DNA from: Escherichia phage p000v
Sequence record: NC_055781.1
Strand: one strand, 5' to 3'
DNA length: 64,000 nt
The notes below the pieces were generated by a model. It saw only the letters and a list, made by a program, of their open reading frames with translations. It was not told where the DNA came from and searched no databases. How positions within the stretch are numbered: the first letter of the stretch is position 1; the number at the start of each line of letters is the position of its first letter. Both the position numbers and the translations under genes were made by a program. This document shows, one piece after another, positions 1 to 64,000 of this stretch.

Positions 1-1
1 T

Positions 2-412
2 AGTCTGTTAGACCGTAAATTCCAAGATACGTTAACTAACAAAGAGTTCAATGCCATCCTGGTTAAACTGGAAGAGAACTACGGTGAACGTGCTCGTAAG
101 GCGGAAGCCAACGAAGGTATTGACTGGAAAGCATTGAGTCATGCATGTCGTGGTGGACTTCAATTATTAGAAATTTACAAAACAGGCGACCTGGTTTACC
201 CACTTCAGGATGCTCCATTTATTCTCGATGTTAAGCTTGGTAAACATACGTTTAAAACTGTACAAGAATTCCTAGAAGATATCGTTGACCAAGTTGAACA
301 TGCGTCAGAACAAGCTGCCAAGAACGGTATGCAACAAAAAGTAGATATGAGTTTCTGGGATGACTTCCTTGAACAAGTCTATCTCGAAAATCATAATTCT
401 TACTATAAATAA
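2..412 (+). CDS. hypothetical protein, C-terminal part (5' end lies outside window)
   Basis: Frame 2 is open from window edge to stop at 410-412; ORF track only shows the part after an internal TTG. Confidence 0.45.
   Translation, partial: SLLDRKFQDTLTNKEFNAILVKLEENYGERARKAEANEGIDWKALSHACRGGLQLLEIYKTGDLVYPLQDAPFILDVKLGKHTFKTVQEFLEDIVDQVEHASEQAAKNGMQQKVDMSFWDDFLEQVYLENHNSYYK
404..411 (+). promoter_or_regulatory. candidate T4-type late promoter (TATAAATA)
   Basis: Exact TATAAATA about 30 nt upstream of the 444 ORF. Confidence 0.4.
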
Positions 413-443
413 GTAGATAAATAACCCTTAACTTGAGGTAAAT

Positions 444-710
444 ATGAAAAAATTAGTAATTGGTTTATTCGCAGTAATGATGACATTCTCTGTTGGTGCT
501 ACCACGGGTGCAGGAGCTGGTGGTGGCCAGTCTTCTGCGCCTTCTAACGGTTCGGTAAATGCATCACATTCTCAGGGTATTGAGAACATTAAATCAAGCT
601 ATATTAATAGCACGGCCGGACAAGCAACTGAAGCATGGTCAAAGGGTCGAGTAGTTACTCGCTCTGTATTCTGTGATATGCCTAATTATGTTGCTAAGTG
701 TGATAAGTAA
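444..710 (+). CDS. small secreted protein (N-terminal signal peptide, Gly/Ser-rich linker)
   Basis: ORF track; RBS GAGGT 7 nt upstream; hydrophobic N-terminus MKKLVIGLFAVMMTFSVGA. Confidence 0.5.
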   Translation: MKKLVIGLFAVMMTFSVGATTGAGAGGGQSSAPSNGSVNASHSQGIENIKSSYINSTAGQATEAWSKGRVVTRSVFCDMPNYVAKCDK

Positions 711-715
711 ATGTG

Positions 716-734
716 GGGACCTTCGGGTCCCTTT
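716..734 (+). terminator. hairpin GGGACC-UUCG-GGUCCC followed by short T run
   Basis: Perfect 6 bp stem with UUCG tetraloop directly after stop of 444-710 ORF. Confidence 0.5.
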
Positions 735-761
735 AGGGGGTTAAAATATTTTTAAAAAGTA

Positions 762-791
762 GTGTACATGCTTTTAGGATATGATACTATA
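762..791 (+). promoter_or_regulatory. candidate early promoter (GTGTAC -35 like, TACTAT -10) with conserved AGACCTATC downstream
   Basis: 17 nt spacer; downstream motif TATAGACCTATC recurs at several other promoters in window. Confidence 0.4.
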
Positions 792-807
792 GACCTATCG
801 AAACGAA

Positions 808-1809
808 ATGAGTAAATTGGAGAATAAAATGTTCAACGTTCAAATCAAAAAAGGTATCTATCGTAATAACGAAATCTCTGGTTCTTATGTTGCCACAAAG
901 ACCTGGTTCCCGGCAAAGCTTAATCCTGAATGTTCCCACTTAGGTGACGGTAAAATTTTCGTTATGATTGATGGTTCTGAACGTGGAGTATGGGTCTTCA
1001 AATCAGACATCGTAATGGAAGGAGTTGAGACATCACCAGTTGCAGTTGTTGAAAGCACTGAAGATATGAAAACTCGTATCAACAAACGCTTTAAAGTAAT
1101 GAACATGATGACGAATGGCATTATTGATGGCAAAATTCGTTCACTCATTATTTCAGGTGCAGCTGGTATTGGTAAGACGTATTCTCTGGATAAAGCACTT
1201 AATAATGCTAATGATAATGGTTTCATCAAATACAAAAGCATTAATGGTAAAATCTCCGGTATTGGCCTTTACGAACAACTTTGGCTCAACCGTGATGCAG
1301 ACAGCGTTCTCTTAATCGATGACGTTGACGTATTCTCAGATATGGACATCCTGAACCTTCTTAAAGCCGCATTAGATACCGGCGATAAACGCAAAGTTTG
1401 CTGGAGCACTGCATCATCTTATCTTGATGATAAGGGTATCGATAAAGAATTTGAGTTTGAAGGTACTATCGTTTTCATTACAAACGTTGATATTGATAAA
1501 GAGTTAGAACGCGGTTCGAAACTTGCTCCGCACCTTCAAGCTCTAGTATCTCGTTCAGTGTATCTCGACCTTGGAGTACACTCTAATGAAGAGATTATGG
1601 TTCGAGTTGAAGATGTAATATTATCTACTGACATGATGCAGAAACGTGGCTTGACTGATGCTGAAACGTACAAAGCATTGTCCTGGATGAAGGCTAACGT
1701 ATCTCGTCTTCGCAATGTATCATTACGTACGGCTCTTTATGTAGCAGATTTTATTTCAACTGATAAAGATGGTTGGGAAGAAATCTCGGAAGTTACTTTA
1801 CTGAAATAA
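808..1809 (+). CDS. P-loop NTPase of unknown function
   Basis: Walker A GAAGIGKT and Walker B-like LLIDDVD read in translation; 333 aa. Confidence 0.6.
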   Translation: MSKLENKMFNVQIKKGIYRNNEISGSYVATKTWFPAKLNPECSHLGDGKIFVMIDGSERGVWVFKSDIVMEGVETSPVAVVESTEDMKTRINKRFKVMNMMTNGIIDGKIRSLIISGAAGIGKTYSLDKALNNANDNGFIKYKSINGKISGIGLYEQLWLNRDADSVLLIDDVDVFSDMDILNLLKAALDTGDKRKVCWSTASSYLDDKGIDKEFEFEGTIVFITNVDIDKELERGSKLAPHLQALVSRSVYLDLGVHSNEEIMVRVEDVILSTDMMQKRGLTDAETYKALSWMKANVSRLRNVSLRTALYVADFISTDKDGWEEISEVTLLK

Positions 1810-1947
1810 GCTTATAGGAAGTTCTTAGGTAACAAAAGCCATAAAGATGAATAATCATATGGCTTACCTCAAAGAAGGACACCAGGAACCTACTGAGGGC
1901 ATAGAAATATTTAAAAATAATGATGTACAAATCAAAGAGGATATGTT

Positions 1948-2235
1948 ATGGATTTTATGCAAAAAATTAAAGCCGCAGTCGAACTCTATGCACATCGTAT
2001 GGTTAGTTCTACGATGCAATATAGCGAGGAAGTTCGCCAGGACTCTTCCTTGAAAGGAAAAACTAAAGCCTTAATTACCTTAGATCATTTGCAAAAGAAT
2101 GCCATAGAGATGCTCCAGTACGACAAGAGTGTATATAAGAAAGAACAGGAAGAGAAACTTAAATCTGAAAAATTACAAAAAATCCCGAAGTCTGTTTGGT
2201 TCAGTGGAAAAAATACCGAAAAAAGTTTCTTTTAG
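1948..2235 (+). CDS. hypothetical protein
   Basis: ORF track; RBS AGAGGA upstream; Lys/Glu-rich. Confidence 0.4.
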   Translation: MDFMQKIKAAVELYAHRMVSSTMQYSEEVRQDSSLKGKTKALITLDHLQKNAIEMLQYDKSVYKKEQEEKLKSEKLQKIPKSVWFSGKNTEKSFF

Positions 2236-2237
2236 TT

Positions 2238-2266
2238 GTTTACAAGGTCTATGGTTATGTTATTAT
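2238..2266 (+). promoter_or_regulatory. candidate early promoter GTTTAC-N17-TATTAT
   Basis: -35 GTTTAC at 2238-2243, -10 TATTAT at 2261-2266, followed by AGACCTATC. Confidence 0.45.
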
Positions 2267-2293
2267 AGACCTATCAACTACTGGAGGTAAAAC

Positions 2294-2821
2294 ATGAACG
2301 CTAAAGATATTTTCAACCTGGTAAATTATAACGACGGTAAATTTAAATCTGAAGCACAGAGCAAGTTCTTTAATGACGTTGCTTATGGTAACGAGATTAC
2401 CGTGGATGGAGGTCAGATTTTCAAATCTCGCTGGAATTGGATTGTTATCATCGATTCAGTTGGAATTGTGGAAGTCTACAAAAACACTAACAAAAAACGT
2501 ACATTATTCTGGTCTCGTGAAACTAACGAGCAGTACAAAAAGGATAAAGCATCTCGTTTATCCAAAGTAACCCAGGAAGATATCGAGTTCATTAAGAAAG
2601 ATATCGAGATGTATGAAAATTTAATCGCTGAAGACCAGGCAGTACTCGATAAGTTTGATGAAATTAAAGCTTCTCGTGAAATCCCTGACTTCATGAAAGA
2701 AACAGTAAACGAACGATACGCTCTCACTTCAGAACGTATTGCAAACTATACAAAACAGAAAGCAGAACGTATTAGTACTCTTCGGAAATTTGAAGAACGT
2801 TTAAAGACGGTTCACGCATAA
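2294..2821 (+). CDS. hypothetical protein
   Basis: ORF track 175 aa; RBS GGAGG upstream. Confidence 0.55.
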   Translation: MNAKDIFNLVNYNDGKFKSEAQSKFFNDVAYGNEITVDGGQIFKSRWNWIVIIDSVGIVEVYKNTNKKRTLFWSRETNEQYKKDKASRLSKVTQEDIEFIKKDIEMYENLIAEDQAVLDKFDEIKASREIPDFMKETVNERYALTSERIANYTKQKAERISTLRKFEERLKTVHA

Positions 2822-2883
2822 ACGCTTTACCCAAGGACGGGTTATAATGGTTTTGAGTTCCAATTCAATCTGAGGAAATAGTT

Positions 2884-3879
2884 ATGAGCATTACATCTGA
2901 TGCGGTAAAACATGAAATTAACGGTTTATGTGCTTCACAGATTAAAGTGTGGTTTAAAGACCATAACGATCGCAGAGCACTTAATTATGAGCAAATTGCT
3001 ATCCAAGTTCATCAATTACTGACTAGTAAATTTGATTTTCATATGCCGTCTGAAATCTATACTAATCTGCCGCGAGCACTTATTAAAGCGTGTAAAGGTT
3101 ATGGAAAATCAATGGCTGACGGAATCTTCAGCGCGCTGAATAAACTTAACGTTCTGTCGATGATTAACTCTAACAATATCCTGCGTAATCTAGGACGTAC
3201 TGATTTGTTCGGTCGTGAACAGTGTAAAATGCCTTTGAAATGGATTGTTGCTCATCTTAACGAGAACCAAACACGTTTTATGGCCGTAACAGCACGTTTA
3301 CAAATGGGCCTAGATCGTCAGATGAACTTTAAAACTCATCCACGTTATTCAGGTTCAACAGACTTTTATAAATGTGAGCTTCAAAAGGTTGGTGGTAAAA
3401 CTGTCTTAGTAGTTCGTGTAACGTTTGAAGGACGACGTCAAGGATATTTTGACATAATCGGCTCTGGTCTTAAACATTGTGGATTTATCGACGAAGTTGA
3501 TATCAAGCGAGACGGCATTGGATACCGTATTGGGTATGTTTGTACTCTTAAAGAAGAGATTTCAGGACCAGCTCCAGGACTAAAAGACGTTAGATATAAA
3601 GACGAGCTCGTTGAAGAAATAAAAGAAGTTGAATATGATATCAACCAAGAAGATGCTCTTAAAGACCTTATTGATGAACTGAACCAAGATGTTATTCCTG
3701 TTCAGAAATTTGAATCAAAACATGCTGAGCAAATCAAATACTTTGAAGCTTTGATTAACGAACTTAATGTAACTATTCAACAGACTGACGATGAAATCTC
3801 ACGATTAGCAGGCTTAAACGGTAAAAATAAAACAGAACGAGCTAATCTTATTCAAGTAGTAAAACTTCTTAAGGAATGA
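2884..3879 (+). CDS. hypothetical protein with C-terminal coiled-coil-like region
   Basis: ORF track 331 aa; RBS GAGGAAA. Confidence 0.55.
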   Translation: MSITSDAVKHEINGLCASQIKVWFKDHNDRRALNYEQIAIQVHQLLTSKFDFHMPSEIYTNLPRALIKACKGYGKSMADGIFSALNKLNVLSMINSNNILRNLGRTDLFGREQCKMPLKWIVAHLNENQTRFMAVTARLQMGLDRQMNFKTHPRYSGSTDFYKCELQKVGGKTVLVVRVTFEGRRQGYFDIIGSGLKHCGFIDEVDIKRDGIGYRIGYVCTLKEEISGPAPGLKDVRYKDELVEEIKEVEYDINQEDALKDLIDELNQDVIPVQKFESKHAEQIKYFEALINELNVTIQQTDDEISRLAGLNGKNKTERANLIQVVKLLKE

Positions 3880-3925
3880 TGTACAACCAAGGATGGTTGG
3901 AGTATAATGAATCTATCTTAACTAG
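3877..3925 (+). repeat. repeated early-promoter cassette (copy 1 of CAACCAAGGATGGTTGGAGTATAAT...CTATCTTAAC)
   Basis: Near-identical copy at 45146-45190 and a diverged copy at 45701-45730. Confidence 0.6.
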
Positions 3926-3936
3926 AGGAAAATATT

Positions 3937-4887
3937 ATGACACGTTCACATTACATTGAATACTTTGCCGGTCTTATCGCTAACGTTCATGCTCAGCGCG
4001 CTTCTGGTGCACTAGGATTTGATGTTCCACACCGAGATGTAGTAAGTGGTATTCTTCGCGATTTTGGTACATACACAGGCCAAGAAAATCATATCTGTAA
4101 AGATACTCAGAATGCATATTCTCATTCATTAGGGACACTGCTTCAATGGTTCAAACGTTCTCGTTTATTATCTTCTACTGTAGCTCGCGATAACATTAAA
4201 AACTTTATGAAACCGAGCTTTATTAAATCTGTGACATCTAAAACCGATTTGGTTGAATTCACTATTGTTAATGATGTTAAAAAGACTCATTTAGCTGATT
4301 GGTTATCTACCATTCCTGAAACTAAATTTGCTGATAAATTTGCTTGTGAATTCAATAACCAAGTGAATATGCTTTTTAAACATTCTCGTAAATTATTCAC
4401 AGGCGGCGATGATCGTACAAATAAAGTTCATGTTAAAGATTGGGTTACTGCAGTATTCAAACCAACAGGTAATGGTAACGCATCATTGTCAATTGATATT
4501 CAGGTTCCTTATTACTACTCACGTAATCTCGGCACCATGAAAGCCGAAGAAATTAATAAGCGCAACAAAACCATTCGTTCGCTGTCTTATAAACTTCGCA
4601 TGATGTTAAGAATCATGGACGTGGTAGAAATGTATGATGAAACCGAAGATAATGGTTCAATGTTATACAGTTCTCGCATTCAAATTAAGTTGAAGAACCC
4701 TAACGAGTATAAGCCTAAGCCTATTAAAGAGCCTAAAGCAGAAAAAGTTGATAACTTAAGAGAAGAACGCGAATATCTCAAATCTCGTCTGAAAGAAGTC
4801 GAAGCCCAGATTAAAGAACAGACTAAATCGTTAAAAGCTCTGAATGCGAAAGCGGATGGTTTACGAAATGCCATTGAGGTGTTATAA
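3937..4887 (+). CDS. hypothetical protein with C-terminal coiled-coil-like region
   Basis: ORF track 316 aa; RBS GAGGAAAA. Confidence 0.55.
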   Translation: MTRSHYIEYFAGLIANVHAQRASGALGFDVPHRDVVSGILRDFGTYTGQENHICKDTQNAYSHSLGTLLQWFKRSRLLSSTVARDNIKNFMKPSFIKSVTSKTDLVEFTIVNDVKKTHLADWLSTIPETKFADKFACEFNNQVNMLFKHSRKLFTGGDDRTNKVHVKDWVTAVFKPTGNGNASLSIDIQVPYYYSRNLGTMKAEEINKRNKTIRSLSYKLRMMLRIMDVVEMYDETEDNGSMLYSSRIQIKLKNPNEYKPKPIKEPKAEKVDNLREEREYLKSRLKEVEAQIKEQTKSLKALNAKADGLRNAIEVL

Positions 4888-5192
4888 TGAAACTACGTCT
4901 TTTAGAGGATATTGATATGAGCACTAATCATGGCTTGGTTAAGTTTATTGACGATAGTTCAAAGATTGAATTTGTTCAGCGAGATAAAATCCACGGTGAA
5001 GAAGAGTTCGTTCCTCCAGCATGGAACGAAATAATGAAAATGGTTGAACGACGTGAAAATGCCGCCAAATCGGCAGCAAAACATCCGTGTCCGGAATGTG
5101 GAACTATCCAAGTCCAACTGGTTAACTGGACCAGTGATAACTTGAAATTGAAATGCCGTAAATGCTTCCACAAATTTGAGAGAACATTATAA
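4887..5192 (+). CDS. small Cys4 zinc-ribbon protein
   Basis: CPECG ... CRKC pairs; start overlaps upstream stop (TAATG). Confidence 0.5.
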   Translation: MKLRLLEDIDMSTNHGLVKFIDDSSKIEFVQRDKIHGEEEFVPPAWNEIMKMVERRENAAKSAAKHPCPECGTIQVQLVNWTSDNLKLKCRKCFHKFERTL

Positions 5193-5605
5193 TGAGATAT
5201 AGCCTTCGTTGTTTTATCGCAGCTTTAGTTTTTGCCATTATTCCATTCATTTGGAACAGCCAGAATACTTACATGGAAACTAAAGTAATTCCTGTGGAGG
5301 TAGTGGAATTAATCTCAGGCCAATCTACAGGAAAATATTCTAAATTAGAATTTATTGCAGTCTATAAAGATGAGCAAGGACGAGTTTTTGACAGGCGTGT
5401 ATCACCTTCGTTTTATACGCTTCTGAATAAAGGTGATACGATAGCTATAGAAATTCGTGAGATGGATATCAAACAAACTACTAAAGATAACTTGATTTGG
5501 TTCTTTGGTACAGTGTTGTTGGTTTCTATCTGTATCACAGGTTTTATTACATGTATTGTATTTGGCATTGCATATTTAATCGATGAAAGGAAAAATAATG
5601 TTTAA
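5192..5605 (+). CDS. membrane protein (two predicted TM segments)
   Basis: Hydrophobic N- and C-terminal segments; ATGA-type start overlap. Confidence 0.5.
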   Translation: MRYSLRCFIAALVFAIIPFIWNSQNTYMETKVIPVEVVELISGQSTGKYSKLEFIAVYKDEQGRVFDRRVSPSFYTLLNKGDTIAIEIREMDIKQTTKDNLIWFFGTVLLVSICITGFITCIVFGIAYLIDERKNNV

Positions 5606-5861
5606 AGTGTACGGGTATGACTCTACTATTCATAAATGCATTTATTGTGATAATGCGAAACGATTGCTGACTGTTAAGAAACAGCCGTTCGAATTCATTA
5701 ATGTTATGCCAGAAAAAGGTGTTTTTGATGATGAGAAAATTGCTGAGCTTCTGGTTAAGCTTGGACGTGAATCACAAGTCGGATTGACTATGCCTCAAGT
5801 GTTTGCTCCTGACGGAAGTCACATTGGTGGATTTGACCAACTACGAGAATATTTTAAATGA
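5598..5861 (+). CDS. nrdC: glutaredoxin-like thioredoxin NrdC
   Basis: MFKVYGYDS..KCIYCDNAK..PQVFAPDGSHIGGFDQLREYFK matches recalled T4 NrdC almost residue for residue. Confidence 0.85.
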   Translation: MFKVYGYDSTIHKCIYCDNAKRLLTVKKQPFEFINVMPEKGVFDDEKIAELLVKLGRESQVGLTMPQVFAPDGSHIGGFDQLREYFK

Positions 5862-6154
5862 GTATTGATTTAACTTTCCCTGGCCCTTATGACCAGGGTG
5901 AATTAGAAGCTTTATTATATCAAGAAATGTGCTCTCGTGCCAAGAACGATATTCAGTATGCTATCGATAATCCATGGGGCGAATTTCGAGTAATGATGGG
6001 TAATCGAATCATCGGTGTCCAATGGCGATTCGTTGGCCTTGAGCCTGAGGACTATGAAGAAAACGAGCACGGTGACTGGATTCCTGTTGGTGAATATCAC
6101 TGGGAATACGGTGGTCCTGATTTTGAAGTCTCTTGTTCATGGGTAGAACAATAA
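5858..6154 (+). CDS. hypothetical protein
   Basis: ORF track 98 aa; coupled start. Confidence 0.5.
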   Translation: MSIDLTFPGPYDQGELEALLYQEMCSRAKNDIQYAIDNPWGEFRVMMGNRIIGVQWRFVGLEPEDYEENEHGDWIPVGEYHWEYGGPDFEVSCSWVEQ

Positions 6155-6172
6155 CCTGCGAGAAAATTTTAA

Positions 6173-6529
6173 ATGACATATTCATTAAATCTTAAAGATT
6201 TCCAGGATGTATACGAAGTTTGTGCCAACGAACTTGGTCCTGATGCTCCAACTATTATTGAAGTTTTAAATGTGCTCCCTTCATCATTAGCTTACGAAGC
6301 CAAATCATGGGGATGGAACGACACTGTCGTTCGTGATGACCTTTACGTCCTGATGAACGACATGATGGTTAAAAAGGCAGAACCGGTTGCACCAATGGTT
6401 ACCATTACCATTGAAGAATATAATCGCCTGCAAGCCATTGAAGAGCTTCTGTGGAACATTGAATGTGACCTGCCGTCAGGGCTAGAATCCTGGATTGATT
6501 ATGAAGAGCTCAATAAACTCCGGGGTTAA
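6173..6529 (+). CDS. hypothetical protein
   Basis: ORF track 118 aa. Confidence 0.5.
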   Translation: MTYSLNLKDFQDVYEVCANELGPDAPTIIEVLNVLPSSLAYEAKSWGWNDTVVRDDLYVLMNDMMVKKAEPVAPMVTITIEEYNRLQAIEELLWNIECDLPSGLESWIDYEELNKLRG

Positions 6530-6829
6530 ACCGTGGTATTCTGCTCGATGGGAGACTGTCGAGCCAGACGTCGAAACAGTTTACAACGACGAAGAAACGT
6601 GTTATGATGAACCTACAGTAAACGATATGATTGATTTGGAAATGGGAAGAGATTATTATGCAAGTTAAATTATTGTACCGTTTATTAAAAAGTGGCAAGC
6701 ATGATTGGTATTTGCTTATTAAAACCGATCCGAATTTTTTCTCTGGACAACCATTTACAGTTCGTCCTACTAAACGTCAGCTTCGCAAAGCTAAACGTTC
6801 TCATCGTAACTTTTATAGAGAATATTGAT

Positions 6830-7243
6830 ATGAATATTTCTGAAACTCGCGGTAAATGGTTCAAGATTGTTAAAGAAGACGAAGAACTACAAGTCAAGTT
6901 TCCTGAATTAAAGAAAGGAACAATCATCAAGGTAATTGGTACTACTACCGAAGATGGTTATGGCGACCATGGCATTATCGAAGTGATGTTGAACACAGGT
7001 GAGAAACTTTGCATCTATGACCGTGATACTTCTCTTTGGTGCTTCTGGGAATCCCATTCAATAGATGAACTCGAAGAAATTGACCAAGTAGTTTGTGATG
7101 GTGGACTTGGTGAATTCGAAGGTGAACGTATTTCTTATGCTTTAGCTAAATTAGCTGGTCAAGAAAATAATGACGGTTATGAAGGTAATCTGATGCAAGC
7201 CGCAGCGGAATACATTGAATATTTAGAAAGACGTTTAAGTTAA
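6830..7243 (+). CDS. hypothetical acidic protein
   Basis: Internal ATG at 6830 directly after upstream stop (TGATATG); 5' part of tracked ORF overlaps another ORF. Confidence 0.5.
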   Translation: MNISETRGKWFKIVKEDEELQVKFPELKKGTIIKVIGTTTEDGYGDHGIIEVMLNTGEKLCIYDRDTSLWCFWESHSIDELEEIDQVVCDGGLGEFEGERISYALAKLAGQENNDGYEGNLMQAAAEYIEYLERRLS

Positions 7244-7248
7244 TAAAT

Positions 7249-7273
7249 ACCCTTATCTATTTAAGGTAAGGGT
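7249..7273 (+). promoter_or_regulatory. hairpin ACCCTTA...TAAGGGT enclosing the Shine-Dalgarno of gene 49
   Basis: 7 bp inverted repeat; 3' arm contains AAGGG immediately 5' of ATG at 7279. Confidence 0.4.
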
Positions 7274-7278
7274 TTATT

Positions 7279-7752
7279 ATGTTATTATCTGGCAAATTAT
7301 ACAAAGAAGAAAAACAAAAATTTTATGATGCACAGAACGGTAAGTGTCCTATTTGCCACCGTGAATTAGACCCTGATGTTCAAGGTAACCATCTTGACCA
7401 CGACCACGAGTTAAACGGGCCAAAAGCCGGTAGAGTTCGTGGATTACTCTGTAATCTGTGCAACGCAGCAGAAGGCCAAATGAAGCATAAGTTCAACCGT
7501 TCTGGTCTTAAAGGTCAAAACGTTGATTACCTCGAATGGCTTGAAGCTCTTCTTGCTTATTTGAAACAAGATTATTCTGATAATAATATCCATCCTAATT
7601 TTGTTCCAGACAAAACTAAAGAGTTCTCAAGACTAGGTAAAGAGGAAATGATGGCTGAGATGCTTCAAAGAGGATTTGAATATAATGAATCTGATACTAA
7701 AACACAATTAATAGCTTCATTCAAAAAGCAGCTTAGAAAGAGTTTAAAATGA
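7279..7752 (+). CDS. 49: endonuclease VII (Holliday junction resolvase)
   Basis: 157 aa; near-identical to recalled T4 gp49 (MLL.GKLYKEEKQKFYDAQNGKC.IC..EL.PDVQ.NHLDHDHELNGPKAG). Confidence 0.9.
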   Translation: MLLSGKLYKEEKQKFYDAQNGKCPICHRELDPDVQGNHLDHDHELNGPKAGRVRGLLCNLCNAAEGQMKHKFNRSGLKGQNVDYLEWLEALLAYLKQDYSDNNIHPNFVPDKTKEFSRLGKEEMMAEMLQRGFEYNESDTKTQLIASFKKQLRKSLK

Positions 7753-9566
7753 AAATTGAAAAAGAAATTGAAGGATTAATTTATAAAACTAATAAAGATC
7801 TTTTGAACGAGAATGCTAATAAAGATTCTCGTGTTTTTCCAACTCAACGGGACCTTATGGCTGGTATTGTGTCTAAGCACATTGCCAAAAATATGGTCCC
7901 GTCTTTTATTATGAATGCGCATGAAAGTGGAATTATCCACATGCATGATATTGATTATTCTCCTGCTCTTCCGTTTACTAATTGTTGTTTAGTCGATTTA
8001 AAGGGGATGCTTGAGAACGGATTTAAATTAGGCAATGCTCAAATTGAAACGCCTAAATCGATTGGTGTTGCTACTGCAATTATGGCACAAATTACTGCAC
8101 AAGTTGCTTCACATCAGTATGGCGGAACTACATTTGCAAATGTCGATAAAGTTCTTTCTCCTTATGTTAAACGTACATACGCTAAACATGTTGAAGATGC
8201 AGAAAAATGGCAAATCGCTGATGCGTTGAATTATGCTCAATCTAAAACAGAAAAAGACGTATACGATGCATTCCAAGCTTATGAATATGAAGTAAATACT
8301 CTCTTTAGTTCAAACGGACAAACGCCTTTTGTAACAATTACATTTGGTACGGGAACCGATTGGACTGAACGAATGATTCAGAAGGCAATTCTGAAAAATC
8401 GGATTAAAGGTCTTGGTCGTGATGGGATAACTCCTATTTTTCCTAAACTTGTTATGTTTGTTGAAGAAGGTGTTAATCTTTATAAAGATGATCCAAACTA
8501 TGATATTAAACAACTTGCGTTAGAATGTGCAAGCAAAAGAATGTATCCTGACATTATTTCGGTTAAGAATAATAAAGCTATTACCGGTTCTTCAGTTCCT
8601 GTTTCTCCAATGGGTTGCCGTAGTTTCTTGAGCGTATGGAAAGATTCAACTGGAAATGAAATTCTTGACGGTCGTAATAATCTCGGTGTTGTAACACTGA
8701 ATCTTCCTCGCATCGCATTAGATTCTTATATTGGAACACAGTTCAATGAACAGAAATTTGTTGAATTATTCAATGAACGAATGGATTTATGTTTTGAAGC
8801 TTTGATGTGTAGAATTAGTTCCTTAAAAGGAGTTAAAGCGACTGTTGCTCCTATTCTTTACCAAGAAGGTGCATTCGGGGTTCGTCTTAAACCTGATGAC
8901 GATATAATTGAGTTATTTAAAAACGGTAGAAGTTCAGTGTCTTTAGGATACATCGGTATTCATGAATTGAATATTCTTGTTGGTCGTGATATTGGACAAG
9001 AAATTTTAACTAAAATGAATGCTCATCTTAAACAGTGGACTGAAAGAACTGGTTTTGCTTTTAGTTTGTATTCTACTCCTGCTGAAAACCTTTGTTATCG
9101 CTTCTGTAAACTCGATACAGAAAAATATGGAAGTGTAAAAGATGTTACCGATAAAGGCTGGTACACTAACAGTTTCCACGTTTCAGTAGAAGAAAATATT
9201 ACTCCGTTTGAAAAGATTTCTCGTGAAGCGCCATATCATTTCATTGCGACAGGTGGTCACATTTCTTATGTTGAACTTCCAGATATGAAAAACAATTTAA
9301 AGGGACTTGAGGCCGTCTGGGATTATGCTGCACAACATTTAGATTATTTTGGTGTTAATATGCCAGTGGATAAATGTTTTACATGTGGAAGTACCCATGA
9401 AATGACTCCTACTGAAAACGGATTTGTTTGTTCAGTTTGCGGAGAAACTGATCCTAAAAAGATGAACACCATAAGAAGAACATGCGGTTATTTGGGAAAT
9501 CCGAACGAACGCGGATTTAATCTCGGTAAAAATAAAGAAATCATGCATAGGGTTAAACACCAATGA
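7749..9566 (+). CDS. nrdD: anaerobic ribonucleoside-triphosphate reductase NrdD
   Basis: 605 aa; C-terminal glycyl-radical motif RRTCGYLG and Cys cluster; uninterrupted reading frame. Confidence 0.92.
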   Translation: MKIEKEIEGLIYKTNKDLLNENANKDSRVFPTQRDLMAGIVSKHIAKNMVPSFIMNAHESGIIHMHDIDYSPALPFTNCCLVDLKGMLENGFKLGNAQIETPKSIGVATAIMAQITAQVASHQYGGTTFANVDKVLSPYVKRTYAKHVEDAEKWQIADALNYAQSKTEKDVYDAFQAYEYEVNTLFSSNGQTPFVTITFGTGTDWTERMIQKAILKNRIKGLGRDGITPIFPKLVMFVEEGVNLYKDDPNYDIKQLALECASKRMYPDIISVKNNKAITGSSVPVSPMGCRSFLSVWKDSTGNEILDGRNNLGVVTLNLPRIALDSYIGTQFNEQKFVELFNERMDLCFEALMCRISSLKGVKATVAPILYQEGAFGVRLKPDDDIIELFKNGRSSVSLGYIGIHELNILVGRDIGQEILTKMNAHLKQWTERTGFAFSLYSTPAENLCYRFCKLDTEKYGSVKDVTDKGWYTNSFHVSVEENITPFEKISREAPYHFIATGGHISYVELPDMKNNLKGLEAVWDYAAQHLDYFGVNMPVDKCFTCGSTHEMTPTENGFVCSVCGETDPKKMNTIRRTCGYLGNPNERGFNLGKNKEIMHRVKHQ

Positions 9567-10033
9567 ATTATGATAGATTTTATCCTTGCGATTTTGTGAA
9601 TGGCCCGGGATGCAGGGTCGTTCTTTTCGTTACGGGTTGTTTGCATAAATGCGAAGGGTGTTATAATAAATCAACATGGAATGCTAGAAATGGTATTCCA
9701 TTCACTGGTGAAACACTAGAACAATTAATTGAATGTTTGAATAATGATTATATAGAAGGATTAACTATAACCGGAGGTGACCCTCTCTATCCTGATAACC
9801 GAGATGTTATTCATTGCATTGCTCAAACAGTAAAAAATCTTTATCCCAATAAAAGCATTTGGTTGTGGACAGGATATAAGTTTGAAGATATTAAACAACT
9901 AGAAATGCTTAAATATGTTGATGTTATTATTGATGGGAAGTATGAGAAAAATCTTCCGACTAAAAAGCTGTGGCGAGGATCAGATAATCAGCGACTTTGG
10001 TCAAATACCGATGGGGTGTGGAAACATGATTAA
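9563..10033 (+). CDS. nrdG: anaerobic RNR activating enzyme NrdG (radical SAM)
   Basis: 156 aa; CLHKCEGCYN radical-SAM-type Cys motif; coupled to nrdD (ATGA overlap). Confidence 0.9.
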   Translation: MNYDRFYPCDFVNGPGCRVVLFVTGCLHKCEGCYNKSTWNARNGIPFTGETLEQLIECLNNDYIEGLTITGGDPLYPDNRDVIHCIAQTVKNLYPNKSIWLWTGYKFEDIKQLEMLKYVDVIIDGKYEKNLPTKKLWRGSDNQRLWSNTDGVWKHD

Positions 10034-10143
10034 ATTGAATTACATTATGGATACTATAAATGATATGATTTTTCGTTTTGGTCCAGAATTTTATTCGCAA
10101 TATAGTTTAATGATTATCAATGCTTAGTTAATTAAGGGTAAAT

Positions 10144-10359
10144 ATGTACAAATTTCGTAAAGGTTTAGCTGATTTTCTTACAACTGTAACGTTCTTTTTG
10201 TTTATGGCAGTTGGAGCTATTTTTCTTATTCCTTTTACTGGTGTATTTTTCGTGATTAGTTTAATTTCTCCAGAAAAGGGTTTATCCTCCAGCGAATTCA
10301 ATGAACGTTTGGACAAAATTACTAATAAACTGAATTCTGTTCTTGATAAAAAGGCTTAA
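10144..10359 (+). CDS. small membrane protein
   Basis: ORF track; hydrophobic core. Confidence 0.45.
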   Translation: MYKFRKGLADFLTTVTFFLFMAVGAIFLIPFTGVFFVISLISPEKGLSSSEFNERLDKITNKLNSVLDKKA

Positions 10360-10361
10360 TT

Positions 10362-10679
10362 ATGATTAGTTTTGAGCGGTATGTAGTAGAGAGTTGGAAT
10401 GGTTTTGATATGTTCGGTAATGACTATTATTTCTATGAATGTAGTCTGAACCCAAGCTTCTGGGCTGGACGTGAACAAGACCTCGAAGAAATCAACGCTC
10501 GTGCCGATTTGTTAGGTGAACTGCCTACGGTTTATTTTACCTTTGATGAATCCGGCTTCGTTATCCAGGTTTATTTTCCTGAAGAAAACTCTGGTGAGGA
10601 TTCTGTTAATCCTCCTTATTGGGCTTACCAAGGAATTATTTCTCGTGGAACAAAACTCGAACTTAAAGAACAAGATTGA
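10362..10679 (+). CDS. hypothetical protein
   Basis: ORF track 105 aa. Confidence 0.5.
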   Translation: MISFERYVVESWNGFDMFGNDYYFYECSLNPSFWAGREQDLEEINARADLLGELPTVYFTFDESGFVIQVYFPEENSGEDSVNPPYWAYQGIISRGTKLELKEQD

Positions 10680-10968
10680 AATTTATGGCATCCCTGAAGA
10701 AGTTGGACGTTGTCCAGGATGTTATACTGTTACAAAACTTTTAAAGGAGCTCAATGCTCCTTATACATTTTATAAAGTCCTCACTAATAATGGTAAGATT
10801 GAATATGACCGTCCTTTAATCGTATCTCTTGCTAAACGTGCAGGATTCACTTCACTTAATATTCGTTATCCTGTCATATTTTTAAATGATAAGAAACAAA
10901 AGAATATTGCAGAGTTTAAAAAGTCCTTGATTTCATTAGGATATGACTCTGATATCATAGAAGATTGA
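10645..10968 (+). CDS. glutaredoxin/NrdH-like redoxin (CPGC motif); start uncertain, GTG at 10645 proposed
   Basis: IEIYGIPEEVGRCPGCY thioredoxin-fold motif; no in-frame ATG near the domain start; GTG preceded by AGGA. Confidence 0.5.
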   Translation: MEQNSNLKNKIEIYGIPEEVGRCPGCYTVTKLLKELNAPYTFYKVLTNNGKIEYDRPLIVSLAKRAGFTSLNIRYPVIFLNDKKQKNIAEFKKSLISLGYDSDIIED

Positions 10969-10992
10969 CCAGGTGCCGCCTGGTCTTCTTTA
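10967..10992 (+). terminator. hairpin GACCAGG-UGCCG-CCUGGUC followed by T-rich run
   Basis: 7 bp stem overlapping stop codon of redoxin gene. Confidence 0.4.
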
Positions 10993-11133
10993 TCCCATTT
11001 CCAATATAATCTATTGGAATCTTCACTTCACTATCTCCTTGTGCCCCTCTCAAACCAAAAATATTTTCATAAAACAGTTTACATCCTCAATAGTTGTGTT
11101 AAGATTAAACCATCTACTATAGAGGAAAATAAA

Positions 11134-11316
11134 ATGACAATTGAAGATAAAGAAATTAAGGTTGACCAGTACTATTCTGTCAACGGTAATGCAGTACAGA
11201 TAACCAGAGTTTCAAGCCTGGATGTTTGGTACCGTTCAATCAAATATCCAGAAATTGGTGAAATGCTTTGTGACCGTGGTATCTTCTGTTCAATTGCAAA
11301 GGAAATTAAGCCATGA
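11134..11316 (+). CDS. hypothetical small protein
   Basis: Internal ATG with RBS AGAGGAAAA; upstream part of tracked ORF lacks RBS. Confidence 0.4.
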   Translation: MTIEDKEIKVDQYYSVNGNAVQITRVSSLDVWYRSIKYPEIGEMLCDRGIFCSIAKEIKP

Positions 11317-11561
11317 TTAGTTTAGACTCAAAGAAAGTTGTTCTAACCCTTAAAGTTAATGACGAGCGACTGGTATTCATTACCATTTCCGATTTACATG
11401 TTGAAATTGCTAATGGCGTCCGTACTTATCAAGCAAATAAAACTCATTGGGATTATATCCCGATGTTGACGCTTACTCAGCGTTTAGAATCAATCGGTCT
11501 TAAAGACCTTTCAGTAAGTGAAGTGAATTTTATCAAACGTGTCGTATCAATCAACCTCTGA
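11313..11561 (+). CDS. hypothetical protein
   Basis: ORF track; coupled start. Confidence 0.45.
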   Translation: MISLDSKKVVLTLKVNDERLVFITISDLHVEIANGVRTYQANKTHWDYIPMLTLTQRLESIGLKDLSVSEVNFIKRVVSINL

Positions 11562-11568
11562 GGTACTT

Positions 11569-11862
11569 ATGGGTAAAACATATCGTCGTAAAGATTTGAA
11601 AGTTCGCGATTATGACTATTTTGGTAAGCGTAAAGCTCCTGACGGTGTTAGCCACAAGGACATGGTTGAAAACATTTTCCGCTCAGATAAATGGAAACGT
11701 ATGAAAGGAGTTGATTCTGAAGTCAAGAATGAAATGAATCGACAACTCCGCAAAGAAGTTCGTAAGTTGAAAAAAGATGTTTACAGTAAAGAAGAGTATG
11801 ATTATAATACTTCTCATACTGAAGCCAAACGTAAAGCTAACGAATGTTATCGTTACAGTTGA
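11569..11862 (+). CDS. hypothetical basic protein
   Basis: ATG with RBS GAGGT; Lys/Arg-rich. Confidence 0.5.
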   Translation: MGKTYRRKDLKVRDYDYFGKRKAPDGVSHKDMVENIFRSDKWKRMKGVDSEVKNEMNRQLRKEVRKLKKDVYSKEEYDYNTSHTEAKRKANECYRYS

Positions 11863-12000
11863 GGAAATTATGAATATCAAACGAATGCTTTTTAAGCAGG
11901 GATTATATACTTTAAATGTTAATCCAAAGGGTGATACAACTAAATGGTCTGTAAATGACTGGATTAAGTTCATCGATGAAAATGGGGCGTGGAACACAAA

Positions 12001-12201
12001 ATGAATCCTGAAAATATTGTGTCATGGCAACTTCGTGAAGAACGTGCCGAATTCTTTGCCAATATGAAACTCAACGGTGTTGAGGATGAAGACTTTTTAC
12101 GCTGGTTCTGGATTTACAAATACAAAGAATGCCAACATGCTGTGCTATTGACTTGCGCAATTATGTACGAAGGCTGGAAAGGCGCTAAAAAGTTCGGTTA
12201 A
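12001..12201 (+). CDS. hypothetical protein
   Basis: ATG at 12001 overlapping upstream stop. Confidence 0.45.
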   Translation: MNPENIVSWQLREERAEFFANMKLNGVEDEDFLRWFWIYKYKECQHAVLLTCAIMYEGWKGAKKFG

Positions 12202-12256
12202 TAGTTTATGATGGTAGGAAGAAGTGTTATCTTCCTACCAATTTGAGGAGAATATC

Positions 12257-12496
12257 ATGGAACAAGAATTAGACATTATTACATCGAAAAAACGTCTTGA
12301 AGTTGTAGTGAACGGCTCAACTATTAAGTTTGTATATGACACTTTAACTGATGCTATTACCGTTAGTTGTGGCGGAAAGGCTTTTAGTCTAGATTCTACT
12401 GAAAACAAATACCCGTTCTATAAAGGTATCTTTGATATGGGTGTTGATATCAGTGTTCGTCAAGCAAACTATTTACATTATCTTATCACGAAATAA
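12257..12496 (+). CDS. hypothetical protein
   Basis: ATG with RBS GAGGAGAA. Confidence 0.45.
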   Translation: MEQELDIITSKKRLEVVVNGSTIKFVYDTLTDAITVSCGGKAFSLDSTENKYPFYKGIFDMGVDISVRQANYLHYLITK

Positions 12497-12500
12497 CGCA

Positions 12501-12531
12501 CAAACTCTTGAGAGCAGAGTATAATGCTCTC
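12501..12531 (+). repeat. repeated early-promoter cassette CAAACTCTTGAGAGCAGAGTATAATGCTCTC (copy 1)
   Basis: Identical 31 bp at 57446-57476; -10 TATAAT flanked by inverted repeat GAGAGC/GCTCTC. Confidence 0.6.
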
Positions 12532-12562
12532 GTTGGATAATAAAATAACAGAGGAAAATAAT

Positions 12563-12895
12563 ATGTCTACTAAAATCAAAAACGTAGTGAACTCTTTCGC
12601 TTTCGATAAAGTTGTTAGTCTTCTAGAAAAAGGTGGTATTGTTACTCCTCAAGTTCTTGACGCGTGGGAATTCCGTCTTTATGAAATCATGCAAAAACAC
12701 GACCAGAAAATTGGACGTAATTCTATTCGTGAAATTCTAGTACAATATATTCTTTCTGAATTTGACGTTGCCGCATTTGGTGTTGAATCTAAAGCTTATC
12801 AGAAACATGAAATCTCTGAAAAAACTATCCGTCGTATGAAAAATCAACGTAAGAAAAAATTCGCTGACTTGAAAATTGTTAAGGCGGTAAAATGA
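12563..12895 (+). CDS. hypothetical protein
   Basis: ATG with RBS AGAGGAAAA. Confidence 0.5.
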   Translation: MSTKIKNVVNSFAFDKVVSLLEKGGIVTPQVLDAWEFRLYEIMQKHDQKIGRNSIREILVQYILSEFDVAAFGVESKAYQKHEISEKTIRRMKNQRKKKFADLKIVKAVK

Positions 12896-13119
12896 GCATA
12901 CTAACAGAAACTTTGATTAATGATCTGCGTCTAGCTGGTTACGAAGTTGGTACAAATAGTCTAGGTCTTCCTCAGATCGAAGGTCCTGGATTTATTCTAG
13001 AATACGAATTCAAACAATGGTGGTTATATGCTACGGTTGACGATGCGTTGAATATTGATTTCGTTGACCAATTTGATTCATTGGATGCTGCCTTATTTGC
13101 AGCAAAGGAACTAGAATGA
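12892..13119 (+). CDS. hypothetical protein
   Basis: ORF track; coupled start. Confidence 0.45.
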   Translation: MSILTETLINDLRLAGYEVGTNSLGLPQIEGPGFILEYEFKQWWLYATVDDALNIDFVDQFDSLDAALFAAKELE

Positions 13120-13385
13120 AATTAACTCGAATCAGTATAACTGAAGAAAAGCTGGGCGAATTTTACGTCGACAACTTTATGAAAGTTACGTATTTTCCAT
13201 TTGTTAAAGGTGTCGGTTTTTGGGAAACTCATGTATCTCAATTAAACGAAGGCGACTATAACGAAACACATGAGAACTTTTTAGATTTTCTTTATGGAGC
13301 TGGATTAACCGAGCTTTATATTGATATACATGAGTTCAAACGTTTAATGGAAAAAGTATTCCAGGCGTATTGTTTGCTCCGATAG
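13116..13385 (+). CDS. hypothetical protein
   Basis: ORF track; coupled start. Confidence 0.45.
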   Translation: MKLTRISITEEKLGEFYVDNFMKVTYFPFVKGVGFWETHVSQLNEGDYNETHENFLDFLYGAGLTELYIDIHEFKRLMEKVFQAYCLLR

Positions 13386-13457
13386 TATCTCGTGCTTTAA
13401 GATAGGTCTCTAAATATTATGATATAATAGACCTATGAATTGAGCCAAGAGGTACTT

Positions 13458-14015
13458 ATGACTGAACAAAAACCTAAAAATAACTATGTGAATAATAAAG
13501 AGCTTCTCGCCGCTATAATCGAGTGGAAAAAGGAGCTCTTAAATAATAAAGACCCAAACAAAATTATTCGTCAGAATGATACCATCGGTTTAGCAATTAT
13601 GCTTATCGCCGAAGGCCTGTCCAAACGTTTCAACTTTTCAGGATATACCCAGTCTTGGAAGCAGGAGATGATTGCAGATGGGATTGAAGCCTCTATTAAG
13701 GGACTTCATAATTTCGACGAAACTAAGTACAATAACCCACATGCATACATAACTCGAGCTTGTTTTAATGCTTTTGTCCAACGTATCAAAAAAGAACGTA
13801 AGGAAGTTGCAAAGAAATATAGTTACTTCGTTCATAATGTCTACGACAGTCATGACGATGATATGGTAGCGTTGGTAGATGAAACGTTTATTCAAGACAT
13901 CTACGATAAAATGACGCATTATGAAGAATCCGCTTATAAAGCTCCTGGGGCTGAAAAGAAGGAAGTTGTTAGCGATTCGCCTAGTTTGGATTTTTTATAT
14001 GAGGATGACAATTGA
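13458..14015 (+). CDS. 55: late-transcription sigma factor gp55
   Basis: [59 protein letters not shown] matches recalled T4 gp55; ATG 13458 with RBS GAGGT. Confidence 0.9.
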
Positions 14016-14215
14016 CATCTCTAACTACTTAGAAGAACCTTTTGACGAAGCAATCCCTTATTTGGTAAAACTGTTGGGTCGTGAATTTAAAATTAATTTT
14101 GACATCGACCCTTTGAACCCACATGACGTGTCATTTTCAATAAATGGGACTCCAGTTGAGTACGAGTTCTGTATTGAAGAGGATGGACGTTTTTATTTTA
14201 ATTTAATGAGATAAT

Positions 14216-14539
14216 ATGACTACCGAGATTATTGAAAATAAAGAAGCAGAAGATGCAGTAGCTAAAATGCTACAAGAAATCCAAAAGAAAAATGAAGCTG
14301 AAGCACGTAAAAAATCCGAAAAGATTCTTAAAAAGAATCGTTTTGAACTAAACCGTCTTTATGCACATGCTCAAGAAGCAGCAATTCAAAACAACTTCGA
14401 AGCTTACGAATATGCTATTAAGAAATCTCGGGATATTCTACGACAACCATATAATGACAAGTTAATTAAAATCCAGTGGATTACTACTCGTCAGGCTATT
14501 GAGGACATCATTAATGGCGCTAGTTCAAACAAAGTTTAA
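14216..14539 (+). CDS. hypothetical protein
   Basis: ORF track 107 aa. Confidence 0.45.
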   Translation: MTTEIIENKEAEDAVAKMLQEIQKKNEAEARKKSEKILKKNRFELNRLYAHAQEAAIQNNFEAYEYAIKKSRDILRQPYNDKLIKIQWITTRQAIEDIINGASSNKV

Positions 14540-14720
14540 ACGTCTGAAGCTGAACGCAGGGTTCTCTCTTAAATTGGGAGGTCCTCTTTGTGTTAAAATT
14601 TCTGAAAAGGAATATCACGACGGTTCTATTACAGAAATTTGTCCGCCTATTGTAAAGGCAGACCCAAAACAACTCGTATGGGTCGATTCATTTCAAGTTA
14701 AGAAATGGTGGAAACGATGA
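14514..14720 (+). CDS. hypothetical protein
   Basis: Internal ATG with GAGGA 9 nt upstream; overlaps previous ORF. Confidence 0.35.
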   Translation: MALVQTKFKRLKLNAGFSLKLGGPLCVKISEKEYHDGSITEICPPIVKADPKQLVWVDSFQVKKWWKR

Positions 14721-14933
14721 GAGAAATTGATTTAGGCATTTTCTGAGAGGTGCTTATGCATGACGAACATCCCGACTTCTGAAAATTTCGATAAAATCCG
14801 TAAAGGCAAAGCAGAAAGAATGAGACGTTTTAAAGAGTCTTATGATAAAGCTAAAGCCGAAGGAACTATTACGTACAAGCCCATTCGATTTAAAAGTTCA
14901 AATGAGCCTTTGTACGGTGTACTATGTGGATAG

Positions 14934-14957
14934 GAACTCTTCGGAGTTCCTTTTTTG
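14934..14957 (+). terminator. rho-independent terminator GGAACUC-UUCG-GAGUUCC + U6
   Basis: 7 bp stem, UUCG loop, TTTTTT tail. Confidence 0.6.
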
Positions 14958-15002
14958 CTTTATAAACGGATGATAGAATGAATTAACTAATGAGGAAATA
15001 AT

Positions 15003-16022
15003 ATGAAAATTTTGCACTTAGGCGACTTCCATATCGGAGTCAAACAAGACGACCCATGGGTCCAAGATATTCAACGTGATGGTATTCGTCAAGCAATTGA
15101 ATACTCTAAGAAACACGGGATTAAAACTTGGATTCAGTACGGTGATTGGTTTGACGTCCGTAAAGCAATAACACATCGTACAATGGAATTCAATCGTGAA
15201 ATCGTTGATATGATTTCTAAAGCAGGCATTCACGTTCATGTCACGATAGGAAACCATGACATGGCGTTTAAGAATACAATAACACCTAACACTGTTTCTG
15301 AATTGTTAACTCAATTTGAAAACTTTACTATTTACGAACATCCAACTACTGTAGATTTTGACGGATGTCTGATTGATATCGTTCCGTGGATGTGTGAAGA
15401 AAATACAGGTGAAATCTTAGAGCACATCAAGACTTCTTCTGCTGCGTATTGCGTTGGTCACTGGGAACTGAACGGCTTTTATTTCTATAAAGGAATGAAG
15501 TCTCATGGGCTTGAACCTGATTTCTTAAAGACCTATAAACAAGTCTGGTCTGGCCACTTCCACACAATCTCTGAAGCTGCTAACGTCAAATATATTGGGA
15601 CACCATGGACCCTTACTGCAGGTGACGAGAACGACCCACGTGGATTCTGGGTATTTGACACTGATGTTGAACGTATGGAATTTATTCCTAATGAAACAAC
15701 ATGGCATCGACGAATCACTTATCCATTTAAAGGCAAAATCAATTATTCTGATTATACTAATCTAGCCGTACGTGTTATAGTATCAGAAATTGATTCAGAG
15801 TTGACTAAATTTGAATCTGAACTTGAAAAAGTAGTTCACTCTCTTCGTATGGTTTCTAAAGTTGATAACAGTGTTGAATCTGATGACGACCAGGAAATCG
15901 AGATTAAATCACTTCAAGATATCATTAAAGAATATATTGACGCGATTCCAGATATCTCAGACGAAGACAGAGAAGCGCTGGTCAAATATTCCAACGAACT
16001 TTATATTGAGGCAACACAATGA
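15003..16022 (+). CDS. 47: recombination endonuclease subunit gp47 (Mre11/SbcD-like)
   Basis: 339 aa; phosphoesterase motifs LHLGDFHIG and GNHD. Confidence 0.9.
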   Translation: MKILHLGDFHIGVKQDDPWVQDIQRDGIRQAIEYSKKHGIKTWIQYGDWFDVRKAITHRTMEFNREIVDMISKAGIHVHVTIGNHDMAFKNTITPNTVSELLTQFENFTIYEHPTTVDFDGCLIDIVPWMCEENTGEILEHIKTSSAAYCVGHWELNGFYFYKGMKSHGLEPDFLKTYKQVWSGHFHTISEAANVKYIGTPWTLTAGDENDPRGFWVFDTDVERMEFIPNETTWHRRITYPFKGKINYSDYTNLAVRVIVSEIDSELTKFESELEKVVHSLRMVSKVDNSVESDDDQEIEIKSLQDIIKEYIDAIPDISDEDREALVKYSNELYIEATQ

Positions 16023-16276
16023 CTTTAGATGAATTTAACAATGCTGGGCTAGGGCTTGAAGTTGAAATAGACGTTAAAGATGATGATGGATTCGAGAACA
16101 CTATCAAGTATTGGATTGAGCCATTACGTGTTGAAGGCAATGAAGTTAAAGCAGTTCATGTCTACACCGACTGGGCTATTGAATTTAGCTTTAATATAAT
16201 GGACAACGATACTCCTGGCTCTATTCTTAAAATGGCTGAAGCATGTATCAAGGATGCGTATAATGACGAAGACTGA
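16019..16276 (+). CDS. hypothetical protein
   Basis: ORF track; coupled start. Confidence 0.45.
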   Translation: MTLDEFNNAGLGLEVEIDVKDDDGFENTIKYWIEPLRVEGNEVKAVHVYTDWAIEFSFNIMDNDTPGSILKMAEACIKDAYNDED

Positions 16277-16502
16277 CTATGAAATCCATCGTCACGAATT
16301 TAGTATTGGTGACGGTTATATTGGTATCGTTGAATGGACTGAGAATTACGAGGAATCAACTCCTCGTTTCTTTGGAACAATGTATGTTACCTGTGAGTAC
16401 GCACCAGGTGTTGTTATGTATGCAGAACTAGATGAATATTTTTCTGATAGGGATGACATGTTAAAATATGTAGAGGACTTCATTCGAAGAGAATACATAT
16501 GA
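16254..16502 (+). CDS. hypothetical protein
   Basis: ORF track. Confidence 0.45.
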   Translation: MRIMTKTDYEIHRHEFSIGDGYIGIVEWTENYEESTPRFFGTMYVTCEYAPGVVMYAELDEYFSDRDDMLKYVEDFIRREYI

Positions 16503-18187
16503 AATCATTTAAATTAAATCGTGTTCGTTATCAAAACATCATGTCGGTAGGTGGGAATCCTATTGATATCCAATTAGATAAAGTCCAAAAGACATTAATC
16601 ACTGGTAAAAATGGTGGTGGTAAATCTACGATGTTAGAAGCCATTACTTTCGGACTTTTCGGTAAACCATTTCGTGATGTTAAGAAAGGACAAATCATTA
16701 ATAGCACGAACAAGAAAGAGCTCTTAGTTGAGCTTTGGATGGAATTCGATGATAAAAAATACTTCATTAAACGTGGCCAAAAGCCCAATATTTTCGAAAT
16801 CTCCGTTGACGGTGTTCGTCTTGATGAATCTGCCAGCAGTCGTGACTTCCAAGAAGAATTTGAACGTAGCATCGGAATGTCATACGCGTCTTTTAAACAG
16901 ATCGTTGTGCTTGGGACGGCAGGGTATACCCCTTTCATGGCTCTTAGCACCCCTGCTCGTAGAAAACTTGTCGAAGACCTTTTAGAAGTCGGCACACTCG
17001 CTGAAATGGATAAAATCAATAAGTCTCAAGTTCGAGAACTTAATTCCCAGGGGCAAGTTCTCGATGCCAAGAAAGATGGTATTATCCAACAAATTAAGAT
17101 TTATAACGAGAATATCGAACGCCAAAAGAAATTATCTGGCGATAATGTAGCACGTCTACAGAATATGTATGACGACCTAGCCAAAGAAGCTCGTTCATTA
17201 AAAGCAGAAATTGAAGAAGCTAATGAGCGTCTACTTAATATCGTTCTTGACGAAGACCCTACTGAGGCATTCAACAAGATCGGACAAGAAGCATTCTTGA
17301 TTAAATCTAAAATCGACTCATATAACAAAGTTATTAAGATGTATCATGACGGTGGCACATGTCCTACTTGTGCATCACAGTTGCACCAGGGTGATCCTAT
17401 TGTCTCTAAGATTACCGATAAGCTTCATGAATGTAATCACTCATTCGAGCAACTTACCTGTCACAGAGATAATCTGAGTGTCCTAGTGGACGAATATAGA
17501 GCTAATGTTAAGACTAAACAGGACCTTGCATCTGATATTCGTACCAAGAAACAAGCAATGATTGCCACTATTGATAAAGCTAAGAAAGTTAAAGCTGCAA
17601 TAGAACAAGCCTCGGCGGAATTTATCGACCATGCCGATGAGATAGCTTTGCTTCAAAAAGAACTTGATAAAATCATTAAAACAAAATCGGATAACGTTCT
17701 TGAAAAATACCATCGTGGTATTATAACAGATATGTTAAAAGATTCTGGTATTAAAGGTGCTATCATTAAAAAATATGTGCCTCTGTTCAACAAGCAGATT
17801 AACCATTACCTTAAAATCATGGAAGCTGATTATGTGTTTTCTATTGACGAAGAATTCAATGAATCTATAAAATCACGTGGTCGTGAAGATTTTAGTTATG
17901 CTTCATTTAGTCAAGGTGAAAAGGCACGTATCGATATCGCATTGTTGTTTACATGGCGAGATATTGCTGAAAAAGTTTCTGGTGTTAAAATCAACACGTT
18001 GATTCTTGATGAGGTTTTTGACGGCGCTGTAGATTCTGAAGCTGTTAAGGCTATAGATACCATTCTTGGAAGTTTACAAAATACTAACGTGTTCATTATC
18101 TCTCATCGAGACCATGACCCTCAACGTTATGGACAACATCTTCAGATGAGTAAAGTTGGACGATTTACTGTAATGACTGTTTCATAA
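16499..18187 (+). CDS. 46: recombination endonuclease subunit gp46 (Rad50/SbcC-like ATPase)
   Basis: 562 aa; Walker A GKNGGGKST, long coiled-coil middle, D-loop LILDEVFDG. Confidence 0.9.
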   Translation: MKSFKLNRVRYQNIMSVGGNPIDIQLDKVQKTLITGKNGGGKSTMLEAITFGLFGKPFRDVKKGQIINSTNKKELLVELWMEFDDKKYFIKRGQKPNIFEISVDGVRLDESASSRDFQEEFERSIGMSYASFKQIVVLGTAGYTPFMALSTPARRKLVEDLLEVGTLAEMDKINKSQVRELNSQGQVLDAKKDGIIQQIKIYNENIERQKKLSGDNVARLQNMYDDLAKEARSLKAEIEEANERLLNIVLDEDPTEAFNKIGQEAFLIKSKIDSYNKVIKMYHDGGTCPTCASQLHQGDPIVSKITDKLHECNHSFEQLTCHRDNLSVLVDEYRANVKTKQDLASDIRTKKQAMIATIDKAKKVKAAIEQASAEFIDHADEIALLQKELDKIIKTKSDNVLEKYHRGIITDMLKDSGIKGAIIKKYVPLFNKQINHYLKIMEADYVFSIDEEFNESIKSRGREDFSYASFSQGEKARIDIALLFTWRDIAEKVSGVKINTLILDEVFDGAVDSEAVKAIDTILGSLQNTNVFIISHRDHDPQRYGQHLQMSKVGRFTVMTVS

Positions 18188-18213
18188 ACGCTTTAACACG
18201 ATGTGGTTATAAT
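18188..18213 (+). promoter_or_regulatory. candidate middle promoter (MotA box CGCTTTA, -10 TATAAT)
   Basis: GCTTTA then 11 nt then TATAAT. Confidence 0.4.
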
Positions 18214-18241
18214 GACCACATCAAATTAAATGGAGAACAAC

Positions 18242-18430
18242 ATGGAGTATTCAACCGGACAACATCTTCTTGTTGTCCCTGAAATTAAAAAATATGTTTT
18301 GACCAATACGTTTTCAGGTGAAGAACATATTGTTACTGAACAAATGCTCAAATCTGCTTTTAAAGATGAGTATAATAAAATAATGTCTAATCGCAATTCC
18401 GCATGGACAGTTACTGACTTCTACGAATAA
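18242..18430 (+). CDS. hypothetical protein
   Basis: ATG after GGAG. Confidence 0.4.
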   Translation: MEYSTGQHLLVVPEIKKYVLTNTFSGEEHIVTEQMLKSAFKDEYNKIMSNRNSAWTVTDFYE

Positions 18431-18442
18431 GAGAGAAATAAT

Positions 18443-18859
18443 ATGTTTACTACTGCTAAAGGTTTCACTGCTGCTGATCTGAAAGTTACTTCTATCCGTA
18501 CTGACGCTAACCCGCATAACCATAATCGTGTTCGTAAAGCATGGGTCCTGCATTGTGATGACGCAAGTGCTAAAAAGCTTCAATCTTTGCCACAAGAAAC
18601 TCGTTTTATGATTTATGGTTTTATTGATAACGATGTATCTGATATGTGGATTCATCTGATGCGTAAGCACTATAAAGATTCTATTGAAGCAGGTGGAAAA
18701 ATCGTTCTTGATAAAGATGGTTCTGAGCGCCTGGAAGATTTCTACTGTGTTGATGCTGACGAACAACTAATTGCAGCTGGCGAAATTGTTGCTTCTAAAA
18801 TTCCAGAATATATTGAATCACTGCCTGAAGCTATTAAAAAGCAGATGGTTGCTGCATAA
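18443..18859 (+). CDS. hypothetical protein at the position of T4 rpbA
   Basis: ORF track 138 aa; synteny only. Confidence 0.5.
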   Translation: MFTTAKGFTAADLKVTSIRTDANPHNHNRVRKAWVLHCDDASAKKLQSLPQETRFMIYGFIDNDVSDMWIHLMRKHYKDSIEAGGKIVLDKDGSERLEDFYCVDADEQLIAAGEIVASKIPEYIESLPEAIKKQMVAA

Positions 18860-18901
18860 TAAATTTGTTATAAACTTTGAATTGTCTTGAAAGGAAATAA
18901 A

Positions 18902-19588
18902 ATGAAACTGTCTAAAGATACTATCGCTATTCTGAAAAACTTTGCCTCTATTAACTCCGGTATTCTGCTGAGTCAAGGTAAATTTATTATGACCCGTGCA
19001 GTTAATGGCACCACTTATGCGGAAGCAAATATCTCTGATGAAATTGATTTTGACGTAGCACTTTATGATTTGAATAGCTTCTTAAGCATTTTGAGTCTAG
19101 TGTCTGATGATGCTGAAATTTCAATGCACACCGATGGCAATATTAAAATTGCAGATACACGTTCCACAGTTTATTGGCCTGCTGCCGACAAGAGCACCAT
19201 TGTTTTTCCTAATAAGCCAATTCAATTCCCGGTGGCTTCTGTGATTACTGAAATTAAAGCTGAAGACCTTCAACAATTGCTTCGAGTTTCACGTGGTCTT
19301 CAGATTGATACAATTGCTATTACAAATAAAGATGGTAAAATTGTTATCAACGGTTACAATAAAGTTGAAGATTCTGGCTTGACCCGTCCTAAGTATTCTT
19401 TGACTCTTACAGATTATGATGGTTCTAACAACTTTAACTTCGTAATCAATATGGCTAATATGAAAATCCAGCCAGGTAACTATAAAGTAATGTTGTGGGG
19501 AGCTGGTGATAAAGTTGCAGCCAAGTTTGAAAGCTCTCAAGTAAGTTATGTTATTGCAATGGAAGCCGATTCTACTCACGACTTCTAA
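18902..19588 (+). CDS. 45: sliding clamp gp45
   Basis: MKLSKDT.A.LKNFA.INSGI...FIMTRAVNGTTYAEANISD matches recalled T4 gp45; RBS AAAGGAAA. Confidence 0.93.
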   Translation: MKLSKDTIAILKNFASINSGILLSQGKFIMTRAVNGTTYAEANISDEIDFDVALYDLNSFLSILSLVSDDAEISMHTDGNIKIADTRSTVYWPAADKSTIVFPNKPIQFPVASVITEIKAEDLQQLLRVSRGLQIDTIAITNKDGKIVINGYNKVEDSGLTRPKYSLTLTDYDGSNNFNFVINMANMKIQPGNYKVMLWGAGDKVAAKFESSQVSYVIAMEADSTHDF

Positions 19589-19663
19589 GTCAAAGCTTTA
19601 CGTTTAATGTAGTACGATTATGGAGGAGAAATCCTCCAGTTTAATGATAATGAGGAAAATTAC

Positions 19664-20626
19664 ATGATTACTATCAATTCCAAAGAACACATTCTAGAAC
19701 AGAAATATCGTCCTTCTTCCATTGACGAATGTATTCTGCCTGCGTATGACCATGAAACATTCAAGTCTTTAGTATCTAAAGGAAAACTTCCTCATATTAT
19801 TTTGCACTCTCCTTCTCCTGGTACAGGTAAAACAACCGTAGCAAAAGCATTATGTAATGATATCAATGCCGAAATGATGTTCGTCAACGGTTCTGATTGT
19901 AAGATTGATTTTGTGCGTGGTCCGTTAACTGCATTCGCTCGTTCAGTCTCAATGGAAGGCAAGCCTAAAGTTATTGTTATTGATGAATTCGACCGTAGTG
20001 GCCTCGCCGAATCACAACGCCATCTTCGTACGTTTATGGAAGAATTCTCTAGTAACTGCTCTATTGTTATTACTGCTAACAACATCGATGGAATTATTGA
20101 ACCATTACGTAGCCGTTGTCGAGTTATCGAATTCGGTCGTCCAACCGAAGAAGATAAAATCTCGATGATGAAGAAAATGATTCATCGTATGGTTGAAATC
20201 TGTAAGAACGAAAATATCGAAATCGCTGATATGAAAGTTGTTGCAGCTCTTGTTAAAAAGAACTTCCCAGACTTTCGTCGTACAATTGGACAATTAGACC
20301 AGTACTCGTCTAAAGGTGTTCTTGATGCGGGTATTCTGTCTATCGTAACTAATGACCGTGGCACAGTCTCTGATGTTATCGAAGCAATGAAGAACAAAGA
20401 TATAAAACAGCTTCGTGCATTAGCTCCAAAATATGCTGCAGATTATTCATGGTTCATCGATAAATTAGTTTCAGAATGTTATGACCAAGTTGCACCTGGT
20501 AAAAGTATTATTTCGCTTTACGAAATTGCAGGCGAAAATAATAAGTTTCATGGATTAGCAAGTAATATTGAATTACATGTTATGTATATGCTTCTTCAAC
20601 TGACCTGCGAACTGACTTGGAAATAA
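19664..20626 (+). CDS. 44: clamp loader large subunit gp44
   Basis: 320 aa; Walker [11 protein letters not shown]; synteny. Confidence 0.92.
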
Positions 20627-20627
20627 T

Positions 20628-21191
20628 ATGAACTTATTCGATGATGACGTCCAGCTTAACGAGCACCAAATTGCATGGAAGTCTAATGACGCTGATGCGA
20701 TTCAAAAATGTGCTGATATGTTTAAAGAAAAACCTGAGAATGAATTCTTTAAAATCATTAATGCTATTAATGAAAAGAAATCTATGTCAATTGCTCAGGT
20801 CGACTACTCAAAATTTATGGTTGAGAACTCATTATCCCAGTTTCCAGAATGTATGCCAGCCGTTTACATGATGAACTTAGTCGGTTCTGAATTAAGTGAT
20901 GAAGCGCACTTCAACTATATGATGGCGGCAATTCCACGTGGTCGTCGATTCTCTAAATGGGCTAAACTAGTCGAAGACACTTCAGAGTTACTAGTTATCA
21001 AACTGTTGATGAAACATTACACAATCAACATGAATGATGCCACCGAGTATAAACGGCTCCTTGAAAAAAATAACAAGCTGCCAATAGTCCTTAAAGAACT
21101 GAAGGCCATGGTCACTGATGAATTTCTCAAAGAAGTTACTAAAAACGTAAAAGAACAAAAACAATTTAAAAAATTAGCATTGGAATGGTAA
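20628..21191 (+). CDS. 62: clamp loader small subunit gp62
   Basis: 187 aa; synteny between 44 and regA. Confidence 0.85.
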
Positions 21192-21193
21192 AA

Positions 21194-21562
21194 ATGATTG
21201 AAATTAAATTGAAGAACCCTGAAGATTTTCTGAAAGTCAAAGAGACTCTGACCCGTATGGGCATCGCTAATAACAAGGATAAAGTTCTTTATCAGTCCTG
21301 TCATATCCTCCAAAAGCAAGGTAAATACTACATCGTCCACTTTAAAGAAATGCTGCGTATGGACGGACGTCAGGTTGATATTGATGGTGAAGACTATCAG
21401 CGACGTGATTCGATTGCTCAGTTGCTTGAAGACTGGGGATTAATTGTTATTGAAGACTCTGCTCGTGAAGATCTATTTAGCCTGACTAATAACTTCCGAG
21501 TTATCTCTTTTAAACAGAAAGATGACTGGACTTTGAAAGCAAAATATACAATTGGTAATTAA
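21194..21562 (+). CDS. regA: translational repressor RegA
   Basis: MIEI.LK.PEDFLKVKETLTRMGIANNKDKVLYQSCHILQK matches recalled T4 RegA; 122 aa. Confidence 0.9.
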   Translation: MIEIKLKNPEDFLKVKETLTRMGIANNKDKVLYQSCHILQKQGKYYIVHFKEMLRMDGRQVDIDGEDYQRRDSIAQLLEDWGLIVIEDSAREDLFSLTNNFRVISFKQKDDWTLKAKYTIGN

Positions 21563-21567
21563 AGCAA

Positions 21568-21586
21568 TGGGACTTCGGTCCCATTT
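21568..21586 (+). promoter_or_regulatory. hairpin UGGGAC-UUCG-GUCCCA (terminator or RNA stability element)
   Basis: 6 bp stem with UUCG loop, only 3 T after. Confidence 0.4.
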
Positions 21587-21615
21587 GGAGTATAATAAGT
21601 TCATCAACAAACAAA

Positions 21616-21631
21616 AGACAATAACTCGTCT
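21616..21631 (+). promoter_or_regulatory. candidate gp43 translational operator hairpin (AGAC-AAUAACUC-GUCU)
   Basis: Short stem with 8-nt loop AAUAACUC 12 nt upstream of gene 43 ATG. Confidence 0.5.
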
Positions 21632-21643
21632 AAAGGAAATTAA

Positions 21644-24355
21644 ATGAAAGAATTTTACTTAACGGTTGAACAGATTGGTGATTCAATTTTTGAACGTTAC
21701 ATCGATTCTAATGGCCGTGAACGTACTCGTGAAGTAGAATATAAACCATCACTGTTTGCTCATTGTCCGGAAAGTCAGGCTACGAAATATTTTGATATCT
21801 ACGGTAAGCCGTGTACTCGTAAACTATTCGCTAACATGCGTGATGCGTCTCAATGGATTAAACGCATGGAAGATATCGGACTTGAAGCACTTGGCATGGA
21901 CGATTTCAAATTAGCGTATTTGTCTGACACTTATAACTATGAAATCAAATACGACCATACAAAAATTCGTGTGGCTAACTTCGACATCGAAGTAACATCT
22001 CCGGATGGGTTCCCTGAGCCGTCACAAGCAAAACATCCTATTGATGCTATCACCCATTATGACTCAATTGACGACAGGTTCTACGTATTTGATCTATTGA
22101 ATTCTCCATATGGTAATGTAGAAGAATGGTCTATTGAAATCGCTGCTAAGCTTCAAGAACAAGGTGGTGATGAAGTTCCATCTGAAATTATCGATAAAAT
22201 CATTTATATGCCGTTCGATAACGAAAAAGAATTGTTGATGGAATATCTCAACTTCTGGCAACAGAAAACTCCTGTCATTTTGACTGGATGGAACGTTGAG
22301 TCATTTGATATTCCATATGTGTATAACAGAATCAAGAATATTTTTGGCGAATCTACTGCGAAACGTTTATCACCACATCGTAAAACTCGTGTTAAAGTTA
22401 TCGAAAACATGTATGGTTCTCGTGAAATCATTACATTGTTCGGTATCTCTGTTCTTGATTACATTGACCTTTACAAAAAATTCTCTTTTACCAATCAACC
22501 GTCGTATTCTCTGGATTACATTTCAGAATTTGAATTGAACGTTGGTAAACTGAAATATGACGGCCCTATTTCTAAGCTTCGTGAAAGCAATCACCAACGA
22601 TATATTTCTTATAACATCATCGACGTGTATCGTGTATTGCAAATTGATGCTAAGCGCCAGTTCATCAACTTGAGTTTGGACATGGGTTATTATGCTAAGA
22701 TACAGATTCAATCTGTGTTCAGCCCAATTAAAACATGGGATGCTATTATTTTTAATAGCCTTAAAGAGCAGAACAAGGTGATTCCACAAGGTCGTTCTCA
22801 CCCGGTTCAACCTTATCCTGGCGCTTTTGTTAAGGAACCTATTCCAAATCGATACAAATATGTAATGAGTTTCGACCTTACATCTCTGTATCCAAGTATT
22901 ATTCGCCAAGTGAATATTAGCCCAGAAACAATAGCAGGAACGTTTAAAGTAGCTCCATTGCATGATTATATTAACGCAATCGCTGAACGTCCTTCAGATG
23001 TGTACAGCTGCTCTCCTAATGGCATGATGTATTATAAAGACCGTGATGGTGTAGTTCCAACTGAAATCACTAAGGTCTTTAATCAACGTAAAGAACATAA
23101 AGGTTACATGCTTGCAGCTCAACGTAATGGTGAAATAATTAAAGAGGCATTGCATAATCCTAATCTTTCTGTTGACGAACCATTAGATGTTGATTATCGT
23201 TTCGACTTCACTGATGAGATTAAAGAAAAGATTAAAAAGTTGTCTGCTAAATCTCTTAATGAAATGTTGTTCAGAGCTCAACGTACTGAAGTTGCAGGTA
23301 TGACTGCACAAATTAACCGTAAATTGCTTATCAACTCACTTTATGGTGCACTTGGAAACGTTTGGTTCCGTTATTACGATTTGCGTAATGCAACTGCAAT
23401 CACAACATTTGGTCAAATGGCTTTACAGTGGATTGAACGTAAAGTTAATGAATATCTGAATGAAGTTTGTGGTACAGAAGGTGAAGCTTTCGTTCTTTAT
23501 GGTGATACAGACTCTATTTACGTATCTGCAGATAAAATTATTGATAAGGTTGGTGAATCTAAATTCCGTGATACCAACCATTGGGTGGACTTTTTAGATA
23601 AGTTTGCACGTGAACGTATGGAACCGGCTATTGATAGAGGTTTCCGTGAAATGTGTGAATACATGAACAATAAACAACACTTAATGTTCATGGACCGAGA
23701 AGCTATCGCTGGTCCTCCGCTCGGTTCTAAAGGTATTGGTGGATTCTGGACTGGTAAGAAACGTTATGCATTAAACGTGTGGGATATGGAAGGTACTCGT
23801 TACGCTGAGCCTAAACTCAAAATCATGGGTCTAGAGACTCAGAAATCTTCGACCCCTAAAGCAGTACAGAAAGCTCTTAAAGAATGTATTCGTCGTATGC
23901 TTCAAGAAGGTGAAGAATCATTACAAGAATATTTTAAAGAGTTTGAAAAAGAATTCCGTCAATTGAATTATATTAGCATCGCGTCGGTATCTTCTGCGAA
24001 TAACATTGCTAAATATGACGTTGGTGGATTCCCTGGTCCTAAATGCCCGTTCCATATTCGTGGAATTCTGACATATAACAGAGCTATCAAAGGTAATATT
24101 GATGCTCCACAAGTTGTAGAAGGCGAAAAGGTATACGTTCTGCCTTTACGTGATGGAAACCCGTTCGGTGATAAATGTATCGCATGGCCTTCTGGTACTG
24201 AAATCACAGATTTAATTAAAGACGACGTACTTCATTGGATGGACTACACTGTTCTCCTTGAGAAGACATTTATTAAACCACTTGAAGGATTCACATCAGC
24301 AGCGAAACTCGATTACGAGAAGAAAGCATCTCTGTTCGATATGTTCGATTTTTGA
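21644..24355 (+). CDS. 43: DNA polymerase gp43 (family B)
   Basis: 903 aa; exo motifs FDIE, polymerase motifs DLTSLYPSII and YGDTDS; N-terminus MKEFYLTVEQIGDSIFERYIDSNGRERTRE matches my recollection of RB69 gp43. Confidence 0.97.
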   Translation: MKEFYLTVEQIGDSIFERYIDSNGRERTREVEYKPSLFAHCPESQATKYFDIYGKPCTRKLFANMRDASQWIKRMEDIGLEALGMDDFKLAYLSDTYNYEIKYDHTKIRVANFDIEVTSPDGFPEPSQAKHPIDAITHYDSIDDRFYVFDLLNSPYGNVEEWSIEIAAKLQEQGGDEVPSEIIDKIIYMPFDNEKELLMEYLNFWQQKTPVILTGWNVESFDIPYVYNRIKNIFGESTAKRLSPHRKTRVKVIENMYGSREIITLFGISVLDYIDLYKKFSFTNQPSYSLDYISEFELNVGKLKYDGPISKLRESNHQRYISYNIIDVYRVLQIDAKRQFINLSLDMGYYAKIQIQSVFSPIKTWDAIIFNSLKEQNKVIPQGRSHPVQPYPGAFVKEPIPNRYKYVMSFDLTSLYPSIIRQVNISPETIAGTFKVAPLHDYINAIAERPSDVYSCSPNGMMYYKDRDGVVPTEITKVFNQRKEHKGYMLAAQRNGEIIKEALHNPNLSVDEPLDVDYRFDFTDEIKEKIKKLSAKSLNEMLFRAQRTEVAGMTAQINRKLLINSLYGALGNVWFRYYDLRNATAITTFGQMALQWIERKVNEYLNEVCGTEGEAFVLYGDTDSIYVSADKIIDKVGESKFRDTNHWVDFLDKFARERMEPAIDRGFREMCEYMNNKQHLMFMDREAIAGPPLGSKGIGGFWTGKKRYALNVWDMEGTRYAEPKLKIMGLETQKSSTPKAVQKALKECIRRMLQEGEESLQEYFKEFEKEFRQLNYISIASVSSANNIAKYDVGGFPGPKCPFHIRGILTYNRAIKGNIDAPQVVEGEKVYVLPLRDGNPFGDKCIAWPSGTEITDLIKDDVLHWMDYTVLLEKTFIKPLEGFTSAAKLDYEKKASLFDMFDF

Positions 24356-24395
24356 TATAATGCCATGGACGGTAAACTAATTAAATGAGAGAAAT

Positions 24396-25031
24396 ATGAA
24401 AACTACACCAATCACTATCGCTATTGACGCAATCGTAAAACAAGCTTCATCTCTTGCCACTATGGCTAAAGTAATTAGTCAAAACTCTGCCCGATATAAT
24501 GCTATTCTTGAAACTCTTCGTCGCCCTGGACTGAGTAATTATGAAAGCCGAGTAATTATTACAGGTGTTGGTAAGAACGCTAATATCGCAACTAAAGCTT
24601 CCGAGACTTTTGCTTCACTAGGTATTCCTAGCATGTATTTGAACACCGGGCATTATTCTCATGGCGACGCAGGATTTATTGCACCTAATGATGTATTAGT
24701 TCACATCAGTCGTTCTGGTAAGACTGAAGAAATGATAGGTGTTGCTAAACATCTTCGTATGATTCGTCCTCAGGTTAAACAGATTCTGTTACATTGTAAC
24801 CCTGACATTCCGCAAGAATACGAAGCTCTTTTTGATTATACGTTCTGTACAGGCATCGCGGTAGAGGTTGATGAGAATTCTCTGGCTCCGACCATGTCCA
24901 CTACATTGTTGTTAGCGCTTATCGATACGTTTGCTATCAACCTTTCGTCTGAACGTGGATTTACCTCTAATGACTTCCTTAAGTTCCACCCTGGTGGTGC
25001 ACTAGGTGCCATGTTACGAGGCGAACAATGA
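24396..25031 (+). CDS. SIS-domain sugar-phosphate isomerase, KdsD/KpsF-like arabinose-5-phosphate isomerase without CBS domains
   Basis: ITGVGKNANIATKASETFASLGIPS, SHGDAGFIAPNDVLVHISRSGKTEE and HPGGALG resemble the API SIS domain. Confidence 0.8.
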   Translation: MKTTPITIAIDAIVKQASSLATMAKVISQNSARYNAILETLRRPGLSNYESRVIITGVGKNANIATKASETFASLGIPSMYLNTGHYSHGDAGFIAPNDVLVHISRSGKTEEMIGVAKHLRMIRPQVKQILLHCNPDIPQEYEALFDYTFCTGIAVEVDENSLAPTMSTTLLLALIDTFAINLSSERGFTSNDFLKFHPGGALGAMLRGEQ

Positions 25032-25171
25032 AAGCAATAACAATAGGACTTTTACTATTGATGCTTGTCATGACTATCTACTGGAGCTTAACGGCTCCAG
25101 TAATGATTCCGACTCTTATAATCGGATGGATTATGATTGGACTACAAGCAAAGTATGAATGCTTTAACTAG
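25028..25171 (+). CDS. small hydrophobic peptide (47 aa, two predicted TM helices)
   Basis: ATGA overlap with upstream stop; below ORF-track size cutoff. Confidence 0.35.
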   Translation: MKAITIGLLLLMLVMTIYWSLTAPVMIPTLIIGWIMIGLQAKYECFN

Positions 25172-25184
25172 AATAGTGTACAAT
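25158..25184 (+). promoter_or_regulatory. candidate middle promoter (MotA box TGCTTTA, -10 TACAAT)
   Basis: TGCTTTA at 25160-25166, 12 nt spacer, TACAAT at 25179-25184. Confidence 0.4.
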
Positions 25185-25212
25185 ACACCTACTTACCAAT
25201 GAGGACTTCAAC

Positions 25213-26898
25213 ATGAAAAAAGCTGTTATTCTTGGTGCTGGACTGGCAACTCGTTTGTATCCAATAACGCACCATATTCCTAAGGTGCTTGTTAACTATA
25301 AACAAGACACTATTCTGAGCAATTTGTATACAATTTATTCTGACCTTGGCGCAGATGAAATTATTGTAGTAGTTCATTCAAAATTTGCTGAAACTGTTCG
25401 AGCTTATTGCGAGCAAGAAGGGTTCAATGTGACTATTCGTACAGTTGATGAAGCGTATGGTTCTGCTTATGCTCTTGCTAAATTATACAAAGATTTAGAT
25501 GGCCATAACGTAATTGTTAACTGGTGTGATATTATTCCTGACTTTGGTTCATGGTCTTGGAATGTTAACGCAATCTATGTTAAGGGTGATGAATGTCGAT
25601 ATAATTTCGATGGTGAAAATATCACTAACGTAGGTTCAACAGGTGGTAATGTTGTAGGAATTTATCAGTTCAAAGACTGGGAATTCTACATGGGTTCTAC
25701 TGATGAGGAAATTCACGAATACTGCAAAGGTCGTGATTTCGTAGAATTCCTTTACGGCAGTGCATTCAATAAATCAGAGCTTATGAATCTAATTGATTTA
25801 GGTGATATGCCTAAACTTGAAAAGGCTCATGAAGTTCGTGAACTGAATCGTAGTTTTAATGCAGTTGAAATTGGCGAAGAAACTGTAACTAAATTCGCGT
25901 TAACCGAACAAGGTCGAGCTCTTCAAAAAGATGAGATTTCATGGTATTTGAAAGTGAAATCAGATTCAGTTCCTCAGTTAGTTTCGGTAAATGAAAATAA
26001 TTTTGAAATGGAACGTATTAAAGGTAAGCCGGCATTTGAATATATTAAATCCAAATCAAGTCTTGCTCGTCCACAAATTGTTGATGCAATTTTAGATGCA
26101 CTGAAATTCAGCACGGACACTTATTTTGTAAGTCCTGAAACTGTTCGCCGTGATTTCACTAAAGAGTTCTATACGAAAGTTATTGATCGTTGTGAAAGCA
26201 TTCAGCCATTGATTGATTCATTTGGTAAAATCACACGTGTGAACTACACTAAGATTGGACGTCTGAAGCCAATGTTGAAACAAGCTTTAGAACATCTTAT
26301 TCGTTATCATAACCGTTCTCAGGGACAGTACTCTGTTATTCATGGTGACCCGAACTTCAGTAATACTATGATTACCGATAACGGCGAAGTCAAGTTTATC
26401 GACCCTCGTGGATATTTTGGTGAAACCAAGATTTACGGGCCAAAATTGTATGATGAAGCTAAAGTGCTTTATGCTGTTTCAGGTTATGATGAATTCAATG
26501 CTAATCCGACCTGGGGTCAGTTTACTATTGATGAAACAACTTGTAATGTGACTATTAACATCAATCCATTAGTTTACAAATATGGAAAGATGAGTTCGTT
26601 TAACGAGTATCATCATTTGGCAGTAGCAATTATCTGGATTGCATTAGGTGGTTATTTCAAGAATAATCCACTTAAAGCGGTTGCCGCATATTATAAAGGT
26701 ATGGAACTTCTGACTAAGCAATTACGTAACATGGGCCGTGTACTTCAAGACGGCTCTATTAGTTATGACGTAGCAGAACCTGTAACGGCTACTCTGATTA
26801 CAAAAAATCCTGGTAAATGGGTACTAACTGATAAAGAAACTGGTGTTTCCTATCGTCCAATCGGCGGCGATATCACTCATCAATGGGAACGAATCTAA
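25213..26898 (+). CDS. bifunctional sugar-1-phosphate nucleotidyltransferase / APH-like sugar kinase
   Basis: N-terminus ILGAGLATRLYPITHHIPKVLV is an NTP-transferase signature; C-terminal HGDPNFSNTMITDNGEVKFIDPRGYFG is an APH/choline-kinase catalytic motif. Confidence 0.8.
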   Translation: MKKAVILGAGLATRLYPITHHIPKVLVNYKQDTILSNLYTIYSDLGADEIIVVVHSKFAETVRAYCEQEGFNVTIRTVDEAYGSAYALAKLYKDLDGHNVIVNWCDIIPDFGSWSWNVNAIYVKGDECRYNFDGENITNVGSTGGNVVGIYQFKDWEFYMGSTDEEIHEYCKGRDFVEFLYGSAFNKSELMNLIDLGDMPKLEKAHEVRELNRSFNAVEIGEETVTKFALTEQGRALQKDEISWYLKVKSDSVPQLVSVNENNFEMERIKGKPAFEYIKSKSSLARPQIVDAILDALKFSTDTYFVSPETVRRDFTKEFYTKVIDRCESIQPLIDSFGKITRVNYTKIGRLKPMLKQALEHLIRYHNRSQGQYSVIHGDPNFSNTMITDNGEVKFIDPRGYFGETKIYGPKLYDEAKVLYAVSGYDEFNANPTWGQFTIDETTCNVTININPLVYKYGKMSSFNEYHHLAVAIIWIALGGYFKNNPLKAVAAYYKGMELLTKQLRNMGRVLQDGSISYDVAEPVTATLITKNPGKWVLTDKETGVSYRPIGGDITHQWERI

Positions 26899-27284
26899 TG
26901 CACCGTGTAGAAAACATGCTTAATCTTTGTTTTGATGTCGATGATTGTATAACAGAGTGGAATAACAATCGTGATTACGTGAACTTCAAACCAGACGTCG
27001 AAATGGTGTCTGCCATTAATGCCCTGTATGATGCAGGGCATACCATAACGCTTTACACTGCCCGTGGTATGAAGTCGGTAGGTCCTGGTCGTATAGCAAT
27101 TGACATTCTCCCAAGTCTGATTCAGAACTTGGAAAACATTGGTTTGAAGTACCATAATTTGCTAACACATAAACCAGTATATGATTGGATTATCGACGAC
27201 AAAGCTATGCGTCCTGACGAATTCAAAGCTCTTATGAATAAAGGCGAATTCGAAACATTTAAATCATATAAACCAAATCTATAA
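26883..27284 (+). CDS. HAD-superfamily phosphatase (small, capless)
   Basis: Motif I FDVDDCIT, motif II TLYTAR, motif III/IV K..(n)..IIDDKA; alternative ATG at 26898. Confidence 0.7.
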   Translation: MGTNLMHRVENMLNLCFDVDDCITEWNNNRDYVNFKPDVEMVSAINALYDAGHTITLYTARGMKSVGPGRIAIDILPSLIQNLENIGLKYHNLLTHKPVYDWIIDDKAMRPDEFKALMNKGEFETFKSYKPNL

Positions 27285-27341
27285 TAATTTAAGTAAGACC
27301 TGCAAAAACCATCGCATCAATTAACGCGAGATGCAAAAAAA

Positions 27342-28502
27342 ATGAATACTTTTAAAATCGGAACGAATTTTGATTTAGCTCTTCTTGATAAAATCGTAGA
27401 GCTCAATAAAACCTATCCTAATAGCTTGATAAACGAAGTATATGGCTCTACAAGAGAAATGGCTTTTGTAGCAGCCAGACCTGATTTTAGGCTTCCTGAC
27501 GTTGACAAAAAGATGTTAGAAGACTACGTTAAACGTTGTAACGAATTAGGTATTTGCTTTAACTATACACTCAACACGATAAATCCTGGTTCAAAAAGAG
27601 AACTAGTTGAGTGGAAGAAGAAAGCTATTCAGGATTATGTTCAGTATCTTTGGTCAATAGGCGTATGGCGTATTACTATCGCTAACCCTGTTGTTATGGA
27701 AATTGTTCGTGAAGTCAATAAAGATATTGAGATTGAAGTTTCAACAATTCTACATGTCGATGCGGTAACTCAAATCAAATACTTACATGACCAATATAAC
27801 ATCAAAAAGGTCTGTTGCGGAATTCATAAGAACCGTTCAGTTTCTTTCCTGAAGCGTGCAGCAGAGTTTTGCAATAAGAACAATATAATATTTGAAGTTC
27901 TTGTAAATGAGTTCTGTTCTAATGCTGGTAAAGGGTATACAACACATTGTAGTTATCGTGACTCTTGCTATATTTTCCATAGTACTGATGTTACCGCTGA
28001 TGATGCTAAATCCTTAAATGGATATCCTATGCAGCACTGTATTAAAGCTCGTGATACAGACCCATTTAACTGGTTGAGAACTCGTTTTGTTCGTCCTCAA
28101 GATTTGAAACTTTATAATGATATTGGTATCACTCAATTCAAAGTTTCAGGACGTACAGGTAGCACAGACTACATTTTGAAAGTTCTTGAAGCATACGCTT
28201 CTGAAAAGTTTGAAGGTAATTTGTTAGAACTGTGGAAGCCTTTAGAGACTATTTTCACTCTTGAAAATGAGACTGAGTTTTCACATACAGTAAATATTGA
28301 AACCTCTTTGTTAGATGGCTTTTTAGAAAAAAGGTGGTTCAGACATCCAGATTTTGATTGTGCTAATGAAATCTGTGGGTCAACGTGTACATATTGTGAA
28401 AGGTATTATAAACGTCAATTATCTAAAAACGGGTTAGCAGAAAACTCCATATCTATTATTGATATAACTAACTCTGATGACGCTTTGAGGTACCCGGAAT
28501 GA
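27342..28502 (+). CDS. Cys-rich protein of unknown function (possible metal or Fe-S enzyme)
   Basis: 386 aa; Cys clusters CC, C-x10-C-x6-C and C-x4-C-x3-C-x2-C; no recognisable family by eye. Confidence 0.6.
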   Translation: MNTFKIGTNFDLALLDKIVELNKTYPNSLINEVYGSTREMAFVAARPDFRLPDVDKKMLEDYVKRCNELGICFNYTLNTINPGSKRELVEWKKKAIQDYVQYLWSIGVWRITIANPVVMEIVREVNKDIEIEVSTILHVDAVTQIKYLHDQYNIKKVCCGIHKNRSVSFLKRAAEFCNKNNIIFEVLVNEFCSNAGKGYTTHCSYRDSCYIFHSTDVTADDAKSLNGYPMQHCIKARDTDPFNWLRTRFVRPQDLKLYNDIGITQFKVSGRTGSTDYILKVLEAYASEKFEGNLLELWKPLETIFTLENETEFSHTVNIETSLLDGFLEKRWFRHPDFDCANEICGSTCTYCERYYKRQLSKNGLAENSISIIDITNSDDALRYPE

Positions 28503-28738
28503 TTTCTAGAAAAAGTTTTAATTATAAACTTAACGAAGAGATTTTGACTATGAAACTGAACACTAACGAACAAATTCTTAAAAAGGCCCTTATGGGCCTG
28601 TTTGAAACCAAAGCGGCTAAAGTGATTAAAGAACCTGTTCAATTGGAATACTACGCTGATGCATTTCTTCATAGTGTTCTTGGAAGTATCGATGCTGAAG
28701 CTTTACGTTATATCAACATTGTCAAGAAATTCAAATAA
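28499..28738 (+). CDS. hypothetical protein
   Basis: ATGA overlap with upstream stop. Confidence 0.4.
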   Translation: MISRKSFNYKLNEEILTMKLNTNEQILKKALMGLFETKAAKVIKEPVQLEYYADAFLHSVLGSIDAEALRYINIVKKFK

Positions 28739-28761
28739 GCTTTACGAATTGAGTATATAAT
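28738..28761 (+). promoter_or_regulatory. candidate middle promoter (MotA box AGCTTTAC, -10 TATAAT)
   Basis: GCTTTA, 10 nt spacer, TATAAT upstream of gene 42. Confidence 0.4.
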
Positions 28762-28780
28762 AAATTGTATTGAGGTAAAC

Positions 28781-29497
28781 ATGGGAAAACATAACACAAT
28801 GAAATATATCAAAGCCGCAGATTTTCAAACCGCATTTAAAGCAGTCAATCGTGAAATTTTAGAAAACCCGGAATTCGTAACTGATTCTCGTATTGGACGT
28901 TGTAATGAAATTGGGTCTATGACAGTAGTTGTTGACACTCCATCATCATTCAAAATGACCGACCCACGTATTAACCGCATCTCTTATGAATATGCCGAAG
29001 ACTTCTGGAAGTTTATGATTTCTGGTGGTACCAACGCAGAAGAAGCGTTTAAGGCATATCCTAATGTCGCTAAATTTATTTCTAAACCAAAATCAGATGT
29101 TTTGCCGGCGAACTTCAACACTTTCTATGGTCCTCGCATTGCGGCCCAATTACCAACTCTTCTAAAAGAACTTAAAGAGAAGCCTAACTCCCGAAGAGTT
29201 GTGTTCCAAATTCTAGAAAGTTCTGATCAGGCTTTGCTTGATTCGGACGAAACACTTGAATATCCATGTACTGACTCAGTAACTTATTATATTCGTGATG
29301 GTAAGCTTTATACCCACTGTCATATGCGTTCTCAGAACTGTGCTGTTGTTATGCAGTTGGATTTTTATCTCCAAGGAAAATTACTTCATTATATCGCTAA
29401 CGAATGCGGTGTAGAAGTTGGTGATTATACTCATACCATGGTAAGTGCCCATGTGTTTGAACGTGATTTTGATTATGTTAAAGGATTCCTTGACTAA
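28781..29497 (+). CDS. 42: thymidylate-synthase-fold pyrimidine hydroxymethylase (dCMP hydroxymethylase gp42)
   Basis: TS-like motifs NSRRVV, catalytic Cys in EYPCTDS, HMRSQN; synteny with T4 gene 42. Confidence 0.75.
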   Translation: MGKHNTMKYIKAADFQTAFKAVNREILENPEFVTDSRIGRCNEIGSMTVVVDTPSSFKMTDPRINRISYEYAEDFWKFMISGGTNAEEAFKAYPNVAKFISKPKSDVLPANFNTFYGPRIAAQLPTLLKELKEKPNSRRVVFQILESSDQALLDSDETLEYPCTDSVTYYIRDGKLYTHCHMRSQNCAVVMQLDFYLQGKLLHYIANECGVEVGDYTHTMVSAHVFERDFDYVKGFLD

Positions 29498-30396
29498 TGG
29501 CTATTTTCCGCGTACCAATCTTGAGTATGCGGTCTTATGAAACTGGACAGTATGCTATCCTTAAGGATGGCAACTTCCAACTTCATTTGCACCGTGCTAA
29601 TCCGGGTGATGTGATTACATATCCACGTAATGCATCTGATATTAAAGAATGCGAACGTCTTTTCCCAGAATTTAAGTTTGTTCCATTATGGTATAAAGAT
29701 AACGCGTATAACACTCGTAAATATTTCTGGACTGAAAATGAATTTGTGGTTGATTCATTAATTGATTATTATGATTGTGATTTTCTAATCACAGATATCA
29801 CTGGTTATGGTGGCGCTTTTGATGTGGAATTCAATTTCAATATCACTGCAGACCCTAATAAACCACGTTTTTATATTGATGAATTCTTAAAAACCGACAT
29901 GTTGTCTGTTAATCGTTCACTTCAAACTACTGTGTTGAATGAACGTCAAAAAGAAGTGCTGGTTAACGCAGGTGCAGATGGTAATAAGATTATCGTAACG
30001 CAGAAAGTTATACGTCCTTCCATCATGCAGCGTCTTGTAGGTGATTTGGCTCCTATTCATCTAGATGGTATTTTTCATCCATTTCGAATTAGTGACCCAT
30101 GTTATCGTTTTGAACAAGTGGTTGAATGTGCAATTCAATTAGGTCAACCGCTTTATATAACCGATCCAAATAATAGCTTCGACAGAAATAAGTATCCTGA
30201 AGAAGCGCTGATTCGAATTTTTAAACCAACTAAAACTGAGTACTATCAAATTCTTAAAGGACGTCCGAAAATTCAATATTTCGAAAATCCTGAAGAAGTA
30301 TTCCATCCAGGTCTTGGTGAGTTCATCTACTTTAATGCTTTAATTTCTTCGCCGTATAATATACCTAAATACGAAGATGTCGTAATCGAGGAATAA
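29497..30396 (+). CDS. hypothetical protein occupying the T4 b-gt position
   Basis: 299 aa; coupled start TAATG; no recognisable motif. Confidence 0.55.
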   Translation: MAIFRVPILSMRSYETGQYAILKDGNFQLHLHRANPGDVITYPRNASDIKECERLFPEFKFVPLWYKDNAYNTRKYFWTENEFVVDSLIDYYDCDFLITDITGYGGAFDVEFNFNITADPNKPRFYIDEFLKTDMLSVNRSLQTTVLNERQKEVLVNAGADGNKIIVTQKVIRPSIMQRLVGDLAPIHLDGIFHPFRISDPCYRFEQVVECAIQLGQPLYITDPNNSFDRNKYPEEALIRIFKPTKTEYYQILKGRPKIQYFENPEEVFHPGLGEFIYFNALISSPYNIPKYEDVVIEE

Positions 30397-30397
30397 A

Positions 30398-30946
30398 ATG
30401 GCTAAAATTATTTTAGTAGATGGCCCGGATAATGCCGGTAAAACAACTTTCATTAATGACATAATGGAAATTAGTGAAAGATATGTAAAGATTGATTTCC
30501 CTAAACGAACAGTTGATGGACGTTTCGATGTTAAGTCTCGAAATGAAGTTGGCTGTTTCGAAACGATGTTGAATTATTTAGACCCTACTAAGATTTATCT
30601 GTTAGACCGTGGATATATTAGTAACTGGGTTTATGGACGTATTCGACAAGATGCGGACTCGATTCTTGACGTTTATGAACAGGACTATGTTCGTCTTTGC
30701 CAAAACCATGATGTGTTCACAATTATTTTAACACGTAACGAAATGACTGAAAGTTTTGAAGACGACCTTATTACTTTGTCTTCATTCGGTTTTAATACAG
30801 TCATTTCACATTTTGAAGAGTTTGCAATTCATAACAAAATCCAAACATATCAATTACTTAATCATGATGGTGCTAACAAAGTTATAGGATTTAATGCAAG
30901 CGAACGTAATGGTTTGATTACAGAAATCATCAAATGGGCTCGTTAA
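30398..30946 (+). CDS. P-loop kinase-like protein
   Basis: Walker A GPDNAGKTT and LLDRGY motif reminiscent of nucleoside/nucleotide kinases. Confidence 0.55.
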   Translation: MAKIILVDGPDNAGKTTFINDIMEISERYVKIDFPKRTVDGRFDVKSRNEVGCFETMLNYLDPTKIYLLDRGYISNWVYGRIRQDADSILDVYEQDYVRLCQNHDVFTIILTRNEMTESFEDDLITLSSFGFNTVISHFEEFAIHNKIQTYQLLNHDGANKVIGFNASERNGLITEIIKWAR

Positions 30947-31045
30947 GAGCCTGTTTAAAGTTTTAAATGCTGTATAACCCTTAGTATATAATCGTTTTAT
31001 CTTTTAAACATGAGTAAAATATAATGATGCCTATGGAAAAATACA

Positions 31046-32218
31046 ATGTCTGATTTAAAATCTCGTCTGATTAAAGCTTCTACTTCTAAAATGACTGCAG
31101 ACTTGACTAAGTCTAAGCTGTTTAATAATCGTGATGAAGTCCCTACTCGTATTCCGATGTTGAATATTGCACTAGGTGGTGCTCTGAATGCAGGATTGCA
31201 ATCAGGCTTGACTATTTTTGCTGCACCTTCTAAACACTTTAAAACGCTGTTTGGACTAACTATGGTTGCAGCGTATATGAAGAAATATAAAGATGCAATC
31301 TGTTTGTTCTATGACTCAGAATTTGGTGCTTCAGAATCTTATTTTCGTTCAATGGGTGTTGATTTAGACCGTGTAGTTCATACACCAATTCAGTCCGTCG
31401 AACAACTTAAAGTTGATATGACTAATCAGCTTGACGCGATTGAACGCGGTGATAAAGTTATTATCTTTATCGATTCAATCGGTAATACTGCATCTAAGAA
31501 AGAAACCGAAGATGCATTGAATGAGAAAGTCGTAGGTGATATGTCTCGTGCTAAGGCACTTAAATCTCTGTTCCGTATTGTGACCCCGTATCTGACTATT
31601 AAAGATATTCCGTGTGTTGCAATCAACCATACAGCAATGGAAATCGGCGGACTATATCCTAAAGAGATTATGGGTGGTGGTACAGGTATTCTTTATTCTG
31701 CCAACACGGTATTTTTTATCTCTAAACGTCAGGTTAAAGAAGGTACAGAATTGACCGGTTATGACTTCACGTTGAAAGCAGAAAAATCTCGTACAGTTAA
31801 AGAGAAATCTACTTTCCCGATCACGGTTAATTTCGATGGTGGTATCGACCCATTCAGTGGCTTGCTAGAAATGGCAACTGAAATCGGTTTTGTGGTTAAG
31901 CCTAAAGCTGGTTGGTATGCTCGTGAATTCCTTGACGAAGAAACAGGTGAAATGATTCGTGAAGAAAAATCATGGCGTGCTAAAGCTACTGATTGTGTAG
32001 AATTCTGGGGACCTTTGTTTAAACACAAACCTTTCCGTGATGCGATTGAAATGAAATATAAGCTAGGCGCTATCTCGTCTATTAAAGAAGTTGATGACGC
32101 TGTTAACGACCTTATTAATTGCAAAGCAACAACTAAAGTTCCGGTTAAAGCTTCTGATGCTCCGTCTGCAGCAGATATAGAAAACGACCTTGACGAAATG
32201 GAAGATTTCGATGAATAA
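31046..32218 (+). CDS. uvsX: RecA-like recombinase UvsX
   Basis: MSDLKSRLIKASTSK...GPSKHFKT...KSWRAKATDCVEFWGPLFKH matches recalled T4 UvsX. Confidence 0.95.
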   Translation: MSDLKSRLIKASTSKMTADLTKSKLFNNRDEVPTRIPMLNIALGGALNAGLQSGLTIFAAPSKHFKTLFGLTMVAAYMKKYKDAICLFYDSEFGASESYFRSMGVDLDRVVHTPIQSVEQLKVDMTNQLDAIERGDKVIIFIDSIGNTASKKETEDALNEKVVGDMSRAKALKSLFRIVTPYLTIKDIPCVAINHTAMEIGGLYPKEIMGGGTGILYSANTVFFISKRQVKEGTELTGYDFTLKAEKSRTVKEKSTFPITVNFDGGIDPFSGLLEMATEIGFVVKPKAGWYAREFLDEETGEMIREEKSWRAKATDCVEFWGPLFKHKPFRDAIEMKYKLGAISSIKEVDDAVNDLINCKATTKVPVKASDAPSAADIENDLDEMEDFDE

Positions 32219-32552
32219 TCTCGATGATTTAAATCTAGAAATCGTTGATGAATCCCCTTCTTCGGAAGGGGAAGACATTCGCAAAGAACGAGTGTTTAAT
32301 GAATCTCTTAAAATTATCCGTTCAGCAATGGAAAATGTCATTCAAGAGATTCTGATTACACTTGAAGATGGTTCTCATCATATAGTCTATATTACAAAAC
32401 TAGACTGGGTTGATGGTAAAATCGTAATGGACTTTGCAGTTCTTGACCAGGACAGAAAAGCAGAACTTGCACCACATGTTGAAAAATGTGTTACAATGCA
32501 AGTACAACAAGCTTTTAATGAACGAACCAAGAAAAAATTTAAATTCTTTTAA
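32211..32552 (+). CDS. 40: gp40-like protein (position of T4 gene 40)
   Basis: Synteny between uvsX and 41; ATG overlaps uvsX 3' end. Confidence 0.6.
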   Translation: MNNLDDLNLEIVDESPSSEGEDIRKERVFNESLKIIRSAMENVIQEILITLEDGSHHIVYITKLDWVDGKIVMDFAVLDQDRKAELAPHVEKCVTMQVQQAFNERTKKKFKFF

Positions 32553-32561
32553 GGAGTTATC

Positions 32562-34004
32562 GTGGTAGAAATTATTTTGTCTCATCTAGTATACGACCAG
32601 GCTTATTTTTCTAAGGTCTGGCCTTATATGGATTCTGATTACTTTGAGCGTGGACCGGCAAAAAACGTCTTTAAAATTATAAAGAGCCACGTTAACGAAT
32701 ATAATGCAATGCCATCTATCAATGCATTAAAGGTGGCTTTAGATAACAGTTCTTTAACTGAAGCTGAATATAAAGGAACTTCAGACCTAATTGAAAAATT
32801 GGCTGATACTCCTGAAGACCATGAATGGCTGGTTAAAGAAACTGAGAAATATGTCCAGCAAAAAGCGATGTATAATGCTACATCCAAAATCATTGAGATT
32901 CAGTCTAATGCTGAACTACCTCCAGAACAACGTAACAAGAAAATGCCTGACGTAGGAGCTATTCCTGATATTATGCGTCAAGCGCTTTCAATTTCGTTCG
33001 ATAGTTATGTTGGACATGACTGGATGGAAGACTACGAAGCACGCTGGCTTTCTTATCTAAATAAAGCACGTAAGGTCCCGTTCAAATTAAACATTTTGAA
33101 TAAAATCACCAAAGGTGGTGCCGAAACCGGTACACTAAACGTTTTAATGGCGGGTGTTAACGTTGGTAAATCTTTAGGCCTTTGTTCACTTGCTGCAGAT
33201 TATCTTCAAACAGGTCATAATGTTCTTTATATTTCCATGGAAATGGCTGAAGAAGTTTGTGCTAAGCGTATAGATGCAAACATGCTTGACGTATCACTTG
33301 ATGATATCGATGATGGTAACGTATCTTATGCTGAATATAAAGCCAAGATGGAAAAATGGCGTTCAAAAACAACATTAGGACGTTTAGTAGTTAAACAGTA
33401 TCCTACCGGTGGAGCTAATGCTAATACATTCCGTGCATTGCTTAATGAGTTAAAACTCAAGAAGAACTTTGTGCCGTCTGTAATCATGGTTGATTACTTA
33501 GGTATTTGTGGGTCTTGTCGTATCAGAGTTTACACTGAAAATAGCTACACATTAGTTAAAGCTATCGCAGAAGAACTTCGTGCATTAGCAGTAGAATCTG
33601 AAACAGTTCTATGGACTGCTGCTCAGGTAGGACGTGCAGCATGGGATGCTTCAGACATGAACATGAGTGATATCGCAGAATCAGCAGGTTTACCAGCAAC
33701 GGCAGATTTCATGTTGGCTGTAATTGAAACCGAAGAACTTGCACAAGCTGAACAACAACTTATCAAACAAATCAAATCACGATATGGTGATAAGAATAAG
33801 TGGAATAAATTCCTGATGGGTGTACGTAAAGGCAATCAGAAATGGGTTGAGATTGAGCAAGAAGGCATGAACACACCTAACACAGTAAATGAAAACGCAG
33901 GTGCTCAGATGCGTCAAGCAGAGGTGAATCGTACGGAACGCGTAGGTAAAGCCAAAGCAACACGTGCTGACCTAGATAGCTTAGCCAACGAGTTAAAATT
34001 TTAA
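32562..34004 (+). CDS. 41: replicative helicase gp41 (DnaB family), GTG start
   Basis: MVEIILSHL...Walker A GVNVGKS; matches recalled T4 gp41; RBS AAGGAG 5 nt upstream of GTG. Confidence 0.93.
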   Translation: MVEIILSHLVYDQAYFSKVWPYMDSDYFERGPAKNVFKIIKSHVNEYNAMPSINALKVALDNSSLTEAEYKGTSDLIEKLADTPEDHEWLVKETEKYVQQKAMYNATSKIIEIQSNAELPPEQRNKKMPDVGAIPDIMRQALSISFDSYVGHDWMEDYEARWLSYLNKARKVPFKLNILNKITKGGAETGTLNVLMAGVNVGKSLGLCSLAADYLQTGHNVLYISMEMAEEVCAKRIDANMLDVSLDDIDDGNVSYAEYKAKMEKWRSKTTLGRLVVKQYPTGGANANTFRALLNELKLKKNFVPSVIMVDYLGICGSCRIRVYTENSYTLVKAIAEELRALAVESETVLWTAAQVGRAAWDASDMNMSDIAESAGLPATADFMLAVIETEELAQAEQQLIKQIKSRYGDKNKWNKFLMGVRKGNQKWVEIEQEGMNTPNTVNENAGAQMRQAEVNRTERVGKAKATRADLDSLANELKF

Positions 34005-34010
34005 TAAAAA

Positions 34011-34029
34011 GGAGACTTCGGTCTCCTTT
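34011..34029 (+). terminator. hairpin GGAGAC-UUCG-GUCUCC + UUU
   Basis: 6 bp stem with UUCG loop right after gene 41. Confidence 0.55.
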
Positions 34030-34033
34030 CGGG

Positions 34034-34063
34034 GTTTACATCTTCCTCTAGGCATGATATGAT
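34034..34063 (+). promoter_or_regulatory. candidate early promoter GTTTAC ... TATGAT
   Basis: GTTTAC at 34034-34039, -10-like TATGAT 18 nt downstream. Confidence 0.4.
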
Positions 34064-34092
34064 GTACTTACACTAACCAAGAGGAAAACATT

Positions 34093-34467
34093 ATGAATAT
34101 GTCTCAAGCAATTTTTACTGCAATCACCGAAAACACAACTGTTGAAGTAGTTTCTCCGCTGGCAACCTACGTTATTCTTGCTCCTAAATCTATTGTATCT
34201 CGTATGGAAAACATGGGCAAACGTATCGTACAAATCGTTGGAGCCGGAAATCAAAAACTTGATTATCTGCGAACCATCAAAGCTTATGAACATTTCCAAC
34301 TCGAAAAAGGTTCTCCCATCCAGGTAGAACTCGTAAATGGTGATATCGTTCGAGCAATGTTCCATCATTTCTATGCATTGAATGACCCATCTAAAGCGGT
34401 TCGTTTAATTGCATACGACGCAAACCAAAACGAAATCAACGCAGATATATCTAAATTACGTTTTTAA
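34093..34467 (+). CDS. hypothetical protein
   Basis: ORF track 124 aa; RBS GAGGAAAA. Confidence 0.5.
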   Translation: MNMSQAIFTAITENTTVEVVSPLATYVILAPKSIVSRMENMGKRIVQIVGAGNQKLDYLRTIKAYEHFQLEKGSPIQVELVNGDIVRAMFHHFYALNDPSKAVRLIAYDANQNEINADISKLRF

Positions 34468-34515
34468 GTTTACTTCTCCAGTAGTTATGTTATTATAGAT
34501 CTATCAACTACTGGA
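34456..34515 (+). promoter_or_regulatory. early promoter embedded in palindrome (TCTCCAGTAGTT ... AACTACTGGAGA)
   Basis: GTTTAC then ATGTTATTATAGATCTATC flanked by a 12 bp inverted repeat; related copy at 2255-2287. Confidence 0.45.
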
Positions 34516-34522
34516 GAACAAA

Positions 34523-34840
34523 ATGAAAACCATCGATTGTAAAGCAGAATTTAAGATTTTTTATCACGGTTCAAGTAGTTCAGCTAACATCGAAAACATG
34601 CTTTGTCCTCCTGAAGAAACAGGAGTTCTGTCTGAAACCGGACGTAAGAAAAACTTGAATCGTGTATTCTTTACTGAAGATATCGGTTTAGCAAAGATTT
34701 ACGCAGGACGAGCAGCACGCTCTTATGGAGGTGAACCACGTCTCTATCGAGTAATTTCTCCGGTAGATGTAGTTCAAATGAATGATACTAAAGGTGCTAC
34801 AGTTTATCATGCTGAATGGGCATTTTGCGAGGAAATATGA
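34523..34840 (+). CDS. hypothetical protein
   Basis: ORF track 105 aa. Confidence 0.5.
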   Translation: MKTIDCKAEFKIFYHGSSSSANIENMLCPPEETGVLSETGRKKNLNRVFFTEDIGLAKIYAGRAARSYGGEPRLYRVISPVDVVQMNDTKGATVYHAEWAFCEEI

Positions 34841-35025
34841 GCAAATTAACTAAAATTACTTTTATTGGCTGGTTTAAAAGCGGTGAGATGTTCACTAAAG
34901 ATATCATGTTATCAGGTGATCGTGAAGAAATCGAGTGGGTTGCGGTGCAACTCGCCGAAGTGAACAATGCATTAGTTAAAGCATTTATTAATGACGAGAA
35001 AGTTTTTGAAGCTGATTTTCGATAA
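34837..35025 (+). CDS. hypothetical protein
   Basis: ATGA overlap with upstream stop. Confidence 0.4.
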   Translation: MSKLTKITFIGWFKSGEMFTKDIMLSGDREEIEWVAVQLAEVNNALVKAFINDEKVFEADFR

Positions 35026-35096
35026 TTTTAAAATAACTGTTTACAAGCACCACATACTGTGTTACTATCTTTTTATCAACTACAGAGGAAATTGAA

Positions 35097-35465
35097 ATGA
35101 AAAAATTAATCGCTTTAGCAATGGTATTTGGATTAACAGGATGTGGTGCTCATGGCTTTATCCCTAATAACGTTGGCCAATTGATTTATAACCCGAATGT
35201 TAAACAGTACAACCAACCTAAAGTTGAAGTGGAAGACCCGGTTACTGTAGGTAATCGAATGATTCAAGCTGATGCCCATGCTCAACGTTATCGTGATTCT
35301 GATACTGTAGCATTGTCAAAAGAACAACGCGTTAAAGAACATTGCTTACAGGCTACTGAAATCGCATTCATTCGCTATGTTGAAACAACTGGCAAAGAGC
35401 CTTCCCAGAAACAAATCGCGAATAACTACGTCCAGTGTATTGAACGTTTAAACAAATTTAATTAA
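35097..35465 (+). CDS. putative lipoprotein
   Basis: Signal peptide with lipobox LTGC. Confidence 0.55.
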   Translation: MKKLIALAMVFGLTGCGAHGFIPNNVGQLIYNPNVKQYNQPKVEVEDPVTVGNRMIQADAHAQRYRDSDTVALSKEQRVKEHCLQATEIAFIRYVETTGKEPSQKQIANNYVQCIERLNKFN

Positions 35466-35526
35466 TTGGTTTACACCAAAGTTAAACCAAGATACTATAA
35501 ACATAACAAATCAAGAGGAAATTAAC

Positions 35527-35775
35527 ATGGAATTATTCGTGGCTAGTTCAGTAGCAGTTTTAATCGCAGGTATTGGTTCAATCATCATTTACATGTTGCC
35601 TTGGGTAATCGCACTTATTCGTGGCACAAAAAGCACAACAGCAATCTTCTTTGTATCTTTACTCTTTAACTGGACGATGATTGGTTGGATTGGAACTTTA
35701 ATTTGGTCTATCGTTGCCGAAAAGAAATCTGCTCAGCAGACTCAACAAGTAATTATTATTCGCGAAAAAGAATAA
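35527..35775 (+). CDS. membrane protein (two TM segments)
   Basis: Hydrophobic throughout. Confidence 0.5.
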   Translation: MELFVASSVAVLIAGIGSIIIYMLPWVIALIRGTKSTTAIFFVSLLFNWTMIGWIGTLIWSIVAEKKSAQQTQQVIIIREKE

Positions 35776-35838
35776 ACTTGTTTACATTATAGATGGACTA
35801 TAGTATAGTAGTCCTATCAAATCAACTAAGGAGTTAAA

Positions 35839-36132
35839 ATGAAAAAGTTATCATTGGCAGCAATCCTACTTGCAGTATCATGTGCACCGGCTCCAGTTAC
35901 GGCAGGTTATGATAAAGACCTCTGTGAGTGGTCAATGACTGCAAATCAAGAAGATGTTGAACAACAAATCTTCTCTGATATCATGAACATCACTAAACGA
36001 GACCGTCCTAATATGGTTAATAAAGTTGTTGAACAACTTAAGTCTGGCGGTATCATGCAGTACAACTATGTTTTGTATTGTGACCCTAATTTCGATAACA
36101 AAGATATCGTAACCGAAATCACAGGTGAATAA
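35839..36132 (+). CDS. secreted/periplasmic small protein
   Basis: Signal peptide MKKLSLAAILLAVSCAPAPVTAG. Confidence 0.5.
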   Translation: MKKLSLAAILLAVSCAPAPVTAGYDKDLCEWSMTANQEDVEQQIFSDIMNITKRDRPNMVNKVVEQLKSGGIMQYNYVLYCDPNFDNKDIVTEITGE

Positions 36133-36133
36133 T

Positions 36134-36784
36134 ATGATTTATTATATGCACAAAAACGCGCCATTTAAATATGGTAAATTTCCTAATGCACAATGTTATA
36201 ATATAACGCCGAATGAAAATAATAACGGATACCATATTGGTGTAATTTTTGTAATTGTTAAAGATAACGAAATCGTTGCCTGGGCAGATTTTAAAGGTAC
36301 AACATATGATGTTAATCCTGTGCCTTTCACATATTACAATATAATGGATTTGGCATATGATTATAATTGGTTTACTCATGACACGTTGGCTCATATTGAA
36401 GGTGTAGGATTTGACATCTCTTATTCTAGCTATTCGTTACGTCCTATGAGCCGAGCTCACGGTAAAGATGTATCATATCTTTCAATTCGGAAACGTGTAA
36501 ACTTCAAACGTAGTACAGAGTATGTTGGTGGACTCTTTGTTAAAGATAATAAAATAACCCGTATTAGTTATCCTTTAAGTGTAGATCAAAAAGATGTTGA
36601 TGTTGATTTAGTCTTAACTGAAAGTAACATTAATCGTATTGCTTCTGTATATTTTGATATCAATGAAAAAATTGTAGTGTGTGGATACGAATTACCACTT
36701 GAAGAAAAGGCTGAAGCAATTGAAGTCGAATTAGAAATTTCTGTTGATGACCAAATATTTAATGCATTTATGAATCGAGGTTAA
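36134..36784 (+). CDS. hypothetical protein
   Basis: ATG at 36134 just after upstream stop. Confidence 0.5.
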   Translation: MIYYMHKNAPFKYGKFPNAQCYNITPNENNNGYHIGVIFVIVKDNEIVAWADFKGTTYDVNPVPFTYYNIMDLAYDYNWFTHDTLAHIEGVGFDISYSSYSLRPMSRAHGKDVSYLSIRKRVNFKRSTEYVGGLFVKDNKITRISYPLSVDQKDVDVDLVLTESNINRIASVYFDINEKIVVCGYELPLEEKAEAIEVELEISVDDQIFNAFMNRG

Positions 36785-36785
36785 A

Positions 36786-36983
36786 ATGACTACTGCAATT
36801 TGCACTGGTTCTAAAATTAGTGTTTTTACAAGTTTTGAAGATTATGAAGTTGTTTCAAAACACCAATACAATATTAACGTAAAAGCTAATGATGGTGTAA
36901 TTTGGAATATTCCACACTATGAAGACACTACATATGAAGTCACAGATGCGAACGGTGATAAAGCGATCTTTGTGATTGATTAA
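36786..36983 (+). CDS. hypothetical protein
   Basis: ORF track. Confidence 0.4.
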   Translation: MTTAICTGSKISVFTSFEDYEVVSKHQYNINVKANDGVIWNIPHYEDTTYEVTDANGDKAIFVID

Positions 36984-37002
36984 ATATACTCAGGAGGTAC
37001 CT

Positions 37003-37470
37003 ATGGGTATTATTAACACTGCAATAGATTCTGTTTACGCATATAAGTTTATTCGACTAATGCAAAAACCTTTTACCGAATGGAAAGCGTACGAAGCCAA
37101 AATAATCGACGAACGTGGAAGTGTTCTTAAACGTCCTTCTACTCCCGAAGAGAAAGCGGCTTATACACCTTTTCATGCTTCAGTTCGTTCAATGAAGCGA
37201 ATGATGAGTACTGTTCCAGGTCTTAATGGAATGGCCTCAATGATGTCTGCCTGGAGTGCTGTAGCTTCACGCTATAACATTACTGAAGAACAACAGAAAG
37301 AAATATTTAAAGAACTCCCTTTATTTGAGGATATGGTTGCTGGTGATTCAGGTGGCAGTCCTCAAGCTATTGCATCAGGAACAACTACAGGTGCAGTCGT
37401 AAATAAAGGTCCAGAACAAATTCCTTCCAAGAAAAGAAAGCGAATTAAAGTAAATATTAATAAGTTGTGA
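37003..37470 (+). CDS. hypothetical protein
   Basis: ATG with RBS AGGAGG. Confidence 0.5.
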   Translation: MGIINTAIDSVYAYKFIRLMQKPFTEWKAYEAKIIDERGSVLKRPSTPEEKAAYTPFHASVRSMKRMMSTVPGLNGMASMMSAWSAVASRYNITEEQQKEIFKELPLFEDMVAGDSGGSPQAIASGTTTGAVVNKGPEQIPSKKRKRIKVNINKL

Positions 37471-37509
37471 TAAGATGGCCTTATTAATTTAAGGCCTCTG
37501 GAGAATACT

Positions 37510-38532
37510 ATGGCTGAATGGATAGATAATGAATTTGCTTATCGTGCGTTTTCTCACCTACCTCGTTTTAGACAAATCAATAATTCAAGCACATTTAAAT
37601 TAACATTTCGATGCCCAGTTTGTGGCGACTCTCAGACAGATGCAATGAAAGCCCGCGGATGGTATTATGGCGGTACTCCAGGTAATGTGCATTGCTATAA
37701 CTGCCAATATCATAATACAATTTCTGGATACTTAAAAGAGTACGATGAAGAGCTTTATCGCGAGTATCTAATGGAAGTTCGTAAAGAAAAAGCTAGAATG
37801 GAACCAAAGATTGAAAAGGTTCCTGAACATAAACCGGAACCGGAGAAAAAGACTATAAATTCTTTGCCGTCTTGTTCTCGTCTGGACAAGTTGCCTGAAG
37901 AGCATCCTATTGTGAAATATGTTAAGTCTCGGTGTATTCCTAAAGAATCATGGAACAGATTATGGTTCACATTAGAATGGCCCAAATTGGTCAACAAGAT
38001 TCAACCTGGTACGTATAAGAAAGAGATTCCCGAGCCACGTTTAGTGATTCCTATTTTTAATAAAGACGGGAAGGCCGAGTCATTCCAAGGACGTGCACTT
38101 CGTAAAGATGCTCCTCAAAAATATATCACTATTAAAGCTTTTGAATCCGCAACAAAAATTTATGGTGTTGAACGTGTTAAGGAAGGGGACGTCTGGGTAA
38201 TGGAAGGCCCTATTGATAGTTTATTCATACCCAATGCAATAGCTATTACAGGCGGCTCAATAGATTTAGATGTGGTGCCATTTAAAGAACGTCGGGTATG
38301 GGTAATGGATAATGAACCTAGGCATCCGGATACTATAGCTCGTATGAAGCGATTAGTTGATGCAGGCGAACGTGTCATGTTCTGGGACCGAGCTCCATGG
38401 AGATCAAAGGATGTGAATGATATGGTAATGAAAGAAAATGCAACACCACAAGAAATTTTAGAATATATGAAACAGAATATTTCAAGTGGGTTGCATGCTA
38501 AAATGAGATTATCTCGTTATTCGAAGATTTAA
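37510..38532 (+). CDS. 61: DNA primase gp61
   Basis: Zinc ribbon CPVCGDS..CYNC, TOPRIM-like MEGPIDSLF and VMDNE; 340 aa. Confidence 0.9.
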   Translation: MAEWIDNEFAYRAFSHLPRFRQINNSSTFKLTFRCPVCGDSQTDAMKARGWYYGGTPGNVHCYNCQYHNTISGYLKEYDEELYREYLMEVRKEKARMEPKIEKVPEHKPEPEKKTINSLPSCSRLDKLPEEHPIVKYVKSRCIPKESWNRLWFTLEWPKLVNKIQPGTYKKEIPEPRLVIPIFNKDGKAESFQGRALRKDAPQKYITIKAFESATKIYGVERVKEGDVWVMEGPIDSLFIPNAIAITGGSIDLDVVPFKERRVWVMDNEPRHPDTIARMKRLVDAGERVMFWDRAPWRSKDVNDMVMKENATPQEILEYMKQNISSGLHAKMRLSRYSKI

Positions 38533-38726
38533 ACAAGCCCTATAATAGCAAAGGCCAAATCAACTACAGTATCCAATGGAACAGAAGGAACTATAATACC
38601 ATGGGCAACTAACAATGGTGCAATCCCGAAGTTCCATGAAATAATGCCACCTACAACTATTGCAGCGATAGCAGTTTTCTTTTTATTGCCTTTAATAGCG
38701 TTGATTAACGATGGAAGTTTAAACAT
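38529..38726 (-). CDS. small membrane protein encoded on the opposite strand
   Basis: Strong RBS AAGGAG on minus strand 5 nt before ATG; hydrophobic 65 aa. Confidence 0.5.
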   Translation of the reverse strand: MFKLPSLINAIKGNKKKTAIAAIVVGGIISWNFGIAPLLVAHGIIVPSVPLDTVVDLAFAIIGLV

Positions 38727-38814
38727 AATATCTCCTTAGTTACCTATTATTTATTACGCTTTATAAAATTAATGTTAGAATTAACTCTCTTATACTGAAT
38801 TGAAAGGAAAAATA

Positions 38815-39336
38815 ATGGCACACTTTAACGAATGTTCACAACTTATTTCTGGTGTTGATAAAGCAGAAGAAGCTTATTTTAATGCTCTGATTCACGAAGA
38901 TAAAGACCCACTGCAGGTAATGCTTGATATGCAGAAATCTTTACAGGTTCGTCTGGCAAATGACAAGCCTGAACATAACAAACATCCTGATGAATTGGCC
39001 ACTGCTGGTGATGTTGTTGATTGGCTGCGTAATCAGAAAGATTATATTGATGATGAATTTCGTGAACTGCTGACTTCACTTGGTGGTATGAGCAACGGTG
39101 AAAAAGCCGCCAGCAGTGTATGGAAGCCGTGGAAGGCACAACACGCTGAATATCGAAATCGTCGTATCGATGAACTGTCTCCTGAAGACCAGCTCGAAAT
39201 TAAATTCGAAATGATTGATATTCTGCACTTCGTTCTGAACATGTTCCAAGGTCTGGGTCTTTCCGCTGAAGAAATCTTTAAACTTTACTACTTGAAAAAC
39301 CAACACAACTTTGAACGTCAGGATAATGGTTACTGA
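38815..39336 (+). CDS. 56: dCTPase/dUTPase gp56 (MazG-like)
   Basis: MAHFNEC...DPLQVMLDMQ...ETAGDVV.W...EDQLEIKFE..D..HFVLNMF matches recalled T4 gp56. Confidence 0.9.
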   Translation: MAHFNECSQLISGVDKAEEAYFNALIHEDKDPLQVMLDMQKSLQVRLANDKPEHNKHPDELATAGDVVDWLRNQKDYIDDEFRELLTSLGGMSNGEKAASSVWKPWKAQHAEYRNRRIDELSPEDQLEIKFEMIDILHFVLNMFQGLGLSAEEIFKLYYLKNQHNFERQDNGY

Positions 39337-39342
39337 TTAAGT

Positions 39343-39350
39343 TATAAATA
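39343..39350 (+). promoter_or_regulatory. late promoter TATAAATA upstream of soc
   Basis: Exact TATAAATA about 30 nt before soc ATG. Confidence 0.5.
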
Positions 39351-39381
39351 CACCTGTAATTAAACAACAAAGGAGTTAATT

Positions 39382-39618
39382 ATGGGTGGTTACGTTAATA
39401 TCAAAACCTTTACTCATCCAGCGGGTGAAGGCAAAGAAGTTAAAGGTATGGAAGTTTCTGTTCCGTTTGAAATCTATTCTAACGAGCATCGTATTGCAGA
39501 TTCTCATTACCAAATCTTTCCATCAGAAAAGGCAGCTTATTCTACTGTAGTTTCTGATGCAGCTGACTGGAAAACTAAGAACGCTGCAATGTTTACCCCT
39601 ACACCAGTAAGTGGTTAA
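39382..39618 (+). CDS. soc: small outer capsid protein Soc
   Basis: GYVNIKTF ... AHYQ.FPSEKAAYSTV matches recalled T4 Soc. Confidence 0.85.
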   Translation: MGGYVNIKTFTHPAGEGKEVKGMEVSVPFEIYSNEHRIADSHYQIFPSEKAAYSTVVSDAADWKTKNAAMFTPTPVSG

Positions 39619-39627
39619 ATAATTTAA

Positions 39628-39651
39628 GGAATCCTTCGGGATTCCTTTTTT
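39628..39651 (+). terminator. rho-independent terminator GGAAUCC-UUCG-GGAUUCC + U6
   Basis: 7 bp stem, UUCG loop, TTTTTT. Confidence 0.65.
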
Positions 39652-39719
39652 CGTTTCTAGAGTTTACATCTACTAAAAACTGTGTTAAGATATTCTTACT
39701 TACTCAAGAGGAGAACAAT

Positions 39720-39947
39720 ATGTTAAATCGTTGGATTAAACCTAATAACACATTAGGTGCTTTGATTGCTCAAGAAGTTTCGTTGAAATACGGTCTTGGA
39801 TATTACGATGATGTAGTCGTACACTCATTCATGATGGATGGTGAAGACGTCAAATTTAATGCCGAAATCCGTTGGGATGATGGTGGTGTTCGTTTTGTTC
39901 GAGGAACAATTAATGCTTACGATACTGAAGAAGTTATTTGCTGTTAA
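39720..39947 (+). CDS. hypothetical protein
   Basis: ORF track; RBS GAGGAGAA. Confidence 0.45.
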   Translation: MLNRWIKPNNTLGALIAQEVSLKYGLGYYDDVVVHSFMMDGEDVKFNAEIRWDDGGVRFVRGTINAYDTEEVICC

Positions 39948-39960
39948 ACCAGGCGAAGGT

Positions 39961-40149
39961 ATGATGCCTATTCCTGATACACACGAAAAAAGTTGGGAAT
40001 ACATTGGTGACGGCATGATGGAAGAAGTTATTCGTCCTAAGTCTGCTTCAAACTCTTCAAGTTATAATCATTCATACGTATCGTCTTGGCCTGGTGATTC
40101 CGGGTCAAGTTATTCTGATTGTGGTTCAAGCTCAGGGAGCTGCGAATGA
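39961..40149 (+). CDS. hypothetical Ser-rich small protein
   Basis: Internal ATG after upstream stop. Confidence 0.4.
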   Translation: MMPIPDTHEKSWEYIGDGMMEEVIRPKSASNSSSYNHSYVSSWPGDSGSSYSDCGSSSGSCE

Positions 40150-40325
40150 ACAAGATAGTTAAATGGTTTAAAAGCTGGGACGATGGTGTCGGTCCAGAAG
40201 ATTGGCTGGATGTTCTTGAAGAGAATATGGCTAAAGAATTCCAGAAACATGAAGAAAAGCTCGTCGAAGATGAAGGCGAACGTATTGTAAAACTTTATAT
40301 GGGTGAACCATCGAGGAAATTATAA
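40146..40325 (+). CDS. hypothetical protein
   Basis: ATGA overlap. Confidence 0.4.
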   Translation: MNKIVKWFKSWDDGVGPEDWLDVLEENMAKEFQKHEEKLVEDEGERIVKLYMGEPSRKL

Positions 40326-40789
40326 TGGATGCTATGTTATTTAAAATGTACTTGCTTGAAGCCAAGTCGTTTAAACATATACCAGTAGAAGATAAGACTC
40401 CACTAGAAATAGCTATTCTCATTAACAAAAGTCTAAATAATCCGCAATATATCGTAGAAGAATTCTGCAAATTGCAGATTCCTAAAGGTTACAAAATTCG
40501 TGTAGAGCGAGTTGGAGCTATTACTCGTTCTAAAAATTCTCCGTTTAGTCTTGAAGAAGGCATAAAGGACTTAGGTTATGAATCTACGGAAAATGCCGTT
40601 TATGTGAATCCTGAAAAGCGTTTAGACTTGTTTGAAAAGCGAGACCATAAGTATTTTGCCAAAAAATACTTTATTACATCATTAGCAGATTTAATCCATT
40701 TGCAACGAGCTATTTGGAAATTTTTTAAGACAAAAGGTGTAGCGCTAGAAACATTCTCCGAGCAGCCTAGTTTTTATTTAGGTGAATAA
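40325..40789 (+). CDS. hypothetical protein
   Basis: ORF track 154 aa. Confidence 0.5.
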   Translation: MDAMLFKMYLLEAKSFKHIPVEDKTPLEIAILINKSLNNPQYIVEEFCKLQIPKGYKIRVERVGAITRSKNSPFSLEEGIKDLGYESTENAVYVNPEKRLDLFEKRDHKYFAKKYFITSLADLIHLQRAIWKFFKTKGVALETFSEQPSFYLGE

Positions 40790-40790
40790 T

Positions 40791-40970
40791 ATGGACCTTA
40801 TGAGTATGTTTGACGAGCCTGAAGTTGAGGCTCCTAAAGTGCATCGTAGTGAACTTGTTGATGAACTAGATAGTATTATACAACGACACGGCTTTAGTTT
40901 ACCTGTTGAAGCCCTGAAAGACCTTGCCTCTTATTATGACGACCCTCCACCATGGAGTCCTTGGAAATGA
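40791..40970 (+). CDS. hypothetical acidic protein
   Basis: ATG right after upstream stop. Confidence 0.4.
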   Translation: MDLMSMFDEPEVEAPKVHRSELVDELDSIIQRHGFSLPVEALKDLASYYDDPPPWSPWK

Positions 40971-41317
40971 AAGAGAAATTTAAAGAGAAATTCTTACTAG
41001 AAATCAAGGAAAAAGACTTTGAGACATGGTATCGAATGGTGAAAGGGTTGACATTGCTTTTTAAAGCATCCTTATTCATGTTAGAACAACCTGGTCCTGA
41101 TGGACCTTTAGTAGGAAAGCTTAAAAAGTAGTTTACATTCCCTCCTCTCGTGTTATGATAGGCTTATCTTTAAATGGAGGTCTATCATGACATGTCAATC
41201 TGAACTTCAAGAACGCGAATACCTAACAAAATCATTCATTTGAAAATGTTGAATTTTTAGTGTACAAACTCTACTGACGATGATACTATACTTTTATCAA
41301 CCACAGGAGAAACCTAA

Positions 41318-41926
41318 ATGTTTATGCCGTATAATGAATGTGAAATTGAAGAAATGGTTCGTCGTGCTCAAAACCCCGAATATCAAGATGTATTGCAGTA
41401 CGAAATTGATAGTCAATTCAGCGACATTGAACAAAGTGTACTGTGGCAGTGTATGGAAAACAAGCCTGATAGCATCCAACAGGAGTTAAGTTCAATCGTT
41501 CGTAGAAATTGGACGTCTTCTGTTCCTGAGACAATGTATCGTGGAATCTCTAAGAAAACTATGGCCACACTCGATGATAAAGGCGTTGGTAGTATTATTA
41601 AATTTGACAGAGTAATGAGCTTTAGCCCGGTGTTTGGTGTAGCACGTAACTTTGCTTCGTATAATTTTTACGGAACATTTAATATGTTCTGCATCAAAGA
41701 TGCACCATTTGCTTTCAACTTCCGTGAACATATGCTTAACATGATTCTGGCTGCGCCATCTTGTGAGTTCAATGGAGCTTTCCCTGAAGCGACAAGACGG
41801 TCTAATGCTAGACTTATATCTGACGAATGTGAATTTATGCTCCCTATAGGGACTACACTGCGTGTAGATTCTATTATTCAAGATGGAAGTTATACAATCT
41901 GGAATCTGTCTATTGTCGGTTACTGA
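41318..41926 (+). CDS. ADP-ribosyltransferase (ModA/ModB family)
   Basis: ART triad-like elements: R in MYRG, SFSPV, DECEF; 202 aa; synteny near srd/dda. Confidence 0.75.
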   Translation: MFMPYNECEIEEMVRRAQNPEYQDVLQYEIDSQFSDIEQSVLWQCMENKPDSIQQELSSIVRRNWTSSVPETMYRGISKKTMATLDDKGVGSIIKFDRVMSFSPVFGVARNFASYNFYGTFNMFCIKDAPFAFNFREHMLNMILAAPSCEFNGAFPEATRRSNARLISDECEFMLPIGTTLRVDSIIQDGSYTIWNLSIVGY

Positions 41927-42079
41927 CTGGATTGGAATAACCGGATGGAACTCAGAACCATTATAACACATAAAAAATTAAAGCATTTTATGAAAAAAGA
42001 GTGTACACTACCTGAGGGCATGATATTATAGACCTATCAGCTAAATGACCTTAACGTCCGTAAGACAGAGGAAAATATT

Positions 42080-42826
42080 ATGTTATCAAATAATAAAATT
42101 AACAAAATCAATCGTCGTCTTGACCACACCAGAGCTTCTGCGAAGAGACGCTCTAAGGATTTTAACTTAGACTTTAATTACCTTAAAAACATTCTTGATC
42201 AAAAGGTCTGCGCTTACTCAGGTGAATCTTTCAATAACGCTGTTGAAGGTGAGAAATTATCCTTAGAACGTTTTAATAACGATATCGGCTACATTAAAGG
42301 TAATGTTATCCCAGTTAAGAAAAAATATAACACGGCTCGTTCTGATTTAACATTAGAAGAACTTATTGAGAAACGTGATGCCATTGCAAGACGTATCGCT
42401 AATCCTTCTGTCCGTAAAGTAGAGAAACTTAATCTCGACGAGAAGAAATGGGCCCAAATCAAAAAGGTTTATGATACCATTTTAAAAATCCGAGCAAAAC
42501 GTGAAAATCGTGTTAAGCATATGGCGAACATGATGAAAAATCAACCTTTATCTAACGAATCTAAACTTAGAATTGTTGCTTTGAAAGCACGCATTAACGG
42601 CTCACATCAAGCGGAAGGACATGAACTTACTAAACTCAACGTTCTTCTTAAAGGCTCTGACTGGAAAACTAAAACTAAATTAACTGACGCTGAATCGCTT
42701 TTCGATACATATGATAAAGTTATCCAAGGTCTGCAACGTTTTGAAAAGATTGGTTTCATTGGTAAATTAAAATTGAAACGTGGCCTACCACTTAGCGCAT
42801 CATTATTCCAACTGATTAAAGGTTAA
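42080..42826 (+). CDS. hypothetical basic protein at the position of T4 srd
   Basis: Synteny and size only. Confidence 0.5.
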   Translation: MLSNNKINKINRRLDHTRASAKRRSKDFNLDFNYLKNILDQKVCAYSGESFNNAVEGEKLSLERFNNDIGYIKGNVIPVKKKYNTARSDLTLEELIEKRDAIARRIANPSVRKVEKLNLDEKKWAQIKKVYDTILKIRAKRENRVKHMANMMKNQPLSNESKLRIVALKARINGSHQAEGHELTKLNVLLKGSDWKTKTKLTDAESLFDTYDKVIQGLQRFEKIGFIGKLKLKRGLPLSASLFQLIKG

Positions 42827-42828
42827 TT

Positions 42829-43140
42829 ATGGTTTATGTATATGCAATAGTTTATCGAGATATGGAAGGATTTACTGTCCCGGTTCCACTTGATGAGCAT
42901 CGTCCTGCAGTATTTTTTAGAAAGGATATTGCAGATAAAGTTTTCGATACTTTGAAAACACAGTATAAAACAGATTTAAAAATGGGAGTTCTAAGAATGG
43001 TCGAAACTCCGCGTAAGTTCTGGTTTAATAAGCTTGAAATGAAACACATTAAACTAGATGCGGAGACGCAAAGATTGTATCAACGAATTCTAGATACTGG
43101 CCGTATTGTTAGTATTCCAATTGCAGGGACTTTACGATGA
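42829..43140 (+). CDS. hypothetical protein
   Basis: ORF track 103 aa. Confidence 0.45.
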   Translation: MVYVYAIVYRDMEGFTVPVPLDEHRPAVFFRKDIADKVFDTLKTQYKTDLKMGVLRMVETPRKFWFNKLEMKHIKLDAETQRLYQRILDTGRIVSIPIAGTLR

Positions 43141-44450
43141 CATTTGATGATTTGACTGAAGGCCAGAAAAACGCCTTCAACGTTGTTATGAAAGCTATTA
43201 AAGAAAAGAAACATCACGTAACTATTAATGGGCCTGCTGGTACAGGTAAAACAACCCTTACTAGATTCATCGTTGAAGCCCTTATTTCTTCTGGAGAATC
43301 AGGTATTATTTTAGCAGCCCCTACACATGCTGCTAAAAAGGTTCTAAGCAAACTTGCAGGTCAAGAAGCATCGACTATTCATAGCATTCTTAAAATCAAC
43401 CCAACTACATACGAAGAAAACGTATTGTTTGAACAGAAAAAGGTTCCCGACTTAGCCTTGTGTCGTGTACTGTTATTTGATGAAGCATCAATGTGCGACC
43501 GTTCTCTGTTTAAAATAATGTTAGCTAGTATCCCTAAATGGTGTACAGTAATTGGAATCGGCGACAGATGCCAGATTCGTCCAGTGGACCCCGGCGAATC
43601 AACTGCGTATCTAAGTCCTTTCTTCACTCACAAAGACTTCGTGCAATGCAACCTTACAGAAGTTAAACGTAGCAATGCACCAATTATTGATGTTGCGACT
43701 GATATTCGTAATGGCAAATGGATTTACGATAAAGTAGTTGATGGACACGGTGTTCATGGATATACAGACCTTAAATCGTATATGATGAACTATTTTAATG
43801 TCGTTAAAACTCCTGAAGACCTTTTCGAAAATCGAATGATGGCATTCACAAATAAGTCGGTTGACAAGTTGAATTCAATTATTCGCCGAAAACTTCTTGA
43901 AACAGAAAAGCCATTTATTAAAGACGAAGTCATTGTTCTACAAGAGCCGTTTACCAAGACGTATAAGCTAGATGGCAAAAATATGACTGAAATGCTTTTC
44001 AATAACGGGCAATTCGTTCGTATTCGAGATGCCGTAGAAACGTCTACATTCGTTAAAGCACGCGGTGTTTCAGGCGAATATATGATACGATACTGGAATC
44101 TTACAGTAGAAACATATGGGGATGATGAAGAATACGTCCGCGAGGATATAAAGGTTATTTCTTCCGAAGAAGAGCTTTATAAATTCAATTTGTTTTTGGC
44201 TAAGACCGCAGAAACATACAAATTCTGGAATAAAGGTGGTAAAGCTCCATGGAGTGAATTCTGGGATGCTAAACGTATGTTCACTAAGGTGAAGGCACTA
44301 CCAGTATCAACCTTCCATAAGGCCCAGGGTATGTCTGTTGACACGGCCTTTGTTTATACACCGTGTATCCATTATGCTGATTCAGAATTAGCTAAACAGT
44401 TATTGTATGTCGGCACAACTCGTGGTCGTTTTGACGTCCATTTTATTTGA
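43137..44450 (+). CDS. dda: DNA helicase Dda (SF1B)
   Basis: MTFDDLTEGQKNAFN.VMKAIKEKKHHVTINGPAGTGKTT matches recalled T4 Dda. Confidence 0.95.
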   Translation: MTFDDLTEGQKNAFNVVMKAIKEKKHHVTINGPAGTGKTTLTRFIVEALISSGESGIILAAPTHAAKKVLSKLAGQEASTIHSILKINPTTYEENVLFEQKKVPDLALCRVLLFDEASMCDRSLFKIMLASIPKWCTVIGIGDRCQIRPVDPGESTAYLSPFFTHKDFVQCNLTEVKRSNAPIIDVATDIRNGKWIYDKVVDGHGVHGYTDLKSYMMNYFNVVKTPEDLFENRMMAFTNKSVDKLNSIIRRKLLETEKPFIKDEVIVLQEPFTKTYKLDGKNMTEMLFNNGQFVRIRDAVETSTFVKARGVSGEYMIRYWNLTVETYGDDEEYVREDIKVISSEEELYKFNLFLAKTAETYKFWNKGGKAPWSEFWDAKRMFTKVKALPVSTFHKAQGMSVDTAFVYTPCIHYADSELAKQLLYVGTTRGRFDVHFI

Positions 44451-44459
44451 GAGAAAATT

Positions 44460-45137
44460 ATGAGCACTGATGTTATTATAGATTTTGAAACATTCGGCAA
44501 TACGTCAAAAGCTGCTGTTATTGACCTTGCGGTTATTGCATATAATTCAGACCCTGAAGTTGTTGAAACATTTGAAGAACTTGTTCAACGAGGTAAGCGA
44601 ATTAAATTTAATTTAGCTTCTCAAAAAGGGAAGCGAGTTTTCGCTAAATCCACTATGAAATGGTGGAAAGAACAATCGGCTGAAGCACGTAAAAACCTGG
44701 CTCCGTCTGAAGACGATGTCACTACGCTTGAAGGCATTAAAATCTTTTTAGATTATTGTCGAGCTAATAAAGTTGACCAATGGAAATCACAGATGTGGTG
44801 CCGTGGTATGAGCTTTGACTTCCCGATCTTGGTCGATTTGATTCGTGACCTCTATCGTGATGAAGGTGTTCTTGAACCAGATATTGATACCGATAAATTA
44901 GAACCTGTTAAATTCTGGGCTCAACGCGATATTCGTACGGCAATCGAAGCTTACTCGTTGACACGAGGATTAAGTATGTGTCCATTACCGATGGGTACGC
45001 TAAAAGGATTCGTTGCCCATGATAGTATTCATGATTGTGCTAAAGATATTTTGATGTTAAAATATGCTCAGCGTTATGCGCTTGGCCTTGAAGATGTCCC
45101 TGAGAATCCTGACCCGTTAAGTGTAAAACAGCGATAA
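44460..45137 (+). CDS. dexA: exonuclease A (DexA)
   Basis: 225 aa; synteny downstream of dda. Confidence 0.8.
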   Translation: MSTDVIIDFETFGNTSKAAVIDLAVIAYNSDPEVVETFEELVQRGKRIKFNLASQKGKRVFAKSTMKWWKEQSAEARKNLAPSEDDVTTLEGIKIFLDYCRANKVDQWKSQMWCRGMSFDFPILVDLIRDLYRDEGVLEPDIDTDKLEPVKFWAQRDIRTAIEAYSLTRGLSMCPLPMGTLKGFVAHDSIHDCAKDILMLKYAQRYALGLEDVPENPDPLSVKQR

Positions 45138-45145
45138 AACCAGTT

Positions 45146-45190
45146 TACAACCAAGGATGGTTGGAGTATAATCTTTCTATCTTAACCAAA
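45146..45190 (+). repeat. repeated early-promoter cassette (copy 2 of the 3877-3925 element)
   Basis: TACAACCAAGGATGGTTGGAGTATAAT...CTATCTTAACC shared with 3877-3925. Confidence 0.6.
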
Positions 45191-45203
45191 CAGGAAAAAC
45201 ATT

Positions 45204-45698
45204 ATGAATATCAATACTATGGCTACTTACATCCTGAAAGACGAAAAACAAATCAACTGGTACGGTGCTTCAGTGCGAGCTTATGAAAAGTTTTGTGAAA
45301 TTTTAGGTGCCACTCAAGGTAATAGTTTCACTATTGTTAACTTCATCAAACAAGTTGAAGGCCCTTGGTTATTCTTAGAAATTAAAAATTCATATGGTAC
45401 AATTTCTACTACCGCCCTTCCAAGCACCGACTTTGAACTGTTGATTGAAGAAGCACCTGTTAAAGATGGTCTCCACTTTGATATGGATATCGCTTGTATG
45501 TACGGTACTCTGATTAAGCCTATTGAGCCTACTGATTTGTTGTGTAAATATGTTTCAATTCGACGCCCATTCGTTGGTCCAGTAAATGGATGGGTAACTG
45601 ACCAATGGATTGAAGACGGTGTTGAACTTCTGAACGTTGTTCATGCAGGTGATTTTAGTGTAGTTCCACGTAGTGCTGTGGTTAATATCCTTAATTAA
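45204..45698 (+). CDS. hypothetical protein, paralog family member 1
   Basis: C-terminal motif GWVTDQWIEDGVELLNVVHAGDFSVVP shared with next two genes. Confidence 0.55.
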   Translation: MNINTMATYILKDEKQINWYGASVRAYEKFCEILGATQGNSFTIVNFIKQVEGPWLFLEIKNSYGTISTTALPSTDFELLIEEAPVKDGLHFDMDIACMYGTLIKPIEPTDLLCKYVSIRRPFVGPVNGWVTDQWIEDGVELLNVVHAGDFSVVPRSAVVNILN

Positions 45699-45760
45699 TG
45701 TTGTACATCCAAGGATGGATGGAGTATAGCGAATTCAATTTAAACAAAGAGAGAGAAATT

Positions 45761-46216
45761 ATGATTACTATTGGTGAAATTAAGCGTGTATCGTCTGCAT
45801 CTCGTTCTAAAGCTGCAGGTCGTCTAGTTGAAGTTGTCGGACTTCGTACTAATGGTACTGGTCGTGTTAAAGAAGTTAAAGTTCGAATCATTCCTAGTTC
45901 TGGAAAAAGTGAAACTCAGTACGCTTACGTAAGTCCTAAATTCTTGGAAACTCATGTGAGCGCTCATTTTGCTTCTACTGAACCTAATGTACAGTTCAAA
46001 TGGGCCCTTTGCAAAGGCGTTGAATTCCAGACTGATAAAGAATTTGATTTCATCGACGAATATGGTTATCCAAGCAAAACTGATATCATGTGTGGCTTCA
46101 TTAGTGACCAATGGGTTGAAGATGGTGAAAAGTTATACAATATCGTATTCTTAGGTGACTTCCGAGTTGTTAAAGAATCTGAAATCACTCGCTATGTATC
46201 TCCTCGTAAAGCTTAA
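45761..46216 (+). CDS. hypothetical protein, paralog family member 2
   Basis: GFISDQWVEDGEKLYNIVFLGDFRVV; RBS AGAGAGAGA. Confidence 0.55.
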   Translation: MITIGEIKRVSSASRSKAAGRLVEVVGLRTNGTGRVKEVKVRIIPSSGKSETQYAYVSPKFLETHVSAHFASTEPNVQFKWALCKGVEFQTDKEFDFIDEYGYPSKTDIMCGFISDQWVEDGEKLYNIVFLGDFRVVKESEITRYVSPRKA

Positions 46217-46225
46217 GGAATTATT

Positions 46226-46645
46226 ATGAATATTGCAAATCTCTCTATTGGTGATTATGTACACGTATCAGATGCTTCTCGCTCTAAAGTTGCTGGGAAG
46301 TTGGTTGAAGTTCTTTATGTAAGTGATCCGGTTTTTGGACGTAACGAAGTTAAAGTTCGTGACGCCGATGGCAACATTGGTTACGTTAAAAGCCAATTCA
46401 TTGAACCAGAAGAAAAAGCGTTCAAATGGGGACTATGCAGATCAGTTTCTGTTGAAAAAGACCATGAATTCACTATTGCTGCGGCAACTGATGGGACACC
46501 GTGGAAAACTAAGCAAATCGCTGGATTTATTAGCGACCGTTGGGTAGAAGATGGTGTTAAGCTTTATAACATCGTTTTCGCTGGACAGTTCATGGTAGTT
46601 CCTGAATTCCAAATTAAAAAATATAGCCCAGCTGCTTTCGCATAA
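46226..46645 (+). CDS. hypothetical protein, paralog family member 3
   Basis: GFISDRWVEDGVKLYNIVFAGQFMVVP. Confidence 0.55.
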   Translation: MNIANLSIGDYVHVSDASRSKVAGKLVEVLYVSDPVFGRNEVKVRDADGNIGYVKSQFIEPEEKAFKWGLCRSVSVEKDHEFTIAAATDGTPWKTKQIAGFISDRWVEDGVKLYNIVFAGQFMVVPEFQIKKYSPAAFA

Positions 46646-46704
46646 AGTTGTTTACTTCTCCTCTGGTTTTGATATTATAACCATATCAACCAGAGGAGAA
46701 TAAT

Positions 46705-47229
46705 ATGTTAGTTTACCGCGTAGAACGTAGTTTTTGTACTCAACGTGAATCATTACCAGGAGTTGCTATCGAAGACGGTAAAGCCGTCAGAATTTGGGAA
46801 ACCTCCTGGAATAAAGAACCTCGTTCGCCATACGGTTGGTCGGGCACCGACAACTCTGAAGAAACATGGGAGTTCCTTGATAAGCATGGAATACTCTCAG
46901 GTAACTTCTACCATCACGGCGACAACTATAATGTACCTAATCGTCCTACAGTAAATGAAGACAAACTCCTTGAACAAAATATCTTAAGATACTATAGAAT
47001 TGAGCACACATTTGAATTGAACGAAGATTGGGCTCAAGGGTTCTATTTTGGATTTGAAAGCGTTGACGCGGTTTATGCATGGTTTGATGACCAGGTGGAT
47101 GTTGAACTCTTGAAAGCTAAAGGATACTACATCGCGGTCTATGAAGCACCTGATTTCATCCTCGGAAGTTGTCAATTAATGTTTAGACGTTCATTGGCAG
47201 AACAAGTTGATTTTATTTTGCTAAAATGA
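46705..47229 (+). CDS. hypothetical protein
   Basis: ORF track 174 aa; RBS GAGGAGAA. Confidence 0.5.
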   Translation: MLVYRVERSFCTQRESLPGVAIEDGKAVRIWETSWNKEPRSPYGWSGTDNSEETWEFLDKHGILSGNFYHHGDNYNVPNRPTVNEDKLLEQNILRYYRIEHTFELNEDWAQGFYFGFESVDAVYAWFDDQVDVELLKAKGYYIAVYEAPDFILGSCQLMFRRSLAEQVDFILLK

Positions 47230-47286
47230 TGTACAACAACTATGGTCTATGATACTATAGACCTATCAAAACAAGAGGAGAATATT

Positions 47287-47514
47287 ATGAAACGACAAAT
47301 CATTAAAAACGTAACTACTGATTCAAACATCGATGAGTTTGAAGATGTTCTGTTTAATCCTGATTTAGTTGTTGTACAGAAAAACTGGACCGGATTTTTA
47401 TGCTACACCGAAGTGGTTTACGTTTACGAAAAACTCGGTGATGAAATGCCTATCTACGGTATCTTCCGTGAAATCACTGAAAACGGTACAACTTATTGGA
47501 AGGAAACTTACTAA
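47287..47514 (+). CDS. hypothetical protein
   Basis: ATG with RBS AAGAGGAG. Confidence 0.45.
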
Positions 47515-47924
47515 TGGCTAATAAATTCCGCGTTAACTCATGGTACCAATTTAAAGATAAACGTGCCCAAGAAGAGTTTATTAAAGACCATACTGATAAC
47601 GGGATTTATGCACGACGTCTTGGCATGGAACCATTTAAAGTATTAGATGTTGACCATCTTGGTCGTCCTACTAAAATTGTGACATCTACTGGCATGGTTG
47701 GATACGCGACAGGTGGTGATATCCTTGATGAAAACTTTATCTGGCTCTCCACGAATGAAGCAGAGTTCTTTGACGAAGTTGGAAATCCATATCAAGCGTC
47801 TGAAGAGCAAGACTCTGGAGAACTTGATGAATTGTCTGAATTTCCGGTGATGACGATTACTATCAAAAATAACGACCAGGCATGGTCTTTGTATCAAATG
47901 TTGAAAGCACATTTTAAGGAATAA
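47514..47924 (+). CDS. hypothetical protein
   Basis: TAATG overlap. Confidence 0.5.
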
Positions 47925-47926
47925 TA

Positions 47927-48106
47927 ATGCCGTTATACGACTATAAATGCCAATCTGAAGATTGTGGTCATGAATATGAAAAAATTAAAAGGATTTCTGA
48001 ACGAGAAAACGATGTTTGCCCTGAATGTCATCGTCTGTCTACTCGTCGGGTTTCTGCTCCTAAACATGTGAACGGTGGTTTTTACGACTTACTTAAAAAG
48101 GGTTAA
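47927..48106 (+). CDS. small zinc-ribbon protein (CxxC...CPxC)
   Basis: MPLYDYKCQSEDCGHEY...CPECHR; 59 aa, below ORF-track cutoff. Confidence 0.45.
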   Translation: MPLYDYKCQSEDCGHEYEKIKRISERENDVCPECHRLSTRRVSAPKHVNGGFYDLLKKG

Positions 48107-48108
48107 TT

Positions 48109-48531
48109 ATGGCTTTTAAAGGTTTTGAAGTTGGTAAGAAATATCGTATTATCAAAGGTCAAGAAGATAATTTCTTGAGAATTCTTAATACGACTGGTAA
48201 ACGTCTTAACACTACTCTGCATACAGTTTTATTATCAAGAGATTTTATTGTAGAAGAGATGATTGGCTACGGTGTTTCAATGATTGCCGCTGAAACCGAT
48301 GGACCTGGACGTACAATCATTAGTATGCAAGGTGATATTCTAATTTACGGTGCAGAATTTAAATTCTTTGAAGAAGTTCAGGAACCAGATACAGCTGTCG
48401 ATTTCAAAAAAGGCTCTATAGAATTTGTTGATGGTTCGGTGATCGTATCAGGCGATGTGGTCATTACAGTTAAAAGTGAACAAGGGCGTTTGGCTGCAAT
48501 TGATGCACTTCAGAAAATTAAATTTAAATAA
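48109..48531 (+). CDS. hypothetical protein
   Basis: ORF track 140 aa. Confidence 0.5.
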   Translation: MAFKGFEVGKKYRIIKGQEDNFLRILNTTGKRLNTTLHTVLLSRDFIVEEMIGYGVSMIAAETDGPGRTIISMQGDILIYGAEFKFFEEVQEPDTAVDFKKGSIEFVDGSVIVSGDVVITVKSEQGRLAAIDALQKIKFK

Positions 48532-48548
48532 GGGCTTCGGCCCTTTTT
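48531..48548 (+). terminator. hairpin AGGGC-UUCG-GCCCU + U5
   Basis: 5 bp stem, UUCG loop, TTTTT. Confidence 0.55.
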
Positions 48549-48594
48549 GCTTTAGATTTCGGATGATAGAATACCTTCATAACGAGGAGACAAC

Positions 48595-50415
48595 ATGATT
48601 AAAAATGAAATTAAGGTATTGTCGGATGTAGAACATATTAAGAAACGTAGTGGCATGTATATTGGTTCTTCTGCTAAAGAAGCCCACGAGCGTTTTTTGT
48701 TTGGTAAATATCAACAAGTTGAATATGTTCCTGGTCTGGTTAAATTAATCGATGAGATTATTGACAACTCGGTTGATGAAGCTATTCGTACATCATTTAA
48801 GTTTGCAAATAAAATTGATGTGCAAATTAAAAATAATCAAGTTTCGGTGGAAGATAACGGACGTGGTATTCCTCAAGGTTTAGTTACCGACCAAACAGGT
48901 GAACAAATTCCTGGGCCTGTAGCAGCCTGGACTATTCCAAAGGCCGGTGGTAACTTTGGTGATGACTCTGAACGTAAGACTGGTGGTATGAACGGCGTCG
49001 GGAGTAGTTTAACTAATATCTTCTCTACGTTGTTTACAGGCATCACGTCAGATGGCGAAAATGAAATCACTGTTAACTGTTCAAACGGAATGGAAAACAA
49101 ATCATGGTCTTCTAAGAAATCTAAAGGTAAAGGCACTAAAGTAATCTTCACTCCTGATTTCACTTCATTTGAAGAGCATAATTTATCTCAAATTTATTTA
49201 GATATTACTTTAGACCGACTTCAAACATTGGCAGTCGTTTATCCTGATATCAAGTTCACATTTAATGGTAAAAAGGTCGATGGTAATTTTAAACGATTTG
49301 CTAAACAATTTGGTGAAGATAACATCATTCAAGAAAATGATAAAGTCTCTATAGCATTCACAACATCACCAGATGGCTTCCGTCATTTAACTTATGTGAA
49401 TAACATCCATACTAAAAATGGTGGACATCATGTTGAATGTGTAATGGACGATATCTGCGAACATCTTTTGCCGGGTATTAAAAAGAAATATAAGGGTATT
49501 GAAGTCACTAAAGCTCGTGTTAAAGAATGTCTCACAATGTTGATGTTTATTAGAGACATGAGCAACATGCGTTTTGATTCTCAGACTAAAGAACGTTTAA
49601 CGTCAACGTACGGTGATATTCGTAATCATATCCAATTAGATGCTAAGAAAATTGCTCAGGCACTTCTTAAAAATGAAGCCTTGATTATGCCTATTGTTGA
49701 AGCAGCATTAGCTCGTAAATTGGCGGCAGAAAAGGCTGCAGAAACTAAAGCAGCTAAAAAGGCAACTAAAGCTAAGGTTCATAAGCATATTAAAGCTAAC
49801 CAATGTGGTAAAGATGCAGATACGACATTGTTTTTAACAGAAGGTGATTCGGCAATTGGATATCTCATTGATGTTCGTGACCGTGAACTACATGGTGGAT
49901 TCCCATTACGTGGTAAGGTGATGAATAGCTGGGGTATGTCATATGCTGATATGATGAAGAACAAAGAGCTCTTTGATATCTGTGCTATCACGGGTCTTAT
50001 TCTTGGTGAAAAAGCAGAGAATACGAACTATCGTAATATTGCAATTATGACCGATGCCGATCATGACGGCCTTGGAAGTATTTATCCTGCTTTGCTTGCT
50101 TTCTTTAGTAATTGGCCTGAATTGTTTGAACAAGGACGTATTCGCTTTGTTAAAACACCTGTAATTATTGCACAAATTGGCAAAACTCAAAAATGGTTTT
50201 ATACTGTAGCTGAGTATGAAGAAGTTAAAGATACACTGCCTAAGCATAGTATTCGATACATCAAGGGATTGGGCTCACTTCAGCGGGATGAATATAAAGA
50301 AATGATTCAAAACCCTGTGTACGACGTAGTTAAACTTCCTGAAAATTGGAAAGAACTATTTGAAATGCTCATGGGTAACGACCCTGAACTCCGTAAAGAT
50401 TGGATGCTAGGATAA
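48595..50415 (+). CDS. 39: topoisomerase II large subunit (GyrB-like ATPase plus TOPRIM), single uninterrupted ORF
   Basis: GHKL motifs IDEIIDNSVDEA and DNGRGIP; TOPRIM LFLTEGDSA and DADHDG; 606 aa. Confidence 0.92.
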   Translation: MIKNEIKVLSDVEHIKKRSGMYIGSSAKEAHERFLFGKYQQVEYVPGLVKLIDEIIDNSVDEAIRTSFKFANKIDVQIKNNQVSVEDNGRGIPQGLVTDQTGEQIPGPVAAWTIPKAGGNFGDDSERKTGGMNGVGSSLTNIFSTLFTGITSDGENEITVNCSNGMENKSWSSKKSKGKGTKVIFTPDFTSFEEHNLSQIYLDITLDRLQTLAVVYPDIKFTFNGKKVDGNFKRFAKQFGEDNIIQENDKVSIAFTTSPDGFRHLTYVNNIHTKNGGHHVECVMDDICEHLLPGIKKKYKGIEVTKARVKECLTMLMFIRDMSNMRFDSQTKERLTSTYGDIRNHIQLDAKKIAQALLKNEALIMPIVEAALARKLAAEKAAETKAAKKATKAKVHKHIKANQCGKDADTTLFLTEGDSAIGYLIDVRDRELHGGFPLRGKVMNSWGMSYADMMKNKELFDICAITGLILGEKAENTNYRNIAIMTDADHDGLGSIYPALLAFFSNWPELFEQGRIRFVKTPVIIAQIGKTQKWFYTVAEYEEVKDTLPKHSIRYIKGLGSLQRDEYKEMIQNPVYDVVKLPENWKELFEMLMGNDPELRKDWMLG

Positions 50416-51212
50416 TGAATTATCGTAAAATTTATGATAAACTTATCGCTGCGGCTAAAAACCGCAGCACTATTCCTAATTATACTGAAACTCACCATAT
50501 TTTGCCTAAATCTATGGGTGGGAGTAATGCTAAATCAAATCTAGTTAAAATGACCCCTAGAGAGCATTTTATCGCCCATTTATTGCTTTATAAAATTCAT
50601 AAGAACCGTTCTATGCTTATGGCTATTAGAGCTTTTTACATGGGAGCTAGAAATTCTAGAGATTATGATTGGCTTAAACAAGAATTCTCTAAAGAGCACT
50701 CTAGATTTATGAAAGAATGGATTGCTAAAAATGGCAACCCATTTAAAGGTAAAAAACATACTAAAGCAACAAGAGAATTAATGTCACATATTGCTTCACA
50801 ACGTATAGGCGAATTAAATCCGTTTTATGGTAAAACTCATACGCAAGAAGCAATAGATAAAATAATACAGGCCAACAAGTTATCTTGGGAGAATGGGCGA
50901 AAAGCACCTGTAAAAACAAAAGAACACCAGGATAAAATAACTAAATCAAGAATGGAAACATTTAAAACAAAAGGATTTAAACCATACACTCCTAGGTCGG
51001 AAGAAACTAAAGCTAAGACTAGAGAGTTGTATAAATCTAAATATGAAAGAAGGCCTATAAGAATCACAAGTGTAAAAACAGGTGAAACTATTGATTTTAA
51101 CTATCTTTATGAATTAAGGGAGTATTTAGGTATAGGGTCTTCTAATATATTGAAAGCATTAAATAATCCTAACAGAACCTGCAAAGGTTATAAAATGTGT
51201 TGGATGTCCTAA
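50415..51212 (+). CDS. HNH homing endonuclease with NUMOD3-like repeats
   Basis: ETHHILPKSMGG...N...REH HNH motif; repeated NPF(K/Y)GK.HT motifs; start overlaps gene 39 stop (TAATG). Confidence 0.8.
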   Translation: MNYRKIYDKLIAAAKNRSTIPNYTETHHILPKSMGGSNAKSNLVKMTPREHFIAHLLLYKIHKNRSMLMAIRAFYMGARNSRDYDWLKQEFSKEHSRFMKEWIAKNGNPFKGKKHTKATRELMSHIASQRIGELNPFYGKTHTQEAIDKIIQANKLSWENGRKAPVKTKEHQDKITKSRMETFKTKGFKPYTPRSEETKAKTRELYKSKYERRPIRITSVKTGETIDFNYLYELREYLGIGSSNILKALNNPNRTCKGYKMCWMS

Positions 51213-51235
51213 GCTCCTTCGGGAGCTTCATTTTA
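51211..51235 (+). terminator. hairpin AAGCUCC-UUCG-GGAGCUU followed by T-rich run
   Basis: 7 bp stem with UUCG loop. Confidence 0.5.
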
Positions 51236-51254
51236 ATTTTAATAAGGCTTAATT

Positions 51255-52355
51255 ATGAAAGTTATGTTTATCCCATCTCGCGCAGTCCCATTTAACCCAG
51301 AACGTGTACAAGGTGGTCTTGAAGCAGTACATTTAAATGTATTGAAATATCTTGTGTCCATCGGTGCTGATATTGATTATATCGGCTTTGATAATGACAC
51401 GTTTGGTGACTGGAAGGTTAATCATCATCCTGTTGGTCATCTGACTAAATTCAGTCTAGGTATGAGTTATACTATGGCTCGTAAGATTGTTGAACTAGCC
51501 GGCATCCATGAATACGATTTTGTTGTTACTATGGAACCGACTAAACTAACCGTTCAGGCAATTAAAGACGCAGGTCTCTCTAAAGTTCATAAGAATTTTA
51601 TGGCAACACCATTTGAACCGGTATCTCGTGGCATTGTTCAAATTTGGGACCAGACTATTCAAATTCATAAGAATGGTGGTAAGAGTTATGCTCCTACTAA
51701 AGCCTTCCGTGAATTTGAACGCAAATATTGTTATATGACTTCAGGTCTGACTGACAAAATTGATTATGATTATTGGCGAGCAAATCCGTTGTTTGAAGCC
51801 GAAGATTATCCGGTTATTTGTTTGACTGAAAAGCCAGAAGTTCTTCCGGCGACGGATCTGATTATTAGTGCACAACGTTATGACACTAAAATGCGTCGTA
51901 CTGATGTTGCTCTTGAAGCGATTAAAGCACTAGGCGAAAATGGTGCAGGATACTGTCCTAGTAAATGGGCACCACCAGCTAAATATCCTGTTATTATTGA
52001 TGCTCCACACAGCGAAATCATGGAACGTCTTAAAACAGCTAAAGCACTTATCAATACGTGTCCTGACACGGGTACGGTAGAGAATAGTTCTATTGAAGCC
52101 ATCTCTAAAGGTGTCCCTGTGATTCAGTTAGTTTTTAAGGATTATCCGCACGCGACATTCGAATATGACCCAGATACTGTGCGTGTAGAAATTGATTCCT
52201 CTACTCCTAAGAAAGAAGTAGTTGCGCTTTACACAAAAGCTGTATTAGAATTCACTGACACATACGAAGCTCGAGTTAAACGTGCTGAAGCAGTATGGAA
52301 GAAGTATAACCGAGATGCAGTTGTTGCGATGTGGGATAAAATCTTCACAGCGTAA
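51255..52355 (+). CDS. GT-B fold glycosyltransferase (candidate DNA hmC pentosyl/arabinosyl transferase)
   Basis: N-terminus MKVMFIPSRAV...GGLE and C-terminal ...GTVENSSIEAISKGVPVIQ resemble GT4-type GT-B motifs; 366 aa; lies between gene 39 and rIIA. Confidence 0.75.
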   Translation: MKVMFIPSRAVPFNPERVQGGLEAVHLNVLKYLVSIGADIDYIGFDNDTFGDWKVNHHPVGHLTKFSLGMSYTMARKIVELAGIHEYDFVVTMEPTKLTVQAIKDAGLSKVHKNFMATPFEPVSRGIVQIWDQTIQIHKNGGKSYAPTKAFREFERKYCYMTSGLTDKIDYDYWRANPLFEAEDYPVICLTEKPEVLPATDLIISAQRYDTKMRRTDVALEAIKALGENGAGYCPSKWAPPAKYPVIIDAPHSEIMERLKTAKALINTCPDTGTVENSSIEAISKGVPVIQLVFKDYPHATFEYDPDTVRVEIDSSTPKKEVVALYTKAVLEFTDTYEARVKRAEAVWKKYNRDAVVAMWDKIFTA

Positions 52356-52447
52356 ATCCTGAATCGCCTGAGGCACTATTACACATAAGATGATAGATTA
52401 TATGGTCTTTAGTAATAGTGCCCTAGGAATCTACTGAAGAGAATATT

Positions 52448-52648
52448 ATGAGAACATATAACGTGGACTTGGAACTTTTTGATAAAGCAGTGCTCCGGGA
52501 ATTCCGGCTTATCCAAAGATTTTTTGATATCGAATCAGCAGAGTCCTTTAAAGAACGCTTTAAAGAAATTCGATATAAAATACAAACCGATACAGCTACT
52601 AAAGAAGAACTTCTTGAAGTAGCAGAAATTTTTAAACGTAACTTGTGA
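52448..52648 (+). CDS. small protein upstream of rIIA (rIIA.1 position)
   Basis: Synteny. Confidence 0.5.
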   Translation: MRTYNVDLELFDKAVLREFRLIQRFFDIESAESFKERFKEIRYKIQTDTATKEELLEVAEIFKRNL

Positions 52649-52660
52649 TGAGAGAAAAAT

Positions 52661-54874
52661 ATGATTATTGAAACGGCTAAAGAAACGATTATTGGTTCAG
52701 GCGGTAAGAGCACAGCATTCACTATTCAAGGCAATAGCAAAGTTTATAAGATTTTGTCTAATGACCTTTATACAAACAAAGAATTGGCTTGTGTACGTGA
52801 ATTAATTACAAACTGTATCGATGGACAAATTCTTAACGGTTGCACTGATAAGTTTATTGTTCAGGCTCCAGGTCGTTTAGACCCACGCTTTGTAGTTCGA
52901 GACTTTGGTCCTGGTATGAGCGATTTCACCATTAGAGGTAATGACGAAGAGCCAGGAATCTATAACTCATATTTTGCTTCAACTAAAACATCGAGTAACG
53001 ATTTCATCGGTGGATTCGGACTCGGTTCTAAAGCTCCGCTAGCATATACCGATACGTTTAACCTTACGTCTTATCACAACGGTGAAGTTCGTGGTTACGT
53101 AATCTACCAAGATGACACAGGTCCACAAATTAAGCCGACCTTCGTAGATAAGATGGGTCCTGATGACCGTACGGGTGTAGAAGTAGTTGTACCGGTTAAC
53201 CCGGAAGATTTTGAAAAGTTCGCATCCGAAATTGCATATGTTATGCGTCCTCTAGGTGATATTGCAGAAGTTCGTGGTGTTAAAGATATTAAATACTTCC
53301 CGGAATTTGACGATGTATATTTGGCCAAGGAAGCTCCATGGGGTGAACGTGGTAATATCATGGCTGTTTATGGCGGTATTGTATATCCAATCGGAAGCGT
53401 TATTAAAGAACAAACATGGATGATGACACGATGCACTACAGCTTATATTAAATTCCCTATGGGTGAACTAGATGTAGCTCCGTCTCGTGAAGCATTGTCA
53501 TTTGATAAACGTACGGTAGCAAATATCCATAAACGCGTTGCAGAAATCGATGCTAAATTGTTCGCTGAAGATTCTAAGAAATGGATTGATTGTAAATACC
53601 CACGTCATGTGTTCCGTGAAATTGATTCTCTTGGCTATACCGCTCGTAAATACATGGAAAAGGCTGGGTCTAATATTGAATCACTGAAATACTCTAAAGA
53701 ACAACTAACTTATTCTGAGTTGTACAAACGTTTTAAAATGGGGCCTGAGTGGTGTAATCTTGGTGTCGTATACGATATCGTTGAATCCCCTCGTCTTCGT
53801 CGTATTCGTGAAAGTGGTAGCTCAACGGCAACCATTTCAATTAACAGTCTGATTGGCATTAACATTAAAAACGTTGAAATTGTTATTGACGACGTTAAGG
53901 GACGCGTTCCATTAATGCGAGCTCTTAATTCAATTGAAATGTCTAAAGACGAGGTTAAATTAACTGGTAAAGTTCCACGCGGTTTTGGTAAAAGCGTACT
54001 ATTCGTTGACCCTACAGACGAAGATGCAATGAAACTTCTGGAACGCCTTAAAGTTATCTTTGATGGCGACAACATTAACATGTACAAGACTTCAGAGCTT
54101 TTACAAATCGTTAAGCCATGGATTGAAGTCAGGAAACGGACTAATGAGCCTCGTCCTAAATCGCCAAGTGCTCATCGATTCTTTAAGAATGAAAACGATG
54201 TTTGGGTATCAGAAGACCTCTTTATTCCGGCAAGTGAAGCAGATGAAATCCAAGGTTATGCTATAGTTCGTAATCGTTCTAATGCTGAATGTCTTGACGC
54301 AGATAAAGGTTGGTTGAACTATGACTCCAATTTCTTGACCCGTATTGCTGATTTGTCAGGTATTAAAGAGTTCACTGTAGTTCGTCCACAGATTGCTAAG
54401 AAAGTTCGTAAACTTGGTGAAGTAGAATGTTTGTTCGAAAAATCAATTAATGACTATATTACGCTAATCGATAAAGTGGATTATGATGAGTATGTATCAC
54501 CAAGTCGTAGAGCACAGCCTTATTTGAATCATATTACTCGTAATGAAGAGCTTAACTTCCTTAGTAAGTATTTTAGCTCTAAGAACAAAGAAATCAGTAA
54601 AGACTTTGCAAAACTCTCAACAGTAAATAATCGTTGGGGATGGAATCGATTCGCAGGTGCTACTAATACAGACATGAATAAGAAGTTAGAACTGTGTGCT
54701 AAAATTTTCGATAAGCTTAAAGATAATGCTTACGATAATGATGATAAAATGGTTATTGAATTCGAAACCAATTATCATATTGTGTCAGAATACATGGGAC
54801 GACGTGGTACTCTTTCCAAAGAACAGGTCGCTCAAATCGTTAAATTCATGAAGGCCGTGGAAGCGGCCAAATAA
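52661..54874 (+). CDS. rIIA: rIIA protein
   Basis: 737 aa; N-terminal GHKL-like motif RELITNCIDG; synteny with rIIB. Confidence 0.85.
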   Translation: MIIETAKETIIGSGGKSTAFTIQGNSKVYKILSNDLYTNKELACVRELITNCIDGQILNGCTDKFIVQAPGRLDPRFVVRDFGPGMSDFTIRGNDEEPGIYNSYFASTKTSSNDFIGGFGLGSKAPLAYTDTFNLTSYHNGEVRGYVIYQDDTGPQIKPTFVDKMGPDDRTGVEVVVPVNPEDFEKFASEIAYVMRPLGDIAEVRGVKDIKYFPEFDDVYLAKEAPWGERGNIMAVYGGIVYPIGSVIKEQTWMMTRCTTAYIKFPMGELDVAPSREALSFDKRTVANIHKRVAEIDAKLFAEDSKKWIDCKYPRHVFREIDSLGYTARKYMEKAGSNIESLKYSKEQLTYSELYKRFKMGPEWCNLGVVYDIVESPRLRRIRESGSSTATISINSLIGINIKNVEIVIDDVKGRVPLMRALNSIEMSKDEVKLTGKVPRGFGKSVLFVDPTDEDAMKLLERLKVIFDGDNINMYKTSELLQIVKPWIEVRKRTNEPRPKSPSAHRFFKNENDVWVSEDLFIPASEADEIQGYAIVRNRSNAECLDADKGWLNYDSNFLTRIADLSGIKEFTVVRPQIAKKVRKLGEVECLFEKSINDYITLIDKVDYDEYVSPSRRAQPYLNHITRNEELNFLSKYFSSKNKEISKDFAKLSTVNNRWGWNRFAGATNTDMNKKLELCAKIFDKLKDNAYDNDDKMVIEFETNYHIVSEYMGRRGTLSKEQVAQIVKFMKAVEAAK

Positions 54875-54883
54875 GGAAACATT

Positions 54884-55831
54884 ATGTACAATATCAAATG
54901 CTTGTCCCAAGAAGAACAGTTAGAAGCTTACGGCCTGGTTGAATCAGGCAAATGGACTCGTAAAGAAATTGCCGATTACTTCGACATTTCAACAGATACT
55001 CTTCGTAAGATTGTTAAGAATTTTAAAGCAGAAGGCGTTGTCCCTGAAGCAAACGATGCCTCTTATGTAATCGAAGAAGTTCCAGAAAATGATGAACCTA
55101 TTATCGGCGGACATCGTCCTGAAATCGTATGGAACGCGTCATCTAAATTTATTTCAATTATTGAAGGACGCGTAGCATACAATGCGACCCCATCAAGTCA
55201 TGCAAATTTTGAAGAAATTAAAGCTAATCTGGTCGCAGGAAACCTTAGTAAAGCTGTCGAACTTATTAACATCAAGAAAGCTATTAGTAAGTTTGTTGAC
55301 GGTAATGTTGTTATTGAAGGTGGTAGTTTATTTTATCAAGGTATAGAGATTCGTTCTGGCCTGGTTAATCGTATTATTGATTCCATGGAAAAAGGCGAAG
55401 ACTTTAAATTCTATCTGCCGTTCCTTGAAAACCTGTTAGAAAACCCAAGCGAAAAAGCTGTACAACGTTTATTCGACTTCTTGGTTGCAAACGATATTGA
55501 AATCACTGAAGATGGGTATTTCTATGCGTGGAAAGTAGTTCGTAAGGACTATTTAGACTGCTATAGTGGTACATTTGATAACTCCCCAGGTAAAGTTGTT
55601 TCAATGCCTCGTACTCGAGTTAACGACGATGATACTCAAACCTGTTCTCGCGGTCTCCACGTTTGTGCTAAATCTTATATTCGCCACTTTGGTTCAAGCT
55701 CAGATAAAGTTGTGAAAGTTAAAGTTCATCCACGTGATGTTGTATCCATCCCGGTTGACTACGGTGATGCTAAGATGCGTACTTGTCGTTATGAAGTAAT
55801 TTCAGACGTTACTGAATTATTTGCAGAATAA
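54884..55831 (+). CDS. rIIB: rIIB protein
   Basis: MYNIKCL ... IEGGSLFYQ.IE.RSGLV.RI.DSMEKGE.F.FY.PFLENLLENPS.KAV.RLFDFLVANDIEITEDGYFYAWKVV matches recalled T4 rIIB. Confidence 0.9.
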   Translation: MYNIKCLSQEEQLEAYGLVESGKWTRKEIADYFDISTDTLRKIVKNFKAEGVVPEANDASYVIEEVPENDEPIIGGHRPEIVWNASSKFISIIEGRVAYNATPSSHANFEEIKANLVAGNLSKAVELINIKKAISKFVDGNVVIEGGSLFYQGIEIRSGLVNRIIDSMEKGEDFKFYLPFLENLLENPSEKAVQRLFDFLVANDIEITEDGYFYAWKVVRKDYLDCYSGTFDNSPGKVVSMPRTRVNDDDTQTCSRGLHVCAKSYIRHFGSSSDKVVKVKVHPRDVVSIPVDYGDAKMRTCRYEVISDVTELFAE

Positions 55832-55836
55832 TAATT

Positions 55837-55859
55837 GGGGACTTCGGTCCCCTTTTTTT
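55837..55859 (+). terminator. rho-independent terminator GGGGAC-UUCG-GUCCCC + U7
   Basis: 6 bp GC-rich stem, UUCG loop, TTTTTTT. Confidence 0.65.
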
Positions 55860-55873
55860 CTTTAGGGGTAATT

Positions 55874-56161
55874 ATGATTCATCCATTTGACGTATCAGAA
55901 TCCAAAATTGCTAATCTTCGTGGTCATCATAAGTGTAAATCAGTTTATTGTGCTAAATTGGTAAAACATCCTGGTGATGCACACTACGGCTGGTTAGAAT
56001 GCGACGAAGTTGTTATTGAAATCCCGCCTGTAGATGCAGAATATCTTGAAGAAGGAGACCGCATTTATTTTGGCGAACTACACATCAGAGGTATCTATGG
56101 TAAAGACGAACTTGGGACTGTTGAGGCTGAAGAATCTTCCGACATTTATCCTGTCGAATGA
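55874..56161 (+). CDS. hypothetical protein
   Basis: Internal ATG downstream of terminator hairpin. Confidence 0.45.
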   Translation: MIHPFDVSESKIANLRGHHKCKSVYCAKLVKHPGDAHYGWLECDEVVIEIPPVDAEYLEEGDRIYFGELHIRGIYGKDELGTVEAEESSDIYPVE

Positions 56162-56177
56162 GTTTTTGACTAGCGAA

Positions 56178-56654
56178 ATGAAGGTTAAGATCGCTGATAC
56201 TGCTCGGTACTCGTTGAAACAAGATCCAGGTCAAATAAAAGAAGACGTTGTTCGACGTTGTAAGGTTGCAGTCTTTGCAGAGTATGTAGTAGCAAATTGG
56301 CTAGACGGATATGTTAATAAAGGTAATGAAGACGTAGAAGACCCGTACACGTATGCATGGGACGTTTTAGCTCATCCTAAGTACTGTGGTCTACGCATAG
56401 AAGTAAAGACCCATCAGATGGATTCGAAATGGATTTCGGTTACCACAGGATACAGTGGTGATTATCCGGGTGGTAACGGAATCAACATAGGGCCCTTCTT
56501 GAACCATCGAGTCGCTGACTGTATTATTATATTGAATGTCAAAGAAACCTCACCTGACGTCTTCTCTTATTCTATAAAGTTCGTGGGAGACCATGAAGAC
56601 CTAAAGAAAATCGTCCGCAAGAGCAACTACAACGGATGGTATCTTCATCTTTAA
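56178..56654 (+). CDS. hypothetical protein
   Basis: First ATG after upstream stop; tracked ORF extends 5' into previous gene. Confidence 0.45.
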   Translation: MKVKIADTARYSLKQDPGQIKEDVVRRCKVAVFAEYVVANWLDGYVNKGNEDVEDPYTYAWDVLAHPKYCGLRIEVKTHQMDSKWISVTTGYSGDYPGGNGINIGPFLNHRVADCIIILNVKETSPDVFSYSIKFVGDHEDLKKIVRKSNYNGWYLHL

Positions 56655-56722
56655 TTTCATAAAAGTGTTTACAACTAAGTAGGACTATGATATAGTAGTC
56701 CTATCTAAAAGAGGATAACATC

Positions 56723-56986
56723 ATGAAATTTAAATTTTTCTACGCAAAACATAAAGTAACAGGCGAATTTGTTTCAATGTACAACACTGCAGATGACGAA
56801 GGGATGATTTATACCCATTTGGGTCTATCTCATTGGGACTCGGACGTGCCTTATATGTCATCTGAAGCCGAAATAACTCGTTTAGTTAACGGACATATGA
56901 ACGACCATTTTGGTGTTATTCTTTCTAAAGACCTTAAAGAGGTTATCAACAAAGGATATATGGAACTCGCGGAAGTTGAGATATGA
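56723..56986 (+). CDS. hypothetical protein
   Basis: ORF track; RBS AGAGGATAA. Confidence 0.45.
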   Translation: MKFKFFYAKHKVTGEFVSMYNTADDEGMIYTHLGLSHWDSDVPYMSSEAEITRLVNGHMNDHFGVILSKDLKEVINKGYMELAEVEI

Positions 56987-57237
56987 GCTCTAAAATGTGG
57001 ATCGGAATATGGTTGCTTAGTATCCCAATGATTTGTATAATATTTTCAATTGTGTTGAGGTACTTATGAAAAATGCACTTCTTATTGTACTAAGAACAAT
57101 TTGTGATACGGGTTTTTACATTGCATGTTCGTTCACTGGAACATGGTTGGCTTTAACATATTTTAATGTAATTTAATTGTTTACAACACAGTAGGATTAT
57201 GGTATAGTAGTCCTACTGAAACATGAGGAATACAAAA

Positions 57238-57438
57238 ATGGCTAAGCTTTTTAAAGATGTTGAAATTGGTGAAAAATTCGTCCTGAATAATGGACAGCAG
57301 CTTATTCGTGTAGCTTCTATAGCCGGACAAACTCATAACTGTATCGCCCCAACGTGTTGGACTCGATTCTTTATTGAAGATGACACTGAATGTTTAACTG
57401 TTGAAGAGCTTTTTGAACGTTCTGATATAGCCGAATAA
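57238..57438 (+). CDS. hypothetical protein
   Basis: ATG with RBS GAGGAA. Confidence 0.45.
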   Translation: MAKLFKDVEIGEKFVLNNGQQLIRVASIAGQTHNCIAPTCWTRFFIEDDTECLTVEELFERSDIAE

Positions 57439-57445
57439 AATTGTA

Positions 57446-57476
57446 CAAACTCTTGAGAGCAGAGTATAATGCTCTC
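57446..57476 (+). repeat. repeated early-promoter cassette (copy 2 of the 12501-12531 element)
   Basis: 31 bp identical to 12501-12531. Confidence 0.6.
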
Positions 57477-57514
57477 ATGGATTACAAAAACATTAATCAA
57501 TTGAGGAAATTAGC

Positions 57515-57961
57515 ATGTCCAAATATTTAACTCGTAAAGACCTTCTGGCAGTTGGTGGTGAAGTTGTTGCAGTAGTTCGTAATGGCGAATACGGTTCTGA
57601 AGTTTCTAAAGAGTTTCGTTCTCGTGAAGGTTTTTACTTCTTCGTTAAAGGTTCATCTGACTGGCGACAAGTAGCAGCACGATTCTTTGTAGGACGTCAA
57701 CGTTCTAAACAAGGGTTAGATGCAATTCTTTCTCACATTCGTCAAGGCCGTTCACAACTCGCCCGTACTATGGGCACTAACAATATTGAATATGATGTAA
57801 TCTTTGTTTCAGCTAAGAACATGAAACCTCTGACTACTGGTTACGGTAAAGGACAATTGGCTCTAGCGTTCACTCGCAACCATACATCAGAATATCAAAC
57901 ACTCACTGAAATGAACCGTCTTCTGGCCGATAATTTCAAATTCATTCTGCAGAGTTACTAA
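57515..57961 (+). CDS. hypothetical protein (approximate position and size of T4 ndd; unverified)
   Basis: ORF track 148 aa; RBS GAGGAAA. Confidence 0.5.
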
Positions 57962-58013
57962 TTTATACAGGCCTATTAAGTTAGGCCTTTAATTTATTTT
58001 TGAGGTAATTAAA

Positions 58014-58160
58014 ATGGTAGCATGGATTATTGCATTGCTGTGTTGGTCGTTTTTATTCGTTAACACTTTAGTTACAGGCGAAACAACAGTACTTCAACAG
58101 GCCGTATCACAAGGTACCTTAGCGGTCTTAGCTCTTCTTAACGTATTAAAAGGCGAGTAA
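58014..58160 (+). CDS. small membrane peptide
   Basis: 48 aa hydrophobic; RBS GAGGT; below ORF-track cutoff. Confidence 0.4.
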   Translation: MVAWIIALLCWSFLFVNTLVTGETTVLQQAVSQGTLAVLALLNVLKGE

Positions 58161-58300
58161 TGATTAAGAAAATCTTAGCAGGAGCCTTAGGGCTCTTGTT
58201 GTTGCTTACGGTTCTGTACTACGGTGTGATGTTTGGACTAATCCAAGTAGTGCTTTTCATTTCAGATGTTATAATGGATATTCGTTCATTAATATGGTGA
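58160..58300 (+). CDS. small membrane peptide
   Basis: 46 aa hydrophobic; TAATG overlap. Confidence 0.4.
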   Translation: MIKKILAGALGLLLLLTVLYYGVMFGLIQVVLFISDVIMDIRSLIW

Positions 58301-58304
58301 AAAT

Positions 58305-59630
58305 ATGCAATTGAATTCTCGTAATCTAAAAAGTATTATTGATAACGAAGCCTTAGCATATGCGATGTACACCGTTGAAAACCGTGCAATCCCAAACATG
58401 ATTGATGGATTTAAGCCGGTTCAACGTTTTGTGGTTCATCGTGCATTAGATTTGGCTCGTGGTAATAAAGAAAAATTTCATAAACTTGCGTCAATTGCAG
58501 GCGGTGTCGCAGATTTAGGTTATCACCATGGTGAATCTTCTGCACAAGATGCAGGTGCATTAATGGCTAACACATGGAACAACAACTATCCACTGTTAGA
58601 TGGTCAAGGCAACTTTGGTTCTCGAACAGTCCAAAAAGCTGCAGCATCTCGTTATATTTTTGCTCGTGTAAGTAAAAATTTCTATAACGTATATAAAGAT
58701 ACTGAATATGCTCCAGCTCATGAAGATAAAGAACACGTTCCACCAAAATTCTATCTTCCTATTATTCCGACAGTTCTTTTGAATGGCGTCTCTGGTATTG
58801 CAACCGGTTACGCAACAAATATTCTGCCTCATAGTTTTAAATCGGTAAAAAAGGCTGTATTACAAGCTCTTCAAGGTAAAAATGTCACTAAGCCAAAAGT
58901 TGAATTCCCGGAATTCCGTGGTGAAGTGCATGAAGTTGATGGGCGTTATGAGATTCACGGAACATATAAGTTCACATCTCGTACTCAAATGCAGATAACT
59001 GAAATCCCATATAAATTCGACCGTGAAACGTATGTGAGTAAGGTTCTCGACCCGTTGGAAGACAAAGGTCTAATCTCATGGGAAGATGATTGTGGTGAAC
59101 ACGGCTTTGGGTTTAAGGTGAAGTTCCGTAAAGAGTACTCGCTTCCTGATGATGAAGAGCTACGTCATGAAAAAATCATGAAAGATTTTAGTCTCATCGA
59201 ACGTCGTTCACAAAACATCACAGTGATTAATGAAAAGGGTAAATTAGCTGTCTATGATAACGTAGTGGACTTAATCAAAGATTTTGTTGAAGTCCGTAAG
59301 ACTTACGTTCAGAAACGTATTGACAACAAAATCCTTGAATCTGAAAAAGCATTTAAACTGGCTTTTGCTAAGGCACACTTCATCAAAAAAGTTATCAACG
59401 GTGAAATTGTGATTCAGGGCAAGACTCGTAAAGCTTTGACTGAAGAGCTAGCACAAATCGAAATGTATAAAGAACATGTCGATAAACTGGTAGGTCTTAA
59501 CATCTTCCATATCACTTCCGATGAAGCACGTAAACTAGCAGAAGAAGCTAAAGCTAAGAAAGAAGAAAATGAGTATTGGAAGTCTACTGATGTTGTGACA
59601 GAGTACACTAAAGACTTGGAGGCACTTTGA
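58305..59630 (+). CDS. 52: topoisomerase II medium subunit gp52 (GyrA-like)
   Basis: 441 aa; winged-helix active-site region AASRYIFARV with catalytic Tyr. Confidence 0.92.
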   Translation: MQLNSRNLKSIIDNEALAYAMYTVENRAIPNMIDGFKPVQRFVVHRALDLARGNKEKFHKLASIAGGVADLGYHHGESSAQDAGALMANTWNNNYPLLDGQGNFGSRTVQKAAASRYIFARVSKNFYNVYKDTEYAPAHEDKEHVPPKFYLPIIPTVLLNGVSGIATGYATNILPHSFKSVKKAVLQALQGKNVTKPKVEFPEFRGEVHEVDGRYEIHGTYKFTSRTQMQITEIPYKFDRETYVSKVLDPLEDKGLISWEDDCGEHGFGFKVKFRKEYSLPDDEELRHEKIMKDFSLIERRSQNITVINEKGKLAVYDNVVDLIKDFVEVRKTYVQKRIDNKILESEKAFKLAFAKAHFIKKVINGEIVIQGKTRKALTEELAQIEMYKEHVDKLVGLNIFHITSDEARKLAEEAKAKKEENEYWKSTDVVTEYTKDLEAL

Positions 59631-59707
59631 GTGCCCTAGCCTTAGGATTTCTCGGTGCAATAGCTGCACTAGTGATTTGGCTGTATTGGTTGGACAAACA
59701 TGATTAG

Positions 59708-59726
59708 GGAGCTTCGGCTCCTTTTT
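59708..59726 (+). terminator. hairpin GGAGC-UUCG-GCUCC + U5
   Basis: 5 bp stem, UUCG loop, TTTTT. Confidence 0.55.
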
Positions 59727-59741
59727 GTGCATTTTTCTCAC

Positions 59742-59775
59742 AAAACAGTTTACACGTGCTTCAAACATGATATTA
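59742..59775 (+). promoter_or_regulatory. candidate early promoter GTTTAC-N17-TATTAT
   Basis: AGTTTACA ... GATATTATAAACCTATC upstream of motA. Confidence 0.45.
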
Positions 59776-59820
59776 TAAACCTATCAAAACAAAACAAAAC
59801 AACCGAATTGGAGAAATAAA

Positions 59821-60453
59821 ATGTCTAAAGTTACTTACATCATCAAAGCTTCTGAAAACGCTCTGAATGAAAAAACTGCTGCAATAATGGTTTATATCAT
59901 TAAGAACAACTTCACCACTGCTGCCAATGTCCGTGAAGCTCTGGAAGCAGAATACAATGCATCAGTTGTTAACTCTAACATCGGTGTATTGATTAAGAAA
60001 GGTTTAGTCGAAAAATCAGGTGATGGACTTGTAGCAACAGGCGAAGCAATGGATATTATCCAAAAAGCCGCAGATCTATTTGCTCAAGAAAATGCTCCAG
60101 AACTTCTTCAGAAACGTAACACTAGAAAAGCACGTGGAGTTACTCCTGAAATGCATGAATTAGCAAACTTTGTTTTTGAAAATATTAAAGATAAAGTTGA
60201 AGTTAAAGAAATTGGTGAAAACCGTAGTAACTTAGAAGTTCGATTTGCAAAACGAGTTCTAGGTATTCGTCAGATCGAAATTCGTCGAGATGGCGCTCTT
60301 AGAATCTTTGCATACAACATGTCAGAAACTGAATCAAAGCTGTTTACTTCTCTTGAAAATGATGTTAAGATTAAGATCGGTGGTAAATATACTTACATTG
60401 ACTTCCCTAATGTGTCCAAAGAAATCATTACCCTTGTAACTAACGTACTGTGA
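59821..60453 (+). CDS. motA: middle-transcription activator MotA
   Basis: MSKVTYIIKAS...VVNSNIGVLIKKGLVEKSGDGL..TGEA.DII..AA.L.AQENAPELL.KR.TRKAR matches recalled T4 MotA. Confidence 0.9.
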   Translation: MSKVTYIIKASENALNEKTAAIMVYIIKNNFTTAANVREALEAEYNASVVNSNIGVLIKKGLVEKSGDGLVATGEAMDIIQKAADLFAQENAPELLQKRNTRKARGVTPEMHELANFVFENIKDKVEVKEIGENRSNLEVRFAKRVLGIRQIEIRRDGALRIFAYNMSETESKLFTSLENDVKIKIGGKYTYIDFPNVSKEIITLVTNVL

Positions 60454-60463
60454 GGAATACATA

Positions 60464-60793
60464 ATGAATAAGCTGAATATTATTAACGAACTTCGTAAAT
60501 GTGCAGAACCTACTCAGGAAGGATGGGATATTTGGTACCACGGGGCTTATTTAGGGACAATTGTAAAGATTAAAGCAGGTCAATATACGGTTATTCGTGA
60601 AAATAATGACGCGCCATTTGGCCTTCGTAAAAACTACATGGCAGCGATCAGTTCATTTGTTGATGCAGCTTACGAAATCTATAAAGAAGATTATAAAGAA
60701 TATCAGCAGTCACAACCGGTTATTCGTTCGATTGGTGTAAATAAACAATCACAAAAATCTATTTGGCAACGTATTAAAGGATGGTTTAAATGA
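60464..60793 (+). CDS. hypothetical protein
   Basis: ORF track 109 aa. Confidence 0.5.
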
Positions 60794-61251
60794 AAACTTT
60801 TAAAGAACGTTTAGCTCTGTTAGATAAAGCTTTGTCGCGTGAGACTCCGGAAAGTCTGGCTGCTAAATTAGCTTCTTACGGTGGTGAATATACAGAACAA
60901 AATGTTTTAGACGAAGTTCCTGAAATCTGTTGGCAGACTCTGTATTGGGATGAAAACCAAAAGTATCAACGACGAATTGTCTGCGCAGCCAACCGTTTTA
61001 AATTAAAAGATGGACGAACTCTTATTATTCCAGGTGCTCGTCATTATTCTAAAGATATGGCAGAAGTTTTAGATGTAGTTAAACCTCAATTAGTTACTCA
61101 ACAAGTTTGTGATGATGACCAAGGGTTTATTGACCAATATAGTAATTATTGGACACGTGAAGAAGCAATGATTATTGCAACTTACGCTGGACAAGTACGT
61201 ATTGAACGTGGTGGTAATGAAAAAGAACTTTACTCTGAGGACCTTTACTAA
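60790..61251 (+). CDS. hypothetical protein
   Basis: ORF track 153 aa; coupled start. Confidence 0.5.
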
Positions 61252-61532
61252 TGAATCTTAAACAACTCCAGATTGATGCTATTGAAGCCCACATTAATCA
61301 TATCAAACGCCTGAATGCTATGATGGAAGAAAATTATGGTATGTATGCTAATCAGCCTGGTTGGGATGCTTTAGATCATCCTTATTTGGTTAATTTATGT
61401 AAAGGTGATACGTTAGCAATTATTCGTGATGGGTTAAAACCTTTCTTGCGCGACATGTATATTAAAATGAACGAAGAAATTATTAGCTCGTTGCAATATC
61501 AATTAAGGAAATTAGATGATGAGAATAATTGA
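61251..61532 (+). CDS. hypothetical protein
   Basis: ORF track 93 aa. Confidence 0.45.
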   Translation: MNLKQLQIDAIEAHINHIKRLNAMMEENYGMYANQPGWDALDHPYLVNLCKGDTLAIIRDGLKPFLRDMYIKMNEEIISSLQYQLRKLDDENN

Positions 61533-61743
61533 TTCTAAAGCAGATTATTTTAATTCTGTTAATGATAAGAATAAAGCTTTAATTCGCCACTTTATTACTG
61601 AGATGGGTTATACTGACTCTAAAGATTTGAAAGAGCACATTATCGAATGTTCTGTGGCTAAAAAGTTTTCTTTCACAGACAAATGTTTAAATGAGGTTAT
61701 AAATCATTATGAACAATCTTGTAGCAAAACACGATTTCAATAA
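61516..61743 (+). CDS. hypothetical protein
   Basis: ORF track 75 aa. Confidence 0.4.
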   Translation: MMRIIDSKADYFNSVNDKNKALIRHFITEMGYTDSKDLKEHIIECSVAKKFSFTDKCLNEVINHYEQSCSKTRFQ

Positions 61744-61817
61744 GGCTTCCGTCCATAAGGACAAGAAGAAATCAGAACTTCAATCTAAACGCAAACAAAA
61801 ACATAAGGGTAAAGACT

Positions 61818-62105
61818 ATGCTTACTAAAATCAAAGAAAATCCTGCCACTGAACTTGTTATTCGTTGTGAAGAACTTGCAGAGCTTTATCAGGTTAACCG
61901 AGAAGTGTGTCGTAGTGTTATCGTAGATATGGCAGACGAAGTATGTTCTCGTATTCCTTTTAGTGTCGATTTCAACCATATGAAGCCTGGTGAAATCACT
62001 ATCGTCTTTGGTTCTGACTATACTGAAGAACGGGCTCTTAATGTCCTAGAATATGAAATGTCATTCTTTGACATACAGGATTACATTGATAGTTATAAGG
62101 AATGA
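61818..62105 (+). CDS. hypothetical protein
   Basis: ORF track 95 aa. Confidence 0.45.
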   Translation: MLTKIKENPATELVIRCEELAELYQVNREVCRSVIVDMADEVCSRIPFSVDFNHMKPGEITIVFGSDYTEERALNVLEYEMSFFDIQDYIDSYKE

Positions 62106-62106
62106 T

Positions 62107-62268
62107 ATGAGTCATAATCTTCAGAACGTAGTAGAGGCCGAACGTGAGCGTGAGGCTTTAATCTATAATGAACTATTAGTTCCATTCTTGGCCTTACACT
62201 CGTATGAACAGGAAGACTACATTGATTACGTTAAAAGCGTAGAAAAAGCCGTTTACAATCAACACTGA
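62107..62268 (+). CDS. hypothetical small protein
   Basis: ATG right after upstream stop. Confidence 0.35.
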   Translation: MSHNLQNVVEAEREREALIYNELLVPFLALHSYEQEDYIDYVKSVEKAVYNQH

Positions 62269-62314
62269 TAATGGTACTATATCCATATCAACTAAGTGGA
62301 ATGAATAAAACGTT

Positions 62315-62587
62315 ATGAATAAAGACATTGAAATCGTACGCGAAATTATTACTATTGCTTCTATTTTGATTAAATTCTCTAGGGAAGATATTGTTGAAGA
62401 CCGAGCAAGTTTCATCGGATTCTTGAATGAGATTGGAATTAAAAAAGATGGTCGGCAGCTAAATCAGAATTCGTTCAGAAAACTAATTACAAATTTAACT
62501 GCCGAAGAAAAGAAAACACTGATTAGTGAATTCAATGAAGGTTTTGAAAATATTTATCGTCATTTAGCGATGTATTCTAACAACTAA
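62315..62587 (+). CDS. asiA: anti-sigma-70 factor AsiA
   Basis: MNK.I..VREIIT.ASILIKFSREDIVE.RA.FI.FLNEIG....GR.LNQNSFRK matches recalled T4 AsiA; 90 aa. Confidence 0.9.
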   Translation: MNKDIEIVREIITIASILIKFSREDIVEDRASFIGFLNEIGIKKDGRQLNQNSFRKLITNLTAEEKKTLISEFNEGFENIYRHLAMYSNN

Positions 62588-63247
62588 TTATTTAGCCCTT
62601 CCTAGTATTCGGACCGCTTGGTTGCATATAGCTGCTAAGCGATCTTCCTCAAGTATATTACTCCCCTTATACCAATACATCGTCACAGTTCCAGCGTAGA
62701 TGTTATCCAAATTAAAGTATGGACAACTATACATATAAGAAAGTTCGGCAGTCTTAGATTTTGTAGGCAAAAATGCAAATTCTGATTTAGACGAGAAATG
62801 ACGGCCACTTAAATGAATTATATATTCATTGGCCGTTTTATCCACCGGGAATCCCCCAAGGGACTTTTCAGAAATTGTGCTAGGTAGTTTGCCTTCATAA
62901 GCTATAAGGTCGACGAAATAATTTAAGTTTTTAGGTCTGAAAGAATACACAGCACTAAAATCTGCACCAGATGAGATATGAACTATTTGCAGTTGTTCTA
63001 GAGCCGCAGATTCAAAACGTAAAGCTCGTTCTTTTTGGATTATTTCAGTATAAGTATCATACTTAGATCTTACATAATAATCCAGCAAAATACTTCCTTT
63101 GTACCATATTAGTGCCATTAGGAACAAAAGAATAATTACCGCTACTCGGGACATTAAAACCTTTCCAGTAGCGTTATCTTTGAAAATACGATCTAGCAAC
63201 CCAAATAGAATATCACTAGGCGAAAATGACACTTTTGGTGTTGCCAT
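62588..63247 (-). CDS. t: holin T
   Basis: Minus strand; MA.P..SFSPSDILFG.LDR.FKDNATGKVL.SRVAV.ILLF ... matches recalled T4 holin t; 219 aa. Confidence 0.9.
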   Translation of the reverse strand: MATPKVSFSPSDILFGLLDRIFKDNATGKVLMSRVAVIILLFLMALIWYKGSILLDYYVRSKYDTYTEIIQKERALRFESAALEQLQIVHISSGADFSAVYSFRPKNLNYFVDLIAYEGKLPSTISEKSLGGFPVDKTANEYIIHLSGRHFSSKSEFAFLPTKSKTAELSYMYSCPYFNLDNIYAGTVTMYWYKGSNILEEDRLAAICNQAVRILGRAK

Positions 63248-63256
63248 AATACCTCC

Positions 63257-63808
63257 TTACTTAAAGATATTTATAATCGCTTTGATAATAGATTTGTTTT
63301 CAAGGTCAGGGAATTTAGGGAATTCGCCGCCAAGATGTTCATGTTTTTCTAAAAGGGCAAAGAATTTTTTGAGCTCTTTAAATTTTCGTTTTTCTTCTCT
63401 ATTAGCAACCTCTGCGTCAATAAGAGAACTTAAAACACTGAATAATTTATAGAGTTCATGAATTTTCTTATCACGTTGAACTACACGTTTATATGCTTCA
63501 TCTTCCTTCCACCCGTCGTCGGTCCAAAGGTCAAATTCACCAGGTTCTTCTGTAGTAACATTTTGAAGAGCACCTGGAGTGTCAATAACAATTTTTTGCT
63601 TATCATATGTCCATACTGTTTTTCCTCGATGGTCTTCAACATATACCCATTCTTGCTCGCGTTCGTCAAATATAACAGCATAGCCTTCTTTAGGGTCTAA
63701 AGGTTTTTTTGGTGTCGAATGAGCCGGAAATCCTACGCCTTTTAATGGTTTATAATTTTCTTCTTTGTAAAATTCTTTAGTGTCAAAATAATAGTGATAG
63801 AGTTTCAT
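63257..63808 (-). CDS. 38: long tail fiber assembly/adhesin protein gp38
   Basis: Minus strand; MK.YHYYFDTKEFYKEENYKP.KG.G.PAHST.KKPL.PKEGYAV.FDER matches recalled T4 gp38; 183 aa. Confidence 0.85.
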   Translation of the reverse strand: MKLYHYYFDTKEFYKEENYKPLKGVGFPAHSTPKKPLDPKEGYAVIFDEREQEWVYVEDHRGKTVWTYDKQKIVIDTPGALQNVTTEEPGEFDLWTDDGWKEDEAYKRVVQRDKKIHELYKLFSVLSSLIDAEVANREEKRKFKELKKFFALLEKHEHLGGEFPKFPDLENKSIIKAIINIFK

Positions 63809-63839
63809 ATTATAAAAAGGGACCGAAGTCCCTTCTCCT
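63809..63839 (-). promoter_or_regulatory. split ribosome-binding site of gene 38: GGAG, hairpin GGGAC-UUCG-GUCCC, then AUG
   Basis: On minus strand GGAG lies about 25 nt 5' of ATG; the intervening 14 nt form a perfect tetraloop hairpin. Confidence 0.5.
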
Positions 63840-64000
63840 TATGCTAAACGAACGATATAGTTAAAAGCAACGTTTTTAACTGTGTTTTCTGTATTTCCTG
63901 TGGCATTTACAGTTATTGTATGTCCATGGGAACCAATTGCAACAGTATGAGAATGAGCACCAATACCTACCGAATGGGTATGAGCACCAATACCCACAGT
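63840..64000 (-). CDS. 37: long tail fiber distal subunit gp37, C-terminal end (5' part outside window)
   Basis: Minus-strand translation ...[49 protein letters not shown] with His-x-His repeats typical of T4 gp37 C-terminus. Confidence 0.8.

Follow-up and report, generated by a model that had tools for sequence, protein, structure and literature searches.

Probable Mob-Type HNH Homing Endonuclease Gene at the 3' End of Topoisomerase Gene 39 in Escherichia Phage p000v

MobA is reportedly an HNH homing endonuclease inserted in the T4-type topoisomerase gene 39/60, and its description is attributed to Bonocora et al. in 2011. The MobA element is recognized by insertion at codons ~466-473, a 39/60 split, CTE/NTE extensions, and (usually) a 50-nt bypass; further accounts are given in bioRxiv 10.1101/2022.08.31.505936 and a review (PMC2988022). 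MobE, MobY1, and MobZ (the last two names from bioRxiv 10.1101/2022.08.31.505936) are modular proteins encoded free-standing between conserved genes, with nrdA/nrdB, uvsW, or baseplate genes as targets or neighbors. More distant systems are the intron-encoded I-HmuI (HNH nicking homing endonuclease of Bacillus phage SPO1; PDB 1U3E) and the GIY-YIG group I intron endonucleases of the I-TevI type. Here, we report the analysis of an open reading frame (ORF) that directly follows gene 39 in a 64,000-nucleotide stretch (the window) of the Mosigvirus (RB69-like) Escherichia phage p000v (NC_055781.1), and that is very probably a free-standing Mob-type HNH homing endonuclease gene, a selfish element with its niche at the gene 39 3' end.

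The present element resembles MobA in its host gene (39), in its nuclease domain (the closest named one, with 59% identity over aa 1-71 to the intact MobA copy of phage CJY920), in a promoter-less ORF overlapping the upstream ORF, in carrying along a recoded version of the host-gene sequence beside it, and in loss and decay in some genomes. Identity with the MobA element was nonetheless rejected. MobA inserts at ~50015-50079 in window coordinates, splits the gene, and carries the bypass, whereas the present insert lies at the stop codon of an unsplit gene 39 (606 aa) and swaps its last codons only; the C-terminal halves are unrelated (a unique region in MobA; four NUMOD3-like helices and a helix-turn-helix [HTH]-like domain here). 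Both elements are present in CJY920.

Likeness to MobE, MobY1, and MobZ consists of the N-terminal "MNYxKIY…ETHHIxPxxxGG…NLVxLTxxEHFxAH" HNH domain (43-44% identity), the variable C-terminal targeting domain, and the free-standing position, but targets, neighbors, and C-terminal domains differ. I-HmuI shares the extended layout (HNH domain, then helical DNA-binding modules, then HTH; Foldseek probability, 1.0; E value, 2e-3), but identity was ~19% over 89 aligned columns, TM-scores were low (0.21/0.31), and no match was found in a PDB sequence search. With the I-TevI type (TIGR01453), the ORF shares the NUMOD3/HTH DNA-binding region but neither the GIY-YIG catalytic domain nor location in an intron.

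Results

Feature coordinates are given in Table 1. The gene 39 product matched DNA_gyraseB, HATPase_c, and TOPRIM_C (Pfam), and its counterparts are annotated as topoisomerase II large subunit in the phi25-307 and RB69 records. A sequence-only reading had described an intact HNH/NUMOD ORF wedged between gene 39 and a transferase gene, starting on the gene 39 stop codon. This layout was borne out: the endonuclease ATG (50415-50417) and the gene 39 TAA (50413-50415) have one base in common (TAATG), no part of the ORF is missing compared with 24 other intact copies, and the transferase ORF follows after 42 nt in the same transcriptional direction. GC content was 32% in the ORF and 37-40% in the flanks. 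GenBank already labels the ORF "homing endonuclease."

Table 1. Features of the gene 39 3'-end locus (positions in the window)
Feature	Position	Strand	Basis or remark
Gene 39	48595..50415	+	606-aa topoisomerase II large subunit, unsplit fused 39+60 type; host/target gene of the element
Endonuclease-linked "H-type" gene 39 3' end	50236..50414	+	Recoded in two patches
Left copy of 7-nt direct repeat TTGGATG	50400..50406	+	gp39 codons W-M; insert flanked by repeat
Shine-Dalgarno-like AGGA and TAATG stop/start overlap	50409..50417	+	AGGA 2 nt 5' of start
Homing endonuclease ORF	50415..51212	+	798 nt, 265 aa plus stop
HNH nuclease domain	~aa 1-90; motif aa 25-55 = nt 50487-50579	+	Conserved residues, PHROG, fold
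Four NUMOD3-like helices	aa 107-209 = nt 50733-51041	+	Pfam NUMOD3, AF2 model
A6 homopolymer	50751..50756	+	Frameshift site in two relatives' copies
Beta-beta-HTH-beta DNA-binding domain (predicted)	aa 214-263 = nt 51054-51203	+	AF2 model
Right copy of TTGGATG repeat	51200-51206	+	Within displaced gene 39 end region
TGGATGTCCTAA	51201..51212	+	Displaced original gene 39 end (W-M-S-stop in uninvaded alleles)
UUCG-tetraloop hairpin, terminator-like, AAGCTCCTTCGGGAGCTT + CATTTTAATT	51211..51228	+	Native Mosigvirus sequence
RB69 ORF003c/gp3 homolog, putative DNA (beta-)arabinosyltransferase	51255..52355	+	366 aa; bystander outside mobile unit

The HNH motif noted in the sequence-only reading was confirmed by the invariance of E25, H27, H28, N42, H51, and H55 in an alignment of 30 homologs. 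PHROG 655 ("homing endonuclease") matched the ORF with an E value of 1.9e-54, and the AF2 model (pLDDT, 87) had I-HmuI as its top PDB fold match; a PDB sequence search returned only a marginal McrA HNH match (E value, 0.39), I-HmuI being reached by fold search. All Pfam HNH models were below threshold (E value, ~0.01; 16 bits against cutoffs of 21 to 27); assignment as a nuclease is therefore based on PHROG, residue conservation, homology to Mob proteins, and fold. The N-terminal ~90 aa are homologous to MobA-E, with identities over the first 71 aa as given above. The C-terminal part forms a separate DNA-binding module. Pfam NUMOD3 scored 36.5 bits (cutoff, 20.4) in two stretches, and two more degenerate copies bring the helix repeats to four (~aa 107-129, 134-156, 163-183, and 189-209), a fair description in the earlier reading. 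Alignment of aa 109-253 to positions 93-205 of TIGR01453 covered the NUMOD3/HTH part at 35.5 bits (cutoff, 56.05); assignment to the GIY-YIG group I intron endonucleases was rejected, as the score was below cutoff and the match confined to the DNA-binding part. A literature search found no characterization of the protein, which the phiC120 genome paper merely lists.

Out of 26 copies of the gene, 24 were intact and full length (98.9-99.6% aa identity). The A6 run carries one additional A in AV118 and one A fewer in ECO111 5-P, and these frameshifts mark either decaying copies or sequencing errors.

Relative to uninvaded RB69, HX01, and JK45, the H-type gene 39 end was 77-87% identical and sequence farther upstream 97-100% identical. 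Codon comparison located the recoding in patch 1 (~50283-50298; LEKSEYR to LQRDEYK) and patch 2 (~50370-50412; GDDSELRKEWMS plus stop to GNDPELRKDWMLG plus stop). Across all carriers, also those in Tequatrovirus and in the AV116 group, this end showed 99-100% identity, and it travels with the endonuclease gene either as a co-conversion tract or as an element-borne replacement end. Uninvaded gene 39 of RB69, HX01, and JK45 ends in ...AAAGAATGGATGTCCTAA immediately 5' of the UUCG hairpin, and in RB69, ATGGATG occurs once there and TCCTAA comes next. In the window, TGGATGTCCTAA supplies the final codons and stop of the endonuclease ORF. The hairpin (directly after gene 39 in uninvaded genomes) reached Tequatrovirus with the element and is annotated "terminator" in fPS-90. 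In three lineages, the right junctions lie within the final 12, 24, or 32 nt of gene 39, which, like the recoding of carrier alleles, is indirect evidence for site-specific cleavage and carrier resistance. Both recoded patches are candidate cleavage sites, on which the clues conflict: the metagenomic homolog L012 keeps a naive-like patch 2, and SP21535 combines an H-type patch 1 with absence of the endonuclease gene.

The AGGA arises via two synonymous changes (CTA GGA, compared with CTT GGT in the footprint allele described below), and translation is probably coupled to gene 39 through the TAATG overlap, at a low level. An RNA hairpin predicted over the endonuclease start was weak (z = -1.94; no covariation available) and is a weak suggestion only. 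No T4 late promoter (TATAAATA) was found within 10 kb, and a sigma-70-like promoter scan performed no better than shuffles; the own-promoter model was therefore rejected. The mob genes are likewise described without their own promoter (PMC2988022). Low GC content, a missing promoter, and frameshifted copies are all traits typical of homing endonuclease genes.

Comparison of the junction across relatives, the check proposed in the sequence-only reading, revealed presence and absence of the gene among near-identical genomes, near-identity of the gene and its gene 39 flank across diverged backgrounds, and degenerate and deleted copies. Public Mosigvirus records comprised ~129 with an uninvaded site, 18 with the endonuclease gene, and 7 with a footprint (an H-type gene 39 end plus 19 nt, without the endonuclease ORF), rather than one arrangement common to all relatives. 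Among Tequatrovirus-like records, 8 of ~700 held the gene. Carriers thus make up ~12% of Mosigvirus and ~1% of Tequatrovirus-like records, a sporadic distribution at one site among close relatives. The footprint allele differs at ~5 positions from a simple deletion product and could alternatively be an older empty site.

Six Tequatrovirus phages and the AV116 group also have an ~99% identical endonuclease gene 3' of gene 39, always accompanied by the last ~170-400 nt of Mosigvirus-type gene 39. Against Tequatrovirus fPS-90 and F1, gene 39 was 65-80% identical up to ~50000, followed by 98-100% identity to 51303. Before 49900, the six Tequatrovirus carriers were ~95% T-type (426 diagnostic sites), and the switch to Mosigvirus type varied by genome (50016, ~50058, or ~50244). 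For the AV116 group, identity rose from 76.5% upstream to 99.0% over the final 414 nt of gene 39, stood at 99.5% in the endonuclease gene, and fell to 92.9% in the transferase; HX01, an endonuclease-free relative of this group, has an uninvaded gene 39 end. The locus thus combines co-converted flanks with incongruence between gene and background.

All 5 Tequatrovirus carriers inspected at the right junction (out of 6; the remaining one, FN, matches fPS-90 with 99.2% identity across the whole region) had one junction in common. Its left part consists of the Mosigvirus hairpin, the ribosome-binding site, and transferase codons 1-16 with phi25-307-type single-nucleotide polymorphisms; its right part consists of a CTGACC microhomology and then the last ~32 nt of native T-type gene 39, thereby duplicated. 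A single common junction with Mosigvirus material was counted for direction and for a single entry into Tequatrovirus. Read from these sequences, the transfer ran from Mosigvirus to Tequatrovirus. Tequatrovirus was rejected as donor, as its carriers hold the Mosigvirus hairpin, the transferase fragment, and the duplicated native gene 39 end. Near-identity across backgrounds establishes transfer without proving homing; T-even phages recombine freely, so mosaic tracts are possible without endonuclease action.

The three nearest homologs (P0002-4; 41-46% identity) all lie directly after gene 39, which indicates a site-specific clade; the genes 3' of them vary (rIIA.1 or RNA ligase 2, unrelated to the transferase). 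In one of the three, L012, a displaced gene 39 terminus again lies at the endonuclease stop codon. Among the best 80 IMG/VR relatives of the nuclease domain, the phiE142 copy was the sole one with the C-terminal domain and a gene 39 neighbor; the other 79 loci matched in the nuclease/NUMOD3 part only, without gene 39 as neighbor. Two further matches were rejected as clade members, that of Thanatos-1 as a MobA-type split-gene insertion and that of Aes012 as a baseplate-region HNH ORF; like the 79 loci, neither is at the gene 39 3' end.

Discussion

The sequence-only reading stood as far as it proposed a homing endonuclease, an insertion, and mobility, whereas its proposal that the transferase may have been acquired or may be mobilised through the endonuclease found no support. 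The transferase ORF matched no Pfam or NCBIfam model and corresponds to full-length phrog_8302 (E value, 3e-222); RB69 ORF003c/gp3 is a putative DNA arabinosyltransferase (PMC6024577 and PMC13326640). A single endonuclease-transferase cassette, with the transferase acquired or spread by homing or marker exclusion, would fit two adjacent genes in the same orientation, the co-conversion of flanks by homing (PMC2988022), and the entry of the first 49 nt of the transferase (nt 51255-51303) into Tequatrovirus alongside the endonuclease gene. However, those 49 nt are a dead fragment, the inspected Tequatrovirus carriers have no functional transferase at the gene 39 locus, and the ORF003c-type gene occupies the same locus in the ~129 uninvaded records (RB69, HX01, and JK45 included). 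The endonuclease occurs without the transferase in Tequatrovirus and metagenomic relatives, and its homologs precede other downstream genes. In three carriers, identity was 92.9-96.8% for the transferase against 99.4-99.6% for the endonuclease gene, and in ECO111 5-P it was 92.7% against 98.6%, which argues for different histories of the two genes. Neither co-distribution nor co-transfer was found; the cassette is largely refuted, and we regard it as hardly tenable. Since the transferase is independent of the endonuclease and homologs have other genes downstream, the element's partner is gene 39. Under the explanation preferred below, the transferase gene was in place at the Mosigvirus locus before the element and is a mere neighbor. 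Hitch-hiking of transferase polymorphisms beside the insert is possible in crosses between Mosigvirus phages, where HX01, AV116, and phi25-307 are all identical at the 98-100% level in the transferase region, so that co-conversion into the transferase is indistinguishable there.

A selfish, mobile gene was also weighed against an inactive relic, in which an ORF preserved by chance or because it arose recently no longer gives cleavage, and the distribution reflects ordinary recombination only. T4's own mobA is defective and two copies of the present gene are frameshifted, but the high proportion of near-identical intact copies, the invariant catalytic residues, and the recurrence of one block, with tract end points that differ, on three diverged backgrounds make a relic highly improbable; the last of these argues for recent, repeated, locus-focused transfer. 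A domesticated or weaponised nuclease, which would exclude markers by cutting competitors' gene 39 in coinfections and so benefit the carrier phage, appears unlikely, though less so than a relic. T4 endonucleases are known to bring about marker exclusion (PMC2988022), and the differently modified DNA of Tequatrovirus was evidently a substrate of the enzyme or, at the least, received its gene; such a nuclease could act across the arabinosyl/glucosyl-hmC divide and is compatible with the preferred explanation. Against it, low carriage and the existence of frameshifted and deleted versions form the pattern of a dispensable element.

Under the preferred explanation, a homing endonuclease gene resident at the gene 39 3' end, the mobile unit comprises ~800 nt relative to uninvaded alleles and consists of recoded last codons of gene 39 (…DWMLG plus stop) and a promoter-less ORF that would be co-transcribed with gene 39. 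Its insertion shifted the original gene 39 terminus downstream, to where the endonuclease ORF now ends. We infer an active enzyme that, in mixed infection, would nick or cut endonuclease-free gene 39 in its last ~150 nt. Repair off the carrier genome would copy the endonuclease gene with 170-400 nt of gene 39 (co-conversion), and the carrier allele would be protected by the recoded patches, by the insertion itself, or by both. On entry into a new lineage without downstream homology, the right side would be sealed by microhomology, with the remnant of the recipient gene 39 end displaced.

A broader reading of the endonuclease clade is offered tentatively, its parts taken together being rather doubtful. 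In a stereotyped "terminal replacement" strategy, the clade may exchange the 3' end of an essential and highly conserved gene for a recoded version that it carries and may need homology on one side only, the other being sealed by microhomology. This arrangement may enable crossing between otherwise genetically isolated genera with different cytosine hypermodifications (from arabinosylated Mosigvirus to glucosyl-hmC Tequatrovirus), and the enzyme may cut these differently hypermodified DNAs. The gene 39 remnants in Mosigvirus, Tequatrovirus, and metagenomic L012 may represent three independent jumps. The enzyme may thereby serve in nature as a vehicle for gene flow between genera and for marker exclusion at gene 39.

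The gene is one more T-even Mob-type homing endonuclease, and the element, an ordinary one, is apparently still mobile and, as the comparison with relatives shows, recently moved between phage genera. The analysis corrects a tempting but wrong link between endonuclease and arabinosyltransferase. The enzyme would be a possible site-specific tool for T-even phage engineering, provided that it acts on hypermodified DNA. The 3'-end ORF defines a third endonuclease niche at gene 39, next to MobA inside the gene and an HNH ORF that lies directly upstream of it in HX01. According to an earlier report (PMC6024577), there is no gene exchange between RB69 and T4; the locus is a clean case, found in nature, of DNA passing from RB69-like to T4-like phages, in which direction, donor haplotype, co-conversion end points, and microhomology junction are all readable from sequence.

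The phage in the window is a Mosigvirus, an RB69-like T-even phage, and shares 98% identity with Shigella phage phi25-307 over the 3.6 kb surrounding its endonuclease ORF. The sequence-only reading was correct that the ORF overlaps gene 39 (in TAATG, the TAA stop and the endonuclease ATG have one base in common) and precedes a putative DNA-modifying transferase, here a homolog of RB69 ORF003c/gp3. The latter was proposed to be a DNA arabinosyltransferase (PMC6024577) and later listed as putative beta-arabinosyltransferase 2 (PMC13326640); Pfam and NCBIfam searches of the 366-aa ORF returned no match. A second hairpin lies 5' of gene 39, so that two terminator-like hairpins enclose this gene together with the endonuclease ORF.

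Features of the gene 39 region in the window and of endonuclease-related loci in other records
Record	Feature	Position	Strand	Description
Window	Second UUCG-tetraloop hairpin	48530-48545		AAGGGCTTCGGCCCTT + TTTT; immediately 5' of gene 39
Window	Gene 39			Topoisomerase II large subunit, 606 aa; directly 5' of endonuclease ORF
Window	Endonuclease ORF	50415-51212	+	265 aa
Window	UUCG-tetraloop hairpin	51211-51228		3' side of endonuclease ORF
Window	Transferase ORF	51255-52355		366 aa; full-length phrog_8302
Window	rIIA.1, rIIA, rIIB			In this order 3' of transferase
CJY920	MobA-type insertion	2802-3908		Apparently intact; splits gene 39/60
CJY920	Endonuclease ORF, gene 39 3' type	about 3908-5130		After gene 60
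HX01	HNH endonuclease ORF	825-1508		Directly 5' of gene 39, overlapping its start
AV116	HNH endonuclease ORF	14-697		Directly 5' of gene 39, overlapping its start
L012 (metagenomic contig)	Endonuclease_7-domain ORF	1144-1851		Same position 5' of gene 39
AV116	rIIA	4759-5568		Annotated as truncated
AV116	'Endonuclease' ORF	5649-6206		After truncated rIIA

The protein matched PHROG 655 'homing endonuclease' (E 1.9e-54) and NUMOD3 (above the Pfam cut-off), and Pfam HNH models only at E of about 0.01. The HNH motif and four NUMOD3-like repeats described from the sequence were borne out: E25, H27, H28, N42, H51, and H55 are invariant among 30 aligned homologs, and a confident AlphaFold model (pLDDT 87; best PDB match, HNH homing endonuclease I-HmuI) has a beta-beta-alpha nuclease domain at the N terminus and a beta-beta-helix-turn-helix-beta domain at the C terminus; between them lie four helices, each following an NPF/KxxH-type loop, of which two are canonical NUMOD3 copies and two are degenerate. 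Residues 1 to 71 are 59% identical to MobA (intact copy in phage CJY920) and 43 to 44% identical to MobE, MobY1, and MobZ (names per bioRxiv 10.1101/2022.08.31.505936), with C-terminal halves that are unrelated; residues 109 to 253 are similar to the DNA-binding region of I-TevI-type enzymes. This layout is the modular Mob architecture known from the T4 literature (PMC2988022). The searchable literature lists the ORF, with no study of the protein found; it is a previously uncharacterised Mob family member with its own target niche.

Within Mosigvirus, 18 records (15 phages) carry the ORF, and about 129 have an uninvaded allele, in which gene 39 ends …AAAGAATGGATGTCCTAA with the hairpin directly after. 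Relative to this allele, TGGATG in the window is followed by an 800-nt insertion lying between two copies of the 7-nt repeat TTGGATG (50400-50406 and 51200-51206); the insertion brings a new gene 39 end (CTA GGA TAA), and the old one (TGG ATG TCC TAA) is now the terminus of the endonuclease ORF. In the final ~175 nt of gene 39, carriers and uninvaded Mosigviruses are 77 to 87% identical, against 97 to 100% further upstream, the difference lying in two recoded patches (patch 1, LEKSEYR to LQRDEYK; patch 2, GDDSELRKEWMS-stop to GNDPELRKDWMLG-stop), in both of which uninvaded Mosigvirus alleles resemble Tequatrovirus. Seven records with the recoded gene 39 end and a 19-nt footprint in place of the ORF are most simply explained if the endonuclease gene was lost, but a clean deletion product would differ from the footprint at about five positions. 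The A6 run of the ORF is frameshifted in AV118 (+1) and ECO111 5-P (-1). The ECO111 5-P copy, otherwise about 99% identical, has 8 substitutions in 72 nt over the HNH motif region (equivalents of window 50470-50541), which may have arisen by gene conversion with a paralogous mob gene as the source. Shigella phage JK45 is classed as Tequatrovirus, yet at record positions 1445-4908 it combines a Mosigvirus-type uninvaded gene 39 end (97 to 100% to RB69) with an ORF003c-type transferase, and an additional 411-nt ORF separates the transferase from rIIA.1. Either the classification is wrong or the phage is a hybrid.

Six Tequatrovirus phages (fPS-90, F1, FN, FL12, BYEP01, and CJY920) carry the ORF at the same position (98.9 to 99.6% amino acid identity). 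Gene 39 of fPS-90 is 65 to 80% identical to the window up to about 50000, then 98 to 100% across the ORF, hairpin, and transferase start, ending at 51303. Typed at 426 sites distinguishing the two genera, the Tequatrovirus carriers are about 95% Tequatrovirus type before 49900 and switch to Mosigvirus type at 50016 (fPS-90, F1, and BYEP01), about 50058 (FL12), or about 50244 (CJY920). The right junction is identical in the five carriers examined (all but FN, whose identity to fPS-90 across the region is 99.2%): the Mosigvirus hairpin and ribosome-binding site, then transferase codons 1 to 16 with phi25-307-type SNPs, are joined at the microhomology CTGACC to the last ~32 nt of the native Tequatrovirus-type gene 39 (…CTGACCTTCGTAAAGAATGGATGAGCCAGTAG), kept as a displaced remnant. 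This structure fixes Mosigvirus as donor and Tequatrovirus as recipient, and implies one illegitimate entry with subsequent homologous spread inside Tequatrovirus. The AV116 group gives the same picture in a third background: gene 39 is only 76.5% identical to the window upstream and 99.0% over the last 414 nt, the endonuclease ORF 99.5%, and the transferase 92.9%. HX01, a relative of this group without the endonuclease ORF, has an uninvaded gene 39 end.

The right junction also makes an in-frame 24-codon chimeric mini-ORF encoding MKVMFIPSRAVPFNPDLRKEWMSQ and a stop (about 4842-4916 in fPS-90), composed of arabinosyltransferase codons 1 to 16 and the last 8 codons of Tequatrovirus-type gp39 and using the transferase's ribosome-binding site. 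It recurs in L004, L007, L008, and L009 (CJY920); the FL12 annotation has a small ORF at this place, delimited differently.

The junction further shows that the transfer did not include the transferase itself. Its acquisition or mobilisation through the endonuclease, as had been suggested, is unsupported, since only codons 1 to 16 reached Tequatrovirus; the transferase has a mosaic structure of its own, unconnected with the endonuclease gene. Its centre (51526-51850) is hypervariable among Mosigviruses, AV116 being only 72 to 85% identical there to the window, phi25-307, and HX01, and 95 to 100% at the gene ends.

In a search of 5.8 billion proteins, the nearest non-identical homologs of the endonuclease were only 41 to 46% identical. 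All three lie directly after gene 39 in metagenomic T4-like contigs, with differing downstream genes (one has a small ORF and rIIA.1, another RNA ligase 2); in one of the three, L012, the endonuclease stop codon again lies in a displaced gene 39 terminus (CGTAAAGAGTGGATGAATCAATAG). Among the best 80 IMG/VR relatives of the nuclease domain, the C-terminal domain and the gene 39 neighbour occurred in the phiE142 copy only; with the three homologs, this correlates the C-terminal domain with the gene 39 3' niche. Matches in Thanatos-1 (a MobA-type split-gene insertion) and Aes012 (a baseplate-region HNH ORF) were rejected as clade members. Escherichia phage CJY920 has two endonuclease elements in one topoisomerase gene. 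Given the upstream ORFs in HX01 and AV116 (annotated as HNH endonucleases) and in L012, gene 39 looks like a hotspot that offers endonucleases at least three niches. The rIIA region of AV116 is possibly another homing endonuclease insertion, splitting rIIA.

MobA, MobE, and I-HmuI nick their targets (PMC2988022). By analogy, gene 39 alleles that lack the endonuclease are probably nicked or cut by the enzyme, and repair from a carrier genome would copy the endonuclease gene along with gene 39 sequence of variable length. Right junctions in three independent lineages fall in the final 12, 24, or 32 nt of gene 39, which would place the break at about -32 relative to the stop or further upstream. 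The break is plausibly in the conserved …TTTGAAATGCTCATGGG… / recoded patch 2 region; patch 1, about 125 nt upstream, is still a candidate because L012 keeps a naive-like patch 2 and endonuclease-free Tequatrovirus SP21535 has a Mosigvirus-type tract centred on patch 1. This Shigella phage has Mosigvirus-type patches at the equivalents of window 50016-50139 and 50233-50328 and a native Tequatrovirus-type gene end, reflecting either conversion without endonuclease acquisition or a recombinant that lost the endonuclease. Expression would probably depend on read-through transcription from gene 39 with stop/start coupling. No promoter signal was found for the ORF (GC content, 32%, versus 37 to 40% in the flanks); AGGA lies 2 nt 5' of its ATG, and the start may be masked by a weak hairpin (z = -1.94).

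Comparison of the junction across related phages, the check proposed with the sequence-only reading, thus supports a homing endonuclease well. As its most notable by-product, the comparison clearly documents a transfer from an RB69-like phage into T4-like phages, which the endonuclease element drove or at least accompanied.

Follow-up and report, generated by a model that had tools for sequence, protein, structure and literature searches.

The 366-aa protein encoded at 51255..52355 (+), in the 64,000-nucleotide stretch of the Escherichia phage p000v genome that we analyzed (NC_055781.1; hereafter, the window), is probably the chain-extending (second-step) DNA arabinofuranosyltransferase of the Mosigvirus phages; its particular step, linkage and stereochemistry are those we infer. 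The gene is already known: it has been proposed, annotated, crystallized and placed in a published pathway. A DNA arabinosyltransferase role for the RB69-type gene was proposed by Thomas et al. 2018, the GenBank record of Bas47 has carried the name “putative hmC-arabinosyltransferase” since 2021, and the 2025-26 literature reassigned the gene. A preliminary description of the window, made from the sequence alone, also mentioned an earlier proposal of an arabinosyl-hmC transferase in RB69-like phages.

The 39-rIIA junction and the fold of the encoded protein

The open reading frame starts with ATG and is preceded by an AAGG ribosome-binding site ~6-7 nt upstream. Its match to PHROG 8302 (E=3e-222) and its presence at at least 95% identity in ~154 Mosigvirus records mark it as a conserved gene and not a chance reading frame. 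As the preliminary description stated, it lies at the 39-rIIA junction, between gp39 with an adjoining HNH/NUMOD3 homing endonuclease gene and rIIA.1 (Table 1). The endonuclease gene had gone unmentioned in that description. A promoter and terminator scan around the transferase gene gave counts not above those of shuffled sequence, the single feature nearby being a hairpin 3' of the HNH gene.

The same gene is found in two well-documented relatives. RB69 ORF003c/gp3 is 99% identical (three amino-acid differences), is likewise located between gene 39 and rIIA.1, and is accompanied by the same island of sugar-nucleotide genes; the window differs in that a homing endonuclease gene, absent from RB69 and most relatives, separates gene 39 from the transferase gene. 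The HY126 glycosyltransferase, 98% identical, has been crystallized in the apo form (PDB 9IQZ) and with UDP (9IR0). The protein is probably also the “Aat” arabinosyltransferase of Mahler et al. 2025.

Table 1 Features at the 39-rIIA junction and in the sugar-nucleotide island of the window
Coordinates	Strand	Feature	Basis
24396..25031	+	SIS-domain sugar-phosphate isomerase, RB69 gp55-like arabinose-5-phosphate isomerase	Pfam SIS
25213..26898	+	561-aa bifunctional nucleotidyltransferase/kinase (RB69 ORF53_52c, HY126 AfhE-like), predicted UDP-arabinofuranose maker	Pfam NTP_transferase and kinase-like C-terminus
26883..27284	+	133-aa protein (RB69 gp51, HY126 AfhF-like HAD-type phosphatase)	Position and size; without Pfam match
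27342..28502	+	386-aa U32-family protein (RB69 gp50), within the island	Pfam Peptidase_U32
28781..29497	+	Thymidylate-synthase homolog, predicted 5-hydroxy-dCMP synthase (acceptor base)	Pfam Thymidylat_synt
29497..30396	+	299-aa GT-B, RB69 gp46:47 read as a single ORF; probable first arabinosyltransferase	
30398..30946	+	182-aa thymidylate-kinase-like nucleotide kinase (RB69 gp45)	PHROG 761 thymidylate kinase
48595-50415		gp39, topoisomerase II large subunit, 606 aa, unsplit	
50400-51212		HNH/NUMOD3 homing endonuclease, between gp39 and the 366-aa ORF	
51255..52355	+	366-aa GT4-like glycosyltransferase of GT-B fold, orthologous to RB69 ORF003c/gp3 and the HY126 enzyme; proposed DNA beta-D-arabinofuranosyltransferase of the second, chain-extending step	
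52448-52648		rIIA.1	
52661-54874		rIIA, followed by rIIB	

The AF2 model of the protein (pLDDT 91, pTM 0.87) has a GT4-like GT-B fold, in which two Rossmann-like beta/alpha/beta domains enclose a cleft. Of the GT4-like motifs previously claimed, the fold thus held up, but the motifs themselves lie below profile detection, since searches of Pfam and NCBIfam returned zero matches at E<=1, including to Glycos_transf_1 and Glyco_transf_4. Neither these databases nor PHROG supplied a functional name. Profile comparison with hhalign did connect the C-domain with P0017, a genuine Pfam Glycos_transf_1 (PF00534) protein, at 94% probability, a link that is transitive only. The best structural matches were cellular GT4 retaining enzymes (PimA, BshA, MshA, WaaG and sucrose-phosphate synthase), with which the protein has in common an N-terminal Gly-Gly loop, an Arg/Lys phosphate-binding region and the E-A-x3-G-x-P-V helix. 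It differs from them in sharing only 10-15% identity, in lacking a Pfam match, in carrying Thr272 in place of the first Glu of the canonical EX7E of the C-terminal domain, and in its proposed acceptor, a DNA-borne sugar. Invariant across the family are the N-terminal GG loop, R208 and E281-A-x3-G-x-P-V, E281 being the second Glu of the altered EX7E; Glu276, also invariant and specific to the family, yields E-x4-E. The fold has been shown directly, as has UDP binding by the 98%-identical HY126 ortholog, the latter according to the title of entry 9IR0, “phage HY126 glycosyltransferase with UDP”.

We also considered net charge as an indicator of DNA binding. The protein is not basic (pI 6.3), but the measure is uninformative, since a-gt of T4 is known to act on DNA and is about as acidic (pI 6.1).

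The acceptor base and the companion island

The preliminary description took hydroxymethylcytosine to be the acceptor, which the published chemistry contradicts: in the DNA of RB69, NP and Bas46/47, arabinose is ether-linked to 5-hydroxycytosine (PMC13326640, PMC13390438, PMC12923530). The window itself agrees with this chemistry. Its gene-42/ThyA homolog aligns an Asn with D169 of E. coli ThyA (“RSQN”), as do DLP3 gp80 and Thanatos TH1_062, whereas T4 gp42 keeps the Asp in the same alignment. This D169N substitution is the signature of 5hodCMP synthases, and 5-hydroxy-dCMP synthase activity was demonstrated experimentally for the thymidylate-synthase homolog RB69 gp48 (PMC13326640). The modified base is thus 5-hydroxycytosine, not hydroxymethylcytosine. 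The T4 glucosyltransferases a-gt (GT72) and b-gt (GT63) are also phage UDP-sugar-dependent GT-B enzymes that decorate modified DNA cytosines after replication, but their acceptor is 5-hydroxymethylcytosine, made by the gene-42 dCMP hydroxymethylase, and their genes lie at 55-47 and 42-uvsX, respectively. BLASTP found no similarity between the 366-aa protein and either of them (E 3-7).

Two further claims of the preliminary description were borne out, namely the presence of an NDP-pentose (UDP-arabinose) island and the split of the system over two loci. The island spans 24396-30946, ~21-27 kb from the transferase gene, which therefore stands apart from it; in Acinetobacter phages, the homologs are located inside the corresponding island. 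The arabinose-5-phosphate role of the RB69 gp55-like isomerase was proposed in PMC13326640, which is also the source of the HAD-type phosphatase function of the RB69 gp51-like protein. RB69 ORF53_52c is a single 561-aa ORF, as corrected by Thomas 2018, and the activities of AfhE are given here as cited in PMC13326640. The U32 protein shows at least 80% identity in all 220 phage records having it and is missing from the Acinetobacter phages. In each cluster that we examined, the 182-aa kinase gene is a neighbor of the gene for the first transferase, and its place is the same in DLP2/DLP3 and Thanatos-1.

The statement that the window has no a-gt or b-gt homolog at the canonical sites proved accurate by sequence: as tblastn queries, the two T4 enzymes matched the complete window only at noise level (E>=1.9), and the a-gt slot (gp55 - 107-aa ORF - gp47) is empty. 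The b-gt slot beside the gene-42 homolog, however, holds an overlooked, unrelated 299-aa GT-B that, by BLASTP, shows no similarity to the 366-aa protein. This 299-aa enzyme is common to all arabinosylating phages, including Thanatos, whose DNA is mono-arabinosylated, and is the probable universal first transferase.

Family distribution and the number of arabinoses

The two transferases differ markedly in distribution. The 299-aa enzyme was found in 347 records from many genera. The 366-aa family is tiny: a search of 1.84 billion proteins yielded 10 representatives at E<=1e-10. It was found in only 210 records, from Mosigvirus, from Acinetobacter phages and, as a <60% homolog, from a single Tegunavirus record. 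In Mosigvirus the two genes co-occur (~154 records with the 366-aa gene, 152 with the 299-aa gene), and 55/57 Acinetobacter records with the first transferase also carry the 366-aa family. In Lazarusvirus, to which the Acinetobacter phage DLP3 belongs, both homologs sit within the arabinosylation cluster. The earlier assignment of the gene to a DNA arabinosylation system is supported.

The family occurs only where two or three arabinoses do. For the five chemically characterized phages to which this comparison is confined, the copy number equals the arabinose count minus one: Thanatos-1 (one pentose) has none, RB69, NicPhage and Bas47 (two arabinoses) have one each, and DLP3 (three arabinoses) has two (sugar numbers from PMC13326640, PMC13390438 and PMC12923530). 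Two copies are also present in phage Maestro, which is listed among the phages with arabinosylated 5hodC (PMC13326640).

We considered TH1_065 of Thanatos-1 (378 aa), which stands at the position taken by the family in Acinetobacter phages, as a hidden homolog; such a homolog would have broken the copy-number pattern. It turned out to be the ortholog of the island's U32 protein (79% identity), and its hhalign probability against the family was 0.06%.

The closest biochemically studied relatives are DLP3 gp77 and gp76 (44% and 41% identity over the full length), which belong to the same family and, similarly, to an arabinosyl-5hoC system. DLP3 has two in-paralogous copies inside its cluster, compared with the single copy at a distant locus in the window. 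Direct demonstrations exist for the two arabinoses of RB69-type DNA (PMC13326640, PMC13390438, PMC12923530) and for lengthening of the chain on DNA by gp76+gp77: from UDP-Araf, the two proteins together added to RB69 DNA a third Araf, which is beta(1->5)-linked (PMC13326640). Taken together, the zero, one and two copies at one, two and three arabinoses and this in vitro chain extension make it most likely that the 366-aa enzyme attaches beta-D-Araf(1->3) to the first arabinose. Two independent groups propose the same sequential model, in which the gene for the second transferase is the one flanked by rIIA and the topoisomerase gene (PMC13326640, PMC13390438). The logic parallels that of the T2/T6 beta-alpha-gt (gentiobiosyl-hmC), in which a second transferase extends a DNA monosaccharide to a disaccharide, although sugar, base and linkage are different; this likeness is by analogy from T-even knowledge and from mentions in Thomas et al. 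2018 and PMC13390438. In the literature covered here, with Mahler 2025 and He 2026 outside it, we found neither RB69 gp3 nor the 366-aa protein assayed directly.

Three other readings of the protein were weighed. It might have no catalytic step of its own and serve as an obligate hetero- or homo-oligomeric partner of the 299-aa transferase, needed for efficient arabinosylation generally. The DLP3 transferases were inactive singly and both paralogs were required for the one addition (PMC13326640), so the 366-aa family may act only in complexes, and the HY126 PDB entry contains many chains (for example, chain H). Nevertheless, a partner role without catalysis appears unlikely, given the invariance of catalytic-type residues across the family, the UDP bound in the HY126 ortholog crystal, and a copy number that follows the number of sugars, as would not be expected of a pure scaffold.

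The protein could alternatively be the first, base-proximal transferase, placing arabinose directly on the modified cytosine, as held by Thomas et al. 2018 and the preliminary description once the base is corrected to 5hoC. We regard this as quite improbable. The family is missing from Thanatos-1, whose DNA is pentosylated all the same, and from ~137 other phage records in which the 299-aa GT-B accompanies the 5hodCMP synthase cluster, and gp76/gp77 act on already-arabinosylated DNA, with no activity on 5hoC DNA (PMC13326640). The 366-aa transferase thus probably does not touch the base; its knockout should leave mono-arabinose in place, a result that would be expected to tell against the hmC-transferase reading. 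A Bas46 “Aat” deletion mutant was obtainable and had altered defense sensitivity, which fits a dispensable accessory step, although the citing text does not specify whether the mutant lacks this transferase gene or the other.

Finally, glycosylation of a non-DNA target (a phage or host protein, a lipid or a cell-envelope glycan) would suit the nearest structural neighbors, whose substrates are lipids, small molecules or glycans, the non-basic pI, and a divergent, 38%-identical family member among the structural genes of an unrelated non-T4-like phage contig, but it is highly improbable in view of the similar pI of T4 a-gt, the homologs embedded in a DNA-modification cluster, the action of homologs on DNA (PMC13326640) and the confinement of the family, within T4-like phages, to those with poly-arabinosylated DNA.

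A proposed pathway and its implications

In the pathway favored here, that of a second-step DNA arabinofuranosyltransferase, the island would supply 5-hydroxy-dCMP through the ThyA homolog, and its isomerase, kinase/pyrophosphorylase and phosphatase would make UDP-D-arabinofuranose. The 299-aa GT-B would then place the first alpha-D-Araf onto O5 of 5-hydroxycytosine. With UDP-Araf held in its C-terminal Rossmann domain, the 366-aa GT-B would act on double-stranded phage DNA, linking a second arabinose to O3 of the first, and the expected product is beta-D-Araf-(1->3)-alpha-D-Araf-5-hydroxy-dC. Against this pathway, enzymes of the GT4 type are as a rule retaining, and the beta linkage, which would depend on the donor's anomeric configuration, is left unexplained by it. 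The altered EX7E motif (Thr272) and the divergent family member among structural genes weigh on the same side.

Our phylogenetic tree groups gp76 and gp77 as in-paralogs (98.5% bootstrap), to both of which the Mosigvirus enzyme is co-orthologous, rather than to gp77 specifically; there is consequently no one-to-one ortholog whose step transfers simply to the Mosigvirus enzyme. We tentatively suggest, as a possibility we would not yet favor outright, that DNA glycan length is set by the number of paralogs of the 366-aa family. The ancestral enzyme would have recognized a DNA-borne arabinose and not the base, forming a portable “add-one-sugar” cassette. In Acinetobacter phages this cassette would have been duplicated within the cluster, and in Mosigvirus it would have moved to the 39-rIIA junction, a plastic site. 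If so, the Mosigvirus enzyme would be co-orthologous to both DLP3 paralogs and not, as published, to gp77, and the gene, moved into a mono-arabinosylating phage, would suffice for di-arabinosylated DNA and a changed defense-evasion profile.

For the window, the practical value lies in correct annotation: we propose the label DNA (arabinosyl-5-hydroxycytosine) arabinofuranosyltransferase, second step, in place of hmC-arabinosyltransferase, and an annotation of the 299-aa ORF, next to the ThyA homolog, as probably the first transferase. The 366-aa gene raises no new question beyond those of the 2025-26 literature. Which restriction, CRISPR and glycosylase defenses a therapeutic phage can evade is decided by the sugars on its DNA, and the second arabinose is one feature that sets Mosigvirus DNA apart from mono-arabinosylated DNA; the extra sugar would enlarge the major-groove shield and alter the set of host defenses acting on the DNA.

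Gene order and protein family at the 39-rIIA junction

The 366-aa ORF is present on the + strand at the 39-rIIA junction exactly as the preliminary description had claimed, with an AAGG Shine-Dalgarno sequence about 6-7 nt 5' of its start. Between 50300 and 52700 the sequence shares 96-98% identity with many Mosigvirus phages of Escherichia and Shigella, which places the window in Mosigvirus (RB69-like). Since the encoded protein matches PHROG 8302 (E=3e-222) and copies at least 95% identical to it occur in about 154 phage records, its conservation identifies the ORF as a real gene and rules out a chance ORF.

Features of the 39-rIIA junction and of the arabinosylation island in the window
Feature	Position	Strand	Remark
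SIS isomerase	24396-25031		island
Kinase/uridylyltransferase	25213-26898		561 aa; island
Phosphatase	26883-27284		133 aa; island
Peptidase_U32-family protein	27342-28502	+	386 aa; island
ThyA homolog	28781-29497		island
Probable first transferase (GT-B)	29497-30396	+	299 aa; island
Thymidylate-kinase-like nucleotide kinase	30398-30946	+	island
gp39, topoisomerase II large subunit	48595-50415		single unsplit 606-aa protein
HNH/NUMOD3 homing endonuclease	50400-51212	+	270 aa; between gp39 and 366-aa ORF
Hairpin	51211-51228		3' of endonuclease gene
366-aa ORF	51255-52355	+	ATG start
Inverted repeat	52369-52423	+	perfect, 11 bp; 33-nt spacer
rIIA.1	52448-52648		3' of 366-aa ORF
rIIA	52661-54874		3' of rIIA.1; followed by rIIB

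The first 16 nt of the HNH/NUMOD3 gene, which the preliminary description had passed over, overlap the gene 39 stop. Its GC content is 32%, versus 37% for the window, and the hairpin that follows it reads AAGCTCC-TTCG-GGAGCTT. Of 184 related records, no more than about 18 have the gene, and RB69 and Bas47 are among those without it. The inverted repeat (AGGCACTATTA ... TAATAGTGCCT) sits inside the 92-nt gap between the stop of the 366-aa gene and the start of rIIA.1. In Shigella phage JK45 (NC_054940.1; positions 994-2597 of its locus), the complete gene is followed, before rIIA.1, by an additional 136-aa ORF matching the family's C-terminal part, suggesting either that part of the gene was duplicated in tandem or that the assembly is at fault. 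The JK45 record is classed as Tequatrovirus, yet this locus is Mosigvirus-like.

The 366-aa family is very small, with 16 proteins at E<=1e-3 and 10 at E<=1e-10 among 1.84 billion representative proteins, and searches of Pfam and NCBIfam profiles gave no match at E<=1. An AlphaFold2 model built from an 11-sequence alignment reached a pLDDT of 91.1 and a pTM of 0.87. With this model, Foldseek retrieved 9IQZ and 9IR0 (98% identical, TM 0.94-0.97), entitled ‘phage HY126 glycosyltransferase’ and ‘... with UDP’ and both released on 2025-07-16; the fold and the UDP binding of this ortholog are established. Next ranked the GT4-type PimA, BshA, MshA, WaaG, LmbT, and tetrahydrobiopterin glucosyltransferases, at 10-14% identity. 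The family's C-terminal domain also aligned with P0017, a Pfam Glycos_transf_1 protein found as a weak metagenomic match (hhalign probability 94%), and the N-terminal Gly-Gly loop, R208, and E281-A-x3-G-x-P-V are retained across the family. The model, the structural matches, the P0017 alignment, and these residues together identify the protein as a GT-B, GT4-like glycosyltransferase. The ‘GT4-like motifs’ described earlier therefore hold as a fold, while as motifs they lie below Pfam/NCBIfam detection. Whereas cellular GT4 enzymes carry a canonical EX7E motif, the family has Thr272 at the position of the first Glu and a family-specific invariant Glu at 276.

BLASTP found no similarity of the 366-aa protein to T4 a-gt, T4 b-gt, or the window's 299-aa transferase. 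The earlier statement that a-gt and b-gt homologs are lacking is correct for sequence, but it had overlooked the probable first transferase, which occupies the b-gt slot.

Known chemistry and homologs in Acinetobacter phages

The gene is already known: it was proposed in 2018, annotated in 2021, crystallised as an ortholog in 2025, and placed in a revised pathway in 2025-26. Thomas et al. 2018 (PMC6024577) detected arabinose in RB69 DNA and, using custom HMMs and HHpred, proposed RB69 ORF003c (366 aa) as an ‘ara-hmC’ arabinosyltransferase and ORF53_52c and ORF055c as the genes for UDP-arabinose. The window's protein is identical to ORF003c at 363 of 366 positions, and an ortholog at the equivalent locus of Bas47 (BASEL) has been labelled ‘putative hmC-arabinosyltransferase’ in GenBank since 2021. 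The likely source of 9IQZ/9IR0 is He et al. 2026 (Nat Chem Biol), which elucidated the HY126 ‘Afh’ pathway.

By MS/MS and NMR, Lee et al. (bioRxiv 2025, NAR 2026; PMC13326640) found RB69 cytosines to be mono- and di-arabinosylated 5-hydroxycytosine, the disaccharide being beta-D-Araf-(1->3)-alpha-D-Araf, ether-linked at C5 without a methylene bridge. In their pathway the ThyA homolog gp48 produces 5-hydroxy-dCMP. For the first transfer they proposed gp46:47, a single ORF that a sequencing error had divided, and they put gp3 forward as ‘beta-arabinosyltransferase 2’. The Durham-collection paper (PMC13390438) reports the same arabinosyl-5-hydroxycytosine chemistry for Mosigvirus NP and calls the hmC assignment erroneous. 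Bas46 and Bas47 are doubly arabinosylated (Mahler et al. 2025, as cited in PMC12923530), and deletion of the Bas46 ‘Aat’ arabinosyltransferase is cited as causing susceptibility to plasmid-borne defence (PMC13216743).

The DLP2/DLP3 cluster runs isomerase, pyrophosphorylase/kinase, phosphatase, ThyA homolog, gp79 (first glycosyltransferase), gp78 (kinase), gp77, gp76, and then gp40/gp41. Acinetobacter phages thus keep the family inside the arabinosylation cluster, whereas the suggested two-locus split with the sugar-nucleotide island holds in Mosigvirus. Identity to the window's protein is 44.3% for gp77 and 41.2% for gp76, against 57.7% between those two (DLP3 cluster, 5824-8119). In a neighbour-joining tree, proteins of the gp76 and gp77 types form a clade at 98.5% bootstrap that leaves the Mosigvirus protein outside, so by sequence the two are in-paralogs to which the Mosigvirus enzyme is co-orthologous. 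The phylogeny consequently does not support the published ‘RB69 gp3 = DLP3 gp77’ as a one-to-one orthology.

Purified DLP3 gp76 and gp77, only jointly, placed a third Araf on RB69 virion DNA from UDP-Araf, and single DLP3 enzymes were inactive on DNA with 5hoC in place of C (PMC13326640). This chain extension on DNA by homologs, with the near identity to ORF003c, supports the claimed role in DNA arabinosylation. The joint requirement would also suit an obligate partner without a catalytic step of its own, which we consider an unlikely role for the 366-aa protein.

Copy number, sugar number, and the proposed pathway

Tblastn against 50,697 phage records located the 299-aa family in 347, with hosts including Escherichia, Shigella, Klebsiella, Serratia, Enterobacter, Yersinia, Proteus, Providencia, Edwardsiella, Pectobacterium, Pseudomonas, Acinetobacter, and Shewanella. 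The 366-aa family occurred in only 210: about 154 of Mosigvirus (one copy each), 55 of Acinetobacter phages (two places each), and one of Tegunavirus. Protein-database clusters numbered at least 136 for the former versus 5 for the latter. The Tegunavirus-named record, whose homolog is below 60% identity, would represent a third lineage. A 379-aa member, 38% identical, is encoded on Logan contig SRR34261890_53613 (10001-11140) amid a terminase gene and large genes for structural proteins (Peptidase_M23, gp13-like, DUF4815); the contig is not T4-like in look. Outside Straboviridae, the family's acceptor or context may differ.

Compared with published chemistry, copies of the 366-aa family equal the number of sugars minus one, as a chain extender predicts. 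Thanatos-1 carries one arabinose (pentose) on its DNA and no copy; RB69, NicPhage, and Bas47 carry two arabinoses and one copy; and DLP3 carries three and two (gp77, gp76). The Acinetobacter phage Maestro, named among arabinosylated-5hodC phages, has two copies and stands outside this comparison. The 2018 reading of the protein as the first-step transferase has little chance of being right, because a family missing from the still-arabinosylating Thanatos-1 cannot supply that step; the base-proximal transfer proposed earlier is probably wrong, the second sugar being the better assignment. A non-DNA acceptor is scarcely credible.

We aligned E. coli ThyA, T4 gp42, the window's ThyA homolog, DLP3 gp80, and Thanatos TH1_062. 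Position 169 (E. coli numbering) is Asp in E. coli (RSCD) and T4 (RSND), and Asn in the window (RSQN), DLP3 (RSQN), and Thanatos (RSEN). Asn here is the 5hodCMP-synthase signature of Lee et al. (PMC13326640), so this phage is predicted to make 5-hydroxycytosine rather than hmC; with the published RB69 and NP chemistry, this displaces hmC as the acceptor.

We favour, as the probable pathway, one in which the 24.4-31 kb island would furnish both acceptor and donor. The ThyA homolog would yield 5-hydroxy-dCMP, to be phosphorylated and built into DNA, while the isomerase, kinase/uridylyltransferase, and phosphatase would produce UDP-D-Araf. The 299-aa enzyme would put alpha-D-Araf on the base O5, and the 366-aa enzyme, holding UDP-Araf in its C-terminal domain, would act as second-step DNA arabinosyltransferase, adding beta-D-Araf to O3 of the first sugar. 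That it catalyses step two alone, and with this stereochemistry, we infer. As GT4-type enzymes normally retain the anomeric configuration and the texts consulted do not name that of the donor, the alpha-then-beta order is left without explanation. The initial observation is confirmed overall, and its interpretation partly supported.

The 299-aa protein is strongly acidic (pI 5.1; DLP3 gp79, 4.7), and the nucleotide kinase gene lies directly 3' of this probable first transferase in every cluster examined. Lee et al. (PMC13326640) were unable to demonstrate activity on 5hoC-DNA and raise the possibility that the first arabinose is added at the mononucleotide stage, with which an acidic transferase and a dedicated kinase are consistent.

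To the known gene, this analysis adds the test of copy number against sugar number, the in-paralogy of gp76 and gp77, D169N in the window, and the altered EX7E.

A U32-family protein in the arabinosylation island

In each of the 220 phage records holding the island's U32 protein, identity is 80% or more, versus 47-72% for the neighbouring transferase. Enterobacterales and Shewanella phages have the U32 protein, no Acinetobacter phage does, and about 40 Escherichia records have the first transferase without it. A 378-aa Thanatos-1 ORF, standing where Acinetobacter phages have the 366-aa family, was the one seeming departure from the copy-number pattern. It was considered as a hidden member of that family and rejected: it is U32-like, 79% identical to the window's U32 protein, with an hhalign probability of only 0.06% against the family. 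Lee et al. (PMC13326640) do not take up the U32 protein in their main text and list it only as ‘sugar or heterocycle reductase’. The U32 proteins RlhA, TrhP, and UbiU/V perform O2-independent, prephenate-dependent hydroxylations, including at C5 of RNA cytidine/uridine. By analogy, the island's protein might complement the ThyA homolog, which depends on O2 and flavin, by forming 5-hydroxycytosine anaerobically, and may deserve more attention than the 366-aa finding itself.

Follow-up and report, generated by a model that had tools for sequence, protein, structure and literature searches.

C(UUCG)G tetraloop hairpins at the cistron boundaries of the T4-like Escherichia phage p000v

C(UUCG)G hairpins were first recognised in the intercistronic regions of bacteriophage T4, and the 'split' Shine-Dalgarno region of gene 38 has become the textbook case of an RNA structure that enhances the initiation of translation. 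CUUCGG hairpins are plentiful in T4 intergenic regions (Tuerk et al. 1988, as related in PMC8948821), UUCG is common in the intergenic stem-loops and terminators of this phage (PMC1702504), and the C(UUCG)G motif in general displays a thermal stability above nearest-neighbour expectation (Tuerk 1988, as related in PMC12170181). A T4 terminator combines a GC stem with a 4-nt loop and a poly(U) stretch, and may even lie within the 5' coding sequence of a gene, as in mobE and segF, with approximately 30% termination at mobE (PMC2988022). According to PMC12152347, a T4 stem-loop upstream of gene 41 lies just 5' of an in vivo 3' end, and the abundance of transcripts that end at the gene 40 stem-loop changes in rho RNA-binding mutants and with GoF(D25Y), a variant whose action was shown to be post-transcriptional (same source, with PMC2988021). 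At T4 gene 38, the hairpin shortens the spacing between Shine-Dalgarno sequence and AUG from 22 nt to 5, and initiation drops when mutations destabilise the hairpin (PMC3014915); gene 25 likewise has a split Shine-Dalgarno region (Nivinskas et al. 1999, reviewed in PMC3014915). Literature searches for T4 Term-seq or RNA-seq 3'-end data found none.

Escherichia phage p000v (NC_055781.1) is an RB69-group (Mosigvirus) T4-like phage, with 97-98% nucleotide identity to Mosigvirus phages and the gene order of T4. The stretch of DNA that was analysed (the 'window', 64,000 nt) carries its early and middle genes on the + strand. It contains a real, non-random, sense-strand set of hairpins at cistron boundaries, which we take, with a probability of roughly 0.85, to be this phage's set of extra-stable C(UUCG)G tetraloops, acting in RNA and with a role set by context. 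The finding is a rediscovery of known T4 biology: the reuse of one hairpin type for different roles, which the original prediction put forward as notable, was already the subject of Tuerk et al. 1988 (as far as that study is related in PMC8948821 and PMC1702504). Its value lies in annotation, where plausible transcription-unit boundaries can be told apart from hairpins that must be leaky.

A sense-strand set of hairpins and its conservation

Both strands of the window were scanned for perfect stems around TTCG, and hairpins were counted if the stem comprised at least 5 bp and at least 3 GC pairs. The 11 strong C(UUCG)G hairpins that were found, ten on the + strand and one on the - strand, compare with a mean of 0.055 and a maximum of 2 in 200 dinucleotide shuffles:

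715..732, + strand: hairpin GGGGACC-UUCG-GGUCCCU, 4 nt past the stop of ORF 444-710, no U-tract
14932..14951, + strand: hairpin AGGAACUC-UUCG-GAGUUCCU, overlapping the stop of a 57-aa a-gt.2-like ORF, then U5
21566..21585, + strand: hairpin AAUGGGAC-UUCG-GUCCCAUU, 3 nt past the regA stop, no U-tract
32253..32272, + strand: hairpin UCCCCUUC-UUCG-GAAGGGGA, in gene 40 at codons 15-21 (SPSSEGE), 8-bp stem, -13.5 kcal/mol
34008..34029, + strand: hairpin AAAGGAGAC-UUCG-GUCUCCUUU, past the gene 41 stop, weak U-tract
39626..39647, + strand: hairpin AAGGAAUCC-UUCG-GGAUUCCUU, past soc, then a U-tract
48530..48545, + strand: hairpin AAGGGC-UUCG-GCCCUU, overlapping the stop of ORF 48109-48531, then a U-tract
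51211..51228, + strand: hairpin AAGCUCC-UUCG-GGAGCUU, native 3' hairpin of gene 39
55837..55852, + strand: focal hairpin GGGGAC-UUCG-GUCCCC, 6 nt past the rIIB stop (55829-55831), -10.8 kcal/mol
59706..59723, + strand: hairpin AGGGAGC-UUCG-GCUCCUU (one G.U pair), overlapping the stop of a 26-aa ORF after gene 52
63814..63837, - strand: gene 38 hairpin, with the core AAGGGAC-UUCG-GUCCCUU at 63834-63817

Ten of these had been listed in the original prediction, and all ten exist, within 1-3 nt of the positions given; the strong eleventh, at 32253-32272 (+), had been overlooked. C-TTCG-G reads on the transcribed strand at 11 of 11 sites, every hairpin is sense-oriented relative to its local genes, and the stems of 715 and 59706 contain G.U pairs that would turn into mismatches if the other strand were transcribed; the common orientation and the strand-specific G.U pairs together indicate that the hairpins act at the level of RNA. 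Nearly all CTTCGG hexamers of the + strand (10 of 11) fall within such hairpins, and C(TTCG)G is the most frequent class of hairpin with a 4-nt loop on that strand (10 of 55). The stems comprise 6-10 bp, where 5-7 bp had been predicted, with 4-5 GC pairs and -8.8 to -13.5 kcal/mol, and all 11 hairpins are present in the minimum-free-energy fold with flanks of about 15 nt. Their fold z-scores are modest (only -1.3 to -3.75), as is expected of short purine/pyrimidine-split hairpins, which survive shuffling (PMC12170181).

The description of the family as near-identical copies of GGGAC-UUCG-GUCCC does not hold, since the GGGAC/GUCCC stem is found only at 21566, 55837 and 63837 (-), and the part common to the whole family is the loop with its closing C-G pair. 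The exact 14-mer GGGACTTCGGTCCC occurs in 3 copies, against 0.03 expected. That most hairpins follow a stop codon was predicted correctly: the codon is overlapped by the hairpin, or lies 0-8 nt before it, at 10 of 11 sites, the exception being 32253 (35 nt past the uvsX stop, and lacking a U-tract). A search of the whole window against Rfam at gathering thresholds returned no match. One further site was considered as a member of the family and dismissed as chance, being weak, antisense and intragenic:

44173-44160, - strand: weak 5-bp C(UUCG)G site, -3.6 kcal/mol, antisense inside a gene

The T4 record AF158101 contains 23 CUUCGG hairpins, among them counterparts of seven of the present sites (the gene 38 initiation region, regA-43, gene 40, soc 3', upstream of 39, upstream of 47/a-gt, and nrdC.11/nrdC.10, where hairpin 715 sits upstream of the nrdC.10 homologue and its T4 counterpart lies at 55433-55414). 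The T4 clade has a hairpin at the orthologous position for 8 of the 11 sites, the eighth being the rIIB 3' hairpin, which is bulged in the T4 record and perfect in T4-like relatives; at a ninth site, upstream of motA, the T4 counterpart has a different loop. Hairpin 34008 is confined to the Mosigvirus clade. Position is kept with differing stems after rIIB, upstream of motA, after soc, and upstream of 47 and 39. At regA-43, 14 distinct sequences display 95.5% of cells paired, changes on both sides in 7 of 8 pairs, and a covariation value reached in 0 of 500 shuffles, figures that carry a bias toward pairing because the covariation alignments take the best hairpin per positionally defined window. 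Paired synonymous changes in the gene 40 hairpin (CCC/GAG to CCU/GAA) preserve its pairing.

The loop is also exchanged, with GAAA, UACG or UCCG in place of UUCG at a fixed site, which argues that stability, and not the UUCG sequence, is what is conserved. The 45-44 intergenic region, with a C(UUCG)G hairpin in T4, has a GNRA loop here:

19621..19638, + strand: GAAA hairpin UGGAGGA-GAAA-UCCUCCA, in the 45-44 intergenic region

Across T4-like genera, positions are conserved and stems and tetraloop class turn over, which points to selection on stability at a position and not on sequence. The combination of positional counterparts, different stems and compensatory changes indicates that the hairpins are selected RNA structures and not a mobile repeat.

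Terminator-like hairpins and hairpins before the next cistron

We infer termination, 3'-end protection and translational enhancement in this phage from the anatomy of the hairpins and from the T4 literature. A short G+C-rich stem capped by UUCG would fold quickly and very stably at a cistron boundary, and what follows the stem would then set its role. The first 8 nt past the stem contain at least 6 T only at 14932, 39626, 48530 and 55837 (6-7 of 8); the count is 4 of 8 at 51211 and 59706, borderline against a threshold of 5 U in 8 nt, and 2-3 of 8 at 715, 21566, 32253 and 34008. The predicted T-run is therefore present at about half of the hairpins, if 59706 is included. Terminator rules pick up five hairpins, whereas the five of 11 that have no convincing U-tract are no more than candidate terminators, assigned to attenuation or exonuclease protection by analogy.

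Motif searches of the window returned 22 early-type promoter matches (2.7 expected) and 15 MotA-box middle-type matches (3.3 expected). Six hairpins are followed by promoter-like motifs, three of them clear early-type, one weak early-type (AAAAAGTAGTGTACA...TACTAT, after hairpin 715) and two MotA-box:

14956..14979, + strand: MotA-box middle-promoter-like motif TGCTTTA-N11-TAGAAT, upstream of gene 47
34034..34063, + strand: early-type promoter motif GTTTACA-N17-TATGAT, directly past hairpin 34008
39662..39691, + strand: early-type promoter motif, downstream of the putative soc terminator
48548..48572, + strand: MotA-box middle-promoter-like motif TGCTTTA-N12-TAGAAT, upstream of gene 39
59748..59776, + strand: early-type promoter motif, upstream of motA

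An early promoter had been expected after most hairpins, and this stands for the three clear motifs (34034, 39662, 59748) and, weakly, after 715; the motifs after 14932 and 48530 are of the MotA-box middle type instead, and none was found after 21566, 32253, 51211 and 55837. Where a U-tract and a nearby downstream promoter come together (14932, 39626, 48530, 59706), the hairpin would be an intrinsic terminator, closing the upstream unit just before an early or a MotA-dependent middle promoter, and 34008 and 715 may play the same part more weakly. Judged by its sequence, hairpin 39626 has the anatomy of a canonical intrinsic terminator; 59706 is followed by UUUGUGCAUUUUU, and its U-tract is borderline. 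The hairpin upstream of gene 47 (14932) is kept in many clades, and the upstream T residues of the MotA motif at 14956..14979 are the U-tract of this putative terminator.

At 21566, 32253, 51211 and 55837, the next cistron follows directly (genes 43, 40-41, the ORF at 51255, and denB). Neither of the two T4 promoter motif searches (early, MotA) found a match after these hairpins; a general sigma-70 scan covered, among the four, only the 55837 (rIIB-denB) interval. If the downstream genes are expressed, then with no promoter motif between, these four cannot be efficient terminators, and attenuation or 3'-end protection is the more likely role. Each, 55837 included despite its U7, could then serve only as a partial terminator or pause site, or as a barrier to 3' exonucleases, and such a leaky stop or 3' barrier would fix the relative amounts of upstream and downstream message. 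The terminator role that had been proposed for the family thus fits several members, which combine intrinsic-terminator anatomy with a position upstream of promoters, and, as full termination, does not suit the four after which no promoter motif was found.

The focal hairpin, after rIIB, combines both kinds of feature:

55853..55859, + strand: U7 tract directly past the focal hairpin, a terminator-like site in a rule-based scan

Hairpins with other stems occupy the orthologous post-rIIB position in 18 related loci. The U7 is lineage-specific: close relatives have T5 and other genera none, their hairpins abutting the Shine-Dalgarno sequence of the next gene without a U-tract, so that the terminator anatomy of 55837 is recent and its effect may be small. 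Downstream lie an ORF at 55874 and then denB; the general sigma-70 scan of the + strand found no site from 55852 until a weak one at 56499, inside denB, and the search for MotA-type motifs found none between 55852 and 56499, which implies read-through of the focal hairpin.

At regA-43, the hairpin is followed by a conserved GGAGUAUAAU and then by the gp43 operator hairpin. The idea that the DNA of this hairpin is at the same time a MotA box (with ACTT/GCTT at its centre and a conserved TATAAT downstream) was rejected as a general explanation, given a spacing of 13 bp here against 15 bp in T4 and the clades with UACG, GAAA or UCCG loops, in which the CTT core is absent, yet hairpin and TATAAT persist. 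A CUUCGG hairpin is the sole strong perfect-stem hairpin in the T4 region upstream of gene 41, and the stem-loop described in PMC12152347 is probably this T4 orthologue of 32253. Hairpin 51211 now lies past an inserted homing-endonuclease ORF, with the next ORF starting 27 nt downstream, and is also present in relatives without the homing-endonuclease gene.

Competing explanations

A possible but less likely alternative is that the hairpins are mainly mRNA stability elements that block 3'-to-5' exonucleases, protecting messages after endonucleolytic cleavage or downstream termination, with termination minor or secondary even where a U-tract is present. Such a role would agree with the preservation of structure at U-tract-less sites in many genera, with a loop interchangeable among ultra-stable tetraloops, and with the response of T4 gene 40 3' ends to rho mutants and GoF(D25Y) (PMC12152347, PMC2988021), but textbook terminator anatomy and conserved U-tracts directly upstream of promoters are features that protection alone does not need.

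It is quite unlikely that all + strand hairpins are efficient rho-independent terminators of early transcripts. Their G+C-rich stems do stand at or after stop codons, five match terminator rules, and the six promoter-like motifs that follow could restart transcription; however, only 2-3 T per 8 nt are found at 715, 21566, 32253 and 34008, and the rIIB-hairpin orthologues elsewhere abut the next Shine-Dalgarno sequence without a U-tract. Moreover, the hairpins ahead of genes 43 and 40-41, of the ORF at 51255, and of denB with the ORF at 55874 are followed by no promoter motif in the two T4 motif searches or, for the rIIB-denB interval, in the general sigma-70 scan, so that full termination would silence genes, some of them essential.

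We give very little credence to a small mobile or recombinogenic DNA repeat (REP- or MITE-like), or a palindrome bound by protein at the DNA level, as the source of the family. The three copies of GGGACTTCGGTCCC and the hairpin that adjoins a homing-endonuclease insertion could be read in this way, but the three identical cores share no flanking similarity, the other eight stems differ, and the endonuclease-adjacent hairpin is present in relatives that have no such gene. Sites orthologous with T4 differ by compensatory changes, not by presence and absence, and the transcribed strand reads UUCG in 11 of 11 cases and never CGAA, with G.U pairs that hold only in RNA of the sense strand. Gene conversion among the hairpins, or concerted evolution, was also considered in view of the GGGAC/GUCCC stems at three loci here where T4 has GGGGC/GCCCC; since other clades have the same stem at different loci, the limited sequence space of short G+C-rich stems is explanation enough. 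Chance palindromes in an A+T-rich genome, for which the modest individual z-scores and the probable chance origin of 44173-44160 might be cited, can practically be discounted in the face of 11 hairpins (0.055 expected, at most 2 in 200 shuffles) that are conserved and covary across genera.

Within the preferred reading of a tetraloop set with roles set by context, some hairpins may be more than passive stable stem-loops, and two conserved arrangements might be regulatory modules, an idea that we consider doubtful: the composite of terminator and MotA box, and the U-tract-less hairpins before or inside cistrons. No description of these two arrangements as regulatory modules was found in the literature searched. 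In the composite, the U-tract of a C(UUCG)G terminator would double as the T-rich 5' part of a MotA box (CCCUU-UUUGCUUUA-N11-12-TAnnnT), an overlap that many Tevenvirinae clades keep in front of genes 47 and 39. If real, this module would control when early read-through gives way to MotA-dependent expression, and the U-tract-less hairpins (regA-43, uvsX-40, rIIB-next ORF) would act as adjustable sites of 3'-end formation or attenuation, recognised by RNA-binding proteins of the phage, for instance those of the GoF/LSm-like family.

Comparison with known systems

Hairpins 14932, 39626, 48530 and 55837 resemble the rho-independent terminators of E. coli and T4 in their G+C-rich stem, 4-nt loop and U-tract, with 59706 a borderline case; unlike such terminators, about half of the family lacks a U-tract and four members precede cistrons without a promoter motif, so the family as a whole is not a terminator set. 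Hairpin 32253, in the first 21 codons of gene 40 and just past the upstream stop, is placed like the intragenic terminators of mobE and segF, but it has no U-tract, and the in vivo 3' end of its T4 orthologue responds in abundance to rho and goF alleles (PMC12152347).

With the C(UUCG)G family of T4, the present set shares the loop, the closing pair, the short G+C-rich stems and the intergenic, sense-strand preference. It differs in its stems, which are often GGGAC/GUCCC where T4 has GGGGC/GCCCC, in the Mosigvirus-specific hairpin after gene 41 (34008), and in the absence of the T4 gene 60 bypass hairpin, gene 39 being unsplit in this phage.

A further correspondence is with the split Shine-Dalgarno region of gene 38, whose product is 65% identical to its T4 orthologue:

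63835..63838, - strand: gene 38 Shine-Dalgarno GGAG, with the AUG at 63808-63806

As predicted, one hairpin separates the Shine-Dalgarno sequence of gene 38 from the AUG, and the T4 orthologue of this hairpin is a published translational enhancer (PMC3014915). The 18-nt core is wholly contained between the two elements, whose spacing is 26 nt unfolded and 8 nt (UUUAUAAU) with the hairpin folded; by taking 18 nt out of the 26 nt that part GGAG from AUG, the hairpin would create a workable 8-nt spacing, inside the range of about 5-11 nt. An extension of the stem by three weak pairs into the GAG of the Shine-Dalgarno sequence is predicted. Here the stem is followed by a U5 run, and the annotation of a related genome lists a putative terminator at the site. 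The split arrangement was found in 9 sequences from 4 genera (an IMG/VR search with gp38, which gave 3 loci, and 5 GenBank phage records), with stem variants that include a G.U intermediate. Sequence comparison identifies the hairpin as the orthologue of the T4 split Shine-Dalgarno element, and its anatomy suggests that it is a translational enhancer in this phage as well. Relative to T4, the spacing is 26 versus 22 nt unfolded and 8 versus about 5 nt folded, and the stem is one A-U pair longer, whereas the upstream sequence is the same and GGAG, C(UUCG)G hairpin and AUG follow one another in the same order.

The C(UUCG)G hairpin family and its setting

A scan for perfect stems flanking TTCG recovered all ten of the UUCG hairpins listed in the original prediction, at positions differing by 1-3 nt, and one further strong hairpin at 32253-32272 that had not been listed, giving a total of eleven; the observation of a hairpin family is thus confirmed.

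C(UUCG)G hairpins (UUCG loop closed by a C-G pair) in the window: start coordinate, strand; stop codon followed or overlapped; T residues in the 8 nt past the stem; sequence directly 3'
715, +; ORF 444-710; 2-3; weaker early-type match, AAAAAGTAGTGTACA...TACTAT
14932, +; 57-aa a-gt.2-like ORF; 6-7; MotA-box middle-promoter motif
21566, +; regA; 2-3; next cistron
32253, +; inside gene 40, 35 nt past the uvsX stop; 2-3; next cistron
34008, +; 41; 2-3; early-promoter motif
39626, +; soc; 6-7; early-promoter motif
48530, +; ORF 48109-48531; 6-7; MotA-box middle-promoter motif
51211, +; ORF ending at 51212; 4; next cistron
55837, +; rIIB; 6-7; next cistron
59706, +; 26-aa ORF after gene 52; 4; early-promoter motif
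63837, -; gene 37; U5, then gene 38

When stems of at least 5 bp with at least 3 GC pairs were counted, the eleven hairpins stood against a mean of 0.055 and a maximum of 2 across 200 dinucleotide shuffles. Among hairpins with a 4-nt loop, C(UUCG)G is the most frequent class by a wide margin; 10 of the 11 CTTCGG hexamers on the + strand sit within such hairpins, and the 14-mer GGGACTTCGGTCCC occurs in three exact copies (0.03 expected). The minimum-free-energy fold with flanks contains the hairpin at all eleven sites, with modest z-scores (-1.3 to -3.75) of the kind typical for short, purine/pyrimidine-split CUUCGG hairpins, which tend to outlast dinucleotide shuffling (PMC12170181). To describe the stems as ‘near-identical’ was an overstatement: GGGAC/GUCCC is found in three, the other eight differ, and the feature common to all is the loop with its closing C-G pair.

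Megablast places the window in the genus Mosigvirus (RB69 group) of the T4-like coliphages, where phages a20, SHSML-52-1, LF82-41 and vB_Eco_mar005P1 match it at 97-98% identity along 24-25 kb; its G+C content is 35-39% throughout. An ORF map, together with the annotation of a relative, shows the early and middle genes of the + strand in T4 order (47, 46, 45, 44, 62, regA, 43 ... uvsX, 40, 41 ... 61, 56, soc ... dda, dexA, motB ... 39, rIIA, rIIB, denB, ndd, 52, motA, asiA), and late genes t and 38 at the right end, encoded on the - strand. The ten hairpins of the + strand fall within units transcribed from that strand, the lone - strand hairpin within the - strand late unit; because each shares the strand of its local unit, every one is read as UUCG, not CGAA, in mRNA. 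Stems 715 and 59706 include G.U pairs; the opposite strand would have C.A mismatches in their place, which, with the transcribed-strand UUCG, points to a function in RNA rather than DNA. The predicted position after stop codons was also found, ten of the eleven beginning 0-8 nt past a stop or overlapping it. The 26-aa hydrophobic ORF ahead of hairpin 59706 (MSALALGFLGAIAALVIWLYWLDKHD, 59627-59707) starts at a TTG that overlaps the gene 52 stop and ends at a stop overlapping the hairpin; related phages carry an ATGA-overlapped equivalent (T4 motA.1-like).

Terminator-like tails and downstream promoter-like motifs

T4 terminators combine a GC-rich stem with a 4-nt loop and poly(U); some of them, situated in the 5' coding part of the following gene, stop no more than about 30% of transcripts (PMC2988022). 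The UUCG tetraloop is ‘often’ found on T4 intergenic stem-loops and terminators (PMC1702504). The proposed T-run is present after hairpins 14932, 39626, 48530 and 55837, borderline at 51211 and 59706, and weak at 715, 21566, 32253 and 34008; in agreement with these counts, a rule-based census assigns UUCG hairpins to five of about eight post-stop terminator-like sites on the + strand. The early promoter said to come next likewise holds in part, directly 3' of 34008, 39626 and 59706, more weakly after 715, and not elsewhere. Across the whole window the early-promoter motif (GTTTAC-N17-19-TAnnnT) has 22 matches against 2.7 expected, 20 of them on the + strand, where they mark the predicted early transcription units of the region.

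Hairpins 14932 and 48530 are followed instead by a middle-promoter motif (TGCTTTA-N11-12-TAGAAT, after the consensus in PMC2988021), and the T residues of the terminator tail are the 5' T-rich part of the MotA box. This continuity is seen at 14947-14979 (CCUUUUUUGCUUUA...) and 48541-48572 (CCCUUUUUGCUUUA...), with TAGAAT 11-12 nt later. Many T4-like clades keep the pairing of hairpin and MotA box ahead of genes 47 and 39; T4 has it after a-gt.2, a-gt and 39.1. Two motif searches found neither early-type nor MotA-type motifs 3' of 21566, 32253, 51211 and 55837.

The analysis demonstrates that the hairpins exist and are enriched, oriented, conserved and covarying; every functional step in this phage we infer. 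Common to all would be a quickly folding helix end of high stability, resistant to nucleases, at the border between cistrons. A hairpin with both a U-tract and a downstream promoter would most probably be an intrinsic terminator insulating transcription units, and terminators at 14932 and 48530 would leave the downstream genes dependent on a MotA middle promoter. Where no promoter lies downstream, the effect would be limited to reduced read-through, polymerase pausing, or protection of the upstream message against exonucleases at its 3' terminus.

The hairpin 3' of rIIB (GGGGAC-UUCG-GUCCCC, -10.8 kcal/mol) begins 6 nt past the stop and is followed by U7; judged by anatomy, this element (55837-55859) is the best candidate intrinsic terminator of the set. 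A 95-aa ORF starts 14 nt further 3' (ATG at 55874), with denB next, and no + strand sigma-70-like site was found from 55852 to a weak site at 56499, inside denB. Because the ORF and denB thus have no promoter motif ahead of them, the putative terminator must leak. At 18 related loci (IMG/VR) the hairpin found here has another stem (AAGGGC, GGAGGC or GGGGC) and now and then a UUUG or UCCG loop. The T-run is limited to the window's own clade, the hairpin elsewhere adjoining the Shine-Dalgarno of the next gene; the hairpin is therefore the conserved part and the terminator tail a recent addition. T4 has the hairpin too, bulged in the reference sequence: AF158101 (locus L002, 9940-9965) reads TAAGGCTTCGGCCCTT, lacking one G that a perfect stem would need, where T4-like relatives have TAAGGGCTTCGGCCCTT. 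The missing G reflects either a true deletion of 1 nt or a compression in old sequencing of a CUUCGG hairpin. A separate G+C-rich hairpin, GGCCGU-GGAA-GCGGCC, occupies the last codons of rIIA (54853-54868), shortly before the rIIB Shine-Dalgarno.

The gene 38 initiation region

One hairpin had been placed between the Shine-Dalgarno and the AUG of gene 38, and it is there: the - strand leader reads UAAGGAG-AAGGGAC-UUCG-GUCCCUU-UUUAUAAU-AUG, and the 26 nt from GGAG to AUG become 8 nt with the 18-nt hairpin folded. T4 has GGAG-AGGGGC-UUCG-GCCCUU-CUAAAU-AUG, with a spacing of 22 nt; according to PMC3014915, citing Nivinskas et al., the structure shortens this to 5 nt, and mutations that destabilise it reduce initiation. 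Here the hairpin would serve as an architectural spacer. Sequences from Tequatrovirus, Mosigvirus, Dhakavirus and Gaprivervirus share the arrangement; their stem variants include a G.U form intermediate between A-U and G-C, and the loop is occasionally UUAG or UUCU. A phage with divergent gp38 carries the hairpin upstream of the Shine-Dalgarno instead. U5 lies directly 3' of the stem in the window phage, and it might be speculated that the hairpin also attenuates transcription after gene 37. In MK327933.1 (phage vB_EcoM_G2285; locus L122, 95-110) the equivalent hairpin is annotated as a putative transcriptional terminator (-14.60), an example of automatic terminator calls misnaming a translational element.

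Conservation, covariation and comparison with T4

Several comparisons indicate that the structures are under selection, among them covariation in the regA-43 hairpin. Among 14 distinct sequences from RegA-encoding loci (RegA 50-100% identical), 95.5% of cells are paired, a value biased towards pairing in that the best stem was taken from a positionally defined window; seven of eight pairs changed on both sides, none of 500 shuffles equalled the observed value, and slid-partner controls were far lower. The loops include UUCG, UACG, UCCG, GAAA, UUAC and CGUG. The stretch from this hairpin to gene 43 (21588-21631) holds a GGAGTATAAT block, conserved across many genera, and an RB69-type gp43 translational operator hairpin, AGAC-AAUAACUC-GUCU (21616-21631).

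Within gene 40, codons 15-21 encode the peptide SPSSEGE such that hairpin 32253-32272 forms, and paired synonymous changes (CCC...GAG in T4, CCU...GAA in the window) leave the stem paired. In a distant clade the same place holds a GAAA-loop hairpin that encodes a different peptide, and another clade has a hairpin with a T-run in the uvsX-40 spacer. For the region upstream of T4 gene 41, PMC12152347 reports a stem-loop that immediately precedes an RNA 3' end seen in vivo; RNA ending there is more abundant in rho mutants, an effect that GoF(D25Y) opposes post-transcriptionally. The CUUCGG hairpin is the sole strong perfect-stem hairpin in that 362-nt region, and is therefore probably the stem-loop of that account.

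Stems at soc 3', upstream of 47 and upstream of 39 vary by compensatory pairs. Upstream of motA, three clades have C(UUCG)G loops capping stems of unrelated sequence followed by U-tracts, and T4 has CGAG or CUCG loops. Hairpin 51211 is the native 3' hairpin of unsplit gene 39, present in the close relative vB_Eco_mar005P1 without the endonuclease insert. That insert, an HNH-type homing-endonuclease ORF (50400-51212; phrog_655, E 7e-55), sits at the gene 39 3' end just before the hairpin; its last codons and the hairpin reproduce the original gene end (...GGATGTCCTAAGCTCC...).

The whole T4 record (AF158101), once assembled and scanned, yielded 23 CUUCGG hairpins, 20 on the early-gene strand. 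Those at equivalent positions lie in the gene 38 initiation region, at regA-43, inside gene 40, at soc 3', upstream of 39, at the a-gt.2 and a-gt 3' ends upstream of 47 (both then followed by MotA boxes) and at nrdC.11/nrdC.10. Hairpin 34008 is confined to the Mosigvirus clade, whereas the T4 gene 41 stop overlaps a promoter directly. Between 45 and 44, T4 has a C(UUCG)G hairpin and the window a GNRA hairpin (UGGAGGA-GAAA-UCCUCCA, 19621-19638); the tetraloop class has switched at a conserved position.

One hairpin type has reportedly been tied, by Tuerk et al. in 1988, to termination, mRNA stability, gene 60 bypass and initiation. The family was correctly noticed and for the most part correctly read, but the claim that reuse of one hairpin type is notable falls; as a discovery the family is of low importance. 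PMC8948821, citing Tuerk et al. 1988, describes CUUCGG hairpins as especially abundant in T4, mainly intergenic and able to block reverse transcriptase. The family is a real feature of already known T4 biology, and its detection here is the rediscovery of a classic.
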